Below, in pieces: positions 1 to 56,223 of a DNA stretch of 56,223 nucleotides. Every line of letters begins with the position of its first letter. Positions within the stretch are counted from its first letter, which is position 1. The notes under the pieces were generated by a model, which was given only the letters and a program-made list of their open reading frames with translations, had not been told where the DNA came from and ran no database searches. The stretch comes from a virus (taxonomy: Duplodnaviria; Caudoviricetes), in IMG/VR virus record IMGVR_UViG_3300006735_000039, positions 1 through 56,223 of that record; one strand, given 5' to 3'. Made by a program: the position numbers and the translations under genes.

Positions 1-540
1 CTTTTCCTGGATACAGCCTTCGAAAGGATGTGGCACGCTAGACAGTGGGGCGAGGTGAAATACTTTCCTAGAAGGTACAATAAGGAGTCTGAGGATGGAA
101 TACAGCTAGTAAAGGGTGATAAGATATACTGCCACCACTTTTTAATAGATAATAGACAACCTCAAGACGTTATGGGTGAGCTATTATACTTTGTTAACTA
201 CGAGATGTGCTTTTGCGTTGTTAGAGATGGTGAGGTACACATGCTGAATCAGTATATACTGGTTACACCTATACTAGAATCAGAGGATAAGTACATGACT
301 AAGTCTGGTATAATGATAAAGCCAGAGGCTGAAAATATAGAACGCATAGGTAAAGTAGTAAAGACTAATGCTACCAGTGAAGATTACGGTGTTAGAGAGG
401 GGGCTGTTGTTACCTTCCTTAATGATGCTGACTACGAGATGGAGATAGAGGGCAAAAAATACTGGGTTATGCGTAACAGAGAAATAGAATGTGAATTACC
501 AAACTATGAAAAAGAACCCTTTGACATCGAAGTCTGCTAA
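1..540 (+). CDS. groES: GroES/Cpn10-like co-chaperonin, probably two tandem GroES domains; 5' part lies at the other end of the window
   Basis: C-terminal half reads ILVTPI..EDKYMTKSGIMIKPE..ERIGKVVKT..GVREGAVVTF..YEMEIEGKKYWVMR, a Cpn10 pattern. The frame is open from base 1 (LFLDTAFERMWHARQWGEV), so ATG 28 is probably internal. Confidence 0.75.
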   Translation, partial: LFLDTAFERMWHARQWGEVKYFPRRYNKESEDGIQLVKGDKIYCHHFLIDNRQPQDVMGELLYFVNYEMCFCVVRDGEVHMLNQYILVTPILESEDKYMTKSGIMIKPEAENIERIGKVVKTNATSEDYGVREGAVVTFLNDADYEMEIEGKKYWVMRNREIECELPNYEKEPFDIEVC

Positions 541-826
541 TCAAGCAGCAGTAGAGAGACTTGTTAATGCTGGCAGAAAAGCTTTTGACCTATTACTAGA
601 AGAGGTAGAGAAGCCTATAGACCCAGACCTACGTGACGACCAGGCTAGAAATGCTATGAAGTCTAAGAAGGAATGCTTTATGGATGCCAAAGACATACAA
701 GCAGAAGTGCAGAGACTGGAGGCTGCCCTGGCAGGAGAGGAGATTCCTGACGACACGGTAGATGAAGAGGCTACCTTTAAGGGTGGCTTTGCAGAAAAGT
801 TTGCTAAACTTAAAAATAAGAAATAA
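506..826 (+). CDS. Hypothetical helical protein, candidate terminase small subunit
   Basis: ORF 491..826, more likely ATG at 506. Small, helical, last + strand gene before the large terminase. TerS call is positional inference only. Confidence 0.4.
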   Translation: MKKNPLTSKSANQAAVERLVNAGRKAFDLLLEEVEKPIDPDLRDDQARNAMKSKKECFMDAKDIQAEVQRLEAALAGEEIPDDTVDEEATFKGGFAEKFAKLKNKK

Positions 827-855
827 AAAAAAGGGGCTCACGCCCCTTTCTCTTT
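826..855. terminator. Bidirectional intrinsic terminator
   Basis: A-run, AAGGGGC-TCAC-GCCCCTT hairpin, then T-rich tail, between convergent genes. Confidence 0.75.
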
Positions 856-871
856 GCAATATAATTAATAA

Positions 872-1864
872 TTAGTCAACAATATTAGTAGCATCAGTAG
901 AAGATGCAACATTTGAAAGACCATCATTAATGATTAAAGTGTCAAATCCTGGTTTACCCATTCCTTTTAACTTTAAATAAGACTTAGAGTCATCCTCGTA
1001 AGCATTCACAACATTCTTTAATCTTACAATTCCAGAAGCTGATGAGTCAGGGAAGCTAACAGTGTTTCCATTTACAGTTAAGCTTACAAAGTTTTCTGGT
1101 CCACCTAAAGCACCAATGTGCTGAACAAACTTTTCTAGAACTCCAGCAGAGTTGATAGAGGTCTCAGATTCTAAAATGTCAACAAATGGAGAATCAAATC
1201 CAGCATTGTTAGTTTTAGAAGCATCATACAAAATGTTCCAGTCATCACCACCATTTGTAGTGTTGTAAGAAAGCATAACTCTATCAGTATTAATAATTAA
1301 GTTGGAATTATGTTTAGCCGCAGTAGTAAAATCTACACCGTTCTTTTTGTTACACTCAATAATAAGTAATTGTTTCGACAAGTCTTGCACAGTATTGTTA
1401 CCGTGCCCCGGCTTGATTAATCCAGTGTTTAAAATAATCTCGATTGGTCTTCCAGACATTGTGTTGTCAGCGTAAATAATTTCAGCTTCAATTTTGGTAA
1501 CGTTAGCAGCAACAGTGCCGTCACTACTAATTCCTTGCTCAGAACCTCCGAGAGCAGCAGAAACACTAAACTTATCAGCATCAACTACAGTCTTGACAAA
1601 ATATATTCTATCAGCAAGAATGTTTGGTCCCTCTATTTCATCACTAAAATAAACAGCGTCATTAACCTTTAAACCATGCGCAGCTAATGTAATACTATTA
1701 TTAGAAGCAGTCTGAACAGCAGTAGCTCCAACCAAAGTTTCAATATCTTTAGCGTAGATAATGTGCTCGGTACTTAAACCAACTTTTTTGTATCCATCAG
1801 CTTCTTCGATTGTATAATCTTCAAAGCCATACTTTTTAGCTGTTACGGAAATAAAATTTGCCAT
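872..1864 (-). CDS. Hypothetical protein, paralog of 1883..2917; possible virion decoration protein
   Basis: 330 aa. Shares blocks with the neighbour: LSTEHIIY/LSSEHIIY, NKKNG, INTDRVML/INLDRVIL, DDW, FVQHIGA/FIQHMGA, NGNTVSFPD/NGNVVAFPD. Confidence 0.6.
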   Translation of the reverse strand: MANFISVTAKKYGFEDYTIEEADGYKKVGLSTEHIIYAKDIETLVGATAVQTASNNSITLAAHGLKVNDAVYFSDEIEGPNILADRIYFVKTVVDADKFSVSAALGGSEQGISSDGTVAANVTKIEAEIIYADNTMSGRPIEIILNTGLIKPGHGNNTVQDLSKQLLIIECNKKNGVDFTTAAKHNSNLIINTDRVMLSYNTTNGGDDWNILYDASKTNNAGFDSPFVDILESETSINSAGVLEKFVQHIGALGGPENFVSLTVNGNTVSFPDSSASGIVRLKNVVNAYEDDSKSYLKLKGMGKPGFDTLIINDGLSNVASSTDATNIVD

Positions 1865-1882
1865 TTGAAATATAATTAATAA

Positions 1883-2917
1883 TTATGATACTACGTGGTC
1901 TTCCATTGTTGCAGCTACAGCAGTAGTAATATTTTCATCAAGAGCTAATATAGTTGCTGATTTGCTAGAGCTTTTAAGAAGAAGCTGTGCTTTACCAGAA
2001 GCGTTATCAAATCCAGAAGAAACATTCTTACATCTAACTAATCCAGATAAACTAGTATCAGGAAAAGCTACAACGTTACCATTAATATTTAAAGAAGCTA
2101 AATCAGAAACTGCTGTTATCGCACCCATGTGTTGGATGAAAGATGTTGCAAGACCGTCTAAAGATGTTTCAATTTGTAGGTAGTCAACAAATCCAGAATC
2201 CAATCCTGCAAAGTTATGATTAGATGTGTCATAAAAAGTAGCCCAGTCATCAGCAGAAGCACCACCATCAATATTCCCTTCGTAAGTTAATATAACTCTA
2301 TCTAGGTTTATCATAAGGTTTACTTCAGAAATAGTATCAGCATCATAAGCAATACCATTTTTCTTGTTAACTTCGATAGCTCTTAACTGATTAGACTTAG
2401 CAGATAAACCAAAACCATCAGCAACATTAACACAAGGCTCAACAGTTACAACTTTGATTGGAACTCCACCATATGCTGGGTCAGCATAAATAAGCTCGCC
2501 TTGAACTCTAACTAAGTCTAAAGTTAAACTTGAGCCATCATTAGTAATGTCTTGTTTTGTGTTAGCATCATAATGAGCCTCTGAGCCATGTAAAAATAAA
2601 CCAGTTGCTCCTGTTGCTTTTACTTTAAAGATTTTTCCAGGAGTGTAGTCAGCAGAAGCAATGTCAAAAGTTCCTACAGCATCTCCAACCTTACCAATTC
2701 TAACGTACTCACCATCTGTGATTCCGTGAGCAGCACCAGTGGCAACAGCATCAGTAGCAGCGGTTGCTGTAGTAACATCTACACCAGTATCTGTTTCTAC
2801 ATTTGTTCCGTAAATAATATGCTCGGAACTTAATAGCATTGTTTTTGCGTCAGCTAGTTTGGTGCCGTATGTGTCACCGCCCCAACTTAGAACGCTTACT
2901 TTTATAAGATTTGCCAT
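1883..2917 (-). CDS. Hypothetical protein, paralog of 872..1864; possible virion decoration protein
   Basis: 344 aa, Ala/Thr/Gly/Asp-rich and beta-rich, collinear similarity to 872..1864. Confidence 0.6.
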   Translation of the reverse strand: MANLIKVSVLSWGGDTYGTKLADAKTMLLSSEHIIYGTNVETDTGVDVTTATAATDAVATGAAHGITDGEYVRIGKVGDAVGTFDIASADYTPGKIFKVKATGATGLFLHGSEAHYDANTKQDITNDGSSLTLDLVRVQGELIYADPAYGGVPIKVVTVEPCVNVADGFGLSAKSNQLRAIEVNKKNGIAYDADTISEVNLMINLDRVILTYEGNIDGGASADDWATFYDTSNHNFAGLDSGFVDYLQIETSLDGLATSFIQHMGAITAVSDLASLNINGNVVAFPDTSLSGLVRCKNVSSGFDNASGKAQLLLKSSSKSATILALDENITTAVAATMEDHVVS

Positions 2918-2949
2918 AATAAATAAATAAATAAATAATTAATAAAAAG

Positions 2950-2998
2950 CAAAGATAATTAATCCTGTTGCAACATACAATTAATCTTCGTACTTTTG
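2950..2998. promoter_or_regulatory. Divergent overlapping Bacteroidota-type housekeeping promoters
   Basis: TACTTTTG at 2991-2998 (+, toward terminase) and TATCTTTG at 2957-2950 (-, toward the paralog pair) both match the TAnnTTTG -7 consensus. Confidence 0.6.
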
Positions 2999-3019
2999 CA
3001 TATTAGTAGAATTTAATGT

Positions 3020-5077
3020 ATGCAAAACAAGCCAATCGTTATAAAAGATGGTGACGAAGGAGACGTGTTAAAAATATCTGATTTAGATATTTGCATTCCT
3101 AAGCAACCACCACTGGAAGAGATACTATTTAGTAATCTTTCAGATGACGAACAAAAGTGGAGTAGAACAGAGTTTCCTGAAGAATGGGAAGCAATGTCTG
3201 TTTCAGAAAGAGAGGCTTTCGCTTCTCAAGAGTTTGATAGAAGACTCAATGGTTTGTGGTTTATGAACAATGGTGTTCCAACATATATTACAGGCGTACA
3301 CTATTACTACATAAACTGGTGCAAGATAGATGTCGGCTACCCTGATTACAGGGATAGAGACAGAAGGTTCTTTACATTTTGGGAAGCATGCGTAAAAGAC
3401 CCCAAGTCTTACGGTATGGTTATGGTAAAACATAGACGAGAAGGTGCGTCTTGGAAAGGAGCAGCTATGGCTTTGTATTACATAACTCAAAACTTTAATG
3501 CTCACGGAGGATTGTTATCAAAAACTGGTAAGGATGCTAAGGATTTATTTGAAAAGGTTGTATATCTTTTCAGGGGAATGCCTGAGTTCTTTCAACCAAT
3601 CATTGATGGTACAGACAATCCAAAGTCAACTTTAAGTTTTAGAAAGCCTGGGGAAAGAATTACCAAAAATAACAAAAAAGTTTCTAAGTCTGAAGCTTTA
3701 GATTCTAAGATTGATTTTAGAAATACAAGAGATAACTCTTATGATTCTACTAAGTTAAAATTCTTCATGTCCGATGAAGCTGGTAAATGGAAAGAAGCTA
3801 GTTTAAAAAAGAACTGGCAGATTGTAAGACCTTGTTTAACACAAGGAATAAACATTTACGGAAAATGCTTTATGCCATCTACTGTTAATGAGATGACAGA
3901 AGGTGGTGACGAGTTGAAAGATGTTTGGGTTGATTCTGATATTAAAAATAAAGATGCTAATGGGTATACTTTATCTGGCTTATATAGATACTTTACTCCA
4001 GTATATGATGGGTACGAAGGATTTATAGATAAGTATGGCAACTCTGTTATCGAAACATCTGAATCTCCAGTTAAATCCGTGGAGGGACATATGATAGATA
4101 TGGGCTCAAAACAATATTTTGAAAACAGGAGAGAGGCTATAACAGATACTGCAAAACTTTCAGAAGAAAAAAGACAATATCCTTTTAGTTCTGAAGAGGC
4201 ATTTAGAAAAGAAGGTAATACTAGTATATTTGATTTAGAAAAAATATATCAACAACTAGATTACTTAGAAGATTACGGAGAGCGTTTAGTTACAAAGGGA
4301 AACTTTATATGGGCAAATGGAGTCCAGGATTCTGAGGTAACATTTAAGCCAGATAAGACTGGTAAGTTTATGATAAGTTGGACCCCTTCAGTAGATGACC
4401 AAAATTTATATTACGATAAACTAAACACTCCAGGTAATAAAGAAACAATAGTCGCAGGGTGTGACCCTGTAGACCACGATACAACGACTGATGGCAGACG
4501 CTCTGATGCTGCTGCTTATGTCTTTAAGAAATTTGGAATGGATTCTGAGCACGCTCACTCTTTTGTTTGTGAGTATTTAGCCAGACCTCCTAAAGTAAAA
4601 ATCTTTTACGAAGACATGGTTATGATGTGTAAGTTTTATGGTTGTGAAATATTAGTCGAGAATAATAAGATAGGACTAATAAACCATTTTAAAGAGAGAG
4701 GTTACGAAGCATATTTAATGCACAGACCTGAAAGCACACATACCAAGTTTAGTAGAAAGCAAAAAGAATACGGTGTTCCCACAACAGGAAAAGTTGTGAT
4801 AAACGCAATATCAGATTCTGTTCAAGCGTACATCTATGATTTTGTAGGGTATACTGAAGACGGAGATATAGGGGTTTGTTACTTCGATAGACTGTTGAAA
4901 GACTGGTCTCAGTACGAGCCAGAGAACAGAACGAAATATGATAGCACGATTGCTAGTGGATTAGCTTTAATAGCAGCTAACAAGAATGCTAAAAGAAAAG
5001 AAATAGAAAAGAAAGTGTCACAGCCTTTTGTTAGAAGGTATGATAACTCTGGTAATATGTCAAAACTAATTAGTTAA
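3020..5077 (+). CDS. terL: Terminase large subunit
   Basis: 685 aa. Walker A-like VKHRREGASW, Walker B FFMSDEAGKW, RNase H-type nuclease motifs (AGCDPVD, ILVENNK, YDSTIASGLAL). Directly upstream of portal. Confidence 0.92.
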   Translation: MQNKPIVIKDGDEGDVLKISDLDICIPKQPPLEEILFSNLSDDEQKWSRTEFPEEWEAMSVSEREAFASQEFDRRLNGLWFMNNGVPTYITGVHYYYINWCKIDVGYPDYRDRDRRFFTFWEACVKDPKSYGMVMVKHRREGASWKGAAMALYYITQNFNAHGGLLSKTGKDAKDLFEKVVYLFRGMPEFFQPIIDGTDNPKSTLSFRKPGERITKNNKKVSKSEALDSKIDFRNTRDNSYDSTKLKFFMSDEAGKWKEASLKKNWQIVRPCLTQGINIYGKCFMPSTVNEMTEGGDELKDVWVDSDIKNKDANGYTLSGLYRYFTPVYDGYEGFIDKYGNSVIETSESPVKSVEGHMIDMGSKQYFENRREAITDTAKLSEEKRQYPFSSEEAFRKEGNTSIFDLEKIYQQLDYLEDYGERLVTKGNFIWANGVQDSEVTFKPDKTGKFMISWTPSVDDQNLYYDKLNTPGNKETIVAGCDPVDHDTTTDGRRSDAAAYVFKKFGMDSEHAHSFVCEYLARPPKVKIFYEDMVMMCKFYGCEILVENNKIGLINHFKERGYEAYLMHRPESTHTKFSRKQKEYGVPTTGKVVINAISDSVQAYIYDFVGYTEDGDIGVCYFDRLLKDWSQYEPENRTKYDSTIASGLALIAANKNAKRKEIEKKVSQPFVRRYDNSGNMSKLIS

Positions 5078-5078
5078 A

Positions 5079-7367
5079 ATGTCTAAAAAACAAGGTATCT
5101 ATGCTGGCTATCCAAATCCCTTAGCCACACCAGAAGAGAAAATGAATCCAGATTATGGATTGCAATACTTCAGAAAAATGTATGCAGACTTTTCTGGAGA
5201 AGATGGAAGCCTTTACGGCTCTAGAAGAAGAAGATATATTGTCAACAGAGAGTACGCAGAAGGAATGCAGAATGTTGGCAAGTACAAAAAGCTTTTAGGA
5301 AATAATGGAGACTTATCTTACTTATCTTTAGACTGGTCTATCGTGCCAGTAATACCAAAATTTGTTGATGTAATTGTTGGTGGTTTAACAAATCAAGATT
5401 ACGAAATAAAATGTACTGGTATAGACAAGGTTGCGCAAGACGCTAAGATTCAAGAAGAGATGAGACTATCAGCTAAGATGATGCTTCAAGACTTTACTAA
5501 AGACCTGGAGGTTATGACTGATATTCCTCTTGGTGGTGATGAAAAGCTTCCTACTGACTCTGAAGAGTTGGAGTTACATATGCAGCTTAACTATAAGCAA
5601 GCTGTAGAGATAGCTATGGAAGAAGGCATTGACTTATGCTTCTCAATAAACAACTGGAAAGAAATATCTAAAAGAGTAATGAGAGACCTAACCGTTGTTG
5701 GGTTTGGAGCTACTAAAACCTATAGCGATAAGGATGGTGTTCATGTTAGATATGTAGACCCAGCTAATCTTGTTATATCACATTCTAACGACCCAGACTT
5801 TAGAGATATGTCTCATGCTGGAGAAGTTAAGTATTATACGATTCACGACATCAGAAAGATGGCTGGTAATCAATTCACAGAAGATGAGTATATAGAAATG
5901 GCTACAGTTTCTGCTGGAAAGTATGACAACCCAATAGATGTCCCAACTCAAAAAACATATTATAAAGGATACGAAATGTATCAGTATGATAGCTTTAGAG
6001 TTGCTGTATTAGATGGTGAGTTTAAAACAGTTGACAACATAAGACATGAGAAAAAATATAATGCACACGGCAATTATACCTTAAACAAAAGAGACTCTAA
6101 ATACAAATTACCTAAAAAATCTAGATACAAAAGAGAGATGCTAGATAATCCTGTAGAAATGATTTACAAGGGTAAGTATATTATTGGAACTGAGTTTATA
6201 TTTGATTATGGTAGAGCTGATAATATTATAAGACCTAAGTCTAACAAGAGCAAAGTTAGAATGTCTTATGCTGTTTATATGCCTAACCAAATAAACTTAA
6301 ACAACAAATCTCTTGTTGAAAGAATGATGCCTTTTGCTGACCAGATTCAGATAGCACATCTTAAAATACAACAACTAATTGCTAAGGCTAAACCAAAGGG
6401 AGCTGCTTTTGAAATAGGCTCGCTAGAAAACGTAATGCTTGGAGATGGTGGTGAGTTTACTCCACTAGATGTTCAAGATGTTTACGAAGCTACTGGTAAT
6501 ATTTATTACCGCATGCAGCAGGAAGATGGGAGTATGGGTAATCCAAATCCTATACAGGAACTATCTGGCGGTATTGGCGGAGCTCTTAATGAGTTGATGG
6601 CTATTGTTAATTACAATATGCAACAAATCAGAACAGTAACTGGTGTCAATGAAACTAGAGAAGGCTCTGCTCCAGACAAAGAAGCTTTAGTTGGTGTTCA
6701 GAAGTTATCACTACTTGCCTCTAATAATGCTACTAGAGGATTAAATCAGGGGTATCTTTCTATCATGGAAGGCTCAGCAAAGTCTGTTGCTTTAAGAATA
6801 CAACACTTTGTTAAGTATAATAAAAACTACATGGGATATATTAATAACATTGGAGACATGAACCTTAAAGCTATTGAGGTTACCGCTGATGTTCATCCTC
6901 ATGATTTTGGAATTATTATAGAAGCTTTACCAGACGAAGAAGAAAAAGCATTATTGGAAAATAACATTCAAATGTCTTTATCTCGTGACGAGTTGAGGAT
7001 AGAGGATGCTATTATGCTTAGAACAATAAAGAATGTTAAGCTGGCTAACCAAATGCTTATACTAAGAAGAAAGAAGTATAATGAGGAAAAGATGGAGATT
7101 GCTCAGCGTAACTCTGAGATGAACGCACAGATTCAAGAAAGAGCTGCTGCTGCAAAAGCGCAGTCTGATGCGCAGATAGAGCAGGTTAAGCTACAAGCTA
7201 AACAGGCGGCAATGCAGTCTGAGTTCCAAATGAAAGAAGCGTTTGCTCAAGCAGAGCACCAAAGAGAAATGGAAAGAATTAGAATGTCTGGAGATATTAA
7301 AACTGAGCATATAAAAGTTGCAAGCTCTGACATAGATTCTGACTTAACTAGAATAAGAAAAAGATAA
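5079..7367 (+). CDS. Portal protein
   Basis: 762 aa after terL. LDWSIVPVIPKFVDVIV, VRYVDPANLV, TGVNETREG motifs and a long C-terminal coiled coil, typical of Bacteroidota podovirus portals. Confidence 0.85.
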   Translation: MSKKQGIYAGYPNPLATPEEKMNPDYGLQYFRKMYADFSGEDGSLYGSRRRRYIVNREYAEGMQNVGKYKKLLGNNGDLSYLSLDWSIVPVIPKFVDVIVGGLTNQDYEIKCTGIDKVAQDAKIQEEMRLSAKMMLQDFTKDLEVMTDIPLGGDEKLPTDSEELELHMQLNYKQAVEIAMEEGIDLCFSINNWKEISKRVMRDLTVVGFGATKTYSDKDGVHVRYVDPANLVISHSNDPDFRDMSHAGEVKYYTIHDIRKMAGNQFTEDEYIEMATVSAGKYDNPIDVPTQKTYYKGYEMYQYDSFRVAVLDGEFKTVDNIRHEKKYNAHGNYTLNKRDSKYKLPKKSRYKREMLDNPVEMIYKGKYIIGTEFIFDYGRADNIIRPKSNKSKVRMSYAVYMPNQINLNNKSLVERMMPFADQIQIAHLKIQQLIAKAKPKGAAFEIGSLENVMLGDGGEFTPLDVQDVYEATGNIYYRMQQEDGSMGNPNPIQELSGGIGGALNELMAIVNYNMQQIRTVTGVNETREGSAPDKEALVGVQKLSLLASNNATRGLNQGYLSIMEGSAKSVALRIQHFVKYNKNYMGYINNIGDMNLKAIEVTADVHPHDFGIIIEALPDEEEKALLENNIQMSLSRDELRIEDAIMLRTIKNVKLANQMLILRRKKYNEEKMEIAQRNSEMNAQIQERAAAAKAQSDAQIEQVKLQAKQAAMQSEFQMKEAFAQAEHQREMERIRMSGDIKTEHIKVASSDIDSDLTRIRKR

Positions 7368-7368
7368 T

Positions 7369-7399
7369 TTTGTTTTTATTAACATAATTGTTAATTTTG
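7369..7399 (+). promoter_or_regulatory. Bacteroidota -33/-7 promoter for scaffold/capsid operon
   Basis: TTTG (7369-7372), 19 nt, TAATTTTG (7392-7399). Confidence 0.6.
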
Positions 7400-7431
7400 C
7401 AAACTGAATACTAATTTAATATATTTTAATT

Positions 7432-8499
7432 ATGGCTGGAATTGAAGACCAGATTGCCAAAAGCCTTGGTATGAATATTAAGGAAGAGGCAGAAACCAAT
7501 AACAATGCGGAAGCACCTCAAGCTGAAGGGGCACCAGTTGATAATACTGAGAAAGCACCAGAAGTTGCAGATGCTACGCAAGAACAAAACGTTCCTACAA
7601 ATACTGAATCACCTTCAGAGAGTGAGAGCCAAGCTCCAGTTCCCAGTTTTGATGAGTTGCTATCCGAGAAGAGTGGCGGCAAATACAAAAACTATACTGA
7701 GCTTGAACAAGCTTTGTCAACACCAAAACAAGATAGTCCAACGTTTGCTAACGAGCAGTTGCAAAAACTTAATGACTATATTGCTCAAGGTGGAGATTTA
7801 AAGAACTTTTTAGAAACTCAACTTAAGGATTATTCATCCATGTCAGAAATGGAATTGGTTGTTGAAAAAATGATGCATGATGACCCAGACCTGACTAAAG
7901 ATGAAATAGAACTTTTGTTGCAAGACAAGTTCAAACTCAATGAAGACGACTATACAGAAAGCCAAATTAAACTGTCTAAGATACAACTTAGAAAGGAAAG
8001 CAAGGCTGCTAAGGATTTCTTTGATAAGTTTCAAAAGGAAAACGAAATACCTAAAGCTGTAAAAGATAAAGAAGTAGAGAATGCTGCACAACAGCAACAA
8101 GCTCAACAACAACAAAAAGAGTGGGAGACTACTCTTGACAAAGAGCTTGCATCTCTAAATACTTTAGACTTTACACTAGGTGATGATAAAAGTTTTTCTT
8201 ACAAGATTGATGATAAAGTAAAGAGTGAGATTAAAGATTCTCTTCAATACATAAACAATTTTTGGAACAAATATATTAATGAAGATAAGTCTGTTAACTA
8301 TCAGTCTCTACTGAAAGACATGGCTCGAATCCACGCTGGAGATAAGCTTGATGCTTTTTTAGCTTCACAAGCTTCTTCACGAGGTAAAGAAGAAATGTCT
8401 CAAGAGCTTGATAATCCAACATATAATCCTTCTAGCAAAGATGCTAAGCCTGAACAGTCAAGTATGAGACAGCAAGTTTGGAATGAATTAAACAAGTAA
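7432..8499 (+). CDS. Capsid scaffolding protein (putative)
   Basis: 355 aa, acidic, disordered N-terminus then helical, between portal and capsid genes. Confidence 0.65.
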   Translation: MAGIEDQIAKSLGMNIKEEAETNNNAEAPQAEGAPVDNTEKAPEVADATQEQNVPTNTESPSESESQAPVPSFDELLSEKSGGKYKNYTELEQALSTPKQDSPTFANEQLQKLNDYIAQGGDLKNFLETQLKDYSSMSEMELVVEKMMHDDPDLTKDEIELLLQDKFKLNEDDYTESQIKLSKIQLRKESKAAKDFFDKFQKENEIPKAVKDKEVENAAQQQQAQQQQKEWETTLDKELASLNTLDFTLGDDKSFSYKIDDKVKSEIKDSLQYINNFWNKYINEDKSVNYQSLLKDMARIHAGDKLDAFLASQASSRGKEEMSQELDNPTYNPSSKDAKPEQSSMRQQVWNELNK

Positions 8500-8524
8500 T
8501 TATTATTTTTAAAACTATTTTATC

Positions 8525-9928
8525 ATGCCTTATACACAGAGCGGATTATTAAATGCGACTCCTACAGCTTACAAAGCGGCTACGACTCAGAACTACGTTT
8601 CTACGTTGTCTATTCACAAGCCTGAAGTAACTGAAGAGTTCGTACAACGATACGGAGACCAATCGTTAACTGGTCTTTTAGATGCAATGGGAGCAATGGT
8701 TCCTGCTGCTAACAAGAAAGTTCAACACTGGGAAGAAGACTTCATTCACCAGTTTGCAATTTCTCATGCTTCAACTGTAACAGTTAACCCTTCTTCTACT
8801 GGAGATAAGTGTGTTGTTGCTTTAGATGCAGCATATGTACAGAGTAGCTCAAGCATTTTCAGAGTAAATGACATTGTTGAGTTTACTTCTGGTCAAGTAG
8901 GTATTGTAACAGCAGTTGCTGCTAACGGTACTACTTTTGATGTTTATCCTTTAACTGCTTGGACTAGTACAACTGGTACTGATGTTTGTGCTGTTGGTAC
9001 AAGAATTATCATCACTGGTAATGCTTACAACGAAAACGTAGGTCAGCCTGACTCTATGGTTTCTAAGCCTTTAGCATACGAAAATGACATGCAGATTCTT
9101 AAAGAGTCTTATGTTGTTTCTGGTTCAGAGATGACTAACATCATTTACTTTGAAGTACAGAATCCTGAGACTGGAGAGTCTGGGTACTTATGGTACATCA
9201 AAGGAGAAGCTGACAGTTACAAGCGTTTTGTAAACTACTGTGAGATGCAAATGTTACTAGGTCTTAGAACTACAAACACTGACGCAACTTTCCTTGCTGA
9301 AGCTGCTATTGGTGATGGGTTCCAAACTTCTGAAGGTCTATTAGACTTTATTGAGAATGGTGGTAACGTACAAAACTACAACCAACTAACTGGTTTCAAC
9401 TTATCTGACTTCGATGCAATGGTAAGAACTTTATCTAAGAATCGTGGAGCTCGTGAGAACTCTATCTTCTGTGGTACTGACTTATCTTTAGCTATTGATG
9501 ATGCAGTTGCTTCTATGTTTGCTGGTGGTGGTGTTTCTTACGGAGCATTCTCTGGAATGGAAGAACTAGCTGTTGCTTTCGGATTCAAATCATTTATGAG
9601 AGGTGGATATACTTTCCACAAGAAAACTTATGACCCATTCAGCTACGCTGGAATGTTGGGTGCTGATGGTTTCAAATACTCAGGATTAGGATTCTTAGTA
9701 CCAGGTGATATGGGAATGGATGCTCAAACTCGTGAGCGTATCCCTGCACTACGTGTACGTTACAAAGAAGCTGGTGGCTACTCTCGTGAGATGGAGCACT
9801 GGTTCGAAGGTTCTGCTGGACTAGCTACTCCTACGAGTGGTACTGACCAGTTAAGATGTAACTATCGTACTGAGCGTTGTTTCGAAGGTTTCGGAGCTAA
9901 CCGATTCATGTTAATCAAGAAAGCGTAA
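8525..9928 (+). CDS. Major capsid protein
   Basis: 467 aa. QRYGDQSL, LWYIKGE, CEMQMLLG, EGLLDFI, GFKSFMRGGYTFHKK and YRTERC motifs resemble capsids of crAss-like/flavobacterial podoviruses. Followed by a strong terminator. Confidence 0.85.
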   Translation: MPYTQSGLLNATPTAYKAATTQNYVSTLSIHKPEVTEEFVQRYGDQSLTGLLDAMGAMVPAANKKVQHWEEDFIHQFAISHASTVTVNPSSTGDKCVVALDAAYVQSSSSIFRVNDIVEFTSGQVGIVTAVAANGTTFDVYPLTAWTSTTGTDVCAVGTRIIITGNAYNENVGQPDSMVSKPLAYENDMQILKESYVVSGSEMTNIIYFEVQNPETGESGYLWYIKGEADSYKRFVNYCEMQMLLGLRTTNTDATFLAEAAIGDGFQTSEGLLDFIENGGNVQNYNQLTGFNLSDFDAMVRTLSKNRGARENSIFCGTDLSLAIDDAVASMFAGGGVSYGAFSGMEELAVAFGFKSFMRGGYTFHKKTYDPFSYAGMLGADGFKYSGLGFLVPGDMGMDAQTRERIPALRVRYKEAGGYSREMEHWFEGSAGLATPTSGTDQLRCNYRTERCFEGFGANRFMLIKKA

Positions 9929-9942
9929 GCTTTTAAATATTC

Positions 9943-9976
9943 GAGGGGAGGGACTAACCTCCCTCCTCTTTTTTTT
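9943..9976 (+). terminator. Intrinsic terminator after capsid gene
   Basis: GAGGGGAGGG-ACTAA-CCTCCCTCCTC hairpin followed by a T-run. Confidence 0.8.
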
Positions 9977-9999
9977 AATTTAATTTAATTTATAATAAA

Positions 10000-10785
10000 A
10001 TGAAAACTATAAATAAACCTATTGTATTTAGGTTATTAAAGCGAGCAGAAAAGCCTTCAACCGAAGGTAGACATTACCCATTAAGTTTTAGATTACCATC
10101 TTCAGACCAAGTTTATGATGATAATGCTGGTAGAGCCAGAGTTATTCGATATGCTATTGGAGAGCAAAGTGTTTTTCAAGATGAGCAAAAAAATGAAAGA
10201 CCAGTTATTGGAGATGTTATTTTTAGTAATGGTACTATCATAGTAGACAGAAGAGAAACTTTATTGTTAGAGTATTTAACAAAAAGTAACTACTATCAGT
10301 CTAATCCTAATAGGATGCCTAATACAACACCACTTTATGACATTATAGATAATAGCATTAATGCTGAGTCAACTGTTAATAACATTGAGCTTGAGCATAC
10401 TGCTGTAGATATTGCTCTTAAGATGACACCTCAACAGTTAGTTGCTTATTGTGACGCTGCTGGATTGGATTCAAATAGAAGCATGTATGAACTTAAGCAT
10501 GATGTATTAGCACTTGCTAAGAGAGACCCTCAAAAGTTTTTAGAGTCTGCATCTAATCCTTTAACTGATATGAATCAGATTATTAAAGATGCTATAAAGT
10601 TTAAGATTATCTATATGAATAACACTAAGCGTGAGTTTGGATTCTTAAATGGAAAAGATAAAGAAATGATTACTGCTGTACCTCAAGGTCAGGATATGAT
10701 GGAATACTTTATTGAGTATTGCATGACTGACGAAGGAGCAGAAGCTTACGAGGTTATTTCCTCTAAGATTGAATCAATGATGTAA
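10000..10785 (+). CDS. Conserved hypothetical phage protein downstream of capsid gene
   Basis: 261 aa clean ORF with A-rich leader. No function recognised. Confidence 0.6.
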   Translation: MKTINKPIVFRLLKRAEKPSTEGRHYPLSFRLPSSDQVYDDNAGRARVIRYAIGEQSVFQDEQKNERPVIGDVIFSNGTIIVDRRETLLLEYLTKSNYYQSNPNRMPNTTPLYDIIDNSINAESTVNNIELEHTAVDIALKMTPQQLVAYCDAAGLDSNRSMYELKHDVLALAKRDPQKFLESASNPLTDMNQIIKDAIKFKIIYMNNTKREFGFLNGKDKEMITAVPQGQDMMEYFIEYCMTDEGAEAYEVISSKIESMM

Positions 10786-10803
10786 TATACATTTTACTAG
10801 ATA

Positions 10804-10830
10804 AGAGAGGGGCTTTCGCCCCTTTTTTTT
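10804..10830 (+). terminator. Intrinsic terminator
   Basis: AGAGAGGGGC-TTTC-GCCC hairpin running into a T-run. Confidence 0.75.
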
Positions 10831-10845
10831 ATGTTAATTATTTAG

Positions 10846-10853
10846 TATATTTG
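10846..10853 (+). promoter_or_regulatory. -7 promoter element for tail operon
   Basis: TATATTTG matches TAnnTTTG, 32 nt before ATG 10886. Confidence 0.5.
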
Positions 10854-10885
10854 TAGATTGATAAATAACGCCTCATTAACAGCTA

Positions 10886-11623
10886 ATGGCTATAGATACA
10901 AAAAAACTTTATGACTTTGTTCAGTTTGTTGCCAACAAGGAGCAGGCTGGATTTATTACTACTGATGAATTTGAACAAGCCGCTGACTCTGCGCAACTAG
11001 AATTAATTAGAGATAGATTAGGAAATCCAAACTCAACTCAGCCAGGTAGACCTGTGCCAATGGGGGGATACGGAACATCTCAGTTAATTACAGATGACTT
11101 AAGGCATCTCATAACACATCATAATTATAATAATGTTACTGCATCAAATGCTTTTTTTGGTGGTACCGCAACTTTTACTCAGGTTAATTTACAAAGTGAC
11201 CACCTTTACTTATTAAATGTTACTCAAGCAAGTAATGTTGCTTATGCTGACAGAGGTCGTAGACCTGTAAAAATTGTTGACTTTCAAGAGTTTTGGGCTG
11301 TGCTTGATAGTGCTTTGTTTAGACCTACAGGAGATTATCCTTATGGAGTTATAGCAGATGATAATGTGTATATACATCCACATTTATCAACGGGGGCTGA
11401 TGTTAATATTCAGTATATAAAAAGACCCATTCAAGGAACCTTAACAGAAACAATTAACGCAACAACTGGAGCAATATCAATATCAACAAACCAAGCTTTA
11501 TCTGATATGCCTGAATCTTTATTTAACGAATTGTCCTGGAGGATACTTTCTTTATTTGGTCTTAACTTAAGAGACGCACAAATAACACAGTATGCTGAAG
11601 GTCAAGAAAAAGAAGTAATGTAA
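10886..11623 (+). CDS. Head-tail adaptor / tail ring protein (putative)
   Basis: 245 aa. ANKEQAGFITTDEF N-terminus and YIKRP motif. First gene of the tail block. Confidence 0.6.
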   Translation: MAIDTKKLYDFVQFVANKEQAGFITTDEFEQAADSAQLELIRDRLGNPNSTQPGRPVPMGGYGTSQLITDDLRHLITHHNYNNVTASNAFFGGTATFTQVNLQSDHLYLLNVTQASNVAYADRGRRPVKIVDFQEFWAVLDSALFRPTGDYPYGVIADDNVYIHPHLSTGADVNIQYIKRPIQGTLTETINATTGAISISTNQALSDMPESLFNELSWRILSLFGLNLRDAQITQYAEGQEKEVM

Positions 11624-11624
11624 T

Positions 11625-12437
11625 ATGTACACTAGAAAAGAATTAGGGGAGATGGCTCTTAGAAGAATACTTGGAGGAGCAAGAAAGCCTGAGTTTAACT
11701 TAGACATTCGAGAAATAATGATTGCTGTTGACCAAGAAAGAGATAGACAGGTTGGGGTTTATTATAAAAGAAAAATATTAGCTGGGGATAGACAGATAGA
11801 AGGAGATGTATTAAGTAACTATGTTATACCAAAAGCTTCTATGACAGAAAAAAGAATTGAAGTTGGAACAACATCAAATACTTACCATGTTATAAAACTT
11901 CCATTTAAGGTTATATCTCTTCCATATGATATGGGAATATATGAAGTTATTGATGAAAGAAATCACTTAGTAAGTTTTAATAGAAAACCTTCAGCTTTTA
12001 ATAGCTTGTACTCTTCAACTGTTGCAAACTCTGCAATAAGTTCACTAGACTCTTATTTTGAGTCAAGTAAAAATGGGAGCTGGAGCCTTAATGGAAATAT
12101 TTTAAACTTGTGGTATCCAGTAGCTAGCGTTCCTACTGAGGGTATAAGAATAAAAGCACTGACATCACTTCAACATCAAAGAGATAATGAGTACACTGCT
12201 TACTCATCAGGTACAACTGTTTATCCTAACACTGCTGTAAATCAATTTCCTGGAGGTGTAACAACATCGACTGCTGAAGTTCAAACTTGGGCTGATTCTA
12301 ATGCAGCAACTGATAACCTTGAGTTTGAATATAAGATACCAGCAGAAATTGTTGCTGATGTTATAGATGCTGTTGTAGCAAGATACACACCACAAAGACC
12401 TTATGATACAGTAATAGATAATACAGAAAGAGTATAA
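11625..12437 (+). CDS. Tail ring/tubular protein (putative)
   Basis: 270 aa, coupled within the tail operon. Confidence 0.5.
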   Translation: MYTRKELGEMALRRILGGARKPEFNLDIREIMIAVDQERDRQVGVYYKRKILAGDRQIEGDVLSNYVIPKASMTEKRIEVGTTSNTYHVIKLPFKVISLPYDMGIYEVIDERNHLVSFNRKPSAFNSLYSSTVANSAISSLDSYFESSKNGSWSLNGNILNLWYPVASVPTEGIRIKALTSLQHQRDNEYTAYSSGTTVYPNTAVNQFPGGVTTSTAEVQTWADSNAATDNLEFEYKIPAEIVADVIDAVVARYTPQRPYDTVIDNTERV

Positions 12438-13204
12438 TGGCGAAAAATTTTATAGCAATAGATGATGTTATTCGCTCTCTTTTAATTCAAGAGGGAGATG
12501 AAACTACACATAGACTTTTTTATTATAGAGACATAGCTCTAAGAGGGGTTAAAGAATTAAACTTTGATGTTGTAAGAAATATAAAAACAGTAGAGTTAAC
12601 ACTTAATGCAAACTTAAATGTTACACTGCCTTCTGATTTTGTTTCTATATCTAGAGTTGGCGTTTCTAAAAGTGGCATGATAGCTCCAGTTGGTCAATTA
12701 GATGATATTGATTTGCAAACAAATCAAGGTGGAGTTACTGGTGTTAGCAATACTTACACTATACAATGGATTGACGAGTACAGGAATGGAGAAAACATGG
12801 GAGGCATCTTTGGTTTAGGTGGTGGTCAAAATAGATTTGGTTACTATAGATTTGATATGGAATCCAATACTATACAATTTGATGCTGGATTTGCTGAGTC
12901 AACAATTATTCTTGAATATATTAGCTTAGGAATTAATATAAATCAATCTGCAACAAATGAAAATATATATGGCGGACAAAATAATACAACACAAATACAT
13001 ATATATGCAGAAGAAGCTCTCCGTGCTTACATGTATTGGAAGGGACTACAAAGAAAAAGAAATGTTGCAGCTAATTTAAAAGAGGCTGCTAGACGTGATT
13101 GGTATAATGAAAAGCGTATTGCTAAAGCTAGAATGAAAAAGTTTACTAAAGATGAGGCAATTCAAGCAGCGCATAAGAATCATTATCAAGCTCCTAAATT
13201 CTAA
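12437..13204 (+). CDS. Tail tubular/ring protein (putative)
   Basis: 255 aa. LPSDFVSISRV and IILEYIS..IHIYAEEALRAY motifs typical of podovirus adaptor/ring proteins. Confidence 0.6.
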   Translation: MAKNFIAIDDVIRSLLIQEGDETTHRLFYYRDIALRGVKELNFDVVRNIKTVELTLNANLNVTLPSDFVSISRVGVSKSGMIAPVGQLDDIDLQTNQGGVTGVSNTYTIQWIDEYRNGENMGGIFGLGGGQNRFGYYRFDMESNTIQFDAGFAESTIILEYISLGININQSATNENIYGGQNNTTQIHIYAEEALRAYMYWKGLQRKRNVAANLKEAARRDWYNEKRIAKARMKKFTKDEAIQAAHKNHYQAPKF

Positions 13205-13210
13205 AATCGT

Positions 13211-16200
13211 ATGGCTGAAGAGAAAAAAAGATTTTTCGGTGGAATGGATTTTGATACCGAGAATAGATTTGTAAAGGAAGGTGATTATAGAGTAGCTGTT
13301 AACATGAAGACCTCTGGAGAGAATGATGCTTTAGGGGTTTTAGAAAATATTGTTGGTTCCGAATTTATAGATAATACAGATACTATTTCTTTTGATGGAA
13401 GTAATAATATAGCAACTGCTAACTCAATAACTATTCCTGCTGCTGCTAGAGTTGTGGGAAAGTATAGAGATGAGGTTCACGATAGAATTATTTACTTTAT
13501 TGCAGAAGATAGTACTAATGGAACCATACTAGAGTATTCTCAAAAACAAAATGCTATATCCGTTATTGTAGATTCTTACGCTTTTAACTTTTCATTTGAA
13601 GAATTAATTACTGGAATTAATGTGGTTGCTCATGATGAACCTTGGGCTCCTGATGGGTTACTGTATTTTACAGATAACAAAAATGAGCCTATAAAAATAA
13701 ATATAGCAAAAGCAAAACTAATAAGCGGTGTAGAGTCTGCAAAGCTTGTCAATCCAAACGCATCTAATGCTAAATATTTTTCAGCACATCATCAATATGG
13801 TTTTCCAACTACTATTGAAAGCTCTACTGGGTACGGGACACTAACAGACCAAATAATAAAGGTTGTTAAGTTTCCTCCTGTATCACCTCCTGGAACTAAG
13901 TTTGGAACTGACAATACATTTTTAAACAATCAGCTAATACAAAACCAATGGCAGTTTAAGTATAGATACGTATATGATGATAAGGAAAAGTCAGCTTGGT
14001 CACCTATTTCAAAAACAAGAACTACTGCTGTTGGAACAAGCATAAACCAGGAAGACTTTACTATTGATAATTTTTTAGAGCTAGAATTTAATTCAGGAAC
14101 AAAAGAAGTTAGATTTATTGAGTTTGCTGCTAGAAAGAAAAACAATAATACAGACTTTTTTTTAATAGACTCTATACCAACTTATTATTTTTCAAACACC
14201 ACTACAGATAAAAATAATTATGTTTACAATAATACATGGACTGGCTCTCCAACTAATGTTCATGTTACAACTGTTAATACTAATTTTTATTATAGATTTT
14301 ATAATAACAAAACATATAGCAATATTGATTTAAAGCAATCTGTAAAACCTTTTGATGACGTTCCTTTAAAAGCAAAGTCTCAAGAAATTATAGATGGCAA
14401 TAGATTGGTTTATGGTAATGTTGAAAATGGAAGAGATGGTGTCGCTACAAATGTTGCAATATTAGACTTTTATAAGGGTAGTGAACTTATTTCGCAAACA
14501 ACTGCTACTATAACTAGTTCTATTCCAGCTTCATCTACAACAGGCGGAAGTGGTCTTTTACAAAATAATCAAGGTGGTCAAAATAGAGTCATGCAAAGAT
14601 TTGTAGTTGAATTTGATTTTTCAGCAGCAGTAAGTGGTGGTATTTTAGTTTCGAGTACAAGTGTGTCTATTGTTGTAAAAAGTTTTGGTTTTTTTGCAGG
14701 AGCGTTTAGTGGAACAAGTGTAACTTATAATAATGTAAGTGGCACAGGCTGCTCGATAGCAGGGGCACTTGAGTTTCAGGCATACTTAACGAATATTCCA
14801 GCAGGTATAAGCGCAAATAGTTTTTACACTTATATAAAAAATCAACTTACAACAGACTATCCTACCATTGACACCCTTCTTCCAGGGGCATTTGGTACAA
14901 ACCCGAACTGGAGCGGTTCTGGAATGGGCGCATCTCCTTGGTCAGTAGTCTCAGGAAACAATACAAATTTTTCCAACTGGGCTCCTGGAAGCTCTGGAAA
15001 TAATGTGCAACAAGCTTTAAATTCAGGTGATGGTGAACTTTGGAAAGTTTATGGAAATGGAGTTAAATTGCAGTTTGGTGTTACAACTAATGATACATTT
15101 GGAGGTTATACTAATGCTCAATTTGCAGTGTTGGGTGTTAACTTTGAAGACTTCCCTCTTTCTTCTGATTTTCTTAATACTACAGGAAGTTTAGCTAGTG
15201 GAACCCTCCCACTAAACCCAACCACTATACCTGGATTTGCACAAGGACAGGAATTAATTTGGCATAAACAGAATGGTCTGGTGTTTGATGAAATTCAAAC
15301 CGTTTTAGGAGAATGCTGGAATGACCTAGGTGGCAACAGTGGTTATCTTTATAATAATGGAAAGCAACTATTACAACTTGGTCTGGAAACATTTGCTTTT
15401 CCTAGTCAGAATACAGTTCCAATGGGTTTTAAGTCAAATACTTATCATAGCTTTGGTATAGTTTATTATGATGATGCAAATAGAAGTAGTGCTGTTTGCC
15501 CTATACATGAAGATAAATTTATACCTGCAAATGCAGATAGGGTGCAAGATATTTCTTTTCACGCAGCTCAGCTTAAGTTTGAAATACAACACTCACCTCC
15601 ATCTTGGGCTACAGGATGGCAATTAGTTTATAGTGGAAATAGAAATGTTGAGGATTCTTGGAGATATAGAATTTTAAAAGTTGAGGATACTGGAAGTAAA
15701 TTTATTATGGATGTTACTACCATATCAGATACTTTTTCGGAAGGTGGTCAGACTTCTAAAGAGTATGATTTTGCGGAGGGTGATAGAGTTTTGTTTATTG
15801 AGCATGACGGAACACTTATAAGTTCATCTGCTAATTTTAAAATACTTAGTGTAGAGACTGGAGGTTCAAGTAATTATAGATTTATTATAGATAATAAAAT
15901 TTCTTTTGTTGGTCCAGGTACATCTGACTTTTTTGAAGATGCTTTAGTAGAAGTTTTTAGACCAAGAAAAGATGTTGATGATGATGATGTTTTTTATTAC
16001 GAAATAGGAGAAAGACATCCTATTGTGTTTGATAGTACTGACTCAGAATACTATCATCATGTTTCTGAAACTACGCAATATGATGACTTACATCTTTCTG
16101 ATGGGACTGCTAACCAAACAGTCACTAATGCAAATCAAACAGAAATAGACGGTACGGCTGGCACTGGAGCTATTTTATATATTGATAGAGGTGATGTTTA

Positions 16201-17677
16201 TCATAGATTAAGACCTACTTTTGGAAGCACTAATATAGACTATATAGAAGATTTTCAGGCTTCTGATTATTTTCTTTCTAAAAACTGGGATGCTGGAAGA
16301 ACTAATGTTATAAACCCACAATACCGACAGACGGTAAGACCTTCTACTGTTTTTTATAGTGACCCACTAATTGCTAATACAAACATAAATGGTTTAAGTT
16401 CTATTTTCCCAGATGACACTTATGAAGAGTTTGATAAGTCTTATGGCTCAATACAAAAGCTACACTCTAGAGAAAATCAATTAATTATTTTTCAAGAGGA
16501 TAAAGTTTCTAGGGCTCAGATAAATAGAAATATTGTAACCACTGGTAGCGGAGACCAAATACTTACAGCTCAAGGTGCTGTTATATCTCAAGCCATTCCT
16601 TATGCTGGAGAGTATGGTATTTCTACAAATCCAGAATCTTTTGCAGAATATGCTGAGGTATTATATTTTACTGATTTAAGAAGAGGTGCAGTTCTTAGGC
16701 TTTCTCAGAATGGTATCACACCAATATCTGAGTATCAAATGAAAAACTACTTTACTGATTTTTTCAGAATACTAAGTAGATATAACCTATCTAACAGCTT
16801 TGGAACAAGAACTAAAATTTATGGTTCTTTTAATCCTAAAGATAAAGAGTATATGCTTTGCTTAGACAGACGTGATGCTTATACTATATTTGAGCAATCT
16901 CATACTCATGGCGCAGACAATCTCCTCAACGAAGCTAGAGAGGGAGCTTACTTTGATAATTTTGGAATAAGAAATACCTTTTCATCAAATACCCAGGCGC
17001 AAAGTATTACTGAGTTAAAAAGAAAAGAACTAGCAAAAAGAACTGTTGTGTTTAGCGAAGGTGCTAATAGGTGGACTTATTTTATGGATATACATGGGAT
17101 GTGTGAGTATTTAAATAGTGAGGTAGTTCATTTTTCTCCATCCATGGATACTGGGAGTAATGCTTGTCCTTTAGGTGGAACTCATGCTGGCGGACTCCTT
17201 TACGTATTAAGAAGAGAAGATTTTGACACGTCATTTAATCCAGAAAATTATGGTGAGTTTTACTCACAATCAACATCAACTACAAAGCCGCTTACAAATA
17301 GTAAGAAAATTGTAACATCATCTGTAATTAATGTTAGTAATACAGAGCCTTCACTAAACAAAGTGTATAATGCAATAGGTCTAGAGTGTAACGAGACTCC
17401 GTTATTATTTGAGATACAAAACAACTATAGACAGTATAGCAAGATATTTACTTCTTACTGGAAGGAAAGAGAGAATTTTTATTACTCAAATATATACGGA
17501 GATATAAACAGCTTTAGTGCTTTTGATTCTACTAATCAATTAGCTGGAATGATAAATGGAGAAAGGATTAGGTCTACAGATGCAACTATGAGAACATCAT
17601 GGAGAACTAACACTTACCTAAGACTTCATGCTATTAATGTTGGGCTAACTGCTAGTCAAAAGTCAGGAGTTGTATAA
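13211..17677 (+). CDS. Tail nozzle/stabilisation protein (P22 gp10 / crAss muzzle-like)
   Basis: 1488 aa. GGMDFD..EGDYRVAVN N-terminus, LYFTDNKNEP, FKYRYVYDD..SAWSP, GNRLVYGN, YGSIQKL, GEYGISTNPESFA, YFTDLRRGAVLRLS beta-propeller motifs. Confidence 0.8.
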   Translation: MAEEKKRFFGGMDFDTENRFVKEGDYRVAVNMKTSGENDALGVLENIVGSEFIDNTDTISFDGSNNIATANSITIPAAARVVGKYRDEVHDRIIYFIAEDSTNGTILEYSQKQNAISVIVDSYAFNFSFEELITGINVVAHDEPWAPDGLLYFTDNKNEPIKINIAKAKLISGVESAKLVNPNASNAKYFSAHHQYGFPTTIESSTGYGTLTDQIIKVVKFPPVSPPGTKFGTDNTFLNNQLIQNQWQFKYRYVYDDKEKSAWSPISKTRTTAVGTSINQEDFTIDNFLELEFNSGTKEVRFIEFAARKKNNNTDFFLIDSIPTYYFSNTTTDKNNYVYNNTWTGSPTNVHVTTVNTNFYYRFYNNKTYSNIDLKQSVKPFDDVPLKAKSQEIIDGNRLVYGNVENGRDGVATNVAILDFYKGSELISQTTATITSSIPASSTTGGSGLLQNNQGGQNRVMQRFVVEFDFSAAVSGGILVSSTSVSIVVKSFGFFAGAFSGTSVTYNNVSGTGCSIAGALEFQAYLTNIPAGISANSFYTYIKNQLTTDYPTIDTLLPGAFGTNPNWSGSGMGASPWSVVSGNNTNFSNWAPGSSGNNVQQALNSGDGELWKVYGNGVKLQFGVTTNDTFGGYTNAQFAVLGVNFEDFPLSSDFLNTTGSLASGTLPLNPTTIPGFAQGQELIWHKQNGLVFDEIQTVLGECWNDLGGNSGYLYNNGKQLLQLGLETFAFPSQNTVPMGFKSNTYHSFGIVYYDDANRSSAVCPIHEDKFIPANADRVQDISFHAAQLKFEIQHSPPSWATGWQLVYSGNRNVEDSWRYRILKVEDTGSKFIMDVTTISDTFSEGGQTSKEYDFAEGDRVLFIEHDGTLISSSANFKILSVETGGSSNYRFIIDNKISFVGPGTSDFFEDALVEVFRPRKDVDDDDVFYYEIGERHPIVFDSTDSEYYHHVSETTQYDDLHLSDGTANQTVTNANQTEIDGTAGTGAILYIDRGDVYHRLRPTFGSTNIDYIEDFQASDYFLSKNWDAGRTNVINPQYRQTVRPSTVFYSDPLIANTNINGLSSIFPDDTYEEFDKSYGSIQKLHSRENQLIIFQEDKVSRAQINRNIVTTGSGDQILTAQGAVISQAIPYAGEYGISTNPESFAEYAEVLYFTDLRRGAVLRLSQNGITPISEYQMKNYFTDFFRILSRYNLSNSFGTRTKIYGSFNPKDKEYMLCLDRRDAYTIFEQSHTHGADNLLNEAREGAYFDNFGIRNTFSSNTQAQSITELKRKELAKRTVVFSEGANRWTYFMDIHGMCEYLNSEVVHFSPSMDTGSNACPLGGTHAGGLLYVLRREDFDTSFNPENYGEFYSQSTSTTKPLTNSKKIVTSSVINVSNTEPSLNKVYNAIGLECNETPLLFEIQNNYRQYSKIFTSYWKERENFYYSNIYGDINSFSAFDSTNQLAGMINGERIRSTDATMRTSWRTNTYLRLHAINVGLTASQKSGVV

Positions 17678-17709
17678 TTTGTAATTTAAAACTAAAAAGA
17701 TTAATTTTG
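17678..17709 (+). promoter_or_regulatory. Bacteroidota -33/-7 promoter-like element before ejection-protein genes
   Basis: TTTG (17678-17681), 20 nt, TAATTTTG (17702-17709). Only 6 nt before ATG 17716, so the leader would be very short. Confidence 0.4.
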
Positions 17710-17715
17710 TAAACT

Positions 17716-18495
17716 ATGGCATTACCAATGATAATAGGAGGAGTTCAAGCAGCAATGGGAGTTGGACAAGCTGTTGCTGGTTTTATTCAAAAAAAGAATT
17801 TAACTAGACCTGAATATCACATACCACCAGAAATAGAGAAGAATATGAGTGAAGCCGAGCTTATGTCATACTACGGTATGCCAGATGCTCAAAAGGCTGA
17901 ATACATGCAGAATATTCAAAGAAGTACGCAGGGTGCTCTTAGAGGTATTTCTGACAGAAAGGGTGGTATAGGAGCTGTGTCTGTAGCTCAGCAAACACAA
18001 CAAGATGCTTACATGAATCTTCTTTCTGCTGATGTTCAGCAAAGAATGCAGAATATACAGACCGCACAGAGCATGAGACAAACAATGGCTCAGTATAGAG
18101 ATAAGGCTTTTGAAATAAATGAGATGCAACCATACGAACAAAAGTATGCCGAAGCTCAGTCATTGATTGGTGCTGGTATGCAAAATTTTATGGGAGGTTT
18201 GGGTACGGTAGCTGAATCACAAATGATGAAAGAAGCAATGGCAGCTGATTTACTTACAGGAGGTAAATCAAATTTCGCACAAAATAGACAAAACAAAAGA
18301 GCTATAAAAAATACAGATTTAAGCTCGATGGGTACTGTTGCCAATTCTTCTTTAACTGGTCAAATGAGTATGGCTAATCCTTTTTTTATTAATCAAACAG
18401 GAATCTCAGTACAAAGTCCTTTTGATGGATTAAATGCCGTTGATACTCAGGGAATTGCAAATTACGGTTTAGACCTATCTAGCCTTAAATATTAA
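17716..18495 (+). CDS. Internal virion / DNA ejection protein (putative)
   Basis: 259 aa. Gly/Ala-rich hydrophobic N-terminus then Gln/Met-rich helix, typical position after the nozzle gene. Confidence 0.6.
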   Translation: MALPMIIGGVQAAMGVGQAVAGFIQKKNLTRPEYHIPPEIEKNMSEAELMSYYGMPDAQKAEYMQNIQRSTQGALRGISDRKGGIGAVSVAQQTQQDAYMNLLSADVQQRMQNIQTAQSMRQTMAQYRDKAFEINEMQPYEQKYAEAQSLIGAGMQNFMGGLGTVAESQMMKEAMAADLLTGGKSNFAQNRQNKRAIKNTDLSSMGTVANSSLTGQMSMANPFFINQTGISVQSPFDGLNAVDTQGIANYGLDLSSLKY

Positions 18496-18506
18496 ACAGA
18501 TTAGTT

Positions 18507-19850
18507 ATGGCGAAAATGAGTGACAGTTTAATAGGCTATGGTGCAGCACAAGTATTTGATACCAGCCGCTCTGTAAATGTTTATAAAGCAGCTTTAGCAA
18601 AAAAAGAAAAAGATGCAAAAGCTGATGATGAAAAGTTTCTTAAATCTTTATCTGTTGACACCAAAGGAGTTCGTGCTATTGACGTTCCTAAGTTTACTGA
18701 AAAGTATAATGAGTTTATGGATTGGTCTGCTAAAAATCAGGTAGACCTTAAGAACCCTTCAAAAAATCCAGTAATATTTCAACAATTTCAGGTTAAAAAA
18801 AATGAGTTGTTACAGGATATTGCTGCGTCTAAGCAAGCTCAAGCTGCTCATAATTCAATGAGTGACATTATATTTAAAGGTAAAGAACAGTTTTATAACT
18901 CATCTAATATTAAGGGAGCCAATGCCCTTCATGAGACATCCATATATGATGATGGATTCCAGAGTGCCTTATCGTTTCAGCCAGGTAGAGATACTAATGC
19001 CGCTCTTGCAGCAGTGCCTGTTAAGGACCTTCATACGGAAACAACTTATGAAAACGAAGAAGGTGTTAAAACAAAAACGTTTAAGATAAAAGAAGGTGCT
19101 TTAGATAATGCTGTAGATTTATTTTACAATCAATATCAAATGGAATTTGAAAATGATTTTGATACAGAGCAAGAAGCTAGAGAATTTATAAAGAAAAATA
19201 TTAAGGGAAGAATTAAACAAGACTACCAACTTACTAGAGAGGGCGATGGAAAGGATGAAGAATTTGGTAGAGGAAGTAGAGTTGGTAAGATTGCTTATGA
19301 CTTCGAAGACCTTGACTCTGAGGCAGCTACAGCACTACTTTCCGATGAAAGTTTATTTGTTTCTTTTGGAGAATTTGAAGGACCTTTCTTGAACCCAAAA
19401 AGGGGTAAAGTTCCTCCTTTAAGAAAGATTGATTTCTCAACTGGTACATCAGAAACAAAGCCAATAACATTTAGAGATAAAGACGGAACAGATTACAAAG
19501 ATGTGATTCCTCAGTCATTTCTTATTGACAATGAAGGTAATCAATATATGAGCTTTTATAAGGATTCAAAAGCATTAACCACTAGTGAAAAAGAAACTCT
19601 TATTTCGAACAAGAGAAGTGACCTTATTTTAGATGGGATAACAGCAACTGAAGCTACAAAACAGGCTAAAGAGGTTATTAACAATTTAGACGGGAATGTA
19701 ATGATGTTTACTGATAAGATACCTAAAACTCAAATCAATACACATTATAATTTCTTGTACGATGCACTGACAGAGCGTGGTTTGTTTAAGGCTACAGCTA
19801 AACCACAGCCAACAAAAGATACAAACTTAAGAGATAAATACGGATATTAA
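18507..19850 (+). CDS. Internal virion / ejection protein (putative)
   Basis: 447 aa, between a small ejection protein and the giant protein. Confidence 0.5.
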   Translation: MAKMSDSLIGYGAAQVFDTSRSVNVYKAALAKKEKDAKADDEKFLKSLSVDTKGVRAIDVPKFTEKYNEFMDWSAKNQVDLKNPSKNPVIFQQFQVKKNELLQDIAASKQAQAAHNSMSDIIFKGKEQFYNSSNIKGANALHETSIYDDGFQSALSFQPGRDTNAALAAVPVKDLHTETTYENEEGVKTKTFKIKEGALDNAVDLFYNQYQMEFENDFDTEQEAREFIKKNIKGRIKQDYQLTREGDGKDEEFGRGSRVGKIAYDFEDLDSEAATALLSDESLFVSFGEFEGPFLNPKRGKVPPLRKIDFSTGTSETKPITFRDKDGTDYKDVIPQSFLIDNEGNQYMSFYKDSKALTTSEKETLISNKRSDLILDGITATEATKQAKEVINNLDGNVMMFTDKIPKTQINTHYNFLYDALTERGLFKATAKPQPTKDTNLRDKYGY

Positions 19851-22800
19851 TGGAAGAGTTAACTCTACTAGAAAATGACAAAGCTAAACTAGATGGTATA
19901 GTTCAGCAGATGATTACCAATAATGAGTCTGAAGATAATATTCGATTTGTTGTTAATGATTTTAAATCTAAGTACGGTAAAAAAAAAGAGGAGTCTTTAC
20001 CAGAATCTATAGACACATCTGCTCCATTAGAATCAGAAACCCCTTCTACAGAGTCTAATGAAATGACTATTGAAGAAGCCAAGTCTATTGCGAAAGATGA
20101 AGCTTCTAAAGGTTTGTGGGGAGAGCTTACTGATTGGGCTGTTGAAACTACTAATACGCTTGGAGCATATTATGGTGTTTCTTTAGGTGGTTTGGGTTCA
20201 GAAGTTGCACTAAAAATGCTTGATAGAGAGTCTGTAAAACAAATTTCTAAAGCTTCTTTAAAGTCTGAAGCTGAAAGAAAAGAAAAAATAAAAGCTGCAC
20301 AAAAAGCAGTTGAAGCAGACATAATGGCTAATCCAGAATCTAGTGTTGAGCAGTATGACTTTGTGATAGAGGAAATAAAAAGATTAGAAGAGGAGTATAG
20401 AAATAAGCCTTACAGTCCTTCAATGGATAAAAAGTTAGAGGAGCTGAATGCCCAGAAAAACATGATGGCTCCTGGTGCTGAAAAAGTAAAATCTGCTAGT
20501 TGGTTTAAGGGAAACGTATTAGATGCAACTGAAGAGACTGCAATATATCAGCCAACAGGAAGTATTGAAGATGCAAAAACTGGTGAAGACTTGGGGACTG
20601 TGAAAGGTTCTGAGGATGATGTATACTTAGCTACATATAAAAAGTTTTTAGAAGACACTAATCCTAAATCTTTAGAAGAGCATAATGAAAAAGTAAACTC
20701 TTTAAAAGAAAGTGGTAGTATTAAATTGTTGGAAGATGCTGAATCTAAATTTGAGATACAAGCTAATAACTGGTATAATCAACAGATTAATACTTCTTTA
20801 GAGCTAGCTAAAAAGAAAAAAAGAATAAATTCTGAAACTGGTGCAGAGTACACTCTTCAAGATGTAATTAATGAGTCTGATAATTTAACAAAAAATATTA
20901 AAAATTCAGAAAAAACTTTACTTGATTTAGATAAAAAAATAAAAGACAAAATAGAAAAATCTACATCAGCGTCAGAAGCTATAAAGTCTTCTATGCAAAA
21001 CGAATTTAACTCTGAAGCTGAAAAAATAGTTTCTTCTTATGAAGAGATGGCTAAAACTGCTACAACTCAAGAAGAGCTAGACAACATAAACAATAGGTTA
21101 AAATCAGATATTGCTAAGCTAGAGATAGATATAACAGCTAAATATTCCTCTAGATTTAATGATATAAGTGATGAAATAAACACATTAAATAGGCAAAGAG
21201 CTTCTACATACGATAAGTATAAAGATTCTGTAGATTCTTTTAATGATATTATCGGCTCTGATGATTTTGTAGAGTATAAAAATCTTACTTCTCAGTATAA
21301 TAATGTTTTTCAAAACACAGAAGAAATAATAAAAAAATACCCAACAGCATTAGCTAAAAAACAAGAAATTGAAGATAAACAAATAGAGTTAGACCTTACT
21401 AGAAAGAAAAGACTAGAAGGAGATGTTGGAGCTACTGTAAAGTCTGCTTGGAATTATATAAATAAAAAAGGCTCTCAGTATGCTGAAAGCTTATTAACTC
21501 TTGGTAGAACAGTTACTGCTGGTGATGATTATGATTTTTTAGAAAAACTTGGAGACCTGGTTGAATACCATCTTGAAGATAATCAAGTTCAATCCTCTAG
21601 CAACGAAAGAGCTTTGGTTGAAAAGGTTGTTCTTTTTTCAGACTTTAGATTAACCTTGGATGACAATGGAGAGGTTATTGACGTTAGAGATAAGGATGGT
21701 TATAAGGTTAGGAACGCAATAACATCTAAACAGGTTGTTGCTGATTTTTTAAGTATACCTAAAGATGAAAGACCAAAAGAAACTACGGAAGTAAATGATA
21801 ATATTTTATTTACAAAGTTTCTAGACACATCTCTTGATATGGCTGCTTTGATATATGGTGGTCAGTTTGCTACAAAATCTTTATCTGCTTTAAGCAAGTT
21901 TTATAAGTTTAATAAAATCGCTGGTCTTACTTCTGTTGGTTATGTTTTCGAACACAATAGTTTATATAACGAAGCTCTTGACGCAGGCATGTCTAAAGAT
22001 GATGCTGGTAAGTTTGCGATGTCTGGTGCTGTAATTATAGGGGCTTTAGAAAATCTAAGTCCTGGAGATGCTATATTTGATGGTGCTATAAAAAGAAAAA
22101 TAACTAAAGAGTACCTAGAAATATTAGCAAAAGGTAAAGCAACAAAAGGTGATGTTGCTAGAGTTATTGCTAGAAATGTTGCTGTTGAAATACCAAAAGA
22201 AAACATACAGGAATTTTCTCAGACTGTTGCAGATAGAGTTGTTAAAGCTGTTGCTAATAATGTGTTAAACAATAATTATTTTGATACAGAAATAGAAAAA
22301 GAAGAGCTTTTAGAAAGCTTTATATTAACAACAATGAGTACGGGGTCTTTAGCTGCAAAAACTCAAGCTTCAGCTCAAAGAACTTCTACCTTGGAATCTA
22401 ATGCTTTGTATACCGCAGCTAAAAATAAAGACCAAGACAAGATGTTCCAAAAACTTGACATGATGGTTGAGGATGGAACTATAGAGCAAGACGCTGCTAA
22501 TAGTACTAAAGAGTTAATTATTGAGGCTAAAGATTTATTCTCTAAACTACCAGAGGGGAAGTATACTCCAGTAATGGAAAGTCAAATACTTGAGCTACAA
22601 CTACTTAAGAATAAAGCTTTAAAAGAACAAAAATCTTCTGATGCCGTATTTGGAAAGCAATACGAAACAACTATAAATCAGATTGATAAAGAAATAAATG
22701 CCATCATAAACTCTAAGTCACCAAGATTATTCTTTAATGAAAGAGTTGAGAATCTAAATGTAGAAAAGGCTCCTAAGTTATCTCAGTTAAATCAACAATA

Positions 22801-25800
22801 TATATCTGGTGAAATAACTCAAGAGCAGTATGATGCTAAACTTAAGTCTATAGTTAACCCAAGTAAGGGTGTTGTCTTAGACGCAATACAAAGTTTCGGA
22901 GAAAAGATTGGTAAAAAGCTTAGTAGAAAGCAGGTTATTCAGCCAATAAGTATTCAGAAAGGAATTGCTATAGCTGATGCTTACGAAGCAATGCAGAGTA
23001 ACCCTAATGACACAGAGGTTAAGCAAGCATACGATGCTTTTAAACAAGAGACTAAAGAGCAGTTCGAACACTTCCAGTCTTTAGGATTTAAATTTATGCC
23101 TCAAAAAGAAGGTCAGGCTTATGGTACTTCTAAGGAGATGGCTGATGATGTTTCTGATAATAAGACTCTTAAATTTTTACCTACTGAAAATGAGTTTAGA
23201 ACTGGTGACGCTTCTGTAGACCATCCTCTACTAGAAAAAACAGGAATTGTTATTGATGGATACGAGCTATCATTTAATGATATGTTTAGAGCTGTTCATG
23301 ATATGGCTGGTCACGCTGCTCATGGATTTCAGTTTGGACCACTAGGTCAAACAAATGCTTATCTTGGTCACGCAAAAACTTACAGCCCGTTAGCTCAGAG
23401 AGCTTTGTTCTCAGAAACTATGGGTCAAAATAGTTATAATAACTTTGGCTCTCATCTTAGAAATGAAGATGGAAAAATACCAAAGAAGGGAGAGGCTGGG
23501 TTTGTTCCTTTATCTATGAGACCTTACGCCCCGCAAAAAGCTGGATTACTTTCTGTTGAGTTGATGACTGATGTTGAGATGCAGAGAAGAGTTCTTGATA
23601 CTCCTTTCCAAGACTTGGTCCTTAACAATATAGATGTAGAGCTTGATAACATTCTTGCTAAGATTGAAAATCAAGAAGACCTTACAGAGCAAGAAATTGA
23701 TGACGCTAAAAAATACCTAGACCAAATATTTGACCAGGTAATAAATTCTAATATAACTCAGCAAGGAAAAAATATTGTAACACAATACCTTGAGCTTGTT
23801 GAAAATACCATTGATAATTATGAAAACATCATTACTACTAAGACTGTCACAGTTGTCGAAACCAAAGTTGGAACGTACGCTGAGAGAGGTGCGATTAAGA
23901 AAAGAGTCTCAGAATACTCAAAACAAGTCAGACCAGCAAGAGAAAGACTCGTTGGAAGGATAGTTCAGGTTGAAGGCTTGGAGCTTCCAGAGGGAAGTGT
24001 AGCCGTTCTTAACCAAGATAATGACGGAGTATTCATTGAGGTTGTAGACAGAGAAACTGGAACTAGAAGTCAGCGTGTAGATTTAGGAACAAACAACCCT
24101 AATGAAATATCCATTGAGAATGTAGAGATGGATGAGTTTGATAGACCCGCTTCTGCGCAATTAAAGTTTGGAGATACCAACATGACCGTTGTAGACCCTA
24201 CTCTAGTTATGGATTTAGCTATTGAAAAGCACGAAGAGGTTAATCCAATATTTGAACAAGATGTTGAAACTATTCAGTATGGTATAGAAACTGTTACTGA
24301 GCAAGAAATAAGTGAAAGGATAGAAAAAACTGATGAAGAGGTCAGGATAGAAGAGGAAAATAAAACTGATATTGAAAAGATTAAGGAGCAAATAGAAATG
24401 TCTGCTTTATCTAATAAGTCTTTGAAGGGCAAGGGCTTACAGCACTTAGTGGATAGATTACAAAATGCTTTCCCTAACGCTCCAATCGCTATAATTAATA
24501 GCAAGCAAGCAGAGTCTATACTTCCTGGCACTAACGCAGGAAAATCAAAAGGTTTTGCTTATGGTGGTAAGGTTTACATAGTGGGAGATAATGTTACTAT
24601 GGATACACCTATCCATGAGATGGCTCACATATTTAATTCTTACGCTAAGAAATACGAGCCAAAACTATACAAGAAAGGTTTAGAATTAGTTAAGGGAACT
24701 AAGTACGAAAAGGATGTTAGAAACAATCCTAGCTATAGCAACCTTGACGAAGAGGGAATATTAGAAGAGGCTCTTGCTCAAGCTATTGGTGAGAAGGGTG
24801 CTCTACTAGAGCAGGGTAAGAGAAAAGGATTCCAGGCTTGGTTAAAGAAACTATTTGATATAATCAAGAGTAAAGGTATTCCTGTAAACTTAACCTTAGG
24901 GCAGTACACAGACTTTGTTGCTGGAAGGTTAACATCTGGAGAAACTATTTCTGATATAACAGCAGAAGAGTTAAACGAAATAGATTCAAACCCTAAACTA
25001 AAAGCTTTATTTTCTTTTGTATATGATAACGGATTAGATGCTAACAACGAAGCTGTTGTTCAATCTAGAATACTAGAGTCTCTAAGAGAGGCTAAGAAGT
25101 ATGTTCAAGAGGGGATGGATGCAAAGTTAATAGCAAAAGCTACTGGGTGGTCTCAAGGTCCTGATGGGTTCTGGAGATTTGAGGTTTCTGATGCAGATTT
25201 AAATTTTAATCCAAAAGTAAAATCAGATATTATTGATAGCTTTGAATTATTTTTTGCAAGAGGAAACGAAGGTCTATTAGAGTTTTCTGATAAAATTTCA
25301 TCGTTATTTGATGGTAATGTTTTAGCAGAGTTTTATTCAGAACTAAAAAACATTAATGTAGAGTTTAGTCTTTTTGAAGGTAGCGGAAATAGTAAAGGAG
25401 CCGTAAAAACAATAATGCCAAGGCATATAGTTAATGCTGCTGCTTTATTAGATAATGCAAGCTTAGAGATTAGTGATAAAGATAGAAGCGAGTTAGTCAG
25501 CATGATTGATGACTTTGCTGATGGAATAGGTTTAGATAAGATAACAAATGATATAAGCGTAAATCCTTTAGTATCCTCGGATAAATATAAGGCTATGTAC
25601 CTTTCAGCAATTTTTTCACAAGAAGTCGCTGAAGTTAGAGCATTGCTTAAACAAAGAGATTCTGTAAAGGATAGCGATGCAAGAGAAGATGTTAATAAAT
25701 ATTTTCAAATAGAAGCAGAAATATTAGATATTCAAGATGAAGTTAAAAAAACACATCCTTTTTTAGAAAATACTTTTGATACAGTAACAATTATACCTGA

Positions 25801-28800
25801 AAACAAAGCATACGCATCCGCAGAGCTTATGATGATGGAAGCTGAGGCTGCAACTGTTGAAGAGAGAAAAGATGTGTTTTATAATAATCTTTTTGAAGAA
25901 ATAAAAAGCACCTTTGTTCACGAACAACAACATGTGGCGCAAGGGCTTGCTAGTGTTTCGAAAGGTGGCAACATGGAAATGGTTTCTATATTTGATGCAG
26001 CTCTAAGAGAGTACGTTGCGGATGACACAAGAACGAAGGAAGAGAAATACAAAAAAACATTTGAAGCTTACCAAAATTTGTTTGGAGAACAAGAGGCAAG
26101 GATTGTTCAGGATAGAATGAATATGACTCAAGAACAACTAAATGAAGATGTTGTTGATTTTGGAGACATAAAAAATTCTATAGTTGTTTCTCACGCACAA
26201 TATATTCTTGCTGAAACATCTAGGGAGTTTGAAACAGATTTATTTTCAAGCAGCGAACAAGTAATCAGTAAGGTAATGGAGCTTGGTTTAAAGCAAGCGC
26301 AAGACAGAATTAAGCCTAGGTTTAGTTTTGCTCCAGAAAATCCTACAGAAAGAAAAGGTTTTAATGATTGGTTTGCAAACTCACAAATTGTAAATGAAGA
26401 GGGTACTCCACAAGTTTACTACCACGGAACAACTCGTGTGTTTGATAACTTTGATATGGGTAGAACATCACAACTTGTTGATGCTATGTTTTTTACTCCT
26501 GACCCAGAGTTTGCTAACAAATACACAGAGCCATCAGCAGTAGAAAAAGTTAGAGGAGACTCTGTTTTACCTAACATAATGCCTGCATACATAAGCATAC
26601 AAAATCCTTTTGATTACGAAAATCCAAGTCATGTAAAAAGACTTGTAAACTCTTTAGGTAATGTGGATATTGAGTTATTTGCTATAAGCCAGGGTATTGA
26701 CCCAAGTGAAAATAGCAGAGATAATATTGGCAGAATTATATCGTCTAATACAAATAATAACTGGGGATACTTAGAGCCTTTTGGTAATAAGATAAAATCT
26801 CTTGGATATGATTCTATGTATATAGGTGAAAGAGGTCGTAAGAATGTTGCTATATTCGACCCCAACCAAGCTAAGTCAGTATACTCTAATGACTATAGCA
26901 CGACTAAGTTTTCTAAACCTACTCAATTTGATATTAAAAAGTTAGTATCTGATTTAGTTGAGCAAGGGTTTACTAAGGATAAAATACTAGAGTCCTTTTC
27001 ACAATTAGGTTACGACTTGAACGATGTGAATACAGCGTTTGATTCTTTGATGAATGATAGTATCAAAAATAATTTTGTTAAAGAGCAAGAAATTGCAAGA
27101 CAAAATAAACTTGTTAACGCTAATGAAGATGTTTCTATTTGGCAAGGGATTACTGATAAGTTAAAAAATGCAGGAAAGTATGTTGCTAATTTATTTACTC
27201 CTCAAGGTCAGTTAAGAAAAGAAGTTTACACTCTTATAGAAGACAAGGGTCAGAATGTAAAGGCTATGATTGCCAATATTCAATTTTCTCAAAGAAAACT
27301 AAACAGAGCTTTAAAAGGTGTTGTTGATGGTTCTATGAAAATGAATAACCCTAGTTATGCTGAAGTAATAAAAGATGTTGAAAAAGCATTAAGGGGTCAG
27401 CTTTCTTTTAGTGAGCTAACAAAAATGTATAACGTAGAGGTTTCTGAGATTGTTGAATCTATGAGAAATCAAATAGATAGTTTATCATCTCAGCTTATAG
27501 ACTCTGGATTTACCCAAGATGATATTAAGCTTAAAATAATAGACAACCTTGGTTCTTATTTAACACGTTCTTACGCATTGTATGATGACCCTTCGTTTAG
27601 CAGTAAGACTGGTCCAGAAATTAGAGAAGCTTTTGCTAAAGACCCTAACAAGTCTGCCATACTTAATAACGCTATAAACTATCTTAGAAGAGAACAGTCT
27701 AATCAAATATATGAAAGGTTGATGAACTTTTATGAAGGAGAGTTAACTAGAGTAAATCAAGAATATCAAAGTGGTCAAATAACTAAAGAAGATTACGAAT
27801 CGCAAAAGTCTGAAATTGTTGACACTTTAAATAATAAAGATGGAAAATTAACTGAAGTTTTTGAAAATGAATTGCTTAATGTTATTGATAGCATACTGAA
27901 TAAACAAGAAGTCTCTTTCTTAGGTGTTACTGGTGCTTTATCAACAAAAGACTCTAACGTATTAAAACAGAGAAAAGAAATATCTCCAGAACTTAGAGCT
28001 TTAATGGGAGAGTATAATGACCCAATGTACAATTATGCTAACACTGTTTTAAAAGTATTCTCATTAATTGAACAACAAAAACTTCTTAAAAAATTAAAAA
28101 AAGTTGGTATGAACGATTTTATATACCAACCTAACGACCCTAACAGACCAGGAGATGCTGTTAGAATAGCAGCTGAATCTAATAGTGCTTTAGCTCCTTT
28201 GAATGGAATGTATATAGACCCTACAGTTCTTGCTGAAATACAGGATGTTACAAGTCCTGAACAAAGAGGATTACTTTTACAGAGGTTATTTGATTTTGTT
28301 AGCTGGACTAGAGAAAGTAAAACAACTTTATCTCCAATGACGCACATGAGAAATGTTATTGGTAACTTAGGGTTCATAATGATGAATGGTCATATAGGAT
28401 TTACAAGCCCAAAAGCTGGAGGAAACTCTATAAGAACCGTCATGTATGACCTTAACATTTTAGATTCTAAAATGGCAATGCTTCTTGGTGCTAAAAAGAT
28501 TCTTACAGACCAACACAGACAAGAGACTGAGCAGCTGATACAAAAGCTTACAGCCTTAGGTGTTGTCAGACAGAATGTTTCTGTTAATGATATTATAGAC
28601 TTATCTCAGAATGGAGACTTTGATTACTACTTTTCTAAAAATATGGATGGATACCAGTTGAATGAAAACGACAGGTTGAAAATGATGATGAGCAAAGGTA
28701 AGAAAGGCATAGATATGGGTAGAAAAAAATCTCAAGACTTGTATCAGGCTGAGGATGACATGTTTAAGATTTACGCATTCGCAATGGAGCGTAATAGATA

Positions 28801-29140
28801 TGAGTCAGCTTTAAGAAAGAAGGGTATGACTGAGGCTGAGATAGACGACTTTGTTGCGGAAAGAGTAAAGAATACCTACCCCACCTATTCTAGAGTTGGT
28901 AAAGCTGTTGAGTATATTAGAAAGGTTCCTTTCTTGGGCGACTTCCTGTCATTTAAGTACGAGTCTATAAGAACAATGAAGAATAGTATTCTTATTGCAA
29001 AAAGCGATATGATGGACCCAGACCTTAGAGTTGAGGGAGCTAAAAGAATGGCTTCAACTATTGGTTACTTAGGCTTAAAAACTGCTGGGTTTAAACTTGT
29101 TGCAGGTTTTGCTTCTAATGCTTTCTTAGGATTGTTTTGA
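19850..29140 (+). CDS. Giant polyvalent virion cargo protein (zincin-like metallopeptidase motifs, LPD23-like segment, ADP-ribosyltransferase-like domain)
   Basis: 3096 aa. FRAVHDMAGH (~23285), HEMAH (24614), ATGWSQGPDGFWRFEVSD (~25140), HEQQH..GEQEAR (25919), YYHGT..MFFTP..LGYDS (~26420-26820). Frame continues past TGA 29138-29140. Confidence 0.75.
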   Translation: MEELTLLENDKAKLDGIVQQMITNNESEDNIRFVVNDFKSKYGKKKEESLPESIDTSAPLESETPSTESNEMTIEEAKSIAKDEASKGLWGELTDWAVETTNTLGAYYGVSLGGLGSEVALKMLDRESVKQISKASLKSEAERKEKIKAAQKAVEADIMANPESSVEQYDFVIEEIKRLEEEYRNKPYSPSMDKKLEELNAQKNMMAPGAEKVKSASWFKGNVLDATEETAIYQPTGSIEDAKTGEDLGTVKGSEDDVYLATYKKFLEDTNPKSLEEHNEKVNSLKESGSIKLLEDAESKFEIQANNWYNQQINTSLELAKKKKRINSETGAEYTLQDVINESDNLTKNIKNSEKTLLDLDKKIKDKIEKSTSASEAIKSSMQNEFNSEAEKIVSSYEEMAKTATTQEELDNINNRLKSDIAKLEIDITAKYSSRFNDISDEINTLNRQRASTYDKYKDSVDSFNDIIGSDDFVEYKNLTSQYNNVFQNTEEIIKKYPTALAKKQEIEDKQIELDLTRKKRLEGDVGATVKSAWNYINKKGSQYAESLLTLGRTVTAGDDYDFLEKLGDLVEYHLEDNQVQSSSNERALVEKVVLFSDFRLTLDDNGEVIDVRDKDGYKVRNAITSKQVVADFLSIPKDERPKETTEVNDNILFTKFLDTSLDMAALIYGGQFATKSLSALSKFYKFNKIAGLTSVGYVFEHNSLYNEALDAGMSKDDAGKFAMSGAVIIGALENLSPGDAIFDGAIKRKITKEYLEILAKGKATKGDVARVIARNVAVEIPKENIQEFSQTVADRVVKAVANNVLNNNYFDTEIEKEELLESFILTTMSTGSLAAKTQASAQRTSTLESNALYTAAKNKDQDKMFQKLDMMVEDGTIEQDAANSTKELIIEAKDLFSKLPEGKYTPVMESQILELQLLKNKALKEQKSSDAVFGKQYETTINQIDKEINAIINSKSPRLFFNERVENLNVEKAPKLSQLNQQYISGEITQEQYDAKLKSIVNPSKGVVLDAIQSFGEKIGKKLSRKQVIQPISIQKGIAIADAYEAMQSNPNDTEVKQAYDAFKQETKEQFEHFQSLGFKFMPQKEGQAYGTSKEMADDVSDNKTLKFLPTENEFRTGDASVDHPLLEKTGIVIDGYELSFNDMFRAVHDMAGHAAHGFQFGPLGQTNAYLGHAKTYSPLAQRALFSETMGQNSYNNFGSHLRNEDGKIPKKGEAGFVPLSMRPYAPQKAGLLSVELMTDVEMQRRVLDTPFQDLVLNNIDVELDNILAKIENQEDLTEQEIDDAKKYLDQIFDQVINSNITQQGKNIVTQYLELVENTIDNYENIITTKTVTVVETKVGTYAERGAIKKRVSEYSKQVRPARERLVGRIVQVEGLELPEGSVAVLNQDNDGVFIEVVDRETGTRSQRVDLGTNNPNEISIENVEMDEFDRPASAQLKFGDTNMTVVDPTLVMDLAIEKHEEVNPIFEQDVETIQYGIETVTEQEISERIEKTDEEVRIEEENKTDIEKIKEQIEMSALSNKSLKGKGLQHLVDRLQNAFPNAPIAIINSKQAESILPGTNAGKSKGFAYGGKVYIVGDNVTMDTPIHEMAHIFNSYAKKYEPKLYKKGLELVKGTKYEKDVRNNPSYSNLDEEGILEEALAQAIGEKGALLEQGKRKGFQAWLKKLFDIIKSKGIPVNLTLGQYTDFVAGRLTSGETISDITAEELNEIDSNPKLKALFSFVYDNGLDANNEAVVQSRILESLREAKKYVQEGMDAKLIAKATGWSQGPDGFWRFEVSDADLNFNPKVKSDIIDSFELFFARGNEGLLEFSDKISSLFDGNVLAEFYSELKNINVEFSLFEGSGNSKGAVKTIMPRHIVNAAALLDNASLEISDKDRSELVSMIDDFADGIGLDKITNDISVNPLVSSDKYKAMYLSAIFSQEVAEVRALLKQRDSVKDSDAREDVNKYFQIEAEILDIQDEVKKTHPFLENTFDTVTIIPENKAYASAELMMMEAEAATVEERKDVFYNNLFEEIKSTFVHEQQHVAQGLASVSKGGNMEMVSIFDAALREYVADDTRTKEEKYKKTFEAYQNLFGEQEARIVQDRMNMTQEQLNEDVVDFGDIKNSIVVSHAQYILAETSREFETDLFSSSEQVISKVMELGLKQAQDRIKPRFSFAPENPTERKGFNDWFANSQIVNEEGTPQVYYHGTTRVFDNFDMGRTSQLVDAMFFTPDPEFANKYTEPSAVEKVRGDSVLPNIMPAYISIQNPFDYENPSHVKRLVNSLGNVDIELFAISQGIDPSENSRDNIGRIISSNTNNNWGYLEPFGNKIKSLGYDSMYIGERGRKNVAIFDPNQAKSVYSNDYSTTKFSKPTQFDIKKLVSDLVEQGFTKDKILESFSQLGYDLNDVNTAFDSLMNDSIKNNFVKEQEIARQNKLVNANEDVSIWQGITDKLKNAGKYVANLFTPQGQLRKEVYTLIEDKGQNVKAMIANIQFSQRKLNRALKGVVDGSMKMNNPSYAEVIKDVEKALRGQLSFSELTKMYNVEVSEIVESMRNQIDSLSSQLIDSGFTQDDIKLKIIDNLGSYLTRSYALYDDPSFSSKTGPEIREAFAKDPNKSAILNNAINYLRREQSNQIYERLMNFYEGELTRVNQEYQSGQITKEDYESQKSEIVDTLNNKDGKLTEVFENELLNVIDSILNKQEVSFLGVTGALSTKDSNVLKQRKEISPELRALMGEYNDPMYNYANTVLKVFSLIEQQKLLKKLKKVGMNDFIYQPNDPNRPGDAVRIAAESNSALAPLNGMYIDPTVLAEIQDVTSPEQRGLLLQRLFDFVSWTRESKTTLSPMTHMRNVIGNLGFIMMNGHIGFTSPKAGGNSIRTVMYDLNILDSKMAMLLGAKKILTDQHRQETEQLIQKLTALGVVRQNVSVNDIIDLSQNGDFDYYFSKNMDGYQLNENDRLKMMMSKGKKGIDMGRKKSQDLYQAEDDMFKIYAFAMERNRYESALRKKGMTEAEIDDFVAERVKNTYPTYSRVGKAVEYIRKVPFLGDFLSFKYESIRTMKNSILIAKSDMMDPDLRVEGAKRMASTIGYLGLKTAGFKLVAGFASNAFLGLF

Positions 29141-29899
29141 GGAGAGGATGAAGAAGAAAAGAAAAAGATATTGGCTTGCAGAAAGTTTTTGCCAGAGTAT
29201 GATGAGTTTGGCTCTATAAATATAACAAAGATAAATGGTGATGGTACATTTGAGTACACTAATGTTGGTGCTGTTGACCCACACTCTGACTTAGAGGAGG
29301 TTCTTACATCTATAGATTTATTATCTGACCCAGATTATGGTAACGAGTCTTTAGCTATTGCAATTAGCAAAAGTATAGGAAACTACATAGGTTCTTATCT
29401 TGGATTAAGTATGGGTACAGAAGCTACACTACAAATCAGAGATATACTTTCTGACCCTGCATTAACTGATGATGCTAAATTTTCTAAAATATTATCAGAG
29501 ATGGATGTTTTATTACCAGGATTTGTTACTCAAATAGATAAAGTTGCAAAGTCTGAGGATAAAATTAAGACAATGAAGAGTATGCTCACTGGTGTAAGAG
29601 AATCTAAATCAGACCCTAAATTTAAAATTAGAAGAGAGCTAAAAAACTTATCTGGAAAGATTTCTTCAGAAAGAAGCTTGACCTACAAAGATAAAAGTGC
29701 AGAACAATATAGAATCTCGATAAACAATCTAAACGAAGAGGTTGCTTATGTGAAAGATTTAATTGACTCCGCTAGAATGTTAGGGGTTCCTAACAATGAA
29801 ATAAAGAAAATGATTAATAGCCCTAAAATTTTATTACCTAAACAGGTTCGAAGAGAGCTTTATTTAGGAAGTAGCACTGGGGTTTGGTTTAACTATTAA
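29141..29899 (+). CDS. In-frame C-terminal continuation of the giant protein beyond a single TGA
   Basis: TTG TTT TGA GGA GAG GAT GAA GAA GAA..: same frame as 19850..29140 and open to TAA 29899. Only a TTG start is available near the beginning. Confidence 0.65.
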   Translation, partial: GEDEEEKKKILACRKFLPEYDEFGSINITKINGDGTFEYTNVGAVDPHSDLEEVLTSIDLLSDPDYGNESLAIAISKSIGNYIGSYLGLSMGTEATLQIRDILSDPALTDDAKFSKILSEMDVLLPGFVTQIDKVAKSEDKIKTMKSMLTGVRESKSDPKFKIRRELKNLSGKISSERSLTYKDKSAEQYRISINNLNEEVAYVKDLIDSARMLGVPNNEIKKMINSPKILLPKQVRRELYLGSSTGVWFNY

Positions 29900-29928
29900 T
29901 GCTTGAGCATGTGCTATTAGCATATGCC
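29896..29928 (+). repeat. AGCATATGCT-type palindrome array, copy 1
   Basis: TTAATGCTTG-AGCATGTGCT-ATT-AGCATATGCC, homologous to 50179-50224 and 54706-54750. Confidence 0.75.
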
Positions 29929-29964
29929 ATGAATATATTAATTGTATTAATGAATTAAAAATAG

Positions 29965-29972
29965 TATTTTTG
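29965..29972 (+). promoter_or_regulatory. -7 promoter element
   Basis: TATTTTTG matches TAnnTTTG, 22 nt before ATG 29995. Confidence 0.5.
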
Positions 29973-29994
29973 TACACTATAAACACTTTTAAAA

Positions 29995-30387
29995 ATGAGT
30001 AAATTTGAACAAGAAGCATTGGGATATGCTGGAGCTGTTATACTTCACGATGGAGATACAGTAGATAATATCAAAGGTCTTGCTATTCAGGCGATTGAAG
30101 ACACTACATTCACTACGTTAACCCTAGATACCACTGTTATTAAAACGACAATCAAGGGTGCGACTGGTGCTTCAGATGACATTACATTGCAAACCTTAAA
30201 TCCTGACGGAACTCCTGTAGAATCTTACACCCCTAGTGGTGGTTCTGCTAACACAGTTAACACTATGGTTGACGGTGCTACATCTAACCTACAGAGTGCT
30301 ACGTTATTAAAGGGTCACATTATATACCTTCCATTTACAAAGGTTGTTGTGAACTCTGGCTTAGTTATTTGCTATAGAAGAATCTGA
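29995..30387 (+). CDS. Hypothetical beta-rich protein, possibly structural
   Basis: 130 aa, Thr/Gly-rich. Ends in TGA. Confidence 0.5.
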   Translation: MSKFEQEALGYAGAVILHDGDTVDNIKGLAIQAIEDTTFTTLTLDTTVIKTTIKGATGASDDITLQTLNPDGTPVESYTPSGGSANTVNTMVDGATSNLQSATLLKGHIIYLPFTKVVVNSGLVICYRRI

Positions 30388-30402
30388 TTCTTTTATTTTA
30401 AA

Positions 30403-31467
30403 ATGATACGAGCTATAACTTATATATTTAAGGTACTATTTTTTGTATATATAATATCACTTATCTTAGTATCTACCTCTGCTTTTGGTCAGGGGATTAA
30501 GAAGGCTGTAAAGTTTTCTACATTTTATGTAGCTGCAAATGGTGGAACATCTCTTTCTGATAGGGATGTTTTTTCTGTTACAGACCAATTATCTAAAGAT
30601 ATAATAGAAACTCCTTATGATTACTCACTTACAGCAGGTATTAGAAAAATTAAAAGGTTCCAGTATGAGGCTACTAGTCCGTTTAAAGATGGCACTGAAA
30701 CGACATACAGTGATGCTGCTACTATTGGCTTATCTCCTTTTGAGTATTTATTTGAAATAGACTACAGAAGACAGGAAGGTATAGAGTATATAGACCAAAC
30801 GCACTTTATAAGATACGTAGAAAACTATTGGCTTGCTAAAGCTGAGTATGTTTTGGATGGGTTTGCAGATGTAGAGTATTTTGAGGTTACTCAAAGATTT
30901 AGAGTGAGAGGTAAAAATAAATTATCCTTTAACATAGGAGCAATACAAAGGCTTTCAGAACCTTACGGTTACGACCCTTTAGCTGATTGGATTCTTTCTA
31001 ATGGAAACCTACACTATACTCAGTTGGCGATTGAGGAAGGGTACAGCGTAGATGTTTACGATAACCAATACATGAATCCAGATGGAGACATGGTAGCCAC
31101 AAGCTCTGATGTTTGGAGGGAGATAGTGATACCACAGGTGTTATCAGATTACACTGAAAGAAAGAGAAATGAGCTTGATAATCAGTGGGTTAACTCTATA
31201 GTTTTAGGTTTTGATTACTACACATATAGCAAAAACTTTTGGTTACACTCTTGGGGTAATCTTATCCCATATCACTATGATGACGGAAGCCAATATTCTT
31301 ACCACAACTTCAACAACGGAGAGCAGTGGTATGATTACTCTGGCGGTCTGATATTTGGTTTGAAAATTACAAAACATTTAGGTACTTTTGTAGAAGGTAA
31401 ATACCACAAGTATTGGAACAGAGAGTGGTATGACTTTAAACTTGGTGTAAACTATATAATATTTTAA
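30403..31467 (+). CDS. Putative outer-membrane beta-barrel protein
   Basis: 354 aa. Signal peptide (..ILVSTSAFG/Q), aromatic-rich alternating strands, C-terminal YDFKLGVNYIIF ending in Phe like a BAM beta-signal. Confidence 0.6.
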   Translation: MIRAITYIFKVLFFVYIISLILVSTSAFGQGIKKAVKFSTFYVAANGGTSLSDRDVFSVTDQLSKDIIETPYDYSLTAGIRKIKRFQYEATSPFKDGTETTYSDAATIGLSPFEYLFEIDYRRQEGIEYIDQTHFIRYVENYWLAKAEYVLDGFADVEYFEVTQRFRVRGKNKLSFNIGAIQRLSEPYGYDPLADWILSNGNLHYTQLAIEEGYSVDVYDNQYMNPDGDMVATSSDVWREIVIPQVLSDYTERKRNELDNQWVNSIVLGFDYYTYSKNFWLHSWGNLIPYHYDDGSQYSYHNFNNGEQWYDYSGGLIFGLKITKHLGTFVEGKYHKYWNREWYDFKLGVNYIIF

Positions 31468-31468
31468 A

Positions 31469-31741
31469 ATGAAAGAGCTAAATGAAGATACTAGCTTTAA
31501 GATAAGTATTAAAACTTTAGGTGGTATAGCAGCCTTAATCTTCACGCTTGTTGGTATGTGGTTTACATTACAAGCCGACATATCTGAAGCAAAAGAACTT
31601 CCAAAACCTGAAATATCAAAGATGGAATTTGATATGAAAGATGTTAACATACGTCAGTCAATTAAGAATACGGAAAGAAACGTAGAGAAGCTTGAGGAGC
31701 GTATGATTAGAATGGAAGATAAAATTGACGCACTAAGATAA
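31469..31741 (+). CDS. Single-TM coiled-coil protein
   Basis: 90 aa. TM LGGIAALIFTLVGMWFTL followed by a coiled coil. Confidence 0.6.
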   Translation: MKELNEDTSFKISIKTLGGIAALIFTLVGMWFTLQADISEAKELPKPEISKMEFDMKDVNIRQSIKNTERNVEKLEERMIRMEDKIDALR

Positions 31742-32064
31742 TGAGATTTTTACTCAGTATTATTGTAGTATTTATTGCAACGACTTGCTTTGGTCAGGTT
31801 AAGGCTGTACACTTTAATGCTGATTGGAACTCATCTAATAATGTAGAGTGGTTCAACAAGTTAGGGGATTGTGATAAACAATCTTTGCTAATTGAAGATA
31901 AAGATTACCAATCTAAATATCAAATAGCAGTTGTTCCGACTATAATAATATTTGATGAAGGAGAAGAGGTTAGGCGTTTTCAAGCAGACATAAGTTTTTC
32001 TATGGTTGCGACAAGAAAAGAAATACAAAGTTATATTGACGAACTAATTATAAGCAAATTTTAA
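31741..32064 (+). CDS. Secreted thioredoxin-fold protein lacking CxxC
   Basis: 107 aa. Signal peptide, VHFNADWN in place of FxAxWCxxC, YQIAVVPTIIIFDEGEEVRRF thioredoxin C-terminal motif. Confidence 0.65.
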   Translation: MRFLLSIIVVFIATTCFGQVKAVHFNADWNSSNNVEWFNKLGDCDKQSLLIEDKDYQSKYQIAVVPTIIIFDEGEEVRRFQADISFSMVATRKEIQSYIDELIISKF

Positions 32065-32065
32065 A

Positions 32066-32818
32066 ATGAAGTTAGGATTAAATAACAACTTAGTTACTCC
32101 AAATGTTGGAGCTGTTGGCGCAGGATTTTCCTTAGATTCAATCAGTGATTTAGAGGCTTGGTATAAGTTTGATACCAATATAACATTGAATGGTTCTAAT
32201 GTTTCTGAATGGGGAGATAGTAGTGGCAATGGTAATGATTTAACACAGAGTACAGCCTCTGACCAACCTGCTTATAACTCAGGAGACATACATTTTGACG
32301 AGACAAACGACAACATGGTTATGGACACAATGCTGACACTTACAGCTAGCGATGGATTTACGGTATTAGCTGTTATATCAACAGATGATGATAATATTAA
32401 TAATCAAACACTATTTAGCGGAGCAGATAGTGTTGGAGCTGGTGCTGATAATGGAAGAAACTTTTTTAGGTACGACTTATCTTTATGGAGGTTTCGCCCA
32501 GAATCTGGTAGTGCTAGTCAACAAACAATAACCCACGATTTGGTTGATGGAGAAAAGTTTTTACTTACTTTAATCGGTAGCAACTCTAGTGGCACTTTTA
32601 ATTTTGCAATTAGAGATAATGGAACTGCTATAGGTAATGCTGACTTACCATCATCTACAGGTTCAGACACGTTTAAGTTAAATGTAATAGGAGACCATAA
32701 TCAAACAAATCAACTTTGGGATGGTAAAATTTCAGAGTTTGTTGTTTATAGTAACAACCTAACTGGAGCTGACCTGACAAACGCAGAAGATGATTTAATG
32801 ACTAGACACGGACTATAA
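32066..32818 (+). CDS. Concanavalin A/LamG-like lectin domain protein (tail fibre-associated)
   Basis: 250 aa. LEAWYKFD, VSEWGDSSGNGNDLTQ, WDGKISEFVVYS motifs. Confidence 0.75.
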   Translation: MKLGLNNNLVTPNVGAVGAGFSLDSISDLEAWYKFDTNITLNGSNVSEWGDSSGNGNDLTQSTASDQPAYNSGDIHFDETNDNMVMDTMLTLTASDGFTVLAVISTDDDNINNQTLFSGADSVGAGADNGRNFFRYDLSLWRFRPESGSASQQTITHDLVDGEKFLLTLIGSNSSGTFNFAIRDNGTAIGNADLPSSTGSDTFKLNVIGDHNQTNQLWDGKISEFVVYSNNLTGADLTNAEDDLMTRHGL

Positions 32819-33054
32819 TGAAATACTTTAGAGGAACACAGCAACAATGTTTAGATTTAGCTAGTGATATGGATGCGTTTTTTAAGTACCCAAATCTAAG
32901 CACCAAAACAACAACTACTAGTGAAGTACTAGAGATACCAAGTACATCTGAATACTGTATATGTGTACCTGATAGCTATCTTACTCAGATGACTAGTGAA
33001 GAGATAAAATCTCTATTAGAAGAAAGACCTTCTGAATTAGATTATAAGGAATAA
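32818..33054 (+). CDS. Hypothetical protein
   Basis: 78 aa, coupled to the LamG gene. Confidence 0.5.
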   Translation: MKYFRGTQQQCLDLASDMDAFFKYPNLSTKTTTTSEVLEIPSTSEYCICVPDSYLTQMTSEEIKSLLEERPSELDYKE

Positions 33055-33069
33055 TAAAGATTATTTATA

Positions 33070-35292
33070 ATGAATAAGTTTACAAAGTTTTTGTACGCAC
33101 TACTTATAGCTATTGTCTTTACTGCATCTACGGTGTTTGGACAATGTCCTAACGGAACATATCTAGATATAGTTATTAATCCAGACCAATATCCAGAAGA
33201 AACTTCATGGGCTATATTAGACGACAACTTAGATACTATAGTTGCTGGCGGTCCTTATGATAATATAGTTGATTACTCACCACAAGTCACACAACTATGT
33301 GTGCCTAATGGTGATTACGAATTTGTAGTGAGTGATGGATACGGAGATGGTATGCAAGGTAGTTTGTGGGGCGGACAAGATGGCTCGTACTACTTAATAA
33401 GATGTAATGATACAATAGTTGAAATGGACTCAGCTAATTTTGGGTTTGCTTCTTATCATGAATTTACAGTAGAAGACTGTGCGCCTCCTCCACCTATATA
33501 TGGTTGCATGGATAACAACTTTGTAGAGTTTTTACCAATAGCAACAGTAGATACAGGTATGTGCTTGACTCCCAGGGTGTTTGGATGCACTGACTCTTTA
33601 GCTTACAATTACGTAGACTCTGCTAATACCGACATACTAATAGATAGTTGTACACATATACTAGAGCTTACAGATTTAGCTGGTAACGGTTGGGCTGGAG
33701 CATACCTACAAGTGTTTCAAGGTAACAACTTTTTAGGTATATTTACTCTTGATGATGGTTTTGATACTACGTTTACATTTGAGTTAAGCATAACAGAGCC
33801 TATCAGTGTTAAGTTTAACATAACGCAACAGTCACAGTTTACATCAGTACAGTGCGGATATAGTGTATACTCTGAGGAGCATGTAGCTATTGACGCTCCA
33901 GGAGGATTTGCTAGTCCTCTAGTTCCTTTTGTAATAGTTAATGGAATGCCTTACTGTGGTGATGATTGTATAGAAAGAACTTATGGATGTATAGATAGTC
34001 TTGCGGTAAACTACAACGACACAGTAAATACAGATGACGGAAGCTGTTATTACAATCCAGGATGTACTAATCCTATATATTTAGAGTATGATGCTTCTTA
34101 TGATTATGATGACGGCTCCTGCAACACTTTAGTGGTGCTAGGATGCATGGATAGTACAGCATATAATTACGACCCTTTAGCAAATGTAGAGATAGCTGGG
34201 TCTTGCGTACCCTACGTGTATGGATGCATGGATGTAACAATGTTTAACTATGACCCTTTAGCCACAGCGTCAGACACTTGCATATCTTATGTATATGGAT
34301 GTACAGATGCTAGTATGTTTAATTATAATATACTTGCAAATACTGACAATGGTAGCTGCATACCATTTACATATGGTTGTACTGACTCAACACAATTTAA
34401 TTACGACCCTGTAGCTAACACCGACAACGGCTCTTGTATTTCCTATGTATACGGATGTACTGAAGTTGTGGCTTTAAACTACAACCCACTAGCCAACACC
34501 AATGATGGTAGCTGCATTTATCCCGTTCCAGGATGCACCGACTCTACGGCTTTTAATTATGAACCTGCCGCCAATGTTGATGATGGTTCGTGTATAGCTG
34601 TAATTTTAGGATGCACAGATGCTACTGCATTTAACTACAATTTATTGGCTAACACTGATGATGGTTCTTGTACTCCTGTAATATTTGGATGTACAGACAA
34701 CACTATGTTTAATTATGAACCTAACGCTAACACAGACAATGGAAGCTGTATACCATTTATTTATGGATGTACTGATACCACAGCTATTAACTACAATGCA
34801 ATGGCTAACTATACGCCTGATAGCTCTTGGTGTATTTATCCTATGCCTGGGTGTACTGACGCAACCGCTATTAATTACAATCCGTCAGCTAACATGGAGG
34901 ACTCTACTTGCTACTATTCTGCTGGCTGCAACGTTGGTGATATATATTATGTGCCTAACGAGTGTTTTGAATGGGTGATTGATGTTGACCCGTATTGCTG
35001 TGATAACACATGGGATGCGACATGTGAAGCTCTTTATGCTTATTGTGTAGATGGGTGGTCAGGTCCAACAGATATTTCAATGTATGAAAGGTCTGCACTT
35101 ATACCATACCCTAACCCAACAAGAGACTACATAAACTTTACTGAAAAGGTAGATGTATTGGTGATAGACAACTTAGGTAGCAACCATGTTTACTATAAGA
35201 ATACTAAAAGGATAAAACTAGATAAAGGAATAAACTACCTAAAGGTTACTAAAGACAAAGTAAACTTTACAACAATAATAATTGTTCAGTAA
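33070..35292 (+). CDS. Secreted Cys-rich repeat protein with T9SS C-terminal sorting domain-like tail
   Basis: 740 aa. Signal peptide (..ASTVFG/Q), 14 GC(T/M/I)D-type repeats, C-terminal PYPNPTRDYINF..KGINYLKV..TTIIIVQ resembling a type A Por/T9SS CTD. Confidence 0.75.
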   Translation: MNKFTKFLYALLIAIVFTASTVFGQCPNGTYLDIVINPDQYPEETSWAILDDNLDTIVAGGPYDNIVDYSPQVTQLCVPNGDYEFVVSDGYGDGMQGSLWGGQDGSYYLIRCNDTIVEMDSANFGFASYHEFTVEDCAPPPPIYGCMDNNFVEFLPIATVDTGMCLTPRVFGCTDSLAYNYVDSANTDILIDSCTHILELTDLAGNGWAGAYLQVFQGNNFLGIFTLDDGFDTTFTFELSITEPISVKFNITQQSQFTSVQCGYSVYSEEHVAIDAPGGFASPLVPFVIVNGMPYCGDDCIERTYGCIDSLAVNYNDTVNTDDGSCYYNPGCTNPIYLEYDASYDYDDGSCNTLVVLGCMDSTAYNYDPLANVEIAGSCVPYVYGCMDVTMFNYDPLATASDTCISYVYGCTDASMFNYNILANTDNGSCIPFTYGCTDSTQFNYDPVANTDNGSCISYVYGCTEVVALNYNPLANTNDGSCIYPVPGCTDSTAFNYEPAANVDDGSCIAVILGCTDATAFNYNLLANTDDGSCTPVIFGCTDNTMFNYEPNANTDNGSCIPFIYGCTDTTAINYNAMANYTPDSSWCIYPMPGCTDATAINYNPSANMEDSTCYYSAGCNVGDIYYVPNECFEWVIDVDPYCCDNTWDATCEALYAYCVDGWSGPTDISMYERSALIPYPNPTRDYINFTEKVDVLVIDNLGSNHVYYKNTKRIKLDKGINYLKVTKDKVNFTTIIIVQ
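33985..34915 (+). repeat. Tandem ~78-nt (26-aa) intragenic repeats
   Basis: Twelve consecutive GCTDxxAxNYxPxANxDxGSC-like units. Two more copies lie upstream near 33500 and 33580. Confidence 0.85.
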
Positions 35293-35294
35293 CA

Positions 35295-35615
35295 ATGGCT
35301 AACTATAAATACTACTACGATTACACTAGAAATATGGGGGATAATAAAAAAAAGATTGACTGTTCATGCGAGAGAAGTCTAAAAGAATGTATATGTTTGT
35401 ATTCTGAAGCTGTTCAGATGAGATTGAAGGAGTGGGTTGAAACAAGGACTGCTCAAATGAGTGAGTGTGAAAAGTGTAGTGAAGGTCCTGACTTTGAAAT
35501 ATGGAGTGAGACCCTGCAAAAAATTAGATACTGTGAGGGATGTTGTTGCTGCCAAGATAATTGCGATTCTTATAATTGCTGTGACAACAAGTCAAATAAT
35601 TGTTGCGATTTATAA
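35295..35615 (+). CDS. Cys-rich small hypothetical protein
   Basis: 106 aa with clustered Cys (CSC, CIC, CEKC, CEGCCCC, CC, CC). Confidence 0.55.
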   Translation: MANYKYYYDYTRNMGDNKKKIDCSCERSLKECICLYSEAVQMRLKEWVETRTAQMSECEKCSEGPDFEIWSETLQKIRYCEGCCCCQDNCDSYNCCDNKSNNCCDL

Positions 35616-35881
35616 TGGATGAAGCACTAGCACAACAGTTTGCTATAGAAAGCATGGAGAATGGTTACCTTATTCTCACTGGTAAAGTTAATTTTAACGT
35701 AGAGTTAAGAAAATACTTTAGAGAAGGTCGTATACTACCAGTAAGTTTTGACCCTTCAGACGAGATAACAGAAGAAATAATTAGCAATCACATAGAACAC
35801 TTTGCTCACTATGAGGAATACGAGAAGTGTGCTGAGCTAAAAGAATTATTAGACAATGAAGTTAAAAGTATTAAGATTTAG
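35615..35881 (+). CDS. Hypothetical protein with UVR (UvrB/UvrC)-like C-terminal motif
   Basis: ATG at 35615 overlaps the previous stop. C-terminal EEYEKCAELKE. Confidence 0.55.
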   Translation: MDEALAQQFAIESMENGYLILTGKVNFNVELRKYFREGRILPVSFDPSDEITEEIISNHIEHFAHYEEYEKCAELKELLDNEVKSIKI

Positions 35882-36323
35882 TTCAGAGGCAGACTCTACT
35901 TCTGGATTGCTATTTCAAGAGACAGACCTAGGAATGAGGTTTATGTGCTACACTCTTGAAGACGAGAGAAGAGTATTAAAAGTAAGGGGTGAAACCCGTG
36001 TGCCTGCTGGTACGTATAATATAGAACTAAGAAAAGAAGGAGGATTCCATGATAGATATACTAAGAAATACCCTGGCATACATCGTGGTATGTTGCATAT
36101 CACTGACGTTCCTAACTTTGAGTATATCCTTATTCATACTGGAAACACTGACGAGCATACTGCTGGCTGTCTCATCGTGGGTGATGCACAAGAAAATAAT
36201 CAACTACTTCCTGATGGATTCGTTGGTAAAAGTGTTAATGCGTACAAAAGGATTTATCCAGTCATTGCAAAAGCAATAGCTGATGGTGAAGAAGTTACAA
36301 TAGAATATATAGATTTCGATTAG
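35856..36323 (+). CDS. DUF5675-like protein, candidate endolysin/peptidase
   Basis: 155 aa. CYTLED, ETRVPAGTY, ILIHTGNTDEHTAGCLIVG (HxGN..GC motif). Adjacent to holin. Confidence 0.7.
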   Translation: MKLKVLRFSSEADSTSGLLFQETDLGMRFMCYTLEDERRVLKVRGETRVPAGTYNIELRKEGGFHDRYTKKYPGIHRGMLHITDVPNFEYILIHTGNTDEHTAGCLIVGDAQENNQLLPDGFVGKSVNAYKRIYPVIAKAIADGEEVTIEYIDFD

Positions 36324-36325
36324 TT

Positions 36326-36733
36326 ATGATACAGAATTTGTTAGGAGGAATATTAGGTAAGGTTGTAGATAATGCTGAGGGCATACTAGATGCTGTAATT
36401 ACTACCGACAAGGAGCGTGAAGAGGCGAAGCTGCAACTAAGAAAGGTTTTGTTAGACGCTGAGAAAGAAGCGTTTGCAAAAGAAGTGGAAGACAGAAAGT
36501 CTGCAAGAGACATGTATAAAGATGATGCAATTATTCAAAAAGTATTAGCAACCTTGTTTACTGTTGCATACTTTGGTATTAGTTTTGTTATGTTTAATCA
36601 TTTTGTTTTAGGAGATATAAACTTAGGAGAGTTTGAAATTAGTTTTATTTCCACTATCTTTGGAGCAATGTCAGCAAAGGTAAACACAATAGTAGACTTC
36701 TTCTTTGGAGGTTCTTCAAAAAAAGACAAGTAA
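36326..36733 (+). CDS. Holin (GTA/3TM-like)
   Basis: 135 aa. EVEDRKSARDM followed by two TM helices and VDFFFGGSS. Confidence 0.7.
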   Translation: MIQNLLGGILGKVVDNAEGILDAVITTDKEREEAKLQLRKVLLDAEKEAFAKEVEDRKSARDMYKDDAIIQKVLATLFTVAYFGISFVMFNHFVLGDINLGEFEISFISTIFGAMSAKVNTIVDFFFGGSSKKDK

Positions 36734-37497
36734 TGAAGGTTCTGCACGCTAACGGTCCCGTAGAAAACACCCACACTGTTGTTGGTCAGAGCGGTCTGAC
36801 TTCACCTGTTAGTGCTGGAGGTGCCAGAATTGTTGTTGTTAGTTCTAATGCAAACGACACGTCTGCTGGAACTGGTGTTCGTGGGTTAACTCTTTCTGGA
36901 TATGACGCTCTTGACTACGTGCAGGAGTCTGTGACAATGAATGGAACAGCAAATGTTACAACAACATCTAGTTTTGATGAGATAGTTGATGTATCTATTT
37001 CTGACAGTGGGGCTAATGGAATCGATGGTGACATAACAATAACTAACGGCTCCAATACACTAGCTAAAATAAAAGCTGACTACGGAAAGATTAATGATGC
37101 CTTTGTGTATTTAGTAAGAAGTCACAGGTTACATTCTATTTGCATATACGGAGACAGTACGGATAGCAACACTATATACGAAATAAGCATAGTGATTAAT
37201 AGTGGTAAAAATGACACTGTAATTTCAACAATATATTGGGATACTGACAAGGATACTCACTCCTATCCTCTTGGCGGCATTGTTGTTAACGGCTCTACGA
37301 CTATGTATGTTAGAGCTAAGAACTTAAAACACAGTGGTCCAGACAATGTTTCTGTAAAACTTTTTTATGAGGTATTTGATTCTAGGCTTGTTATTGACGA
37401 TGAAACTTCGTTACCTATAGAAGACACACGAGCACAAACAGCAAGCTCATTTGGATTGAGCTCTTCTCACGGAGGAAGTGGGGGCTCATCATATTAA
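36733..37497 (+). CDS. Hypothetical beta-rich protein, probably virion-associated
   Basis: 254 aa. SSNANDTSAGTGVR..L.G.D..E.V.MNGT motif seen in phage structural proteins. Confidence 0.5.
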   Translation: MKVLHANGPVENTHTVVGQSGLTSPVSAGGARIVVVSSNANDTSAGTGVRGLTLSGYDALDYVQESVTMNGTANVTTTSSFDEIVDVSISDSGANGIDGDITITNGSNTLAKIKADYGKINDAFVYLVRSHRLHSICIYGDSTDSNTIYEISIVINSGKNDTVISTIYWDTDKDTHSYPLGGIVVNGSTTMYVRAKNLKHSGPDNVSVKLFYEVFDSRLVIDDETSLPIEDTRAQTASSFGLSSSHGGSGGSSY

Positions 37498-37564
37498 AAA
37501 ATACAGCTGCTAGGGAGACAGCTTCTTAATTCTCCCTGTCCTTTTTTTGTTTTTTGTTTGCTGA

Positions 37565-37597
37565 GGGAGCCTATCACTAGATAGGCTTTCCTTTTTT
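37565..37597 (+). terminator. Intrinsic terminator
   Basis: GGGAGCCTATC-ACTA-GATAGGCTTTCC followed by a T-run. Confidence 0.75.
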
Positions 37598-37610
37598 GTT
37601 AATAATTTAG

Positions 37611-37618
37611 TATATTTG
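37611..37618 (+). promoter_or_regulatory. -7 promoter element for the basic microprotein cluster
   Basis: TATATTTG right after the terminator, 5 nt before ATG 37624. Confidence 0.5.
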
Positions 37619-37623
37619 TAGCT

Positions 37624-37749
37624 ATGAAATGTATGTGTCAACATAACAATCAAAGATACTCCAAGGCTCACAGCAAAAGCAGGAAGCTTAGGGTAACTCC
37701 AGACTTAATTATGTTGGTGAGTGCTAAACCTAAAATTAGAAAGAAATGA
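37624..37749 (+). CDS. Basic microprotein (41 aa)
   Basis: MKCMCQHNNQRYSKAHSKSRKLRVTPDLIMLVSAKPKIRKK, translated by hand. Stop overlaps the next ATG. Confidence 0.5.
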   Translation: MKCMCQHNNQRYSKAHSKSRKLRVTPDLIMLVSAKPKIRKK

Positions 37750-37826
37750 TGTACGGTAAGAAGAAGAAGACGACTAAGAAAAAGACTACTAAAAAGTCTT
37801 ACAAGTCTTCGGTTAAGAAAAAGTAA
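37746..37826 (+). CDS. Lys-rich micropeptide (26 aa)
   Basis: MMYGKKKKTTKKKTTKKSYKSSVKKK, translated by hand. Abuts neighbours on both sides. Confidence 0.5.
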   Translation: MMYGKKKKTTKKKTTKKSYKSSVKKK

Positions 37827-38123
37827 ATGCCTAGGGTAGACAAGTCTAAAATGAAGTGCAACAAGGTCATGAAATCTACACGACCTGGTAAGAAGAAGAT
37901 GGTTAAAGCATGTTCTGGTGGCAAAGAAAAGGTAATCCATTTCGGTGCTACAGGGTATGGTCATAACTATTCTAAGGCTGCACGTAAATCATTTAGAGCT
38001 AGACATAAGTGCGGCTCTGCAAATAATAAGCTTTCAGCTAAGTATTGGGCTTGTAAGCATTTATGGGCTGGACCAGGTGGCTCCACGAAGTCCTCTCCTA
38101 AGTCTAAAAAAGGAAAATACTAG
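37827..38123 (+). CDS. Basic hypothetical protein
   Basis: 98 aa. KVIHFGATGY..RKSFRARHKC..SAKYWAC..W. Confidence 0.7.
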   Translation: MPRVDKSKMKCNKVMKSTRPGKKKMVKACSGGKEKVIHFGATGYGHNYSKAARKSFRARHKCGSANNKLSAKYWACKHLWAGPGGSTKSSPKSKKGKY

Positions 38124-38417
38124 ATGTCTAAGAAGAGGGACCCAAAGGTAGGCACTGGTAAGAAGCCAAAGGGTAGTGGTAGAAGATTATATACAGACGA
38201 GAATCCAAAGGATACTGTTCGTATAAAGTTTGCAACACCTACTGACGCTAGGGCTACTGTAGCAAAGGTTAAGAGAATAAGAAAACCATTTGCTAGAAAG
38301 ATACAGATACTAACTGTTGGTGAGCAGAGAGCTAAGGTTATGGGAAAGACCCAGGTAGTTAGTATATTTAAGAAGGGCAAGGAAGCCATTCGTAAAAAAC
38401 ACAATAAGAAAAAGTAA
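38124..38417 (+). CDS. Basic hypothetical protein
   Basis: 97 aa. KDPKVGTGKKPKGSGRRLYTDENPKDTV-type N-terminus. Confidence 0.7.
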   Translation: MSKKRDPKVGTGKKPKGSGRRLYTDENPKDTVRIKFATPTDARATVAKVKRIRKPFARKIQILTVGEQRAKVMGKTQVVSIFKKGKEAIRKKHNKKK

Positions 38418-38575
38418 TGGCTAAAGACGCTTGTTATCATAAAGTAAAAAAGAGATACAAAGTATTCCCATCAGCTTACGCTAGTGGGGCTATTGCTAAA
38501 TGTCGTAAGGTGGGTGCTGCCAACTGGGGCAACTCAAAGACTACTAAGAATAAAAGAAAAAAGAAAAGAAAATAA
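38417..38575 (+). CDS. Basic microprotein (52 aa)
   Basis: MAKDACYHKVKKRYKVFPSAYASGAIAKCRKVGAANWGNSKTTKNKRKKKRK. TAATG coupling at both ends. Confidence 0.7.
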   Translation: MAKDACYHKVKKRYKVFPSAYASGAIAKCRKVGAANWGNSKTTKNKRKKKRK

Positions 38576-38733
38576 TGGCTAAGAAATTTAAAAAACACAT
38601 GATGTATCATCCAAAGACTGGGGTTGGAGCTATGGCTAAGACAATGGATGACCATTTACGAATGAAGAGAATGGGGTATACTCACTCTGAGCCTAATAAG
38701 AAAATGACTAGGACTTCCAAGTCATCATACTAA
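38575..38733 (+). CDS. Basic microprotein (52 aa)
   Basis: MAKKFKKHMMYHPKTGVGAMAKTMDDHLRMKRMGYTHSEPNKKMTRTSKSSY, translated by hand. Confidence 0.65.
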   Translation: MAKKFKKHMMYHPKTGVGAMAKTMDDHLRMKRMGYTHSEPNKKMTRTSKSSY

Positions 38734-38745
38734 AATATTTTAAAT

Positions 38746-38862
38746 ATGAAAAAGTTAAGTCCTAAACAAATGAAGATTGCTAAAGTAGCTCCTCCTTATA
38801 CCGTGTTAAACGAGAAGGACTTAGCTATTCTTAGGGGTAAGAAAAAAAGAAAGAAAAAATAA
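38746..38862 (+). CDS. Basic microprotein (38 aa)
   Basis: MKKLSPKQMKIAKVAPPYTVLNEKDLAILRGKKKRKKK, translated by hand. Confidence 0.6.
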   Translation: MKKLSPKQMKIAKVAPPYTVLNEKDLAILRGKKKRKKK

Positions 38863-38880
38863 TATATAAAATAAACAACA

Positions 38881-39354
38881 ATGGCAAGTAGATTAACGGC
38901 TGGAACATTAACGGTCACTATATCAGAAGGGTTGACAATAGCTCACTCTGACACAACAAATAATATCAAACACAATAAGACTGTAACAGCTTCGATTACA
39001 GGTGTTGCTAACATTAGCAGTAGAGTATACCAGCTAAAAGCTAGTACAACTCACACTTTAATATCCTTCGCATCAGACCCGACAAGTGGAAAGTTTGATA
39101 CAGAGGATTTTAAGTATATGCGTATCACAAACTTAGACGACACTAACGCAGTAAACTTATGCTTTACTGACGCATCAGATGCAGCTATAGCTGTTCAGCT
39201 AAACCCTGGTCAAAGCTACCTTGTTACTGCTTTAAACATGGATGGAAATGCTAGTGGTTCAACCATAACTAGCTGCCCTCACTTTGTAGAGAATGCAGTT
39301 ATAATAACTGGCGGAGCTGAAACTGATGTAGAAATAGTAGTAGCTACTGCTTAA
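38881..39354 (+). CDS. Hypothetical beta-sandwich protein, possibly structural
   Basis: 157 aa, Thr/Ala/Ser-rich. KYMRITNLDDTNAV motif. Confidence 0.55.
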   Translation: MASRLTAGTLTVTISEGLTIAHSDTTNNIKHNKTVTASITGVANISSRVYQLKASTTHTLISFASDPTSGKFDTEDFKYMRITNLDDTNAVNLCFTDASDAAIAVQLNPGQSYLVTALNMDGNASGSTITSCPHFVENAVIITGGAETDVEIVVATA

Positions 39355-39356
39355 TA

Positions 39357-39608
39357 ATGGCTGTTAGAAAAACAAAGAAAGGTCTAGCTCTTAAGCGTTG
39401 GTTCAAAGAAAAGTGGGTTGACGAAAAGGGTAATGCTTGTGGTTCTGCAAAGAATAAGAATACCAAGAAGTGCAGACCTAGTAAAAAGGTTTCTAAAGAT
39501 ACGCCTGTAACCTGGAAGGAGTTAAGTCCTGCGCAAAGGAGAAAGGCTATAGCTGATAAGAAAAGAACAGGAATGGGTAAGAGGGCTAAGTCTATACGTA
39601 GAAAATAA
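39357..39608 (+). CDS. Basic hypothetical protein
   Basis: 83 aa. LKRWFKEKWVD..CG..CRPSKKVSKDTP.T. Confidence 0.7.
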   Translation: MAVRKTKKGLALKRWFKEKWVDEKGNACGSAKNKNTKKCRPSKKVSKDTPVTWKELSPAQRRKAIADKKRTGMGKRAKSIRRK

Positions 39609-39609
39609 C

Positions 39610-39801
39610 CTACAGTCTACCTACCTTTCCTCCCTTTCTTTTTATTATTCCCCCAAAACCAGTGTGTTCCTTTATGTACTCACCGTACTCCTTACACTTT
39701 TCACAGTAAGACTCTGGTGTAACGATGTTTCCATTAACAACCTTTATGGTTGTGTTTCTTACGGTTCTTATCTCACCGCATGCACATTTGAATTTAGCCA
39801 T
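39610..39801 (-). CDS. Small Zn-ribbon protein
   Basis: 63 aa with CxC..CxxC. Confidence 0.55.
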   Translation of the reverse strand: MAKFKCACGEIRTVRNTTIKVVNGNIVTPESYCEKCKEYGEYIKEHTGFGGIIKRKGGKVGRL

Positions 39802-39862
39802 ATCAATTTATTTTAGCACCAAATAACAACTATATTCGATGTGATTGTTTTCTTTTTATCCA

Positions 39863-40525
39863 CTAGTATCCTGTTAGTAGTTTTAATATTTCTTCTATTG
39901 ATTCGTGTCTATGGTTATCTGTCAACACAGTTTTGTAGACATAACTAGAATCTTTTATCTTAGCTATCTCATGTATAGCTGAGTAGTTAGAGTCCTTCAA
40001 ATCTATCTGCTGTAAGTCACCACAGAATATCATCATTGAATCTTTACCTAATCTACCAAGAGCCATTCTTAGCTGAGACTTAGTTAAGTTCTGGAACTCA
40101 TCTACTATAACGATAGAGTTATCAAATGTACGACCTCTAAAATGAGCGAGAGACACAAGCTCTATCTCTTCAGACTCCTCCATCTTCTCAAGCTTCTCTG
40201 GTTTATTATAAACCTTTCGCATGTTTGACTTGATTGGAACTAACCATGGTTCCATCTTTTCTTTTTCAGAACCAGGTAGAAATCCGTTATCCTCTGTGGA
40301 TACAGTAGGTCTAGTTATAATAATCTTATTGTATTGACGTTTAAAGAATTGGTCTAGTGCAACCTGAACAGCTAGAAGTGTTTTACCACTACCAGCCCTA
40401 CCAACCACGAAGTTAAAAGGGTGTTTAAGAATCTCTGCCTTTGCATTCTTCTGCTCCTCGGATAGCGTGATTGAAAACCTAACCGATGTTTTAGGTGGTG
40501 TCTTTGATTTGTTTGGTCTAGACAT
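39863..40525 (-). CDS. phoH: PhoH-family ATPase
   Basis: GRAGSGKT, IIITRP, GFLPGS..EKMEPW, FRGRTF, VDEFQN, RLG..S, GDLQQIDL. Confidence 0.93.
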   Translation of the reverse strand: MSRPNKSKTPPKTSVRFSITLSEEQKNAKAEILKHPFNFVVGRAGSGKTLLAVQVALDQFFKRQYNKIIITRPTVSTEDNGFLPGSEKEKMEPWLVPIKSNMRKVYNKPEKLEKMEESEEIELVSLAHFRGRTFDNSIVIVDEFQNLTKSQLRMALGRLGKDSMMIFCGDLQQIDLKDSNYSAIHEIAKIKDSSYVYKTVLTDNHRHESIEEILKLLTGY

Positions 40526-41792
40526 TTGTTGCGTGAATTAGATTGGCTACCATACCTTTATTGTTATTCCATATAAATCCCTCTGCACTAGGCACTCCTC
40601 CAATATAACCCTTCTCGAAATGCCAAGCGTCATTGCCAGACAGTGAGCGCAGTAATCTTACTACCACTCCCTTAAACTCTTGAGTTGACATCCACTTCAT
40701 ATCTTTCTTGTGATGGAAGTGACCTAGGTGAAACTCTCTATGTATTGTGTTAGCCCACATCTCAGGAACTTCTTGAGCCATAATCAGTGGTAGCTCTACA
40801 AGCTTCTCTTTATCTCCGTGACAAAGACCTATTAGGTTTTGACCGTACATATAATACTTCCTAGTCCTAGGTGAATTATCCACGGTAACCTGAGGGTTGT
40901 TGTGGAACCAACCCTCCAAAGAATCTCCTAAAAAGAAGCACTTTGTTTTGTCATGGTTACCTGGTATAATAGGAACATCCACAGGTGCTATCTCTGATAA
41001 GCTAAGTATAACATCAGATATGACCTTGCGAACAGTCCTAAAAGTTTTCTGCCACCTAGCATCCTCATGTTGAGGTGTGCCAGCAGTTGTGCTAGAGAAT
41101 GGGTAATCCTTATCGGAGTTAAATAAATCATTACCAGTTGGTAGTAATATTCTTTCTATAGGAAAACCTTTAGACTTTTGTAACAATCCTTCTACAGCTT
41201 CGTATACTCTATCAGAAGCAATCTTAAGGTCGTAGTTGTCTGAAGACTCTTCGTGCCAAGCAAGCTTGCCGAAGTGAACATCAAAAAGGTTTATCTCAAG
41301 TAGATTTCTATCCTTACTATTAAAGTTGTATTTGATAGTTTTAAACTTAGGAGCGTATGACTTAACCTCTTCTATAATATCTTTTCTAATATCCTCAATG
41401 GTTACCTCATCCTCTTTCTTTTTCTTAAACCAAACCTTAACTTGTATGAGCGGTGTTGGATTACCCTCCACAGTAGTCTCCCACTTATTAAAGGTCCATC
41501 TTTCTACATCCCAAAGATTCATATCTACCTTAGAAAAAGCAATAGCATCCTCAAGGGTTTCTATTCTAACAGTAGTGGTGTATTCTACAGAGGCTTTAGA
41601 TTGAGCCTCATCCCATCTGTAAGACTCTTGGTCCAGACCTTCTTTAATAATTCTAGATGCGTGTCTTCTTAAATTTCTTTTTTGAGAATCTTTAAGGTTG
41701 TACATTTCAATAAGCCTGTCTGCAATCTCAGTGTAATTCAATCCCTCATTCCACAGCTTAAGTATTACGGAGTTGTAATCGCTGGTATTCAT
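40518..41792 (-). CDS. Calcineurin-like metallophosphoesterase with N-terminal HTH
   Basis: DVHFG, GNDLF, GNHD, CHGD, GHFHH motifs. Confidence 0.85.
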   Translation of the reverse strand: MNTSDYNSVILKLWNEGLNYTEIADRLIEMYNLKDSQKRNLRRHASRIIKEGLDQESYRWDEAQSKASVEYTTTVRIETLEDAIAFSKVDMNLWDVERWTFNKWETTVEGNPTPLIQVKVWFKKKKEDEVTIEDIRKDIIEEVKSYAPKFKTIKYNFNSKDRNLLEINLFDVHFGKLAWHEESSDNYDLKIASDRVYEAVEGLLQKSKGFPIERILLPTGNDLFNSDKDYPFSSTTAGTPQHEDARWQKTFRTVRKVISDVILSLSEIAPVDVPIIPGNHDKTKCFFLGDSLEGWFHNNPQVTVDNSPRTRKYYMYGQNLIGLCHGDKEKLVELPLIMAQEVPEMWANTIHREFHLGHFHHKKDMKWMSTQEFKGVVVRLLRSLSGNDAWHFEKGYIGGVPSAEGFIWNNNKGMVANLIHATNV

Positions 41793-42250
41793 TTTATTTT
41801 TGATTTGATTAGTTCGATAGTTTTATCCACCTCTTTTCTGTTAGATGGAATGTATATGTCGTATATATTACCATCATCAACAAGCTTTTTAAAAAATAAT
41901 TTAAACCTCATGTTAAACTCTGGTGTCCTTAGACCTTTTGTTTCGATAATAAATCTGTGCTTTTCAGATATGAAGTCTGGAGTGTAGGATATGTTCCTAA
42001 CGTTACCAGTCTTTTTCTTGTAAACCTTAACACCCTTCTCTCTACCTTTATCATAAACGTCTCCAGGATAATTAAACTTTTCTACCAGCTCGAACTTCCT
42101 ACCCTCGTAGTCTGCTTTTACTTTTGCTTTCTTTAATTGCTGGTAGCAGTAAGCCTCAAGTCCAGATGCAAACTTGATGCCATCAATCGTTGTTACCTTA
42201 GCATTGGTGTTCTTCTTTCCTTTCTTCCTCTTGAATTTTAACCTCATCAA
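41789..42250 (-). CDS. PD-(D/E)xK endonuclease (T7 endonuclease I / DUF1064-like resolvase)
   Basis: IDGIKFASGLE, YTPDF, IIETKG. Confidence 0.8.
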   Translation of the reverse strand: MMRLKFKRKKGKKNTNAKVTTIDGIKFASGLEAYCYQQLKKAKVKADYEGRKFELVEKFNYPGDVYDKGREKGVKVYKKKTGNVRNISYTPDFISEKHRFIIETKGLRTPEFNMRFKLFFKKLVDDGNIYDIYIPSNRKEVDKTIELIKSKIK

Positions 42251-42704
42251 TATAAAAGCTAGACTTAAACTTATGCTTCGGAATCAAGACTATTTGGGTT
42301 GTGTTTGAGTCACCTCCCATCACTACTCTCATTTCCGAAATGTTATCTTTGATTAAACTTTTTAGCTCGGATGTTTTAATCACCCACATATTATCTTCGG
42401 GCAAGTTACGAAAATAATATATAAACACATCTGCCTTAGTAACAGAAATGCCACTAGGCTTATTGTTGTGTCTAATCTCTACAGCTATGTTGCCCGTATC
42501 ACTACCTTCTTTAACGTAGTAATCAGTCTTAACTTCAAAGGTTTTCTTTTCGTCAGTGTCTCTCTTGCTCATTAATATATCAAACCTGTTGTCATCGTTA
42601 TAACCAATGAACTTCATGTTGTGACCAAGCATAAGATATAGGGCAACAATTTTCTCACCCTCTTCACCAAGAAGAAGGTCTTTGTCGAAGTCGTAGTTAG
42701 CCAT
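42198..42704 (-). CDS. PD-(D/E)xK-fold nuclease-like protein
   Basis: FDKDLLLGEEGE, FDI..FEVKTD, TGNIAVE, SGISVTKAD. Confidence 0.65.
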   Translation of the reverse strand: MANYDFDKDLLLGEEGEKIVALYLMLGHNMKFIGYNDDNRFDILMSKRDTDEKKTFEVKTDYYVKEGSDTGNIAVEIRHNNKPSGISVTKADVFIYYFRNLPEDNMWVIKTSELKSLIKDNISEMRVVMGGDSNTTQIVLIPKHKFKSSFYIDEVKIQEEERKEEHQC

Positions 42705-42958
42705 TAGTGCTCGTCAAAGTATTCTCTAATCTCAGCTCTCAACCCCTCTTCCCACTGAGGAACAAGCATAGACTCAAGCTTCTGAGCAGCTATCCTCCTG
42801 TTGTTTTTCTTTAACAGATATAAGTCGTAGTAAGCCAAAGATTCTGAAAACAAAGCCTTCATATCTTGTGAGTCGTAATCATACGAGCCATCCTCTATGT
42901 GTTTGATTACTGTTTTTAAAATCTTAACTGTCTGTGTTTTTAAATTACCTTTTTTCAT
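42704..42958 (-). CDS. Hypothetical protein
   Basis: 84 aa, operon-coupled. Confidence 0.55.
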   Translation of the reverse strand: MKKGNLKTQTVKILKTVIKHIEDGSYDYDSQDMKALFSESLAYYDLYLLKKNNRRIAAQKLESMLVPQWEEGLRAEIREYFDEH

Positions 42959-42966
42959 AACTAAAA

Positions 42967-43170
42967 TTATTTATTGTATTTACTTAACCAATCATCGTAA
43001 TCCATGGGTGACATGAAATTCTTCATGCAGCCAACACGGTAAGATGAGTAAGCTATAGCTATCTCTTTTGCGTAGCTTTTCTTAGACTCCTCACAGTTTG
43101 ACACGGCACCCTTAACGATGTACTTTAATCTTTCTTTTGTTAGTTTTTTGTATTCACTCATAACATCCAC
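42967..43170 (-). CDS. Hypothetical protein
   Basis: 67 aa, operon-coupled. Confidence 0.5.
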   Translation of the reverse strand: MDVMSEYKKLTKERLKYIVKGAVSNCEESKKSYAKEIAIAYSSYRVGCMKNFMSPMDYDDWLSKYNK

Positions 43171-43463
43171 TCTCTTATTTGTTCTCTCATCAAATCATTC
43201 TCTCCTTTGAGTCTGTTGTTCTCAACGGTCAACTCAAGGCTGGTTCTGTGCGTTTTAGATGACTCTATATTAACCATCTCTGCTCGATGAAATAGCTGGT
43301 CCATCACGTACATGATATGATTTAAACTGTCTATTGTTTTCTCTAGTGTTTGCACTCTTTTTTCGCTGATGTTGTCCCTGGTTTGCTCCAGTTTGTCCTC
43401 AACATCTACCCTCAAAGATAACAAATGTCCGTAACATACAACCTTTTCAAACATAATATTCAT
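43158..43463 (-). CDS. Hypothetical coiled-coil protein
   Basis: 101 aa, directly after the helicase. Confidence 0.55.
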   Translation of the reverse strand: MNIMFEKVVCYGHLLSLRVDVEDKLEQTRDNISEKRVQTLEKTIDSLNHIMYVMDQLFHRAEMVNIESSKTHRTSLELTVENNRLKGENDLMREQIREWML

Positions 43464-43465
43464 AA

Positions 43466-44422
43466 TTAAAATAGTTTTTTCTGTTCAACTTCCTTTGATT
43501 TAGCGTAAGATATATCCTGCGTAATTGAGTCAATCTCGTAGTATCTATTTGTCTTCCAGTCATAGAATATTTTTACTTGACCAAGCTTACCAATGCCCTT
43601 AGGCTTTGATTTTCTAACGGATATTATAACAGCATTCTCCTCGTAGGGAACACCTGTCTCATCAGGTAGATTGGCTGGAGGTCTGTAAACTAAAATTATC
43701 TGTTGACCTAATCTAAAATAATTCTGACCCCCAGCTATCTCCCTTGGGTGTGCTGGCGGAAACCAGGATACACCATTTGTTATTATAGGTTTTTGTGATA
43801 TGACGTGCGCTACAACTATGTTGTGTCTGTTATTTTTCAACGCATCATTGTTAACAACTTTTAGTGCGTGTGAAATCCACTTGTCCTCCCTACCTCCAAA
43901 ACTATTTAGGTCCTGATTCAAAAGCCCCATGTGGTCTATCACACTGTTGTTTATCTTTATGTTATACTCTGACTCTATAGACTCAATACTACCAAAGAAG
44001 TCTTCGACAGTTATACCCTCGTAGTCTTCAGCTATAAAGAAGTGCTTGTCTAAGAAGTCTTTAGCATTCTCAAACATCCTTTCATTTATAGAATACTCAG
44101 AGTCATTAAATATGTTTCTCTTCTTACAGAACACAGCCATTACCTCTGCTGCAATCCTCTCTTTACTACCAGTCTCTGGGCTGTATATAGCGTGCTTCTG
44201 TCCGTAGTATTCTGATAGGTTTACAAGAACCTCAAAAGTAAACTGAGACTTGCCAGAATAAGGTGCTCCATATATTATTGTTGTGCACCCCTCCTTGAAA
44301 GATATGTAATCATCTAGGCTTTGGAAGCCATGATACACACCCTTCTCTTCACCGTACTCTCTTAGATTATCTATGTCATCAAAGAATGTAGATGGTTTCT
44401 TAAATATGTTTCTAGTTGCCAA
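43466..44422 (-). CDS. SF4 (DnaB-like) replicative helicase, no primase domain
   Basis: GAPYSGKS Walker A, YSPE, VIDH, IVVAH, IAGG, VYR, KSK..GKLG motifs. Confidence 0.85.
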   Translation of the reverse strand: MATRNIFKKPSTFFDDIDNLREYGEEKGVYHGFQSLDDYISFKEGCTTIIYGAPYSGKSQFTFEVLVNLSEYYGQKHAIYSPETGSKERIAAEVMAVFCKKRNIFNDSEYSINERMFENAKDFLDKHFFIAEDYEGITVEDFFGSIESIESEYNIKINNSVIDHMGLLNQDLNSFGGREDKWISHALKVVNNDALKNNRHNIVVAHVISQKPIITNGVSWFPPAHPREIAGGQNYFRLGQQIILVYRPPANLPDETGVPYEENAVIISVRKSKPKGIGKLGQVKIFYDWKTNRYYEIDSITQDISYAKSKEVEQKKLF

Positions 44423-45086
44423 AGTTAAATATATTATTAGTGCTTACTGATTCCTTTTTGTTTCCGCCAAAATTGTTAGACTTCCATCTGTTAAGCCTAG
44501 ACTTAGTGCTCCAAGTCTTTTGCTTTTCAAATCTCATCTTAGTGTCGTTGTCTCCGTGCTCAGTCCAGTATTCGTAGAAGCTTTTAAGCATATCTCTACC
44601 GAACTCTTCTACAAAGGGACTAAGTGATTCTCCAAACGCAAGCTTCCTATCTTCAATAGACACAGCTTTTGTTTTCTTGGTTTCTTTTTTAGTCGGACTA
44701 TCCGACTTAGGTTTTGATTTAGGCTTCGACCATCTAGCCTTTGCCGCTCTCTTTGCTCTATCAACATTGCTTCTACTCTTCTCCATCCTCTTAGATAAGC
44801 TTTCGGACCATATGGATTCACCATCAGTAACAAAAAGCTCATACTCCTCGCAGCAAGATTTAATGAAGTGATTCATTTGCTCAACATCAACCATAGCTTT
44901 GGATGAAAGAGCTCTTACATATGATTCTTTTAGTGGTAGAGAACAACTCTTCTGAGACGCTAGAGCTTCACATATAACCCAGAACATACCGTATCCAGAC
45001 ACACCAAATTCATACATCATTGTTTGAATCTTGAAGTCATTGATTGCATTTATGTCGTGAGCAAAATAAGGTTGTACTAAACTCAT
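44412..45086 (-). CDS. Replication initiator (Lin1244/DUF4373-like N-terminal wHTH)
   Basis: YFAHDINA.ND.KI..G..GYGMFW..E.L, WSESL..RM, AAKARW linker, C-terminal FYEYWTE..KMRFE..TW..RL.RW. Upstream of helicase. Confidence 0.75.
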   Translation of the reverse strand: MSLVQPYFAHDINAINDFKIQTMMYEFGVSGYGMFWVICEALASQKSCSLPLKESYVRALSSKAMVDVEQMNHFIKSCCEEYELFVTDGESIWSESLSKRMEKSRSNVDRAKRAAKARWSKPKSKPKSDSPTKKETKKTKAVSIEDRKLAFGESLSPFVEEFGRDMLKSFYEYWTEHGDNDTKMRFEKQKTWSTKSRLNRWKSNNFGGNKKESVSTNNIFNFGN

Positions 45087-45253
45087 TTTTTTTGTTTTAA
45101 AAACGGTATGCCCGTTCTCTGATTAATTATAATTCTTTTATTAGTAGGCAGGTCTATTTCTTTATAGCCTTCTTGAAGTTCTTTTCTGAATATGCGCATT
45201 GGCACTCCAGACTTAGACATCTTTTCTTGAAGTATTAAACCTTTGTATCTCAT
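45083..45253 (-). CDS. Small hypothetical protein (56 aa)
   Basis: MRYKGLILQEKMSKSGVPMRIFRKELQEGYKEIDLPTNKRIIINQRTGIPFLKQKK. Stop overlaps the initiator ATG (ATGA). Confidence 0.5.
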   Translation of the reverse strand: MRYKGLILQEKMSKSGVPMRIFRKELQEGYKEIDLPTNKRIIINQRTGIPFLKQKK

Positions 45254-45256
45254 TTG

Positions 45257-45292
45257 AAAAAAAGAGGGGGTGTCATTACAACACCTCCCTCT
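45257..45292 (-). terminator. Intrinsic terminator/attenuator after SSB
   Basis: On - strand AGAGGGAGGTGT-loop-ACACCCCCTCT followed by a T-run. Confidence 0.65.
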
Positions 45293-45309
45293 AACTAACT
45301 AAAAAACAA

Positions 45310-45591
45310 TTAGAATGGTAAGTCTCCATCGTTACCAGCAGTTGCTGGAGCTGGAGCAGGACCATCACTGAAAACAAACTCTTTACCATTTCCTAAGTAA
45401 ACCTTAGGAGATTTAGCTTCTCTCTCTTCTTTTGTCTGAGAGATTGCAACATAGTGAGTGTTACCAAACTGGTCTTCACCATTTCTGTTTGCACCCACGG
45501 TAAGGTTTAGATACTTACCTTTCTTACCTGCAATGATTTTTGATTTGTCGATTTTGTCTAAGTTAATAGACACATTAATGATTGAACTCAT
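45310..45591 (-). CDS. ssb: Single-stranded DNA-binding protein (putative)
   Basis: 93 aa. GKKGKYLNL, DQFGN, VYLGNGK, acidic DGDLPF C-terminus. Confidence 0.7.
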   Translation of the reverse strand: MSSIINVSINLDKIDKSKIIAGKKGKYLNLTVGANRNGEDQFGNTHYVAISQTKEEREAKSPKVYLGNGKEFVFSDGPAPAPATAGNDGDLPF

Positions 45592-45614
45592 AATAAAAAT
45601 AATTAATTAATTGA

Positions 45615-45947
45615 TTACTGTAATCCTTTTAAAACTCTGTAGTATTCACGGGCAACTACTAAACCCTTTGGTGTAAGATAGTAAGGGAACGCACCGTTGT
45701 TTAACTTGTACCCTTGCTTTCTTTTTACTAATCTTTTTTCTATTAGCTGCGATATGTGTTGTCTGCTTCTATTTATTCCTTTGTCAAACTCTTTGTTAAA
45801 CTTCTGAACACTGAAGACTCCGTAGTGATAACACCATAGAACAACATCTAAGTCTGTCCTTGTTATCTTCTTACTTCTTCTTAGGTGGACTATCGCTTTA
45901 CCATGATGCTTGAGATTGATGAAGTATTTCTTCTTGTTCTCTAGCAT
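45615..45947 (-). CDS. Winged-helix (MarR-like) DNA-binding protein
   Basis: ITRTDLDVV..HISQLIEKRLVKR..YYLTPKG. Confidence 0.6.
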   Translation of the reverse strand: MLENKKKYFINLKHHGKAIVHLRRSKKITRTDLDVVLWCYHYGVFSVQKFNKEFDKGINRSRQHISQLIEKRLVKRKQGYKLNNGAFPYYLTPKGLVVAREYYRVLKGLQ

Positions 45948-46432
45948 TCAAAGTAATTTTTACTACTCTTTAAAAACTGTTTCATTCTAAGAACTTGATG
46001 CTGAGCTTTTTCTTTCTCGCTCTTTTCGTATCTAAACTTCTCAGAAAGAATGGAGTTTCTAATCATAAGCCTATCAACTATGGAGCGGTGACCGAACTCT
46101 GGTTCAGCCAAAGACTTTCCAACATAACAGCAGTCGTTATACTTCTGTCTATAGTTTAGGTCTGTAGAAACATAAGCATCATGCTTCTTTAAATAATGTA
46201 TAGACATACTATGGTCTCTATTAATCATACTACCAATAGACTCAAGGCTCTCGTTTGTTGACTCCCTAGCTATAGCGGTGTATATACACCTAGCGTCAAC
46301 TATAAAAGACTTTCTCTTCCTTGAGACCATATGCTCCTTTGGAACACCTAATGTCTTAGACACCTCATCTAATATAAAGTTAAGGTTGTCTATATTGTTG
46401 ACGTAAGTGTCGTGCTCATCTCTATTTCTCAT
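45941..46432 (-). CDS. DnaA domain IV-like HTH protein
   Basis: SRKRK..VDAR..SLESIG..INRDHSMSIH. Confidence 0.7.
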   Translation of the reverse strand: MRNRDEHDTYVNNIDNLNFILDEVSKTLGVPKEHMVSRKRKSFIVDARCIYTAIARESTNESLESIGSMINRDHSMSIHYLKKHDAYVSTDLNYRQKYNDCCYVGKSLAEPEFGHRSIVDRLMIRNSILSEKFRYEKSEKEKAQHQVLRMKQFLKSSKNYFEC

Positions 46433-46513
46433 TTTGTTTACATTTAAATTTATCTACCCAGGATTGTCTTATGAACATTCCTATAAAAATACCAATGATT
46501 AATGCGGTTAACA

Positions 46514-47257
46514 TTACAGAACGCCCTGTATGTAGTAATCTTCTACATCATTAGATTGCTCAACGAAGTATTCAAAGTACATCTGCAAGAGTCTCTTATA
46601 TTCCTGCCTTCCAGACTCGATGAACTCTGGAGAGCACTCGTAAACAGCCACCCTGTAGGGGGCTTCTTTCTCTACACAAATAAATGTAAAGTTCTCAACA
46701 CCAAAACCATCGCAGTAGAACGCAGCTTGTCTGTTGTATCCGTACTTGTAGCATGAGTTTCTGAAGGAGTGAGGGTCAATGTTGGCTGTTGTTTTAATAT
46801 CTATTATCCCATTAGGATTTAAAACGTCAGCTTTTCCCTTGCATTTTACAAAGGTGTCTCCATCTACCCAGCAGTTTGCTACCTCTTTCAGTCCATCTGC
46901 AATAAGGTCAACAGCATCATCGTTATTAAAGAAGCTGCTAACTACACCCTTGATAGATTCAAAATCTCTTATAGATAATATCGTCTTGTCTGAGTTTTTA
47001 GATTTAAACTCATCCCACTTCTTGCCATACTTCCTACCTTCAAAACAAACTATATCGTTTTCAGAAACTTTCTCTGGTTCTAGTATGTATTGATGAACTA
47101 ACCTGCCAATCTCCAGTGCTGAGGAGCTGTCTCCATCTCCATCATAATACATCTGAAGATGTTGAGGTGACCTGTTGAGGTATCCTAACTGAGAGTTTGT
47201 AACATACTCTCTATCAGCGTAATACTCTTGGTCTGTCTTAAACTTTACTAACTCCAC
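46514..47257 (-). CDS. RecE/DUF3799-like exonuclease
   Basis: GRLVHQYILEP, CKGKADVL, IDIKTT, YGYNRQAAFY, F.FICVEK.APY. Confidence 0.85.
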   Translation of the reverse strand: MELVKFKTDQEYYADREYVTNSQLGYLNRSPQHLQMYYDGDGDSSSALEIGRLVHQYILEPEKVSENDIVCFEGRKYGKKWDEFKSKNSDKTILSIRDFESIKGVVSSFFNNDDAVDLIADGLKEVANCWVDGDTFVKCKGKADVLNPNGIIDIKTTANIDPHSFRNSCYKYGYNRQAAFYCDGFGVENFTFICVEKEAPYRVAVYECSPEFIESGRQEYKRLLQMYFEYFVEQSNDVEDYYIQGVL

Positions 47258-47498
47258 TTTTATCTAACTTTTTTAATGTATTAATCTCATCAACTATAAA
47301 CTCAAACATCTCTTGAGGTTTAAGATTTATTTCTGGAGTGCTTTGACATAAGTCAATGATTTCTTGTACAGTAAACCTGTTTGGTTCAAGTATCTTTTGA
47401 CTAAATGTTTGGTGAGCAATACCTATTTGTCTAGCTTTTGCTGTCTTCCTAACTCCGTGATAACGAAGTATCTTTGGTAATTCACTTATATATTTCAT
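47238..47498 (-). CDS. HTH DNA-binding protein
   Basis: KTAKARQIGIAHQTFSQKI..P..FTVQE, XRE/Cro-like. Confidence 0.6.
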   Translation of the reverse strand: MKYISELPKILRYHGVRKTAKARQIGIAHQTFSQKILEPNRFTVQEIIDLCQSTPEINLKPQEMFEFIVDEINTLKKLDKSGVSKV

Positions 47499-48076
47499 GA
47501 TAACGCTTTATTTAATTTATCTTTCTGTGCTTTTGTCATTGTGTAAGACGACATTCTACTTTTAACAACATCAACCTTACCCTCTTTGATTGCACCCATC
47601 ATAGCTGTCATAACTTCTTGAGTCATCTTTACTTTAGCAGTCGGACTATCCGACTTAGGTTTACTGTTAGAGTTTCCGTGAGTGTTTGTAGCATCAGCAT
47701 CTTTGGTATCATCAATTAAGAACAAGCCATTAAGTGCGTACTTTCTGGCGTAAGAAGATGAAGCTCCGAATGACTGAGCAATATCCATACCCTTTCTGTT
47801 TACATCAATACCAGCTTGTGCTGTTGAAGTAATGTCACTGGCACCATCAGTGATTGTGACTGTTGCCTCAACAAATGGCATACCACAAACCTCCTTGACA
47901 TTATCAATAATAGTCATTGCTAGTCCGCTTGATTTTAATAGTGGTTTAACAGCTTCAAGAATATCCTCTTGATTTCTGTAGGAGTACCTACCAAATTTGT
48001 TGTACTGATTTTTAGGAGCCTTAAGTTCTTGCTGAACTTGCATAAGTTTCCCAATGAATTTTTTGTTTGCTTCCAT
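47495..48076 (-). CDS. erf: ERF-family single-strand annealing protein
   Basis: LKAPKNQYNKFG.Y.YR..EDILEAVKP, AQSFGASSSYARKYALNGLFLIDDTKDAD. Confidence 0.9.
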   Translation of the reverse strand: MEANKKFIGKLMQVQQELKAPKNQYNKFGRYSYRNQEDILEAVKPLLKSSGLAMTIIDNVKEVCGMPFVEATVTITDGASDITSTAQAGIDVNRKGMDIAQSFGASSSYARKYALNGLFLIDDTKDADATNTHGNSNSKPKSDSPTAKVKMTQEVMTAMMGAIKEGKVDVVKSRMSSYTMTKAQKDKLNKALS

Positions 48077-48109
48077 AAAATAAAATTTAACTTGTTTAAT
48101 TTTGCTTTA

Positions 48110-48117
48110 CAAATATA
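48110..48117 (-). promoter_or_regulatory. -7 promoter element for recombination/replication operon
   Basis: TATATTTG on - strand, 33 nt before the ERF ATG. Confidence 0.55.
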
Positions 48118-48337
48118 TAAATATACTTCAATAATAGCATACCCTATGTTTAAAAGTTATTAACAATTAAGATTATCTCATCCCCCTCTGAACCGCAGGC
48201 GACCAAGCCACTTTAATAATAATTAAAAAAATACAGAAGGGGATAAAGACAACCACTCTACTCCTCAAGTAGAGTTGTTCAATGCTATAAGAACGTTTTT
48301 AGGTGCTTACACGCACAGCTTTGTGCACCTCCGTGTG

Positions 48338-48619
48338 TTAATCTTCCCTAAACCCAGCAACTCTGGGTAAAAAATGTTTATCGCTACTCATTAGACCACC
48401 AATGTCATGCTGAAAAGTTTGAGATATTATAGTAGCTACTCCCTTTTCCTTGCAATACTTTTCAAAAGCTATAAAGTCATCAAGGGTTTCTTCATCACAC
48501 TCAGCTAACGCAACCTCAATGTTTTCGTGATAGTTTTTTGAGTAGTATATTCTAGGACAGTACTCGGAAAATAGAACCCTGACCTCGTCAAGTTTCTTTA
48601 TAAATTCTTTTGTAATCAT
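48338..48619 (-). CDS. Hypothetical protein
   Basis: 93 aa ORF. Confidence 0.55.
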   Translation of the reverse strand: MITKEFIKKLDEVRVLFSEYCPRIYYSKNYHENIEVALAECDEETLDDFIAFEKYCKEKGVATIISQTFQHDIGGLMSSDKHFLPRVAGFRED

Positions 48620-48765
48620 AACTTATACTGACCTAATAGTAGTATAGTTGGAACCCACAATCCAACATAGATAGCTGATTGTCTGCCCCCAAAGAACCAC
48701 ATTGATACTGATAGTATTAAACTTGCCATTGCAAGTATTAAGAAAATTTTTCTAGTGTTTAACAT
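48616..48765 (-). CDS. Small 2-TM membrane protein (49 aa)
   Basis: MLNTRKIFLILAMASLILSVSMWFFGGRQSAIYVGLWVPTILLLGQYKL. ATGA overlap with the next gene. Confidence 0.6.
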   Translation of the reverse strand: MLNTRKIFLILAMASLILSVSMWFFGGRQSAIYVGLWVPTILLLGQYKL

Positions 48766-48766
48766 T

Positions 48767-49138
48767 TTATTTATCTTTTAATTTGATTACACCTTCTTCT
48801 ATCAATAGCTTTAGCACCATTTGTGCTGAGTGGTTATGGTCGTAACCCATTACTATATCATCTACATAAATCTCATTACCCTCTAACCTAAAGTTGTAGT
48901 CCTCTAGGTCGTAAGCATCAGGGTTGTTGTCATACAGGTCTTCTAGCCTGTCTTGTATTGTTTCCCACAACTTATCATATTGTTCTGGTGTAATTTTGTT
49001 TGCCATCAGTTTGTCCATAATGTTTTGTAGTTTAGTTTTAACTTTTATTGTTGCTTCTTTTAATTTACCTATCGTATTCTTTTCTAATTTGTCTAGGAGA
49101 TACGCCTCCCTAGTTGATAATTGAAATTTAATTTTCAT
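48767..49138 (-). CDS. Hypothetical protein
   Basis: 123 aa ORF. Confidence 0.55.
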   Translation of the reverse strand: MKIKFQLSTREAYLLDKLEKNTIGKLKEATIKVKTKLQNIMDKLMANKITPEQYDKLWETIQDRLEDLYDNNPDAYDLEDYNFRLEGNEIYVDDIVMGYDHNHSAQMVLKLLIEEGVIKLKDK

Positions 49139-49166
49139 AAGTTTCCTCCTGTTTTATTAATTAATA

Positions 49167-49424
49167 TTATAAGTGTCCTCCATTTTTATCTTCAGATTCA
49201 TATCTCCATTCACTTTCCGCAAGTGTATCTGTCATACCACCATAATCATGTACACCAGAGCCATACTCAAGGTTAGCTTCACCCATGGCTTTATCTATCT
49301 TATCTACATATAAGTTCTCATTGCACACAAGATAATTTTGCAAATCCTTAACATCATTAGGCACTTCTACCTCTACTTCTGCGTACTTGTGGTACACACT
49401 TCTTTGCATAATTTTAACTTTCAT
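49167..49424 (-). CDS. Hypothetical early protein
   Basis: 85 aa ORF, coupled. Confidence 0.55.
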   Translation of the reverse strand: MKVKIMQRSVYHKYAEVEVEVPNDVKDLQNYLVCNENLYVDKIDKAMGEANLEYGSGVHDYGGMTDTLAESEWRYESEDKNGGHL

Positions 49425-49668
49425 AATACTCTGATTTATCGTTAGTTATATCTAATGTATTCTCTAGTAGTGTTTCTACTTCATCATATCTCTCGTTGTA
49501 GAAATCTTGTGCTTCATCAGTAAAAATAAATCTAGTGTGATTATCTAAATCATTTTTAATCTCTCTATATGGCTCGTTAAAAGTTATCTCTGTCATCTGT
49601 GTAGTTATTTCATCAATAAACTCCATCCACTTGTCGTTTGGTATTCTGTGTTTACTCATAATTAACAA
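49414..49668 (-). CDS. Hypothetical early protein
   Basis: 84 aa acidic ORF. True start may be the ATG at 49659. Confidence 0.5.
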   Translation of the reverse strand: MLIMSKHRIPNDKWMEFIDEITTQMTEITFNEPYREIKNDLDNHTRFIFTDEAQDFYNERYDEVETLLENTLDITNDKSEYYES

Positions 49669-49910
49669 TATATTTCGTTAGGCATATTCTGTTGTAGGTC
49701 ATCAATCTTTTTGCAATGCTCTACATACTTCCAACACTCTGATAGAGTTTTGTATGTGTACTCCCAGTCTTTATCAACTTCTGCTTCTTCCATTTCTTCT
49801 GATGCGCCAAGCCATTGGTAGTACATGGTGTCGTTGTAATCTCCTCCAGATTGATTTGTAAAAGCATCTGCAATCTTGTTGTAAACCTCTATACATTTTT
49901 CTCTAGTCAT
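49662..49910 (-). CDS. Hypothetical early protein
   Basis: 82 aa acidic ORF. Confidence 0.55.
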   Translation of the reverse strand: MTREKCIEVYNKIADAFTNQSGGDYNDTMYYQWLGASEEMEEAEVDKDWEYTYKTLSECWKYVEHCKKIDDLQQNMPNEIYC

Positions 49911-49928
49911 AATATTTAATTTAGTTAG

Positions 49929-50162
49929 TTATTTACTGGTCGGATAATCCGACTTATGTTTCCTATCTAATTCATCTCCTAATGCTTTTCTAATCTTTGA
50001 GATTTTACTCCTAAGCATTTTGTTTTCTTTTATTAGTTCGGAGTTATACCCCTCTATTAACTCGGCTACCTCAAGAATCCAAATCTTATGCGTGATAAGT
50101 TTCCAGTTACCTTCATGTATGTAGGACTTTGCCTTTTCTTTTAAGTAATTTATTACATTCAT
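49929..50162 (-). CDS. Hypothetical early protein
   Basis: 77 aa. Contains a GTCGGA palindrome near its 3' end. Confidence 0.5.
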   Translation of the reverse strand: MNVINYLKEKAKSYIHEGNWKLITHKIWILEVAELIEGYNSELIKENKMLRSKISKIRKALGDELDRKHKSDYPTSK

Positions 50163-50178
50163 ATATTTATATATTTAT

Positions 50179-50224
50179 AGCATATGCTAGTAGTATATGC
50201 TTGTAGCATATGCTTGAGCATTAA
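50179..50224 (-). repeat. AGCATATGCT-type palindrome array, copy 2
   Basis: AGCATATGCT (50179), AGTATATGCT (50192), AGCATATGCT (50205), AGCATTAA (50217). Period 12-13 bp. Confidence 0.8.
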
Positions 50225-50436
50225 CCTATTGATTCTGAGATACTTACACCCTTAATATAAACCTCCTCCCTGTGTGGTTTAAACCTTTCTGGTGGTGATG
50301 GTGGGTAGTCAAATCCAAACTGCAACTGAAAGCCGATGTCTGTATTTATTACCTTTGGTATTTTTAAATGTCTTGTTTCTACGTTACCTTCTTCTTCGTA
50401 GAAAACTATCTTCTGTGTTTTTCTTATTCCTCCCAT
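50221..50436 (-). CDS. Hypothetical early protein
   Basis: 71 aa ORF. Confidence 0.5.
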   Translation of the reverse strand: MGGIRKTQKIVFYEEEGNVETRHLKIPKVINTDIGFQLQFGFDYPPSPPERFKPHREEVYIKGVSISESIG

Positions 50437-50438
50437 TT

Positions 50439-50705
50439 TTAATCTATATAAAATTGTACTTCTTTGTGATAAGTGTTTTGCATAGCTTCAATCAACGACC
50501 TTCCGTTAGCTGTGTGAAATCCGTAGCTATGTGTATGCAACGCATCTATTGGTTTGTTTTCTAATAGCAGTTGCATTAGTGCGAATGAGTCGTATTCAAC
50601 CTCATTACTCACATGATTGATAGCTTCAGCTAAAGCTATGCAGTTGTGTCTAGGTTCAGAGTTTAGCTCCTCCCTAATGTAGTTTTCAATTTGTTGTCCA
50701 GTCAT
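50439..50705 (-). CDS. Hypothetical early protein
   Basis: 88 aa ORF. Confidence 0.55.
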   Translation of the reverse strand: MTGQQIENYIREELNSEPRHNCIALAEAINHVSNEVEYDSFALMQLLLENKPIDALHTHSYGFHTANGRSLIEAMQNTYHKEVQFYID

Positions 50706-50738
50706 TTTAGTATTTATTATAGTCGGATAGTCCGACTG

Positions 50739-51338
50739 TTAGTAATTAGTTTTAATCTTTCTAAACCTCTCCCACGTAGAACTTTGCAGTAGTACGGGGC
50801 TAATACCTATCTGATTAGCTGTATACTTGTAGCAGTCCTCCAGAAATCTGTACTGAACTTTGGTTATACCTGCGTAATCTTCTTCTCTAACCCACCTGCG
50901 TAGTGCTACGGATAGAGCGTGTCTATCTATCGTAACTTTGTCTGCTTTGTGTGGGTGTAGGATGTTCTCAAAGAATGATATAATCTTGTTACCCTTCAGT
51001 ATATCTTTGATACATTCCTCGTTACCATCGCACTGAAGTATCTGTTCTGCTTTGGTTTGGAAAGTTTTCATGTGCTTACCATCCCCTGTTTCTAGGAATG
51101 ATATGGCGCATTGCTTGTTATTGTTCCAAGTTTTCATAGGACTTAGTGCTGATATGATGCCACAAGATGATGTGTGTGGTATGTCGTAATCATCTGATAG
51201 CTTCTGCGCAAACTTGTTAGCCTCTGCATACCAATCATATCTGTCGGATTTGTCCGACTGATTGTAGAAGTGAATAATGTTATTCTTAACTTTTGTCCTC
51301 GTTAGAATTTGTCCCTTGAATTGTTGCTTCTTCTTCAT
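50739..51338 (-). CDS. Phage protein with HhH-GPD glycosylase-like motifs
   Basis: WYAEA, GIISALSP...W..N, G.KIISF..NI, VTIDRHA, LQSSTW pattern. Confidence 0.55.
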   Translation of the reverse strand: MKKKQQFKGQILTRTKVKNNIIHFYNQSDKSDRYDWYAEANKFAQKLSDDYDIPHTSSCGIISALSPMKTWNNNKQCAISFLETGDGKHMKTFQTKAEQILQCDGNEECIKDILKGNKIISFFENILHPHKADKVTIDRHALSVALRRWVREEDYAGITKVQYRFLEDCYKYTANQIGISPVLLQSSTWERFRKIKTNY

Positions 51339-51343
51339 AATAA

Positions 51344-51565
51344 TTATATTTCAAAAGGTCTTACCTCTAGTTGTATTCTTATGTATTCATTTCCGTTCTC
51401 ATCTGTATCTATATCTGCTAGTGAGCAATTCCACATACTATTTGATGACAGGTGACGTTGTAGCCACATTGTATCTTGCTCATATATATCATATAGAACC
51501 TCAAGCGCAGGTACTTCAAAGCTACATAAATCATTTCCATTGTAATCTTCTATAAATATCTTCAT
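51344..51565 (-). CDS. Hypothetical early protein
   Basis: 73 aa acidic ORF. Confidence 0.5.
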   Translation of the reverse strand: MKIFIEDYNGNDLCSFEVPALEVLYDIYEQDTMWLQRHLSSNSMWNCSLADIDTDENGNEYIRIQLEVRPFEI

Positions 51566-51576
51566 TACTCTTGTGT

Positions 51577-51864
51577 TTATAATTCATACTTAATTTCTGC
51601 GTATTTTTCACGCTGATTTTCTTCGTATTCGTGTTGCTCTATCATTGAGTAACAGCTATCATCTTCCTCGCATTCAGAACAAATCATACACTCGTCAGCG
51701 TGTTCTTTACACTCTCCACAAATGTCTGTATGTCCCCAAAATCTAGCACCACAACAACTACTTATACCTGCTGGTTCTTGTTCTGCACCACAACAGCTGG
51801 TAACCTCATCAGAAGTCCACCCATCATCTTGAGGGTTGGATAGTTTGTAGTTATCGTATGTCAT
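51577..51864 (-). CDS. Cys-rich (Zn-binding) early protein
   Basis: Duplicated SCCGA, plus CGECKEH and CSEC. Confidence 0.6.
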   Translation of the reverse strand: MTYDNYKLSNPQDDGWTSDEVTSCCGAEQEPAGISSCCGARFWGHTDICGECKEHADECMICSECEEDDSCYSMIEQHEYEENQREKYAEIKYEL

Positions 51865-52099
51865 ATCTATTGCTTGTTGTAGTCGGATGGTCCGACCCGT
51901 TTACTTTTTCTTGAAACAATTCCACTATGGCACTAGCTTGCATTCTAGCGTATGTTTCCTGTTGCGTGTATGTACCTGCTCTTTGTGGGCTTGGTAGCTT
52001 ACAAGTTAAATCGGCTGAATCTTCTTGACTGAAAACGTATGTGTCCTGTCCCATAAGTATTGCCCTAGTAATCTTCTGTGTTAATTCGTACTTATTCAT
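51851..52099 (-). CDS. Hypothetical early protein
   Basis: 82 aa. Contains a GTCGGA palindrome. Confidence 0.5.
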   Translation of the reverse strand: MNKYELTQKITRAILMGQDTYVFSQEDSADLTCKLPSPQRAGTYTQQETYARMQASAIVELFQEKVNGSDHPTTTSNRYDIR

Positions 52100-52101
52100 C
52101 T

Positions 52102-52209
52102 TTAGTGTATAATTAAATTGTAAATAATTAGTCCTACCATTGACACAACACCCACGTATAACACTAGGTATTCTATCAACTCTACCATTGCTTTCTTTTT
52201 ATTTTTCAT
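52102..52209 (-). CDS. Single-TM micropeptide (35 aa)
   Basis: MKNKKKAMVELIEYLVLYVGVVSMVGLIIYNLIIH, translated by hand. Confidence 0.5.
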   Translation of the reverse strand: MKNKKKAMVELIEYLVLYVGVVSMVGLIIYNLIIH

Positions 52210-52258
52210 ATGATTATTGTTTAATATGGTCGGATTGTCCGACCTTGTTTTCCTGATA

Positions 52259-52561
52259 TTAGTGTAATGTAATTTCTACTGTGTAATTATCCGAACTAGA
52301 ATCCATTATCATTGTGTAACTAATCTCGTACCAATCTTGTTCTTCGTTCCACTTGCACTCAAAGTTGTCAATAAAGGTATACATATGAATTGCTTTGATG
52401 CTTTTTATTACCTCGCTGAATGATAGCTTGGAGTTGCGCCCACTCATAAAGCATAACCTCGCGCCATCATCTGTTACTCTTACTGAAAAGAAATCATCTA
52501 GTGTTACTATCGTGTCTTCCAATAACGAACCCAAGTTCTCAAGCTTTTCTAATTTTGTCAT
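52259..52561 (-). CDS. Hypothetical early protein
   Basis: 100 aa. Starts 21 nt after the predicted HHR2 cleavage site. Confidence 0.55.
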   Translation of the reverse strand: MTKLEKLENLGSLLEDTIVTLDDFFSVRVTDDGARLCFMSGRNSKLSFSEVIKSIKAIHMYTFIDNFECKWNEEQDWYEISYTMIMDSSSDNYTVEITLH

Positions 52562-52576
52562 AATAAATTTAGTTTA

Positions 52577-52736
52577 GTTACAGACTAGACAATCACATCT
52601 CTCTTGATGCAGTTGGTAGTATGCCCATCAATACTATCTATTCCTGTACCATCTACGGATAGCTTTACATGGATGCAAGCATAATCTACTGATTGTTATT
52701 GTCTAGTTTCAACCTTTAAGGTCTCATCAGTATAAC
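52577..52736 (-). ncRNA. Type I hammerhead ribozyme HHR2 with long stem III insertion
   Basis: - strand: GUUAUA CUGAUGA GACCU-UAA-AGGUU GAAA CUAGACAAU-[~105 nt]-AUUGUCUAG UC/ UGUAAC. Complete core and three stems. Predicted cut between 52583 and 52582. Confidence 0.85.
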
Positions 52737-52765
52737 TTGTGTATTTTATGGTCGGATTGTCCGAC

Positions 52766-52930
52766 CTATTTGTACTCTGGTGGTATCCTGCCCTCACAAA
52801 AATTATTATCGCATTCATCGGTATCCTCGTTGAGGTACCCCATGCAGTGAGGACACTTGTCGGACATAAATTCCTCTCGCTCTTTTTGATAGGTTTCGTT
52901 TTCGAATTTCTCTAATTCTTGATTTTCCAT
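52766..52930 (-). CDS. Small Zn-ribbon protein (54 aa)
   Basis: MENQELEKFENETYQKEREEFMSDKCPHCMGYLNEDTDECDNNFCEGRIPPEYK, CxxC..CxxxxC. Confidence 0.55.
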   Translation of the reverse strand: MENQELEKFENETYQKEREEFMSDKCPHCMGYLNEDTDECDNNFCEGRIPPEYK

Positions 52931-52942
52931 ATTAATATAAAC

Positions 52943-53056
52943 CTAGTTACAGAATGTATGTAAAGTATATAGTGCGAATATGAATACTGCGCCAGCAATA
53001 ACGCAAGCGCATACAGAATAGATTAAAATCTTTGCTATCGGTAGTATTGTCTTCAT
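52943..53056 (-). CDS. Single-TM micropeptide (37 aa)
   Basis: MKTILPIAKILIYSVCACVIAGAVFIFALYTLHTFCN. The longer 99-aa call runs through the ribozyme and overlaps the upstream gene. Confidence 0.55.
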   Translation of the reverse strand: MKTILPIAKILIYSVCACVIAGAVFIFALYTLHTFCN

Positions 53057-53072
53057 GAGTAATATAATTTTA

Positions 53073-53136
53073 GTTACAGACAAGGAATACTCTGTACTTC
53101 TTCCTTGTTTCGGACTTCCATCCTCATCAGTGTAAC
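53073..53136 (-). ncRNA. Type I hammerhead ribozyme HHR1
   Basis: - strand: GUUACA CUGAUGA GGAU-GGAA-GUCC GAAA CAAGGAA-[13 nt]-UUCCUUG UC/ UGUAAC. Canonical core, GNRA-capped stem II. Predicted cut between 53079 and 53078. Confidence 0.92.
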
Positions 53137-53153
53137 ATGGTCGGATAGTCCGA

Positions 53154-53573
53154 CTACGCCATTTCAGGAGTAAGACACTTTGCAAGTGCCTCCCCAATAA
53201 TAGCGAACTCATCCTTTGTAAGAGTGCAGTCATCCGATTCAACCAGCTTGATGATTTGCTCTAGCGTATCAACCTCCTTAACTTTCGGCTTGTGGTCGGT
53301 GATGTAGTATTCCTTGGTAGCTTTATCTATTACCATCTTTAGTGGTGTACCATCCCATTCCTTGTGGGTAGTTACTTTGCGTATCGTTCTGGTTAGCGTA
53401 TCTACGAATTTGTTGCCTTTAGCTCCAGCTTTAGCGTAGCTTTCAGTAGCCAATTCGCATAGTGATTTGCCATCTTCACCTATCAAGGATTGCTTGATTA
53501 GTTCAGTTACTTTTGCGCCGTTACGAATAGACGATGTGATTGCAGTTTTTAACTGCGATTTGAAATTGCTCAT
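53154..53573 (-). CDS. First early gene, hypothetical protein
   Basis: 139 aa, first ORF downstream of the tandem early promoters. Confidence 0.6.
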   Translation of the reverse strand: MSNFKSQLKTAITSSIRNGAKVTELIKQSLIGEDGKSLCELATESYAKAGAKGNKFVDTLTRTIRKVTTHKEWDGTPLKMVIDKATKEYYITDHKPKVKEVDTLEQIIKLVESDDCTLTKDEFAIIGEALAKCLTPEMA

Positions 53574-53946
53574 TGTATTGAATTTAGTTAGTTAGATAGT
53601 GGAAAGGGTATCGCTCCCTTGTGTATGTTGGTACGACAAGTCGGATAGTCCGACCTCCAACAACGAATAGATTACACCTAGTCATCTAGTCCACCTAGTT
53701 CCTTGCTAATTATAGACCATCTCCATTGGTCTGCTCCCTTGCAGTAAGGTAGCTATCGTTTACACCTATGCCTTAAAACGATAAAAAATTACGGGCATTT
53801 TTTGTACTCGCCAGAGTTCAGCCCTAGTTTCCAACCTAGCGTACCTCTCCCAATGACGTCTTATGTGTTCCAATATACAGTTATCTAGTAATTACTGAGT
53901 CAGATAATGTACTCACTTGCGTGACCTTTTATGTTTTTTGCTGGTG

Positions 53947-53978
53947 CAAAGATAAGACAAATTTTTGAAACTACCAAA
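53947..53978 (-). promoter_or_regulatory. Strong early promoter (Bacteroidota -33/-7)
   Basis: - strand TTTG, 20 nt, TATCTTTG, then CACCAGC. Confidence 0.75.
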
Positions 53979-54164
53979 CATATTTTGAAAAAACTTTCAC
54001 TTTACTCCAGCGTTACTCTAGGCGTTCTCGGTTCTATCCCTACTCCCGTAGGTAGGTACTAACCTAGTGCTGTTTCTAGTGAGTCGGAAAATCCGACCTT
54101 CTCTAGTGGTAATCAAGATGTCAATCTAGTGCAGTCCATGAGGTCGTTCCCTCAATTGCTGGTG

Positions 54165-54195
54165 CAAATATCGGAATTTATTTTTAACTACCAAA
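54165..54195 (-). promoter_or_regulatory. Second, duplicated early promoter
   Basis: - strand TGTTTGGTAGTT..GATATTTGCACCAGC, 19-nt spacer. Shares TGTTTGGTAGTT and TTTGCACCAGC with 53947-53978. Confidence 0.65.
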
Positions 54196-54391
54196 CAAAA
54201 AACGTAAAAAGATTAAAAAAACTTTATAAGTTGTTGAAAGCCAACAAGTTACAAAGGTAGATTTTTTACTGGTATCTAGTGCCGTATCTGGTGAGGGGTG
54301 TATTGTGCCGTCTGTCTGTCTATCTAGGCGTACTCTAGTGGCGTGTAAAGGCATATCTTTTTGCAAAGGTAGTATCTACTAGTTCCATTGT

Positions 54392-54650
54392 TGTGCGTGC
54401 GTGTGCGCGCCCCTATGCGTGTCATGTGCATGCGCCCATCATGTGTGTGCGTGTGTGTACGTGAGCGCAAGCGTGTATGTGCGTGCCTATGTGCGTGCGT
54501 GCATACGTGGGTACACGGGTACAGGTATCGGGTTTCTGTTATGCGTTGTACGTGTGTATATATATATATAATGCCAAATCTCTGTACGTGCCGCCCTTTT
54601 TTACCTACTTACAACATATATATTATATAGTATATATTATATATATATGT
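54392..54650. repeat. Alternating purine-pyrimidine low-complexity tract ((GT/GC)n then (TA)n)
   Basis: GTGCGTGCGTGTGCGCGC..GTGTGTGCGTGTGTGTACGTG..GTGTATATATATATAT..TATATATATGT. Confidence 0.8.
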
Positions 54651-54705
54651 CGCAAAATGCTAAAATGCTACCTAGAAGCCCCGTAACTTATTGACTCATA
54701 GAATC

Positions 54706-54750
54706 TTAATGCTCGAGCATATGCTAATAGCAATGCTACGTGCATATGCT
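54706..54750 (+). repeat. AGCATATGCT-type palindrome array, copy 3
   Basis: TTAATGCTCG-AGCATATGCT-AAT-AGCAATGCT-ACG-TGCATATGCT followed by an AT-rich tract. Confidence 0.8.
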
Positions 54751-54843
54751 ATATATAAATAGATATATGAATCTTATTAACATCTGTCATTTGAGTAGTA
54801 TATTTTATTAATTTTGGAGTATATTAATTTAATACAATTTATT

Positions 54844-55065
54844 ATGTCAAACAAAGTAGACTTCACACAAGCTAAGCCATTAGAGCTAGACAAGAATGCT
54901 GAGATTAAAAAAATGCAAGCTGCCGCTTTGATGCAGAAGCGTGCTGAAAGAAAGGCTTTGCGTATTGACTGCCTACACTTAGTTGTTTCTGGTGGTTATG
55001 CTAAGAACTCTAAGGAAGCTATCAGAGAAGCTAAAGAACTAGTATCTTTCGTTACTAGTGAGTAA
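54844..55065 (+). CDS. Hypothetical protein
   Basis: ORF 54814..55065, more likely ATG at 54844. Confidence 0.55.
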   Translation: MSNKVDFTQAKPLELDKNAEIKKMQAAALMQKRAERKALRIDCLHLVVSGGYAKNSKEAIREAKELVSFVTSE

Positions 55066-55690
55066 TATTATTTTTCTTATTGGCGAGGCTGGTAGCGGTA
55101 AGGATACCGTTGCCAAGCTTCTTGCTAAGGATGGGTATAAGAGAATTGCTTTTGCTGATAAGCTTAAAGAAGAATACTACTCTGACTTAGGAATAACTTA
55201 CTGTGCTGAAGAGGAAGATAGAGAGTTTAAGGAAAAGCATAGACAAGGCTTGATTGATTACGGTGAGGCTAAGAGAATATCTAAGGGTCTAAACTACTGG
55301 ATTAATAAAGCCTTTGATGATTACTGGAATGAGGGTCTATTTGTTTTAAAAGATAGCACACCTAACTTAGTAGTTACAGATGTTAGGAGATGTAAAGAGG
55401 TAGAATTTGTTTTATCTATGAAGCTTTTTTCTAATGCTAACGTATTCTTTTACCATGTTGATAGGTTGGTTTACGATAATGACGAGCTAACTATGAAGGC
55501 TTTAAGAAGGGCGGTAAAGACTAGGGGGTTGCTAGATGGTATAATAGATAATAACGGAACCCTTAAAGAACTAAAAGAAGATGTTAGACAAATTAGTAGA
55601 AAGATTGAACGGGAATCTAGACGATTCACAAAGAATAGAACTAATCATCAGATTACTATCCACGATGTACTCGGAGAACTTGGACTTTGA
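55058..55690 (+). CDS. Deoxynucleoside monophosphate kinase-like P-loop kinase
   Basis: GEAGSGKDTVA, IAFADKLKE, R..L..YG, VVTDVR, IDNNGTL. Confidence 0.8.
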   Translation: MSNIIFLIGEAGSGKDTVAKLLAKDGYKRIAFADKLKEEYYSDLGITYCAEEEDREFKEKHRQGLIDYGEAKRISKGLNYWINKAFDDYWNEGLFVLKDSTPNLVVTDVRRCKEVEFVLSMKLFSNANVFFYHVDRLVYDNDELTMKALRRAVKTRGLLDGIIDNNGTLKELKEDVRQISRKIERESRRFTKNRTNHQITIHDVLGELGL

Positions 55691-55916
55691 TTTTGGTCTT
55701 ATGATTTCCATAGACCAAACTATAAACGACAAGCTAGATTTTGACGGGTATGTTTTCTGTACAGCAATGGAAGCCGCTAAGTTTTCGTCACTACAGGATA
55801 AGTTATATAACCTTTACCTAGAGCACCACGGTGTAGATGGGGAAGGATTAATAGATGAAGTTATTAAAATTATAAATAAAAATAAAAATGGAGAAGACAA
55901 GAGCACTGATTCGTAA
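55581..55916 (+). CDS. Hypothetical protein
   Basis: 111 aa, overlaps the kinase C-terminus. Start uncertain. Confidence 0.45.
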   Translation: MLDKLVERLNGNLDDSQRIELIIRLLSTMYSENLDFDFGLMISIDQTINDKLDFDGYVFCTAMEAAKFSSLQDKLYNLYLEHHGVDGEGLIDEVIKIINKNKNGEDKSTDS

Positions 55917-56157
55917 GATTACTAAAGGTGATTTCAAACAAGGACTGTCTTACGCTATAGGTCAAAAGATGAGAACTCCTGCTGGAGACATAGAGGTTGT
56001 TGATATTATTATTGACAGTCAGTGGCAAGAGACTTACGGCAAGATTAGATACAACGTATATGTTGAGGTTGGAGGAATGATTAGAATATGGAAGTCATTC
56101 CCTGAGCACGATGTTACTTTAGAATATGATTTATCTATAGAGACCTATGCAAATTAA
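55888..56157 (+). CDS. Hypothetical protein
   Basis: 89 aa. IRKITKG.FK....Y.IGQ..WK.F....V.LEYD. Confidence 0.6.
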   Translation: MEKTRALIRKITKGDFKQGLSYAIGQKMRTPAGDIEVVDIIIDSQWQETYGKIRYNVYVEVGGMIRIWKSFPEHDVTLEYDLSIETYAN

Positions 56158-56223
56158 AGAGAAGTACGAAAACTTTACGCCAGTAGGTAACGAGATATAT
56201 ATTAGTTTAGAAAAAGAAACTAA
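56147..56223 (+). CDS. 5' fragment of the GroES-like gene (runs off the end)
   Basis: MQIKEKYENFTPVGNEIYISLEKET..; F.P.GN.I.I resembles the first GroES strand. Confidence 0.55.
   Translation, partial: MQIKEKYENFTPVGNEIYISLEKET

Follow-up and report, generated by a model that had tools for sequence, protein, structure and literature searches.

A palindrome with invariant arms at gene joints of a podophage early operon, and its possible role as an intercistronic stem-loop

Why does a phage carry eleven copies of one short palindrome in its early operon? The early regions of marine phages hold unknown genes with fast turnover, whose expression and exchange are poorly understood, and the phage studied here offers a defined, countable cis element that marks cassette borders under strong sequence constraint. 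The window, that is, the whole stretch of 56,223 nucleotides analysed, is a nearly complete podophage record. It is linear, end repeats were not found, and its closest cultured relatives by terminase infect Flavobacteriia. A scan of the window for GTCGGA-N(2-5)-TCCGAC gave exactly 11 matches, compared with a mean of 0.00 and a maximum of 0 in 100 dinucleotide shuffles. Of the 12 occurrences of the hexamer GTCGGA in the window, 11 belong to the palindromes, and allowing up to two mismatches to the N3 form added no degenerate copy in the window. The centre is 3 nt long in 10 of the 11 copies and 4 nt at 51243, and its bases vary on both strands. Read along the minus (coding) strand, all 11 copies have a purine as 5' flank and 10 of the 11 a pyrimidine as 3' flank. 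A preliminary description had listed eleven copies with their centres and R..Y flanks, and had seen none in the first 44 kb by eye; the exhaustive scan agrees with it at every coordinate, all copies lying at 44692 onward and none in 1-44691.

All palindromes lie in a leftward, minus-strand early/middle operon, on its transcribed side. Nine of them fall in a 5.8-kb operon that consists of small early ORFs and precedes a terminator-like site (Table 1), and the remaining two are found within larger replication and recombination genes; the density gradient described earlier is real as spacing and coincides with gene size. Full matches to a motif that we take to be the Bacteroidetes promoter consensus were found in the early region only at 53978-53947 (-) and 54790-54816 (+), with none between hairpins, and sigma-70-like matches stay at the shuffle level (54 vs a mean of 56.6). 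The near-duplicate of the early promoter differs from the related contigs L005 and L006 by one A/T change, and the sequence beyond it diverges. Since all copies lie in the minus-strand operon and strong promoter matches occur only at its start, the hairpins are probably transcribed. Read as RNA, all 11 copies are predicted to fold into a hairpin (dG -7.8 to -11.6 kcal/mol) with a stem of 6-7 bp and a triloop. A U-tract was flagged after 0/11 hairpins on the minus strand, which does not fit intrinsic terminators. The earlier statement that U-tracts are absent holds for the coding strand; on the plus (antisense) strand weak T-rich tails follow 5/11 hairpins, which we attribute to the A-rich coding strand.

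Table 1. Coordinates of the palindromes and neighbouring features in the window
Feature	Position	Strand	Remarks
Bacteroidetes-type promoter match, TTTG-N20-TAtcTTTG	53947..53978	-	would drive early operon
Near-duplicate of the promoter match	about 54165-54195		~60 nt, about 98% conserved in L005/L006
Hairpin 1, GTCGGA-UUU-UCCGAC	54083..54097	-	leader between two promoter-like repeats; predicted RNA dG -9.1
Hairpin 2	53640..53654	-	66 nt before ATG of first early ORF, 53154..53573; unchanged in relative G004
Hairpin 3	53140..53154	-	overlaps stop codon of ORF 53154..53573
Hammerhead-like ribozyme 1 (type I layout)	53073..53136	-	predicted cleavage after 53079; pattern scan
Hairpin 4	52751..52765	-	directly after stop of ORF 52766..52930; 13 nt before stem I of hammerhead 2
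Hammerhead-like ribozyme 2	52576..52737	-	predicted cleavage after 52583; pattern scan
Hairpin 5	52229..52243	-	19-21 nt before next ATG; within window-specific cassette
Hairpin 6	51882..51896	-	in last codons of ORF 51851..52099; 17 nt before ATG of 51577..51864
Hairpin 7, 4-nt loop	51243..51258	-	N-terminal part of DUF7178 gene 50739..51338; kept in L005/L006
Hairpin 8	50722..50736	-	2 nt past DUF7178 stop; 16 nt before next ATG
Hairpin 9	49939..49953	-	within last 8 codons of ORF 49929..50162; 28 nt before next ATG
Terminator-like hairpin with T-rich tail	48255..48275	-	likely end of small-ORF early operon
Hairpin 10	47640..47654	-	in Erf gene, linker after ERF domain; encodes KPKSDSPT
Hairpin 11	44692..44706	-	replication-initiator gene, joint of N- and C-terminal domains; encodes KPKSDSPT

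Most hairpins either precede a start codon by 13-28 nt or mark a joint between genes or domains. The distance to the ATG is 66, 19, 17, 16, 28 and 13 nt for six copies, and for two further copies only a hammerhead lies between hairpin and ATG. Five copies (51882, 51243, 49939, 47640 and 44692) fall within ORFs, as had been noted before. Two are in the last codons of the upstream ORF and keep the normal distance to the next ATG, suggesting that the element is tied to the downstream start and not to 3' end formation. Hairpins 10 and 11 encode their common peptide within a 24-nt identical block, and the C-terminal domain of the replication initiator (residues ~133-224) stands alone in many other phage contigs. 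We consider it possible, with a probability of about 40%, that the palindromes are transcribed intercistronic stem-loops that are read sequence-specifically and double as recombination joints. The host RNA polymerase would make one long early transcript in which the stem-loops mark the joints between cistrons or gene cassettes, and a sequence-specific factor reading the stem would cut, protect or insulate the mRNA shortly before the following start codon; we infer that RNA is the form that is read. Against this reading, only about 7 of the ~18 early joints bear a hairpin, by an eye count from the ORF list.

Such a factor would play the same role as two hammerheads predicted at two of the joints. 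A pattern scan for type I hammerheads (CUGANGA and GAAA cores, three stems, and an NUH cleavage triplet between stem III and stem I) gave two matches in the window vs 0.05 per shuffled genome, and both putative loci have every element of the pattern. The first comprises a 6-bp stem I, CUGAUGA, a 4-bp stem II, GAAA, an 8-bp stem III and GUC; hairpin 3 lies 3 nt before its stem I and 9 nt before its CUGAUGA core. The second has stems I, II and III of 7, 5 and 10 bp, stem III carrying an insert of ~110 nt, and the minimum-free-energy fold of 52572-52770 is a three-way junction (z -3.65). L005/L006 retain the first motif, with C-G in place of a U.G pair in stem II, and lack the second, its entire cassette being replaced. 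Rfam gave no hammerhead match at the gathering score or at E up to 10, and the RF00163 covariance model scored directly gave no match. As predicted from sequence, the hammerheads point to RNA processing at the two joints, and their pairing with hairpins makes RNA processing directly testable. RNase III sites of the T7 early region and the targets of T4 RegB are intercistronic cis elements where early polycistronic mRNA is cut or stabilised, a position similar to that of the window hairpins. However, RNase III needs duplexes longer than 6-7 bp, RegB cuts the tetranucleotide GGAG, and neither involves one invariant 15-nt palindrome.

In a comparison with a relative of ~92% identity, changes number 0/96 in the arms, 4/25 in the loops and 62/640 in the flanks; the arms are, by this comparison with the flanks (P = 5.6e-5), under constraint. 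The loop of hairpin 6 is CCA in the window and CUA in the relative, and that of hairpin 9 is UUA vs its reverse complement UAA. The ortholog of hairpin 1 in L005/L006, GTCGGA-CTTG-TCCGAT, keeps its pairing through G.U on the coding strand only; it is the only arm change seen, and as a point in favour of an RNA form it is a single event.

Cultured HMO-2011-type phages infect Roseobacter and SAR116 hosts. In HMO-2011-type phage contigs the same 6+6 core is clustered in early regions; these contigs have almost no proteins in common with the window phage and share no other DNA with it besides the 12-nt core. A reversed-palindrome control gave no clusters. The centre is 3 bp in all 28 copies seen in these loci. 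Of 26 copies, 19 precede an ORF start by 2-38 nt, with a GGAG ribosome site following directly. No compensatory arm change was seen over the two unrelated lineages, which counts against the stem-loop reading: an RNA conserved for its structure alone should show some, so that a sequence reader is required, and none was found. Two further observations speak against this reading. In each of the contigs L039 and L100, the first promoter has one copy upstream of it, which may be outside that transcript. In addition, the flank extensions are lineage-specific, with wobble pairs on the coding strand in L039 and on the opposite strand in L100, so that there is no consistent strand signal.

The window and L005/L006 differ by gains and losses of gene cassettes at the hairpins. 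Two indels between these near relatives, and one more in a DNA contig, lie at hairpins. Hairpin 4 borders, on the left, a cassette that varies among relatives, and the window-specific cassette starts there; a contig of run X3 lacks 52769-52948, the deletion beginning 3 nt from this hairpin. At the position of hairpin 8, L005 has an extra gene, enclosed by two hairpins whose flanks are duplicated over ~45 nt. Since the same 15-45 nt recur at every joint, the joints may also act as recombination points, at which early-gene cassettes and protein domains would be swapped. A similar arrangement is known as promoter-early stem-loops (PeSLs) in T4-type phages. The parts of PMC2839356 and PMC4122927 available describe PeSLs as conserved cassettes between small non-essential early genes, each composed of a strong sigma-70-like promoter and a transcription-terminating stem-loop, and explain insertions, deletions and replacements between close relatives by recombination between copies. 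As with PeSLs, the insertions and deletions that separate the window from L005/L006 begin at hairpins and are bounded by repeats. Unlike PeSLs, the window hairpins have neither promoter matches between them nor a U-tract after them on the coding strand, and their 12-nt core is common to an unrelated phage group.

The cassette turnover might also be seen as the whole story, the palindromes being selfish or neutral junction repeats of no regulatory role, kept alike by gene conversion and persisting through cassette shuffling. The duplicated flanks in L005 and the 24-nt block at the domain joints of the Erf and replication-initiator genes are in accordance with this, as are the inverted loops (hairpin 9, and in L100 UUG/CAA with constant flanks) and the patchy distribution of the hairpins among relatives. 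A contig of run X2 in which hairpin 2 and the flank of hairpin 11 are fused in inverted orientation would also fit, but this joint could be an amplification or assembly chimera. We regard such an origin as improbable: gene conversion within a genome leaves unexplained why a phage group sharing no other DNA has the same 12 nt, and the 6-bp arms are conserved while the adjoining bases differ by lineage.

Invariant arms around a free centre of fixed length are the classic signature of a dsDNA-binding dimer, and this counts against reading the element as RNA. In the main alternative, the palindromes would be stoperator-like operators at which a dimeric protein blocks elongation or silences the early operon. 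The symmetric R..Y flank preference agrees with the dimeric dsDNA binder proposed in the preliminary description, and copies within ORFs or upstream of a promoter would be equally useful to a DNA binder. Moreover, the high-GC viral contigs L171 and L113 each carry two copies adjoining homologous XRE helix-turn-helix genes, suggesting that the sequence may serve as a dsDNA operator elsewhere. According to the portion of PMC9283540 available, the stoperators of cluster A mycobacteriophages also occupy short intergenic spaces across the phage genome, and are asymmetric sites bound by a phage-encoded monomeric immunity repressor. The window element resembles them in having many copies of one short site over operons, whereas it is a perfect palindrome, and no cognate repressor was found among the Pfam-scanned ORFs. 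The copies stand at joints rather than at promoters, and the promoter regions of the phage bear separate, classical-looking tandem palindromes, AGCATATGCT. The 4-nt-centre copy, moreover, is kept in relatives. No reader is common to both lineages either. On the whole, an operator role is less likely than the stem-loop reading.

The search for such a reader covered several sets of proteins. No repressor-like protein (HTH or RHH regulator) was found among the 50 window ORFs scanned against Pfam, although small or novel binders may escape; the sole helix-turn-helix match is DnaA domain-IV-like, in 45941..46432. Three ORFs had been proposed as binders, and none has a nucleic-acid-binding signature: 53154..53573 gave no Pfam or PHROG match and no significant fold match, and 47238..47498 and 45615..45947 no Pfam match, the latter having two marginal PHROG matches only (E 0.008-0.01). 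Homologs of the L171/L113 regulator were found neither in window or HMO-type ORFs, even at E 10, nor in one genome per bacterial species. Throughout the window and HMO-type lineages only a 98-aa basic protein is common, which also occurs in a hairpin-free relative, and DUF7178 is common to one contig only. A reader, if found, would represent new RNA processing or translational control, a roadblock repressor in lytic marine phages, or an anti-defence decoy.

The early promoters of phage N4 have a 5-7 bp stem and a 3-nt loop with a conserved loop base, and in the N4-type system three hairpin promoters serve a giant virion RNA polymerase whose polymerase domain is T7-like. The window hairpins are similar in stem and loop size and in lying about 13-32 nt before early starts, and in L039, where a hairpin comes after two U-tract terminators, the next gene has no obvious sigma-70 promoter ahead of it. 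However, there are 11 copies, not three, and the loop centre is unconserved on either strand. The earlier suggestion of hairpin promoters is not supported, as no RNA polymerase domain was found in the 3096-aa or 1488-aa virion proteins: the former matches only ART-PolyVal, LPD23 and unnamed PHROGs and the latter a virion structural PHROG, although large unannotated stretches could hide a very divergent polymerase. The two-barrel polymerase motif (D-x-D-G/I-D type) was absent from ORFs of at least 300 aa in the window and G001-G004, except for one C-terminal match in a portal protein. As no large protein is common to both lineages either, promoters for an unrecognised N4-like phage polymerase are very unlikely.

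The reader might also come from outside the phages. It is rather unlikely, though conceivable, that the hairpin acts as a portable tag recognised by a factor encoded by neither lineage, e.g. a horizontally mobile host defence or RNA-processing protein; phages of different bacterial phyla would have converged on or exchanged the 12-nt stem, and would have spread copies over the genes expressed first, to serve as decoy or hijack signals. A narrower proposal, which we hold to be quite unlikely, is that the hairpins are Racr-like RNA decoys titrating a horizontally mobile host defence protein such as a Cas6-type endoribonuclease. It would account for one and the same stem in phages of hosts with different translation signals, as well as the lack of a phage-encoded reader, the patchy distribution, the early expression and the multiple copies. 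In the part of PMC10651486 available, Racrs are intergenic repeat mimics whose stem-loop is bound by Cas6f and whose stem-base nucleotides are essential. The window hairpins would be comparable as intergenic phage hairpins whose stem sequence matters to a host protein, but they form 11 copies within an operon, whereas Racrs are usually solitary and behind their own promoter, and their conserved part of only 15 nt is short of a full repeat. No CRISPR array on the palindrome was found in the 322 sampled genomes of the two host classes, and none of the 24 inspected metagenome stretches (of 71 with two copies 40-68 nt apart) resembled a repeat-spacer array. A REP-like host element was considered too and set aside, since the sampled Bacteroidia and Alphaproteobacteria, which may not include the host, hold scattered copies and no clusters. 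The 201 Bacteroidia reach at most 3 copies per genome and the 121 Alphaproteobacteria at most 5, figures close to those of the reversed-pattern control, and all 120 genome_contigs stretches carry a single copy.

An exact scan of all 56,223 bases found 11 copies of the palindrome GTCGGA-N3-TCCGAC, one of them with an N4 centre, and none elsewhere in the window, which carries out, for the window, the exhaustive scan proposed in the preliminary description. The 11 coordinates reported there were borne out, as were the location of five copies within ORFs and the preference for purine/pyrimidine flanks. Dinucleotide shuffles of the window gave no palindrome, allowing two mismatches added no degenerate copies, and 11 of the 12 GTCGGA hexamers in the window lie within palindromes. 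Among contigs about 92% identical to the window at the DNA level, L005 keeps eight copies and L006 (the same as G004) keeps 10. In the eight clear orthologs, the arms carry no change at 96 positions, compared with 4/25 in the loops and 62/640 in the 40-nt flanks (arms changing at the rate of the flanks would stay intact with P = 5.6e-5), and one of the loop changes is an inversion, UUA to UAA. The palindrome is genuine: its occurrence is strongly non-random and its sequence is constrained. Among the papers listed for the motif, the matches were of primer type only and none describes the palindrome; the supplementary SRU lists of PMC10651486, outside the scope of the search, might list this phage group.

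The record, which is linear and has no end repeats, is 91% complete according to CheckV. The cultured phages nearest to it by terminase (at most 40% identity) have Flavobacterium, Cellulophaga, Tenacibaculum and Maribacter as hosts. The form TTTG-N20-TAnnTTTG, which we take to be the Bacteroidetes promoter consensus, has no match between the hairpins; its full matches are listed in the table. A near-duplicate of the leftward promoter lies about 220 nt upstream and is about 98% conserved over about 60 nt in the relatives, and the sequence downstream of the near-duplicate diverges. The positions of promoters and terminators thus assign nine hairpins to a single early operon of about 5.7 kb or the stretch immediately ahead of it, and the other two to the replication operon that comes next. 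The contigs of X20, the only RNA run, gave solely pieces of 88-95% similarity, and transcript ends are not readable from them.

Features of the window and their positions
Feature	Position	Strand	Remark
Hairpins 1 to 11	54083, 53640, 53140, 52751, 52229, 51882, 51243, 50722, 49939, 47640, 44692	minus (coding)	
Hammerhead-like motif 1	53073-53136	minus	after hairpin 3
Hammerhead-like motif 2	52576-52737	minus	after hairpin 4
TTTG-N20-TAnnTTTG, full match	53978-53947	minus	promoter form
TTTG-N20-TAnnTTTG, full match	54790-54816	plus	promoter form
Terminator-like hairpins with T tails	48275-48255 and 45285-45269	minus	
Terminase, portal, crAss/SU10-like capsid protein, 1488-aa structural protein, 3096-aa polyvalent protein	3 to 39 kb	plus	
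3096-aa polyvalent virion protein	19850-29140	plus	ART-PolyVal (ADP-ribosyltransferase) and LPD23 domains; largely unannotated
About 18 small ORFs of unknown function	head of 54 to 39.8 kb block	minus	
Erf, PDDEXK exonuclease, DnaA-domain-IV-like protein, replication initiator	within 54 to 39.8 kb	minus	after the small ORFs
DnaB-like helicase, resolvase-like protein, SbcD-like exonuclease, PhoH	within 54 to 39.8 kb	minus	after the replication initiator
170-aa protein with Cpn10 (GroES-like) domain	28-540	plus	next to early region
P-loop deoxynucleotide-monophosphate-kinase-like protein	55058-55690	plus	next to early region
Tandem AGCATATGCT palindromes	~54700-54770		divergent promoter region
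Tandem AGCATATGCT palindromes, inverted	~50165-50220		before ORF 49929..50162
Non-coding stretch around hairpin 1	54060-54560		repeated ACTAG(A/G) words
CACGCACAC-rich tract	54400-54560		

Each of the two AGCATATGCT blocks has two copies that are exact and one or two that are degenerate, and the blocks are about 79% alike through L005. These arrays resemble classical operators and, judged by sequence, may be the real transcriptional control sites of the phage. In Rfam, the CACGCACAC-rich tract matched nothing but microRNAs, at chance level. In addition, the word ACTAGAAAC stands 3' of hairpin 1 and, in the unrelated contig L065, likewise 3' of a hairpin.

On the coding strand, the hairpins are located at cistron joints, with distances of 66, 19, 17, 16 and 28 nt to the ATG, and the copy in the Erf gene lies 13 nt from an in-frame Met. 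In RNA form, all 11 fold as hairpins, with dG from -7.8 to -11.6 kcal/mol. Two copies fall within the final codons of the preceding ORF without departing from the usual spacing to the next ATG; this and the absence of coding-strand U-tracts argue against transcription termination. The two distal copies lie in the genes for Erf and the replication initiator, within Lys/Ser/Pro-rich interdomain linkers, where they encode the same peptide in a 24-nt identical block. The C-terminal domain of the initiator (from about residue 133) stands alone in many other phage contigs, so the hairpin there lies at a domain-shuffling joint.

At two joints a hammerhead-like motif separates the hairpin from the ATG. 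A pattern scan found the full hammerhead architecture at these two loci of the window, with both motifs in coding orientation within the early operon; 0.05 such loci are expected per shuffled genome. Each motif lies directly 3' of a hairpin and about 22 nt ahead of the next ATG. The minimum-energy structure of motif 2 is a three-way junction, and motif 1 is retained in the relatives with a stem-preserving change. Rfam models reported neither motif, no Rfam family was found over hairpins or hammerheads in the window and 10 related loci, and the HMO-type contigs, loci of HMO-2011-type phages carrying the same core, yielded no such motif. Predicted cleavage at each motif would leave a downstream RNA starting with UGUAACUAAA, about 22 nt before the ATG. 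When 53062-53160 is folded to minimum energy, hairpin 3 has its 5' arm paired not with its own 3' arm but with GUCCGAA of motif 1 (stem II and core; 53135-53100, minus strand); this modelled pairing might link formation of the hairpin with ribozyme activity, or be a coincidence.

The orthologs of hairpin 1 in the relatives read GTCGGA-CTTG-TCCGAT, in which a G.U pair preserves pairing on the coding strand only; this is a single event. Four features favour a transcribed stem-loop: its placement relative to start codons, transcription from one promoter upstream, the hammerhead-like motifs at shared joints and this wobble-preserving change. The stem-loop would act on the early polycistronic mRNA, by processing it, protecting it or insulating the next start. 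We tentatively assign this reading a probability of about 0.4. The preliminary description had also offered hairpin promoters like those of N4; no RNA polymerase was found in the window, and we consider such promoters very improbable.

Differences in gene content between the window and L005 fall exactly at hairpins. Where the window has a 539-nt cassette with hammerhead-like motif 2, a 100-aa ORF and hairpin 5, L005 has 93 unrelated nt, the replacement starting at the last base of hairpin 4. An additional gene of L005 lies between two hairpins whose flanks are duplicated over about 45 nt. A contig of DNA run X3 lacks 52769-52948, the gap beginning 3 nt from hairpin 4. Whichever reading holds, early cassettes are also exchanged at the hairpins. 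A purely recombinational or selfish role is unlikely. The PeSLs of T4-type phages (PMC2839356 and PMC4122927) are likewise early-cassette exchange points; however, they have a promoter and a terminator, which the window hairpins lack. In its logic the palindrome is related to PeSLs, to stoperators and to intercistronic processing sites; by the features tested, it belongs to none of these kinds. In a contig of DNA run X2, hairpin 2 (53654) runs into the sequence after hairpin 11 (44692 flank) in inverted sense on the other strand. This joint may be the expected product of inversion between two palindrome copies, or alternatively an amplification or assembly chimera.

In IMG/VR, a scan for the core together with two loop bases gave at least 119 stretches, at least 10 of them with two or more copies and at least six with three to five, compared with no two-copy stretch among the 120 listed for the reversed-palindrome control. 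Eight multi-copy loci (GC 0.40-0.47) have protein families in common with each other and almost none with the window. In G001, the most complete of those records (48.4 kb), the terminase is 79% identical to that of CRP-2, an HMO-2011-type Roseobacter phage, and all five copies are inside 3.5 kb at the head of a leftward operon. In the multi-copy HMO-type contigs the hairpins stand between small ORFs, 19 of the 26 copies lying 2-38 nt 5' of a start and just upstream of GGAG ribosome sites, and a sigma-70-type promoter and U-tract terminators are found near them. By eye, the window does not use GGAG-type sites, suggesting hosts of different phyla. Only the 6+6 core is common to the lineages; the flanking extension is specific to each sub-lineage, and no other DNA similarity exists. 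Since no covariation whatever occurs over the two lineages, the stem sequence itself appears to be read.

This absence of covariation, with the fixed 3-nt centre, is also what a dimeric, stoperator-like dsDNA binder would leave. The invariant stem and fixed centre fit that part of the preliminary proposal; a Pfam scan of 50 window ORFs, however, found no recognisable regulator. We hold such a binder to be the main rival of the mRNA reading, and less probable than it. In the high-GC viral contigs L171 (2860-3380) and L113 (6111-6159), the same palindrome occurs twice beside homologous XRE helix-turn-helix genes; in L171 each copy is 6 nt from a TTGACA hexamer and the two face outward around the gene. 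Because of this context, the palindrome may serve as a dsDNA operator somewhere. Homologs of these regulators were absent from the window, the HMO-type contigs and one genome per bacterial species.

ORF 53154..53573, the first early protein and a previously suggested binder, proved to be an orphan with only close homologs. Its AF2 model (pLDDT 74.8), in which a beta hairpin separates four helices from a further two, gave no significant Foldseek match, the best VIA-align hit (Z 6.3) being a generic helical bundle; the AF2 model of HMO family A2 (pLDDT 73.4) likewise had no significant Foldseek match. Further candidate readers were DUF7178 and the ~200-aa family adjoining hairpins in HMO-type contigs; their profile comparison was not significant, and five cultured phages with these genes carry no copies, so there is no gene-hairpin association. 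A 98-aa protein, the sole one common to all carriers, also occurs in the hairpin-free G005.

The distribution of the palindrome is patchy. No copies were found in CRP-2, CRP-9, Maribacter phage Panino, Lentibacter phage ICBM1, SIO1 and Celeribacter phage P12053L, nor in any of 35 distant replication-initiator relatives. G005, a distant terminase relative (40.6 kb, 67% complete, its early region possibly missing), has neither copies nor any other repeated 6-bp-arm palindrome. The lack of a common phage-encoded reader, this patchiness and the cross-phylum identity suggest a third-party reader, for example a mobile host defence protein, for which the hairpins would be decoys by analogy with RNA anti-CRISPRs (PMC10651486); because no matching CRISPR array was found, we give this idea little weight.

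Genomes sampled from the host classes contain at most three copies each (201 Bacteroidia) or five (121 Alphaproteobacteria); these copies are scattered, and the result resembles that for the control pattern. All 120 stretches listed from genome contigs are single-copy. For the sampled genomes, the palindrome does not qualify as a host element. Metagenome loci (L488-L558) comprise 71 stretches with two or more copies 40-68 nt apart, an uncontrolled count; many consist either of tandem repeats, with periods of 33/20, 34, 41 and 82 nt, or of simple arrays of the GACAGTC type. Hairpins of the GGGTCGGAAGTTCCGACCC type recur in several metagenome contigs.

Follow-up and report, generated by a model that had tools for sequence, protein, structure and literature searches.

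Two predicted type I hammerhead ribozymes between small minus-strand genes of a marine phage, and a related hammerhead family in marine phage genomes

The locus

The stretch of DNA analysed here (the window) comprises all 56,223 bp of one IMG/VR virus record, with an estimated completeness of 91% and a G+C content of 36%. A run of small open reading frames (ORFs) begins on the minus strand at 53573, and is followed by recombination and replication genes encoding an Erf-like annealing protein, exonucleases, a replication initiator, a primase/helicase and PhoH. Two hammerhead elements, HHR1 and HHR2, each occupy an intergenic spacer inside this run. In order of transcription, the features of the locus are the following, with genes taken from the ORF list.

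53947 to 53978, minus strand, promoter motif of Bacteroidota type (TTTG and TAnnTTTG separated by 20 nt), ahead of the gene cluster
53154 to 53573, minus strand, 139-aa gene, first gene of the cluster, upstream of HHR1
53140 to 53154, minus strand, hairpin with a stem of 6 bp and a loop of 3 nt, after the stop codon of the 139-aa gene and before HHR1
53073 to 53136, minus strand, HHR1, compact type I hammerhead with full core and three stems, predicted cut between C53079 and U53078
53057 to 53078, minus strand, predicted HHR1 leader with 5'-OH, 22 nt, ahead of the ATG at 53056
52766 to 53056, minus strand, two-gene block between both predicted cuts, comprising the 37-aa and 54-aa ORFs
52943 to 53056, minus strand, 37-aa hydrophobic ORF
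52766 to 52930, minus strand, 54-aa Cys-rich ORF
52750 to 52766, minus strand, hairpin with a stem of 7 bp and a loop of 3 nt, after the stop codon of the 54-aa gene and before HHR2
52576 to 52737, minus strand, HHR2, type I hammerhead with core, stems and an insert in the loop of stem III, predicted cut between C52583 and U52582
52562 to 52582, minus strand, predicted HHR2 leader with 5'-OH, 21 nt, ahead of the ATG at 52561
52259 to 52561, minus strand, 100-aa gene, downstream of HHR2

The 139-aa gene gave no Pfam or PHROG match, and was found at 97% amino acid identity in two IMG/VR contigs. For the 100-aa gene, peptide patterns returned no IMG/VR relatives, and the only Pfam match, to DUF5575_C, was below threshold. 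The 54-aa ORF was missing from one DNA variant (run X3 record 21). A DNA search of 1.9 kb of the region against 50,697 phage records gave no match.

The terminase was 36–40% identical to those of Flavobacterium phages (genus Elemovirus), Cellulophaga phages and an uncultured 60.9-kb podovirus. The Bacteroidota-type promoter motif was enriched in the window (9 matches vs 2.5 expected), and a near-duplicate of the copy upstream of the cluster ends at 54156. On these grounds the host was assigned to the Bacteroidota, and probably belongs to the Flavobacteriia. Since the motif lies upstream of the run, both ribozymes were taken to lie inside a transcript made by the host polymerase; both assignments were drawn from motifs. 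The gene layout suggests early timing for this operon, and the best explanation of the record as a whole is a virulent-looking marine podophage of roughly 60 kb.

Public contigs covering the region fell into two haplotypes. The window type is represented by contig L106, which was 99.35% identical to the window with none of its 21 differences inside either ribozyme, and was too close to be informative. The sister type (L003, L004, L089, L094 and L109) was 84–90% identical to the window; where the window has HHR2 and the 100-aa gene, it carried an unrelated element of 93 nt. The sister type also lacked the 37-aa ORF after HHR1, so that HHR1 there directly precedes the 54-aa gene. A tRNA-like reading of the element that replaces HHR2 in the sister lineage (L003 positions 4703 to 4775, with a T-arm-like hairpin) was not supported; ARAGORN reported nothing, even when relaxed, a 116-nt segment gave no Rfam tRNA match at E≤10, and the z-score of the fold was −1.7.

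Structure of the two elements

Hammerhead class criteria were taken from section 13 of PMC3088659, which lists C3 U4 G5 A6 N7 G8 A9, G12 A13 A14, the pair A15.1-U16.1 and H17. Every core base in this list was present in both elements, with C at position 17, and the topology of both was that of type I, with stem I open and stems II and III closed. The parts of each element were assigned as follows.

53131 to 53136 with 53073 to 53078, minus strand, HHR1 stem I, 5' and 3' strands, 6 bp
53124 to 53130, minus strand, HHR1 core CUGAUGA, from sequence
53112 to 53123, minus strand, HHR1 stem II, 4 bp with a tetraloop
53109 to 53111, minus strand, HHR1 GAA, from sequence
53080 to 53108, minus strand, HHR1 stem III, 8 bp including A15.1-U16.1, with a 13-nt loop
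53079, minus strand, HHR1 C17, from sequence
52731 to 52737 with 52576 to 52582, minus strand, HHR2 stem I, 7 bp with one U-G
52724 to 52730, minus strand, HHR2 core CUGAUGA, from sequence
52711 to 52723, minus strand, HHR2 stem II, 4 bp with a 5-nt loop
52708 to 52710, minus strand, HHR2 GAA, from sequence
52698 to 52707 with 52584 to 52593, minus strand, HHR2 stem III, 10 bp, closing the insert
52594 to 52697, minus strand, HHR2 insert, 104 nt
52583, minus strand, HHR2 C17, from sequence

The core-flanking pairs of HHR1 are U-A (1.1-2.1), G-C (10.1-11.1) and A-U (15.1-16.1), with no mispair, and those of HHR2 are U-A, a G-U wobble and A-U at the same positions. The minimum free energy (MFE) fold of HHR1 alone was the hammerhead three-way junction, and that of a 201-nt region around HHR2 was likewise a three-way junction.

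A descriptor scan of both strands of the window returned exactly two sites, HHR1 and HHR2. Relaxed thresholds gave 0.15 matches per window over 100 mononucleotide shuffles, and the strict thresholds that both sites passed (stem I at least 6 bp, stem II at least 4 bp, stem III at least 7 bp) gave 1 match in total over 1500 shuffled windows. Sequence and scan thus agree with a previous sequence-only reading of this DNA, which had described two minus-strand type I hammerheads with a full core and three paired stems. The element boundaries of that reading were reproduced to within one base (HHR2 at 52737–52576, compared with 52736–52577), its stem III insert of about 105 nt measured 104 nt, and its predicted product starts, at 53078 (22 nt before the ATG at 53056) and at 52582 (21 nt before the ATG at 52561), were recovered unchanged.

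The same reading had proposed a check against Rfam, which gave no support, as none of the Rfam hammerhead models (RF00163, RF00008, RF02276, RF03152 and others) reached its gathering score in the window. The best match in E-value mode was a partial one of Hammerhead_3 to the 5' half of HHR2, at 17.6 bits vs a gathering score of 48.5, and RF03152 gave no match to HHR1 or HHR2 at E≤10.

The sister lineage retains HHR1. Within 1247 nt that are 89.6% identical, HHR1 differed by 3 changes in 68 nt. A U-G pair of stem II has become C-G, and the other two changes fall in loop II and ahead of stem I; all pairs and core bases are retained. The stem II change is the only informative covariation within the window lineage. 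Loop II of HHR1 is a tetraloop that lacks the U present in the loop II of at least 90% of family members (described below), and inspection by eye identified no tertiary contact between loop II and stem I, nor a pseudoknot, of the kind needed for fast cleavage at low Mg2+. A contig from an RNA library of the sister lineage (run X20 record 15) spans the HHR1 cut site, and may represent uncut RNA or carried-over DNA, as the library may also hold DNA. HHR1 is very likely an active ribozyme, which would cleave itself in vivo.

HHR2 was seen in genomes of the window type only (L106, and DNA run X3). A contig from an RNA library (run X18 record 4) matched 34 nt of the 5' half of HHR2 with 4 differences, and the 22 nt that follow make this up to a compact hammerhead resembling the one in locus L032; this contig ends 9 nt beyond the cut and not at it.

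Hairpins and leaders

The hairpins that precede the two elements belong to a repeat of the form GTCGGA-NNN-TCCGAC, of which 10 copies were found between 44692 and 54097, compared with 0 expected by chance. The repeat also stands at eight places without a ribozyme. Across the hammerhead family, an upstream hairpin with a stem of at least 6 bp was found in 33 of 51 members vs 22 of 51 control segments, and the upstream hairpin was rejected as a general part of the ribozyme, being inconsistent across the family.

The 6–7-bp stems and 3-nt loops resemble N4-type hairpin promoters. No virion RNA polymerase was found in the window; the 3096-aa ORF carries the ART-PolyVal and LPD23 domains of polyvalent proteins, and gave no PDB relative and no D-x-D-G-D motif. 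Since a virion RNA polymerase was not found and a host-type promoter motif lies upstream, the N4-type promoter idea was dropped.

The sequence-only reading had tied a standard leader to the hammerheads. This link was not borne out, since two genes without a hammerhead, at 53573 and 49910, are likewise preceded by TAACTAAA, 9–12 nt and ATG, and the leader motif is not a product of the ribozymes. The TAACTAAA motif, with 5 matches vs 2 expected, is weak on its own. Gene cassettes differed between strains exactly at a TCTGTAACTA leader and at the hairpins.

A hammerhead family in marine phages

IMG/VR was searched with a pattern in which the core, GAAAC and the 3' strand of stem I were fixed and the 5' strand of stem I was left free, which produced 82 matches in 70 loci. 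The free strand was complementary to the fixed one in 78 of these 82; one of the remaining matches was cut by a contig end, and three did not pair, all being copies of one sequence. Stem I switched in step, with GUUACA standing opposite UGUAAC and GUAACA opposite UGUUAC.

After removal of the non-pairing sequence, 46 distinct sequences were aligned (alignment A2). Pairing was found in 99.9% of 690 cells and 7 of 15 pairs changed on both sides, a degree of covariation that was reached by 0 of 500 shuffles; slid partners paired at 27–38%. A covariance model built from A2 recovered 122 matches, spread over 67 of the 70 sources searched (L018–L085, L003 and L106). Among them were 30 distinct matches outside the pattern, with at least six further stem I sequences, with U, C or A at N7 and with GUC, AUC, UUC or GUA at the cut site; hammerhead rules permit all of this variation. 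In the resulting alignment of 77 distinct rows, which leans towards the structure because it was fitted to the model, 13 of 15 pairs changed on both sides and 99.6% of 1138 cells paired. Covariation in relatives, which had been suggested as a check on the two elements, was thus found in both alignments.

HHR1 scored 53.4 bits with model R1. With model R2, which was built from 50 sequences, none of the window lineage, HHR1 scored 47.4 bits (E=4.4e-10) and the 5' half of HHR2 scored 34.0 bits (E=1.6e-6), and the next match in the window was at 17.3 bits. The 3' half of HHR2 was misplaced by R2 because the model did not span the insert. The comparative evidence, namely the large covarying family in phage contigs and the R2 score of HHR1, strongly supports the assignment of both predicted elements to the type I hammerheads.

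Two scans for a hairpin followed by CUGAUGA(G) widened this family little; the sister lineage alone was recovered among 11 IMG/VR stretches, and in metagenomes 4 of 29 stretches were true, with no added diversity. None of the family members in the 12 loci tested reached an Rfam gathering score. The best Rfam model on family members was RF03152 (the RAGATH-1 hammerhead), with 27.3 and 23.8 bits vs a gathering score of 56.3.

All family elements lie on the coding strand. An ATG-initiated ORF of at least 30 aa begins 13–49 nt (median 31) past the cut in 72 of 82 matches, and the stop codon of the upstream ORF often adjoins stem I. Two to four hammerheads, always on one strand and 242–1673 nt apart, were found in 42 of the 67 loci with matches, although the independent lineages are far fewer than these counts, as many of the loci are near-duplicates.

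Two complete phages of roughly 60 kb, with terminases 41–42% identical to that of the window, carried one hammerhead each. The cultured, T7-like Pelagibacter phage Eistla carried two (70.7 and 69.3 bits), which are unannotated in its record and lie in spacers between small early-region genes, upstream of the RNA polymerase gene; the predicted 3' products would begin at record positions 8840 and 10099. A weaker, degenerate copy (31.8 bits, two mismatches in stem II) was found in Flavobacterium phage elemoF at 16043–16104 on the minus strand, in a run of small genes and 28 nt before a start codon.

Proposed processing and alternative explanations

Both elements are probably self-cleaving type I hammerheads that process the early transcript between cistrons. 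Transcription would most likely start at the host-type promoters near 53.95 and 54.16 kb. The ribozymes would fold as the RNA emerges and cut after their GUC triplets, that is, after C53079 and C52583. The upstream fragment of each cut would end in the GTCGGA hairpin followed by the folded ribozyme, with a 2',3'-cyclic phosphate at the 3' terminus. The downstream fragment would open with a 5'-OH, and a short A/U-rich leader of 22 or 21 nt would precede its first AUG. Independent mRNAs would result for the 139-aa gene, for the block of the 37-aa and 54-aa genes, and for the 100-aa gene and those that follow, and the stability and translation of the separated mRNAs would be uncoupled. As regards the intercistronic processing proposed in the sequence-only reading, the position of both elements inside the minus-strand small-gene cluster and downstream of a promoter motif agrees with it, and the activity of HHR2 is its doubtful part. 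The four public runs that contain the region or its relatives consist of contigs, in which RNA ends are not visible; they listed no position at which many molecules start or stop, and gaps in the cover of the RNA runs are uninformative.

A possible, though clearly less probable, explanation is that HHR1 works alone and that HHR2 is a disabled relic, with a 104-nt insertion and a mutated position 11.1, so that the junction before the 100-aa gene is left uncut or is cut slowly. Of the 77 distinct family rows, 75 have G-C at 10.1-11.1 and one, HHR2 of the window type itself, has G-U; the pair at this position is the most conserved after 15.1-16.1 in the comparison given in PMC3088659. No other pattern hammerhead with a stem III region of 95–125 nt was found in IMG/VR, no relatives of the 104-nt insert were found, and HHR2 is missing from the sister lineage. 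Since the wobble is unique in the family and the insert has no parallel in IMG/VR, the activity of HHR2 is doubtful, and HHR2 is best described as a hammerhead-derived element that may be weak, slow or inactive. However, the core of HHR2 is intact, and its 7-bp stem I and the 10 perfect base pairs closing stem III are longer than those of most family members, which gives HHR2 the look of a maintained element and not of a decaying one. Its stem II and loop II also fit the family consensus, and, by the criteria and examples set out in PMC3088659, a wobble counts as a pair and hammerheads with very large loops are known. A different role for the upstream sequence, in which the GTCGGA hairpin competes with the ribozyme fold and cleavage is active only in some transcripts or conditions, was judged very unlikely. 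When the hairpin was included, HHR1 of the window took a competing MFE fold, in which the 5' arm of the hairpin pairs with the 3' strand of stem II (−26.1 kcal/mol, z-score −3.2). The same region of the sister lineage did not show this fold, its MFE structure being hairpin plus hammerhead, and HHR2 with its upstream hairpin still gave the hammerhead fold; co-transcriptional folding would favour the local hairpin, and the inconsistency of upstream hairpins in the family, noted above, also speaks against such a switch.

The two cuts together would free a 496-nt RNA (53078–52583) carrying the 37-aa and 54-aa genes, and it was considered whether the pair forms an excision device whose product is closed into a circle, either through reversal of the cleavage or through an RtcB-type ligase of the host. 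HHR1 and HHR2 are identical in the 3' strand of stem I and in the first leader bases, so that the ends of the excised RNA could re-form a nicked hammerhead, and the same stem I variant was present in both copies at 12 of 12 two-match IMG/VR loci, which represent about three lineages only. Hammerhead-delimited viroid RNAs are circularised by ligases, according to the account in PMC6765202. Shared stem I strands are, however, also expected from duplication or from a common leader motif. No back-joined contig was reported for the four runs, only skips, and these runs contain relatives with other gene orders. In the part of PMC3088659 concerned with clustered bacterial hammerheads, Perreault et al. 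report finding no circular or spliced products, and excision is very unlikely to be the function of the pair. The differences between strain cassettes, which fall exactly at the TCTGTAACTA leader and the hairpins, could also be taken to mean that the elements are DNA-level repeats or recombination modules at cassette borders, which merely look like hammerheads and involve no RNA catalysis. This is highly improbable, since the compensatory changes in all three stems, the free N7 and adherence to the NUH rule at the cut site indicate an RNA structure and not a DNA site, and every element lies on the coding strand. A broader extension of the processing scheme, that hammerhead, leader and hairpin form a portable early-region junction module for gene swapping, that paired modules release a circularisable mRNA, and that linear products with a 5'-OH escape 5'-end-dependent decay or sensing, is a speculative proposal with rather little chance of being correct as a whole.

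Relation to known systems

In phage T7, the early mRNA is cut between cistrons by RNase III, a host protein enzyme that acts at long duplex sites. The engineered insulator RiboJ cuts behind a promoter. Processing by the predicted hammerheads would resemble both in giving each coding region a defined 5' end and an expression independent of its neighbour, and would differ from the host enzyme of T7 and the engineered origin of RiboJ in that the RNA here would cut itself. In relation to the T7 early mRNA, family members are present in the early region of the T7-like pelagiphage Eistla.

The family is also like RF03152 (RAGATH-1), a type I hammerhead that is preceded by a hairpin, and differs in that the hairpin of the window is an independent repeat that also occurs without a ribozyme. 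Among prophages, Perreault et al. describe clustered hammerheads that flank genes, with tandem arrangements that cleave in vitro, and propose the processing of long phage transcripts (PMC3088659, 2011). As in the clusters described there, hammerheads on the same strand bracket single genes or short blocks in the window. Unlike those clusters, which PMC3088659 places in prophages of Clostridium, Azorhizobium and Agrobacterium with types I to III mixed, the present elements are of type I only, belong to a virulent-looking marine podophage, and are each preceded by a repeated hairpin. A further case in the same source is the HHphage element of haloviruses HF1 and HF2, a hammerhead 13 nt before an early start codon, with a mapped 5' end at most 3 nt from the cut (PMC3088659). 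It shares with the present elements a position shortly before the start of an early gene, a polycistronic transcript and a lytic virus, and, as described in PMC3088659, differs in having an insertion in the catalytic core, in belonging to an archaeal high-salt virus, and in being a single copy before the first ORF instead of lying between genes.

Phage hammerheads, their tandem arrangement around genes and the idea of transcript processing are therefore already in print. The size and regularity of the marine phage family, its absence from Rfam matches and its presence in the early region of a cultured pelagiphage may be new. A search for published mention of hammerheads or ribozymes in pelagiphages found none, although such sequences may already be included among the alignments of Dataset S1 of PMC3088659. 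The purpose of bacterial and phage self-cleaving ribozymes is described as unsettled, with more work needed, in the relevant part of a 2019 review (PMC6765202).

The window provides a clean case that points to a large set of same-strand arrays in marine phages, lying below Rfam thresholds. Since members are present in the cultured phage Eistla, and a degenerate copy in elemoF, cleavage and its predicted effect on early expression can be tested in real infections. The compact members of the family are, in addition, candidates for natural insulator parts.

Hammerheads in cultured phages and phage contigs

Two unannotated hammerheads of the family type (intercistronic type I) were located in the early region of a cultured phage, Pelagibacter phage Eistla, and a hammerhead-like element was located in Flavobacterium phage elemoF (L115 and L123 denote stretches of the two genomes, respectively).

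MT375521.1 8785-8847 (L115 2786-2848), Eistla hammerhead in the gp15/gp16 spacer
MT375521.1 10039-10106 (L115 4040-4107), Eistla hammerhead in the gp19/gp20 spacer
MT497071.1 16043-16104 (L123 2044-2105), minus strand, elemoF hammerhead-like element

The elemoF element retained an intact core, but stem II contained two mismatches and stem III a single one; the annotated plus-strand ORF that overlaps it, phanotate40, is probably spurious. Three IMG/VR phage contigs (L027, L060 and L025) carried arrays of up to four hammerheads on one strand within 2-3 kb, every one of them occupying a spacer that separates small ORFs. In a further phage contig, L061, a Pistol ribozyme was present on the same strand as a hammerhead, about 560 nt from it.

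L061 5072-5136, minus strand, Pistol ribozyme (Rfam, 70.6 bits)

Gene cassettes and a repeated hairpin

Strains were found to differ by gain or loss of gene cassettes (window 53057-52944; 52949/52768). The 37-aa hydrophobic ORF was flanked by two copies of TCTGTAACTA and was lacking from the sister lineage, and the 54-aa ORF was missing from one DNA contig of public run X3. In the sister lineage, HHR2 together with the 100-aa gene downstream of it (window 52750-52212) was swapped for a 93-nt element (IMG/VR contig L003, 4697-4789), which folded into a 7-bp outer stem around a pair of hairpins, the loop of one resembling that of a T-arm, and in which neither ARAGORN nor Rfam called a tRNA or other known RNA.

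The breakpoints of gene swaps between strains coincided with a hairpin of fixed stem (GTCGGA/TCCGAC) and variable 3-nt loop, present in 10 copies at window 44692-54097 versus 0 expected by chance, all within the minus-strand early and replication cluster. The majority directly followed a stop codon, with the next ATG 15-30 nt further on; two of the ten lay in the long untranslated region 5' of the first gene, and two, with the loop inverted, within coding regions. A role as an N4-type promoter was considered and abandoned.

Promoter units and non-coding gap

Two near-identical Bacteroidota-type promoter units were identified by motif, each followed by TTTGCACCAGCAA.

Window 53947-53978 and about 54156-54200, minus strand, promoter units

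With the first early gene 370-600 nt downstream of them, these units would give a long leader, one rich in ACTAG repeats. Inside the 1.2-kb non-coding gap separating the divergent gene clusters, a CA-, CG- and CAC-rich tract followed by AT-dinucleotide runs (window 54390-54660) may be an origin or regulatory region.

Large polyvalent-type ORF

Window 19850-29140, plus strand, 3096-aa ORF with ART-PolyVal and LPD23 domains

No PDB relative of this ORF was found by sequence. The ART-PolyVal ADP-ribosyltransferase domain spans residues 2182-2348, and its combination with LPD23 resembles that of large polyvalent proteins of phages.
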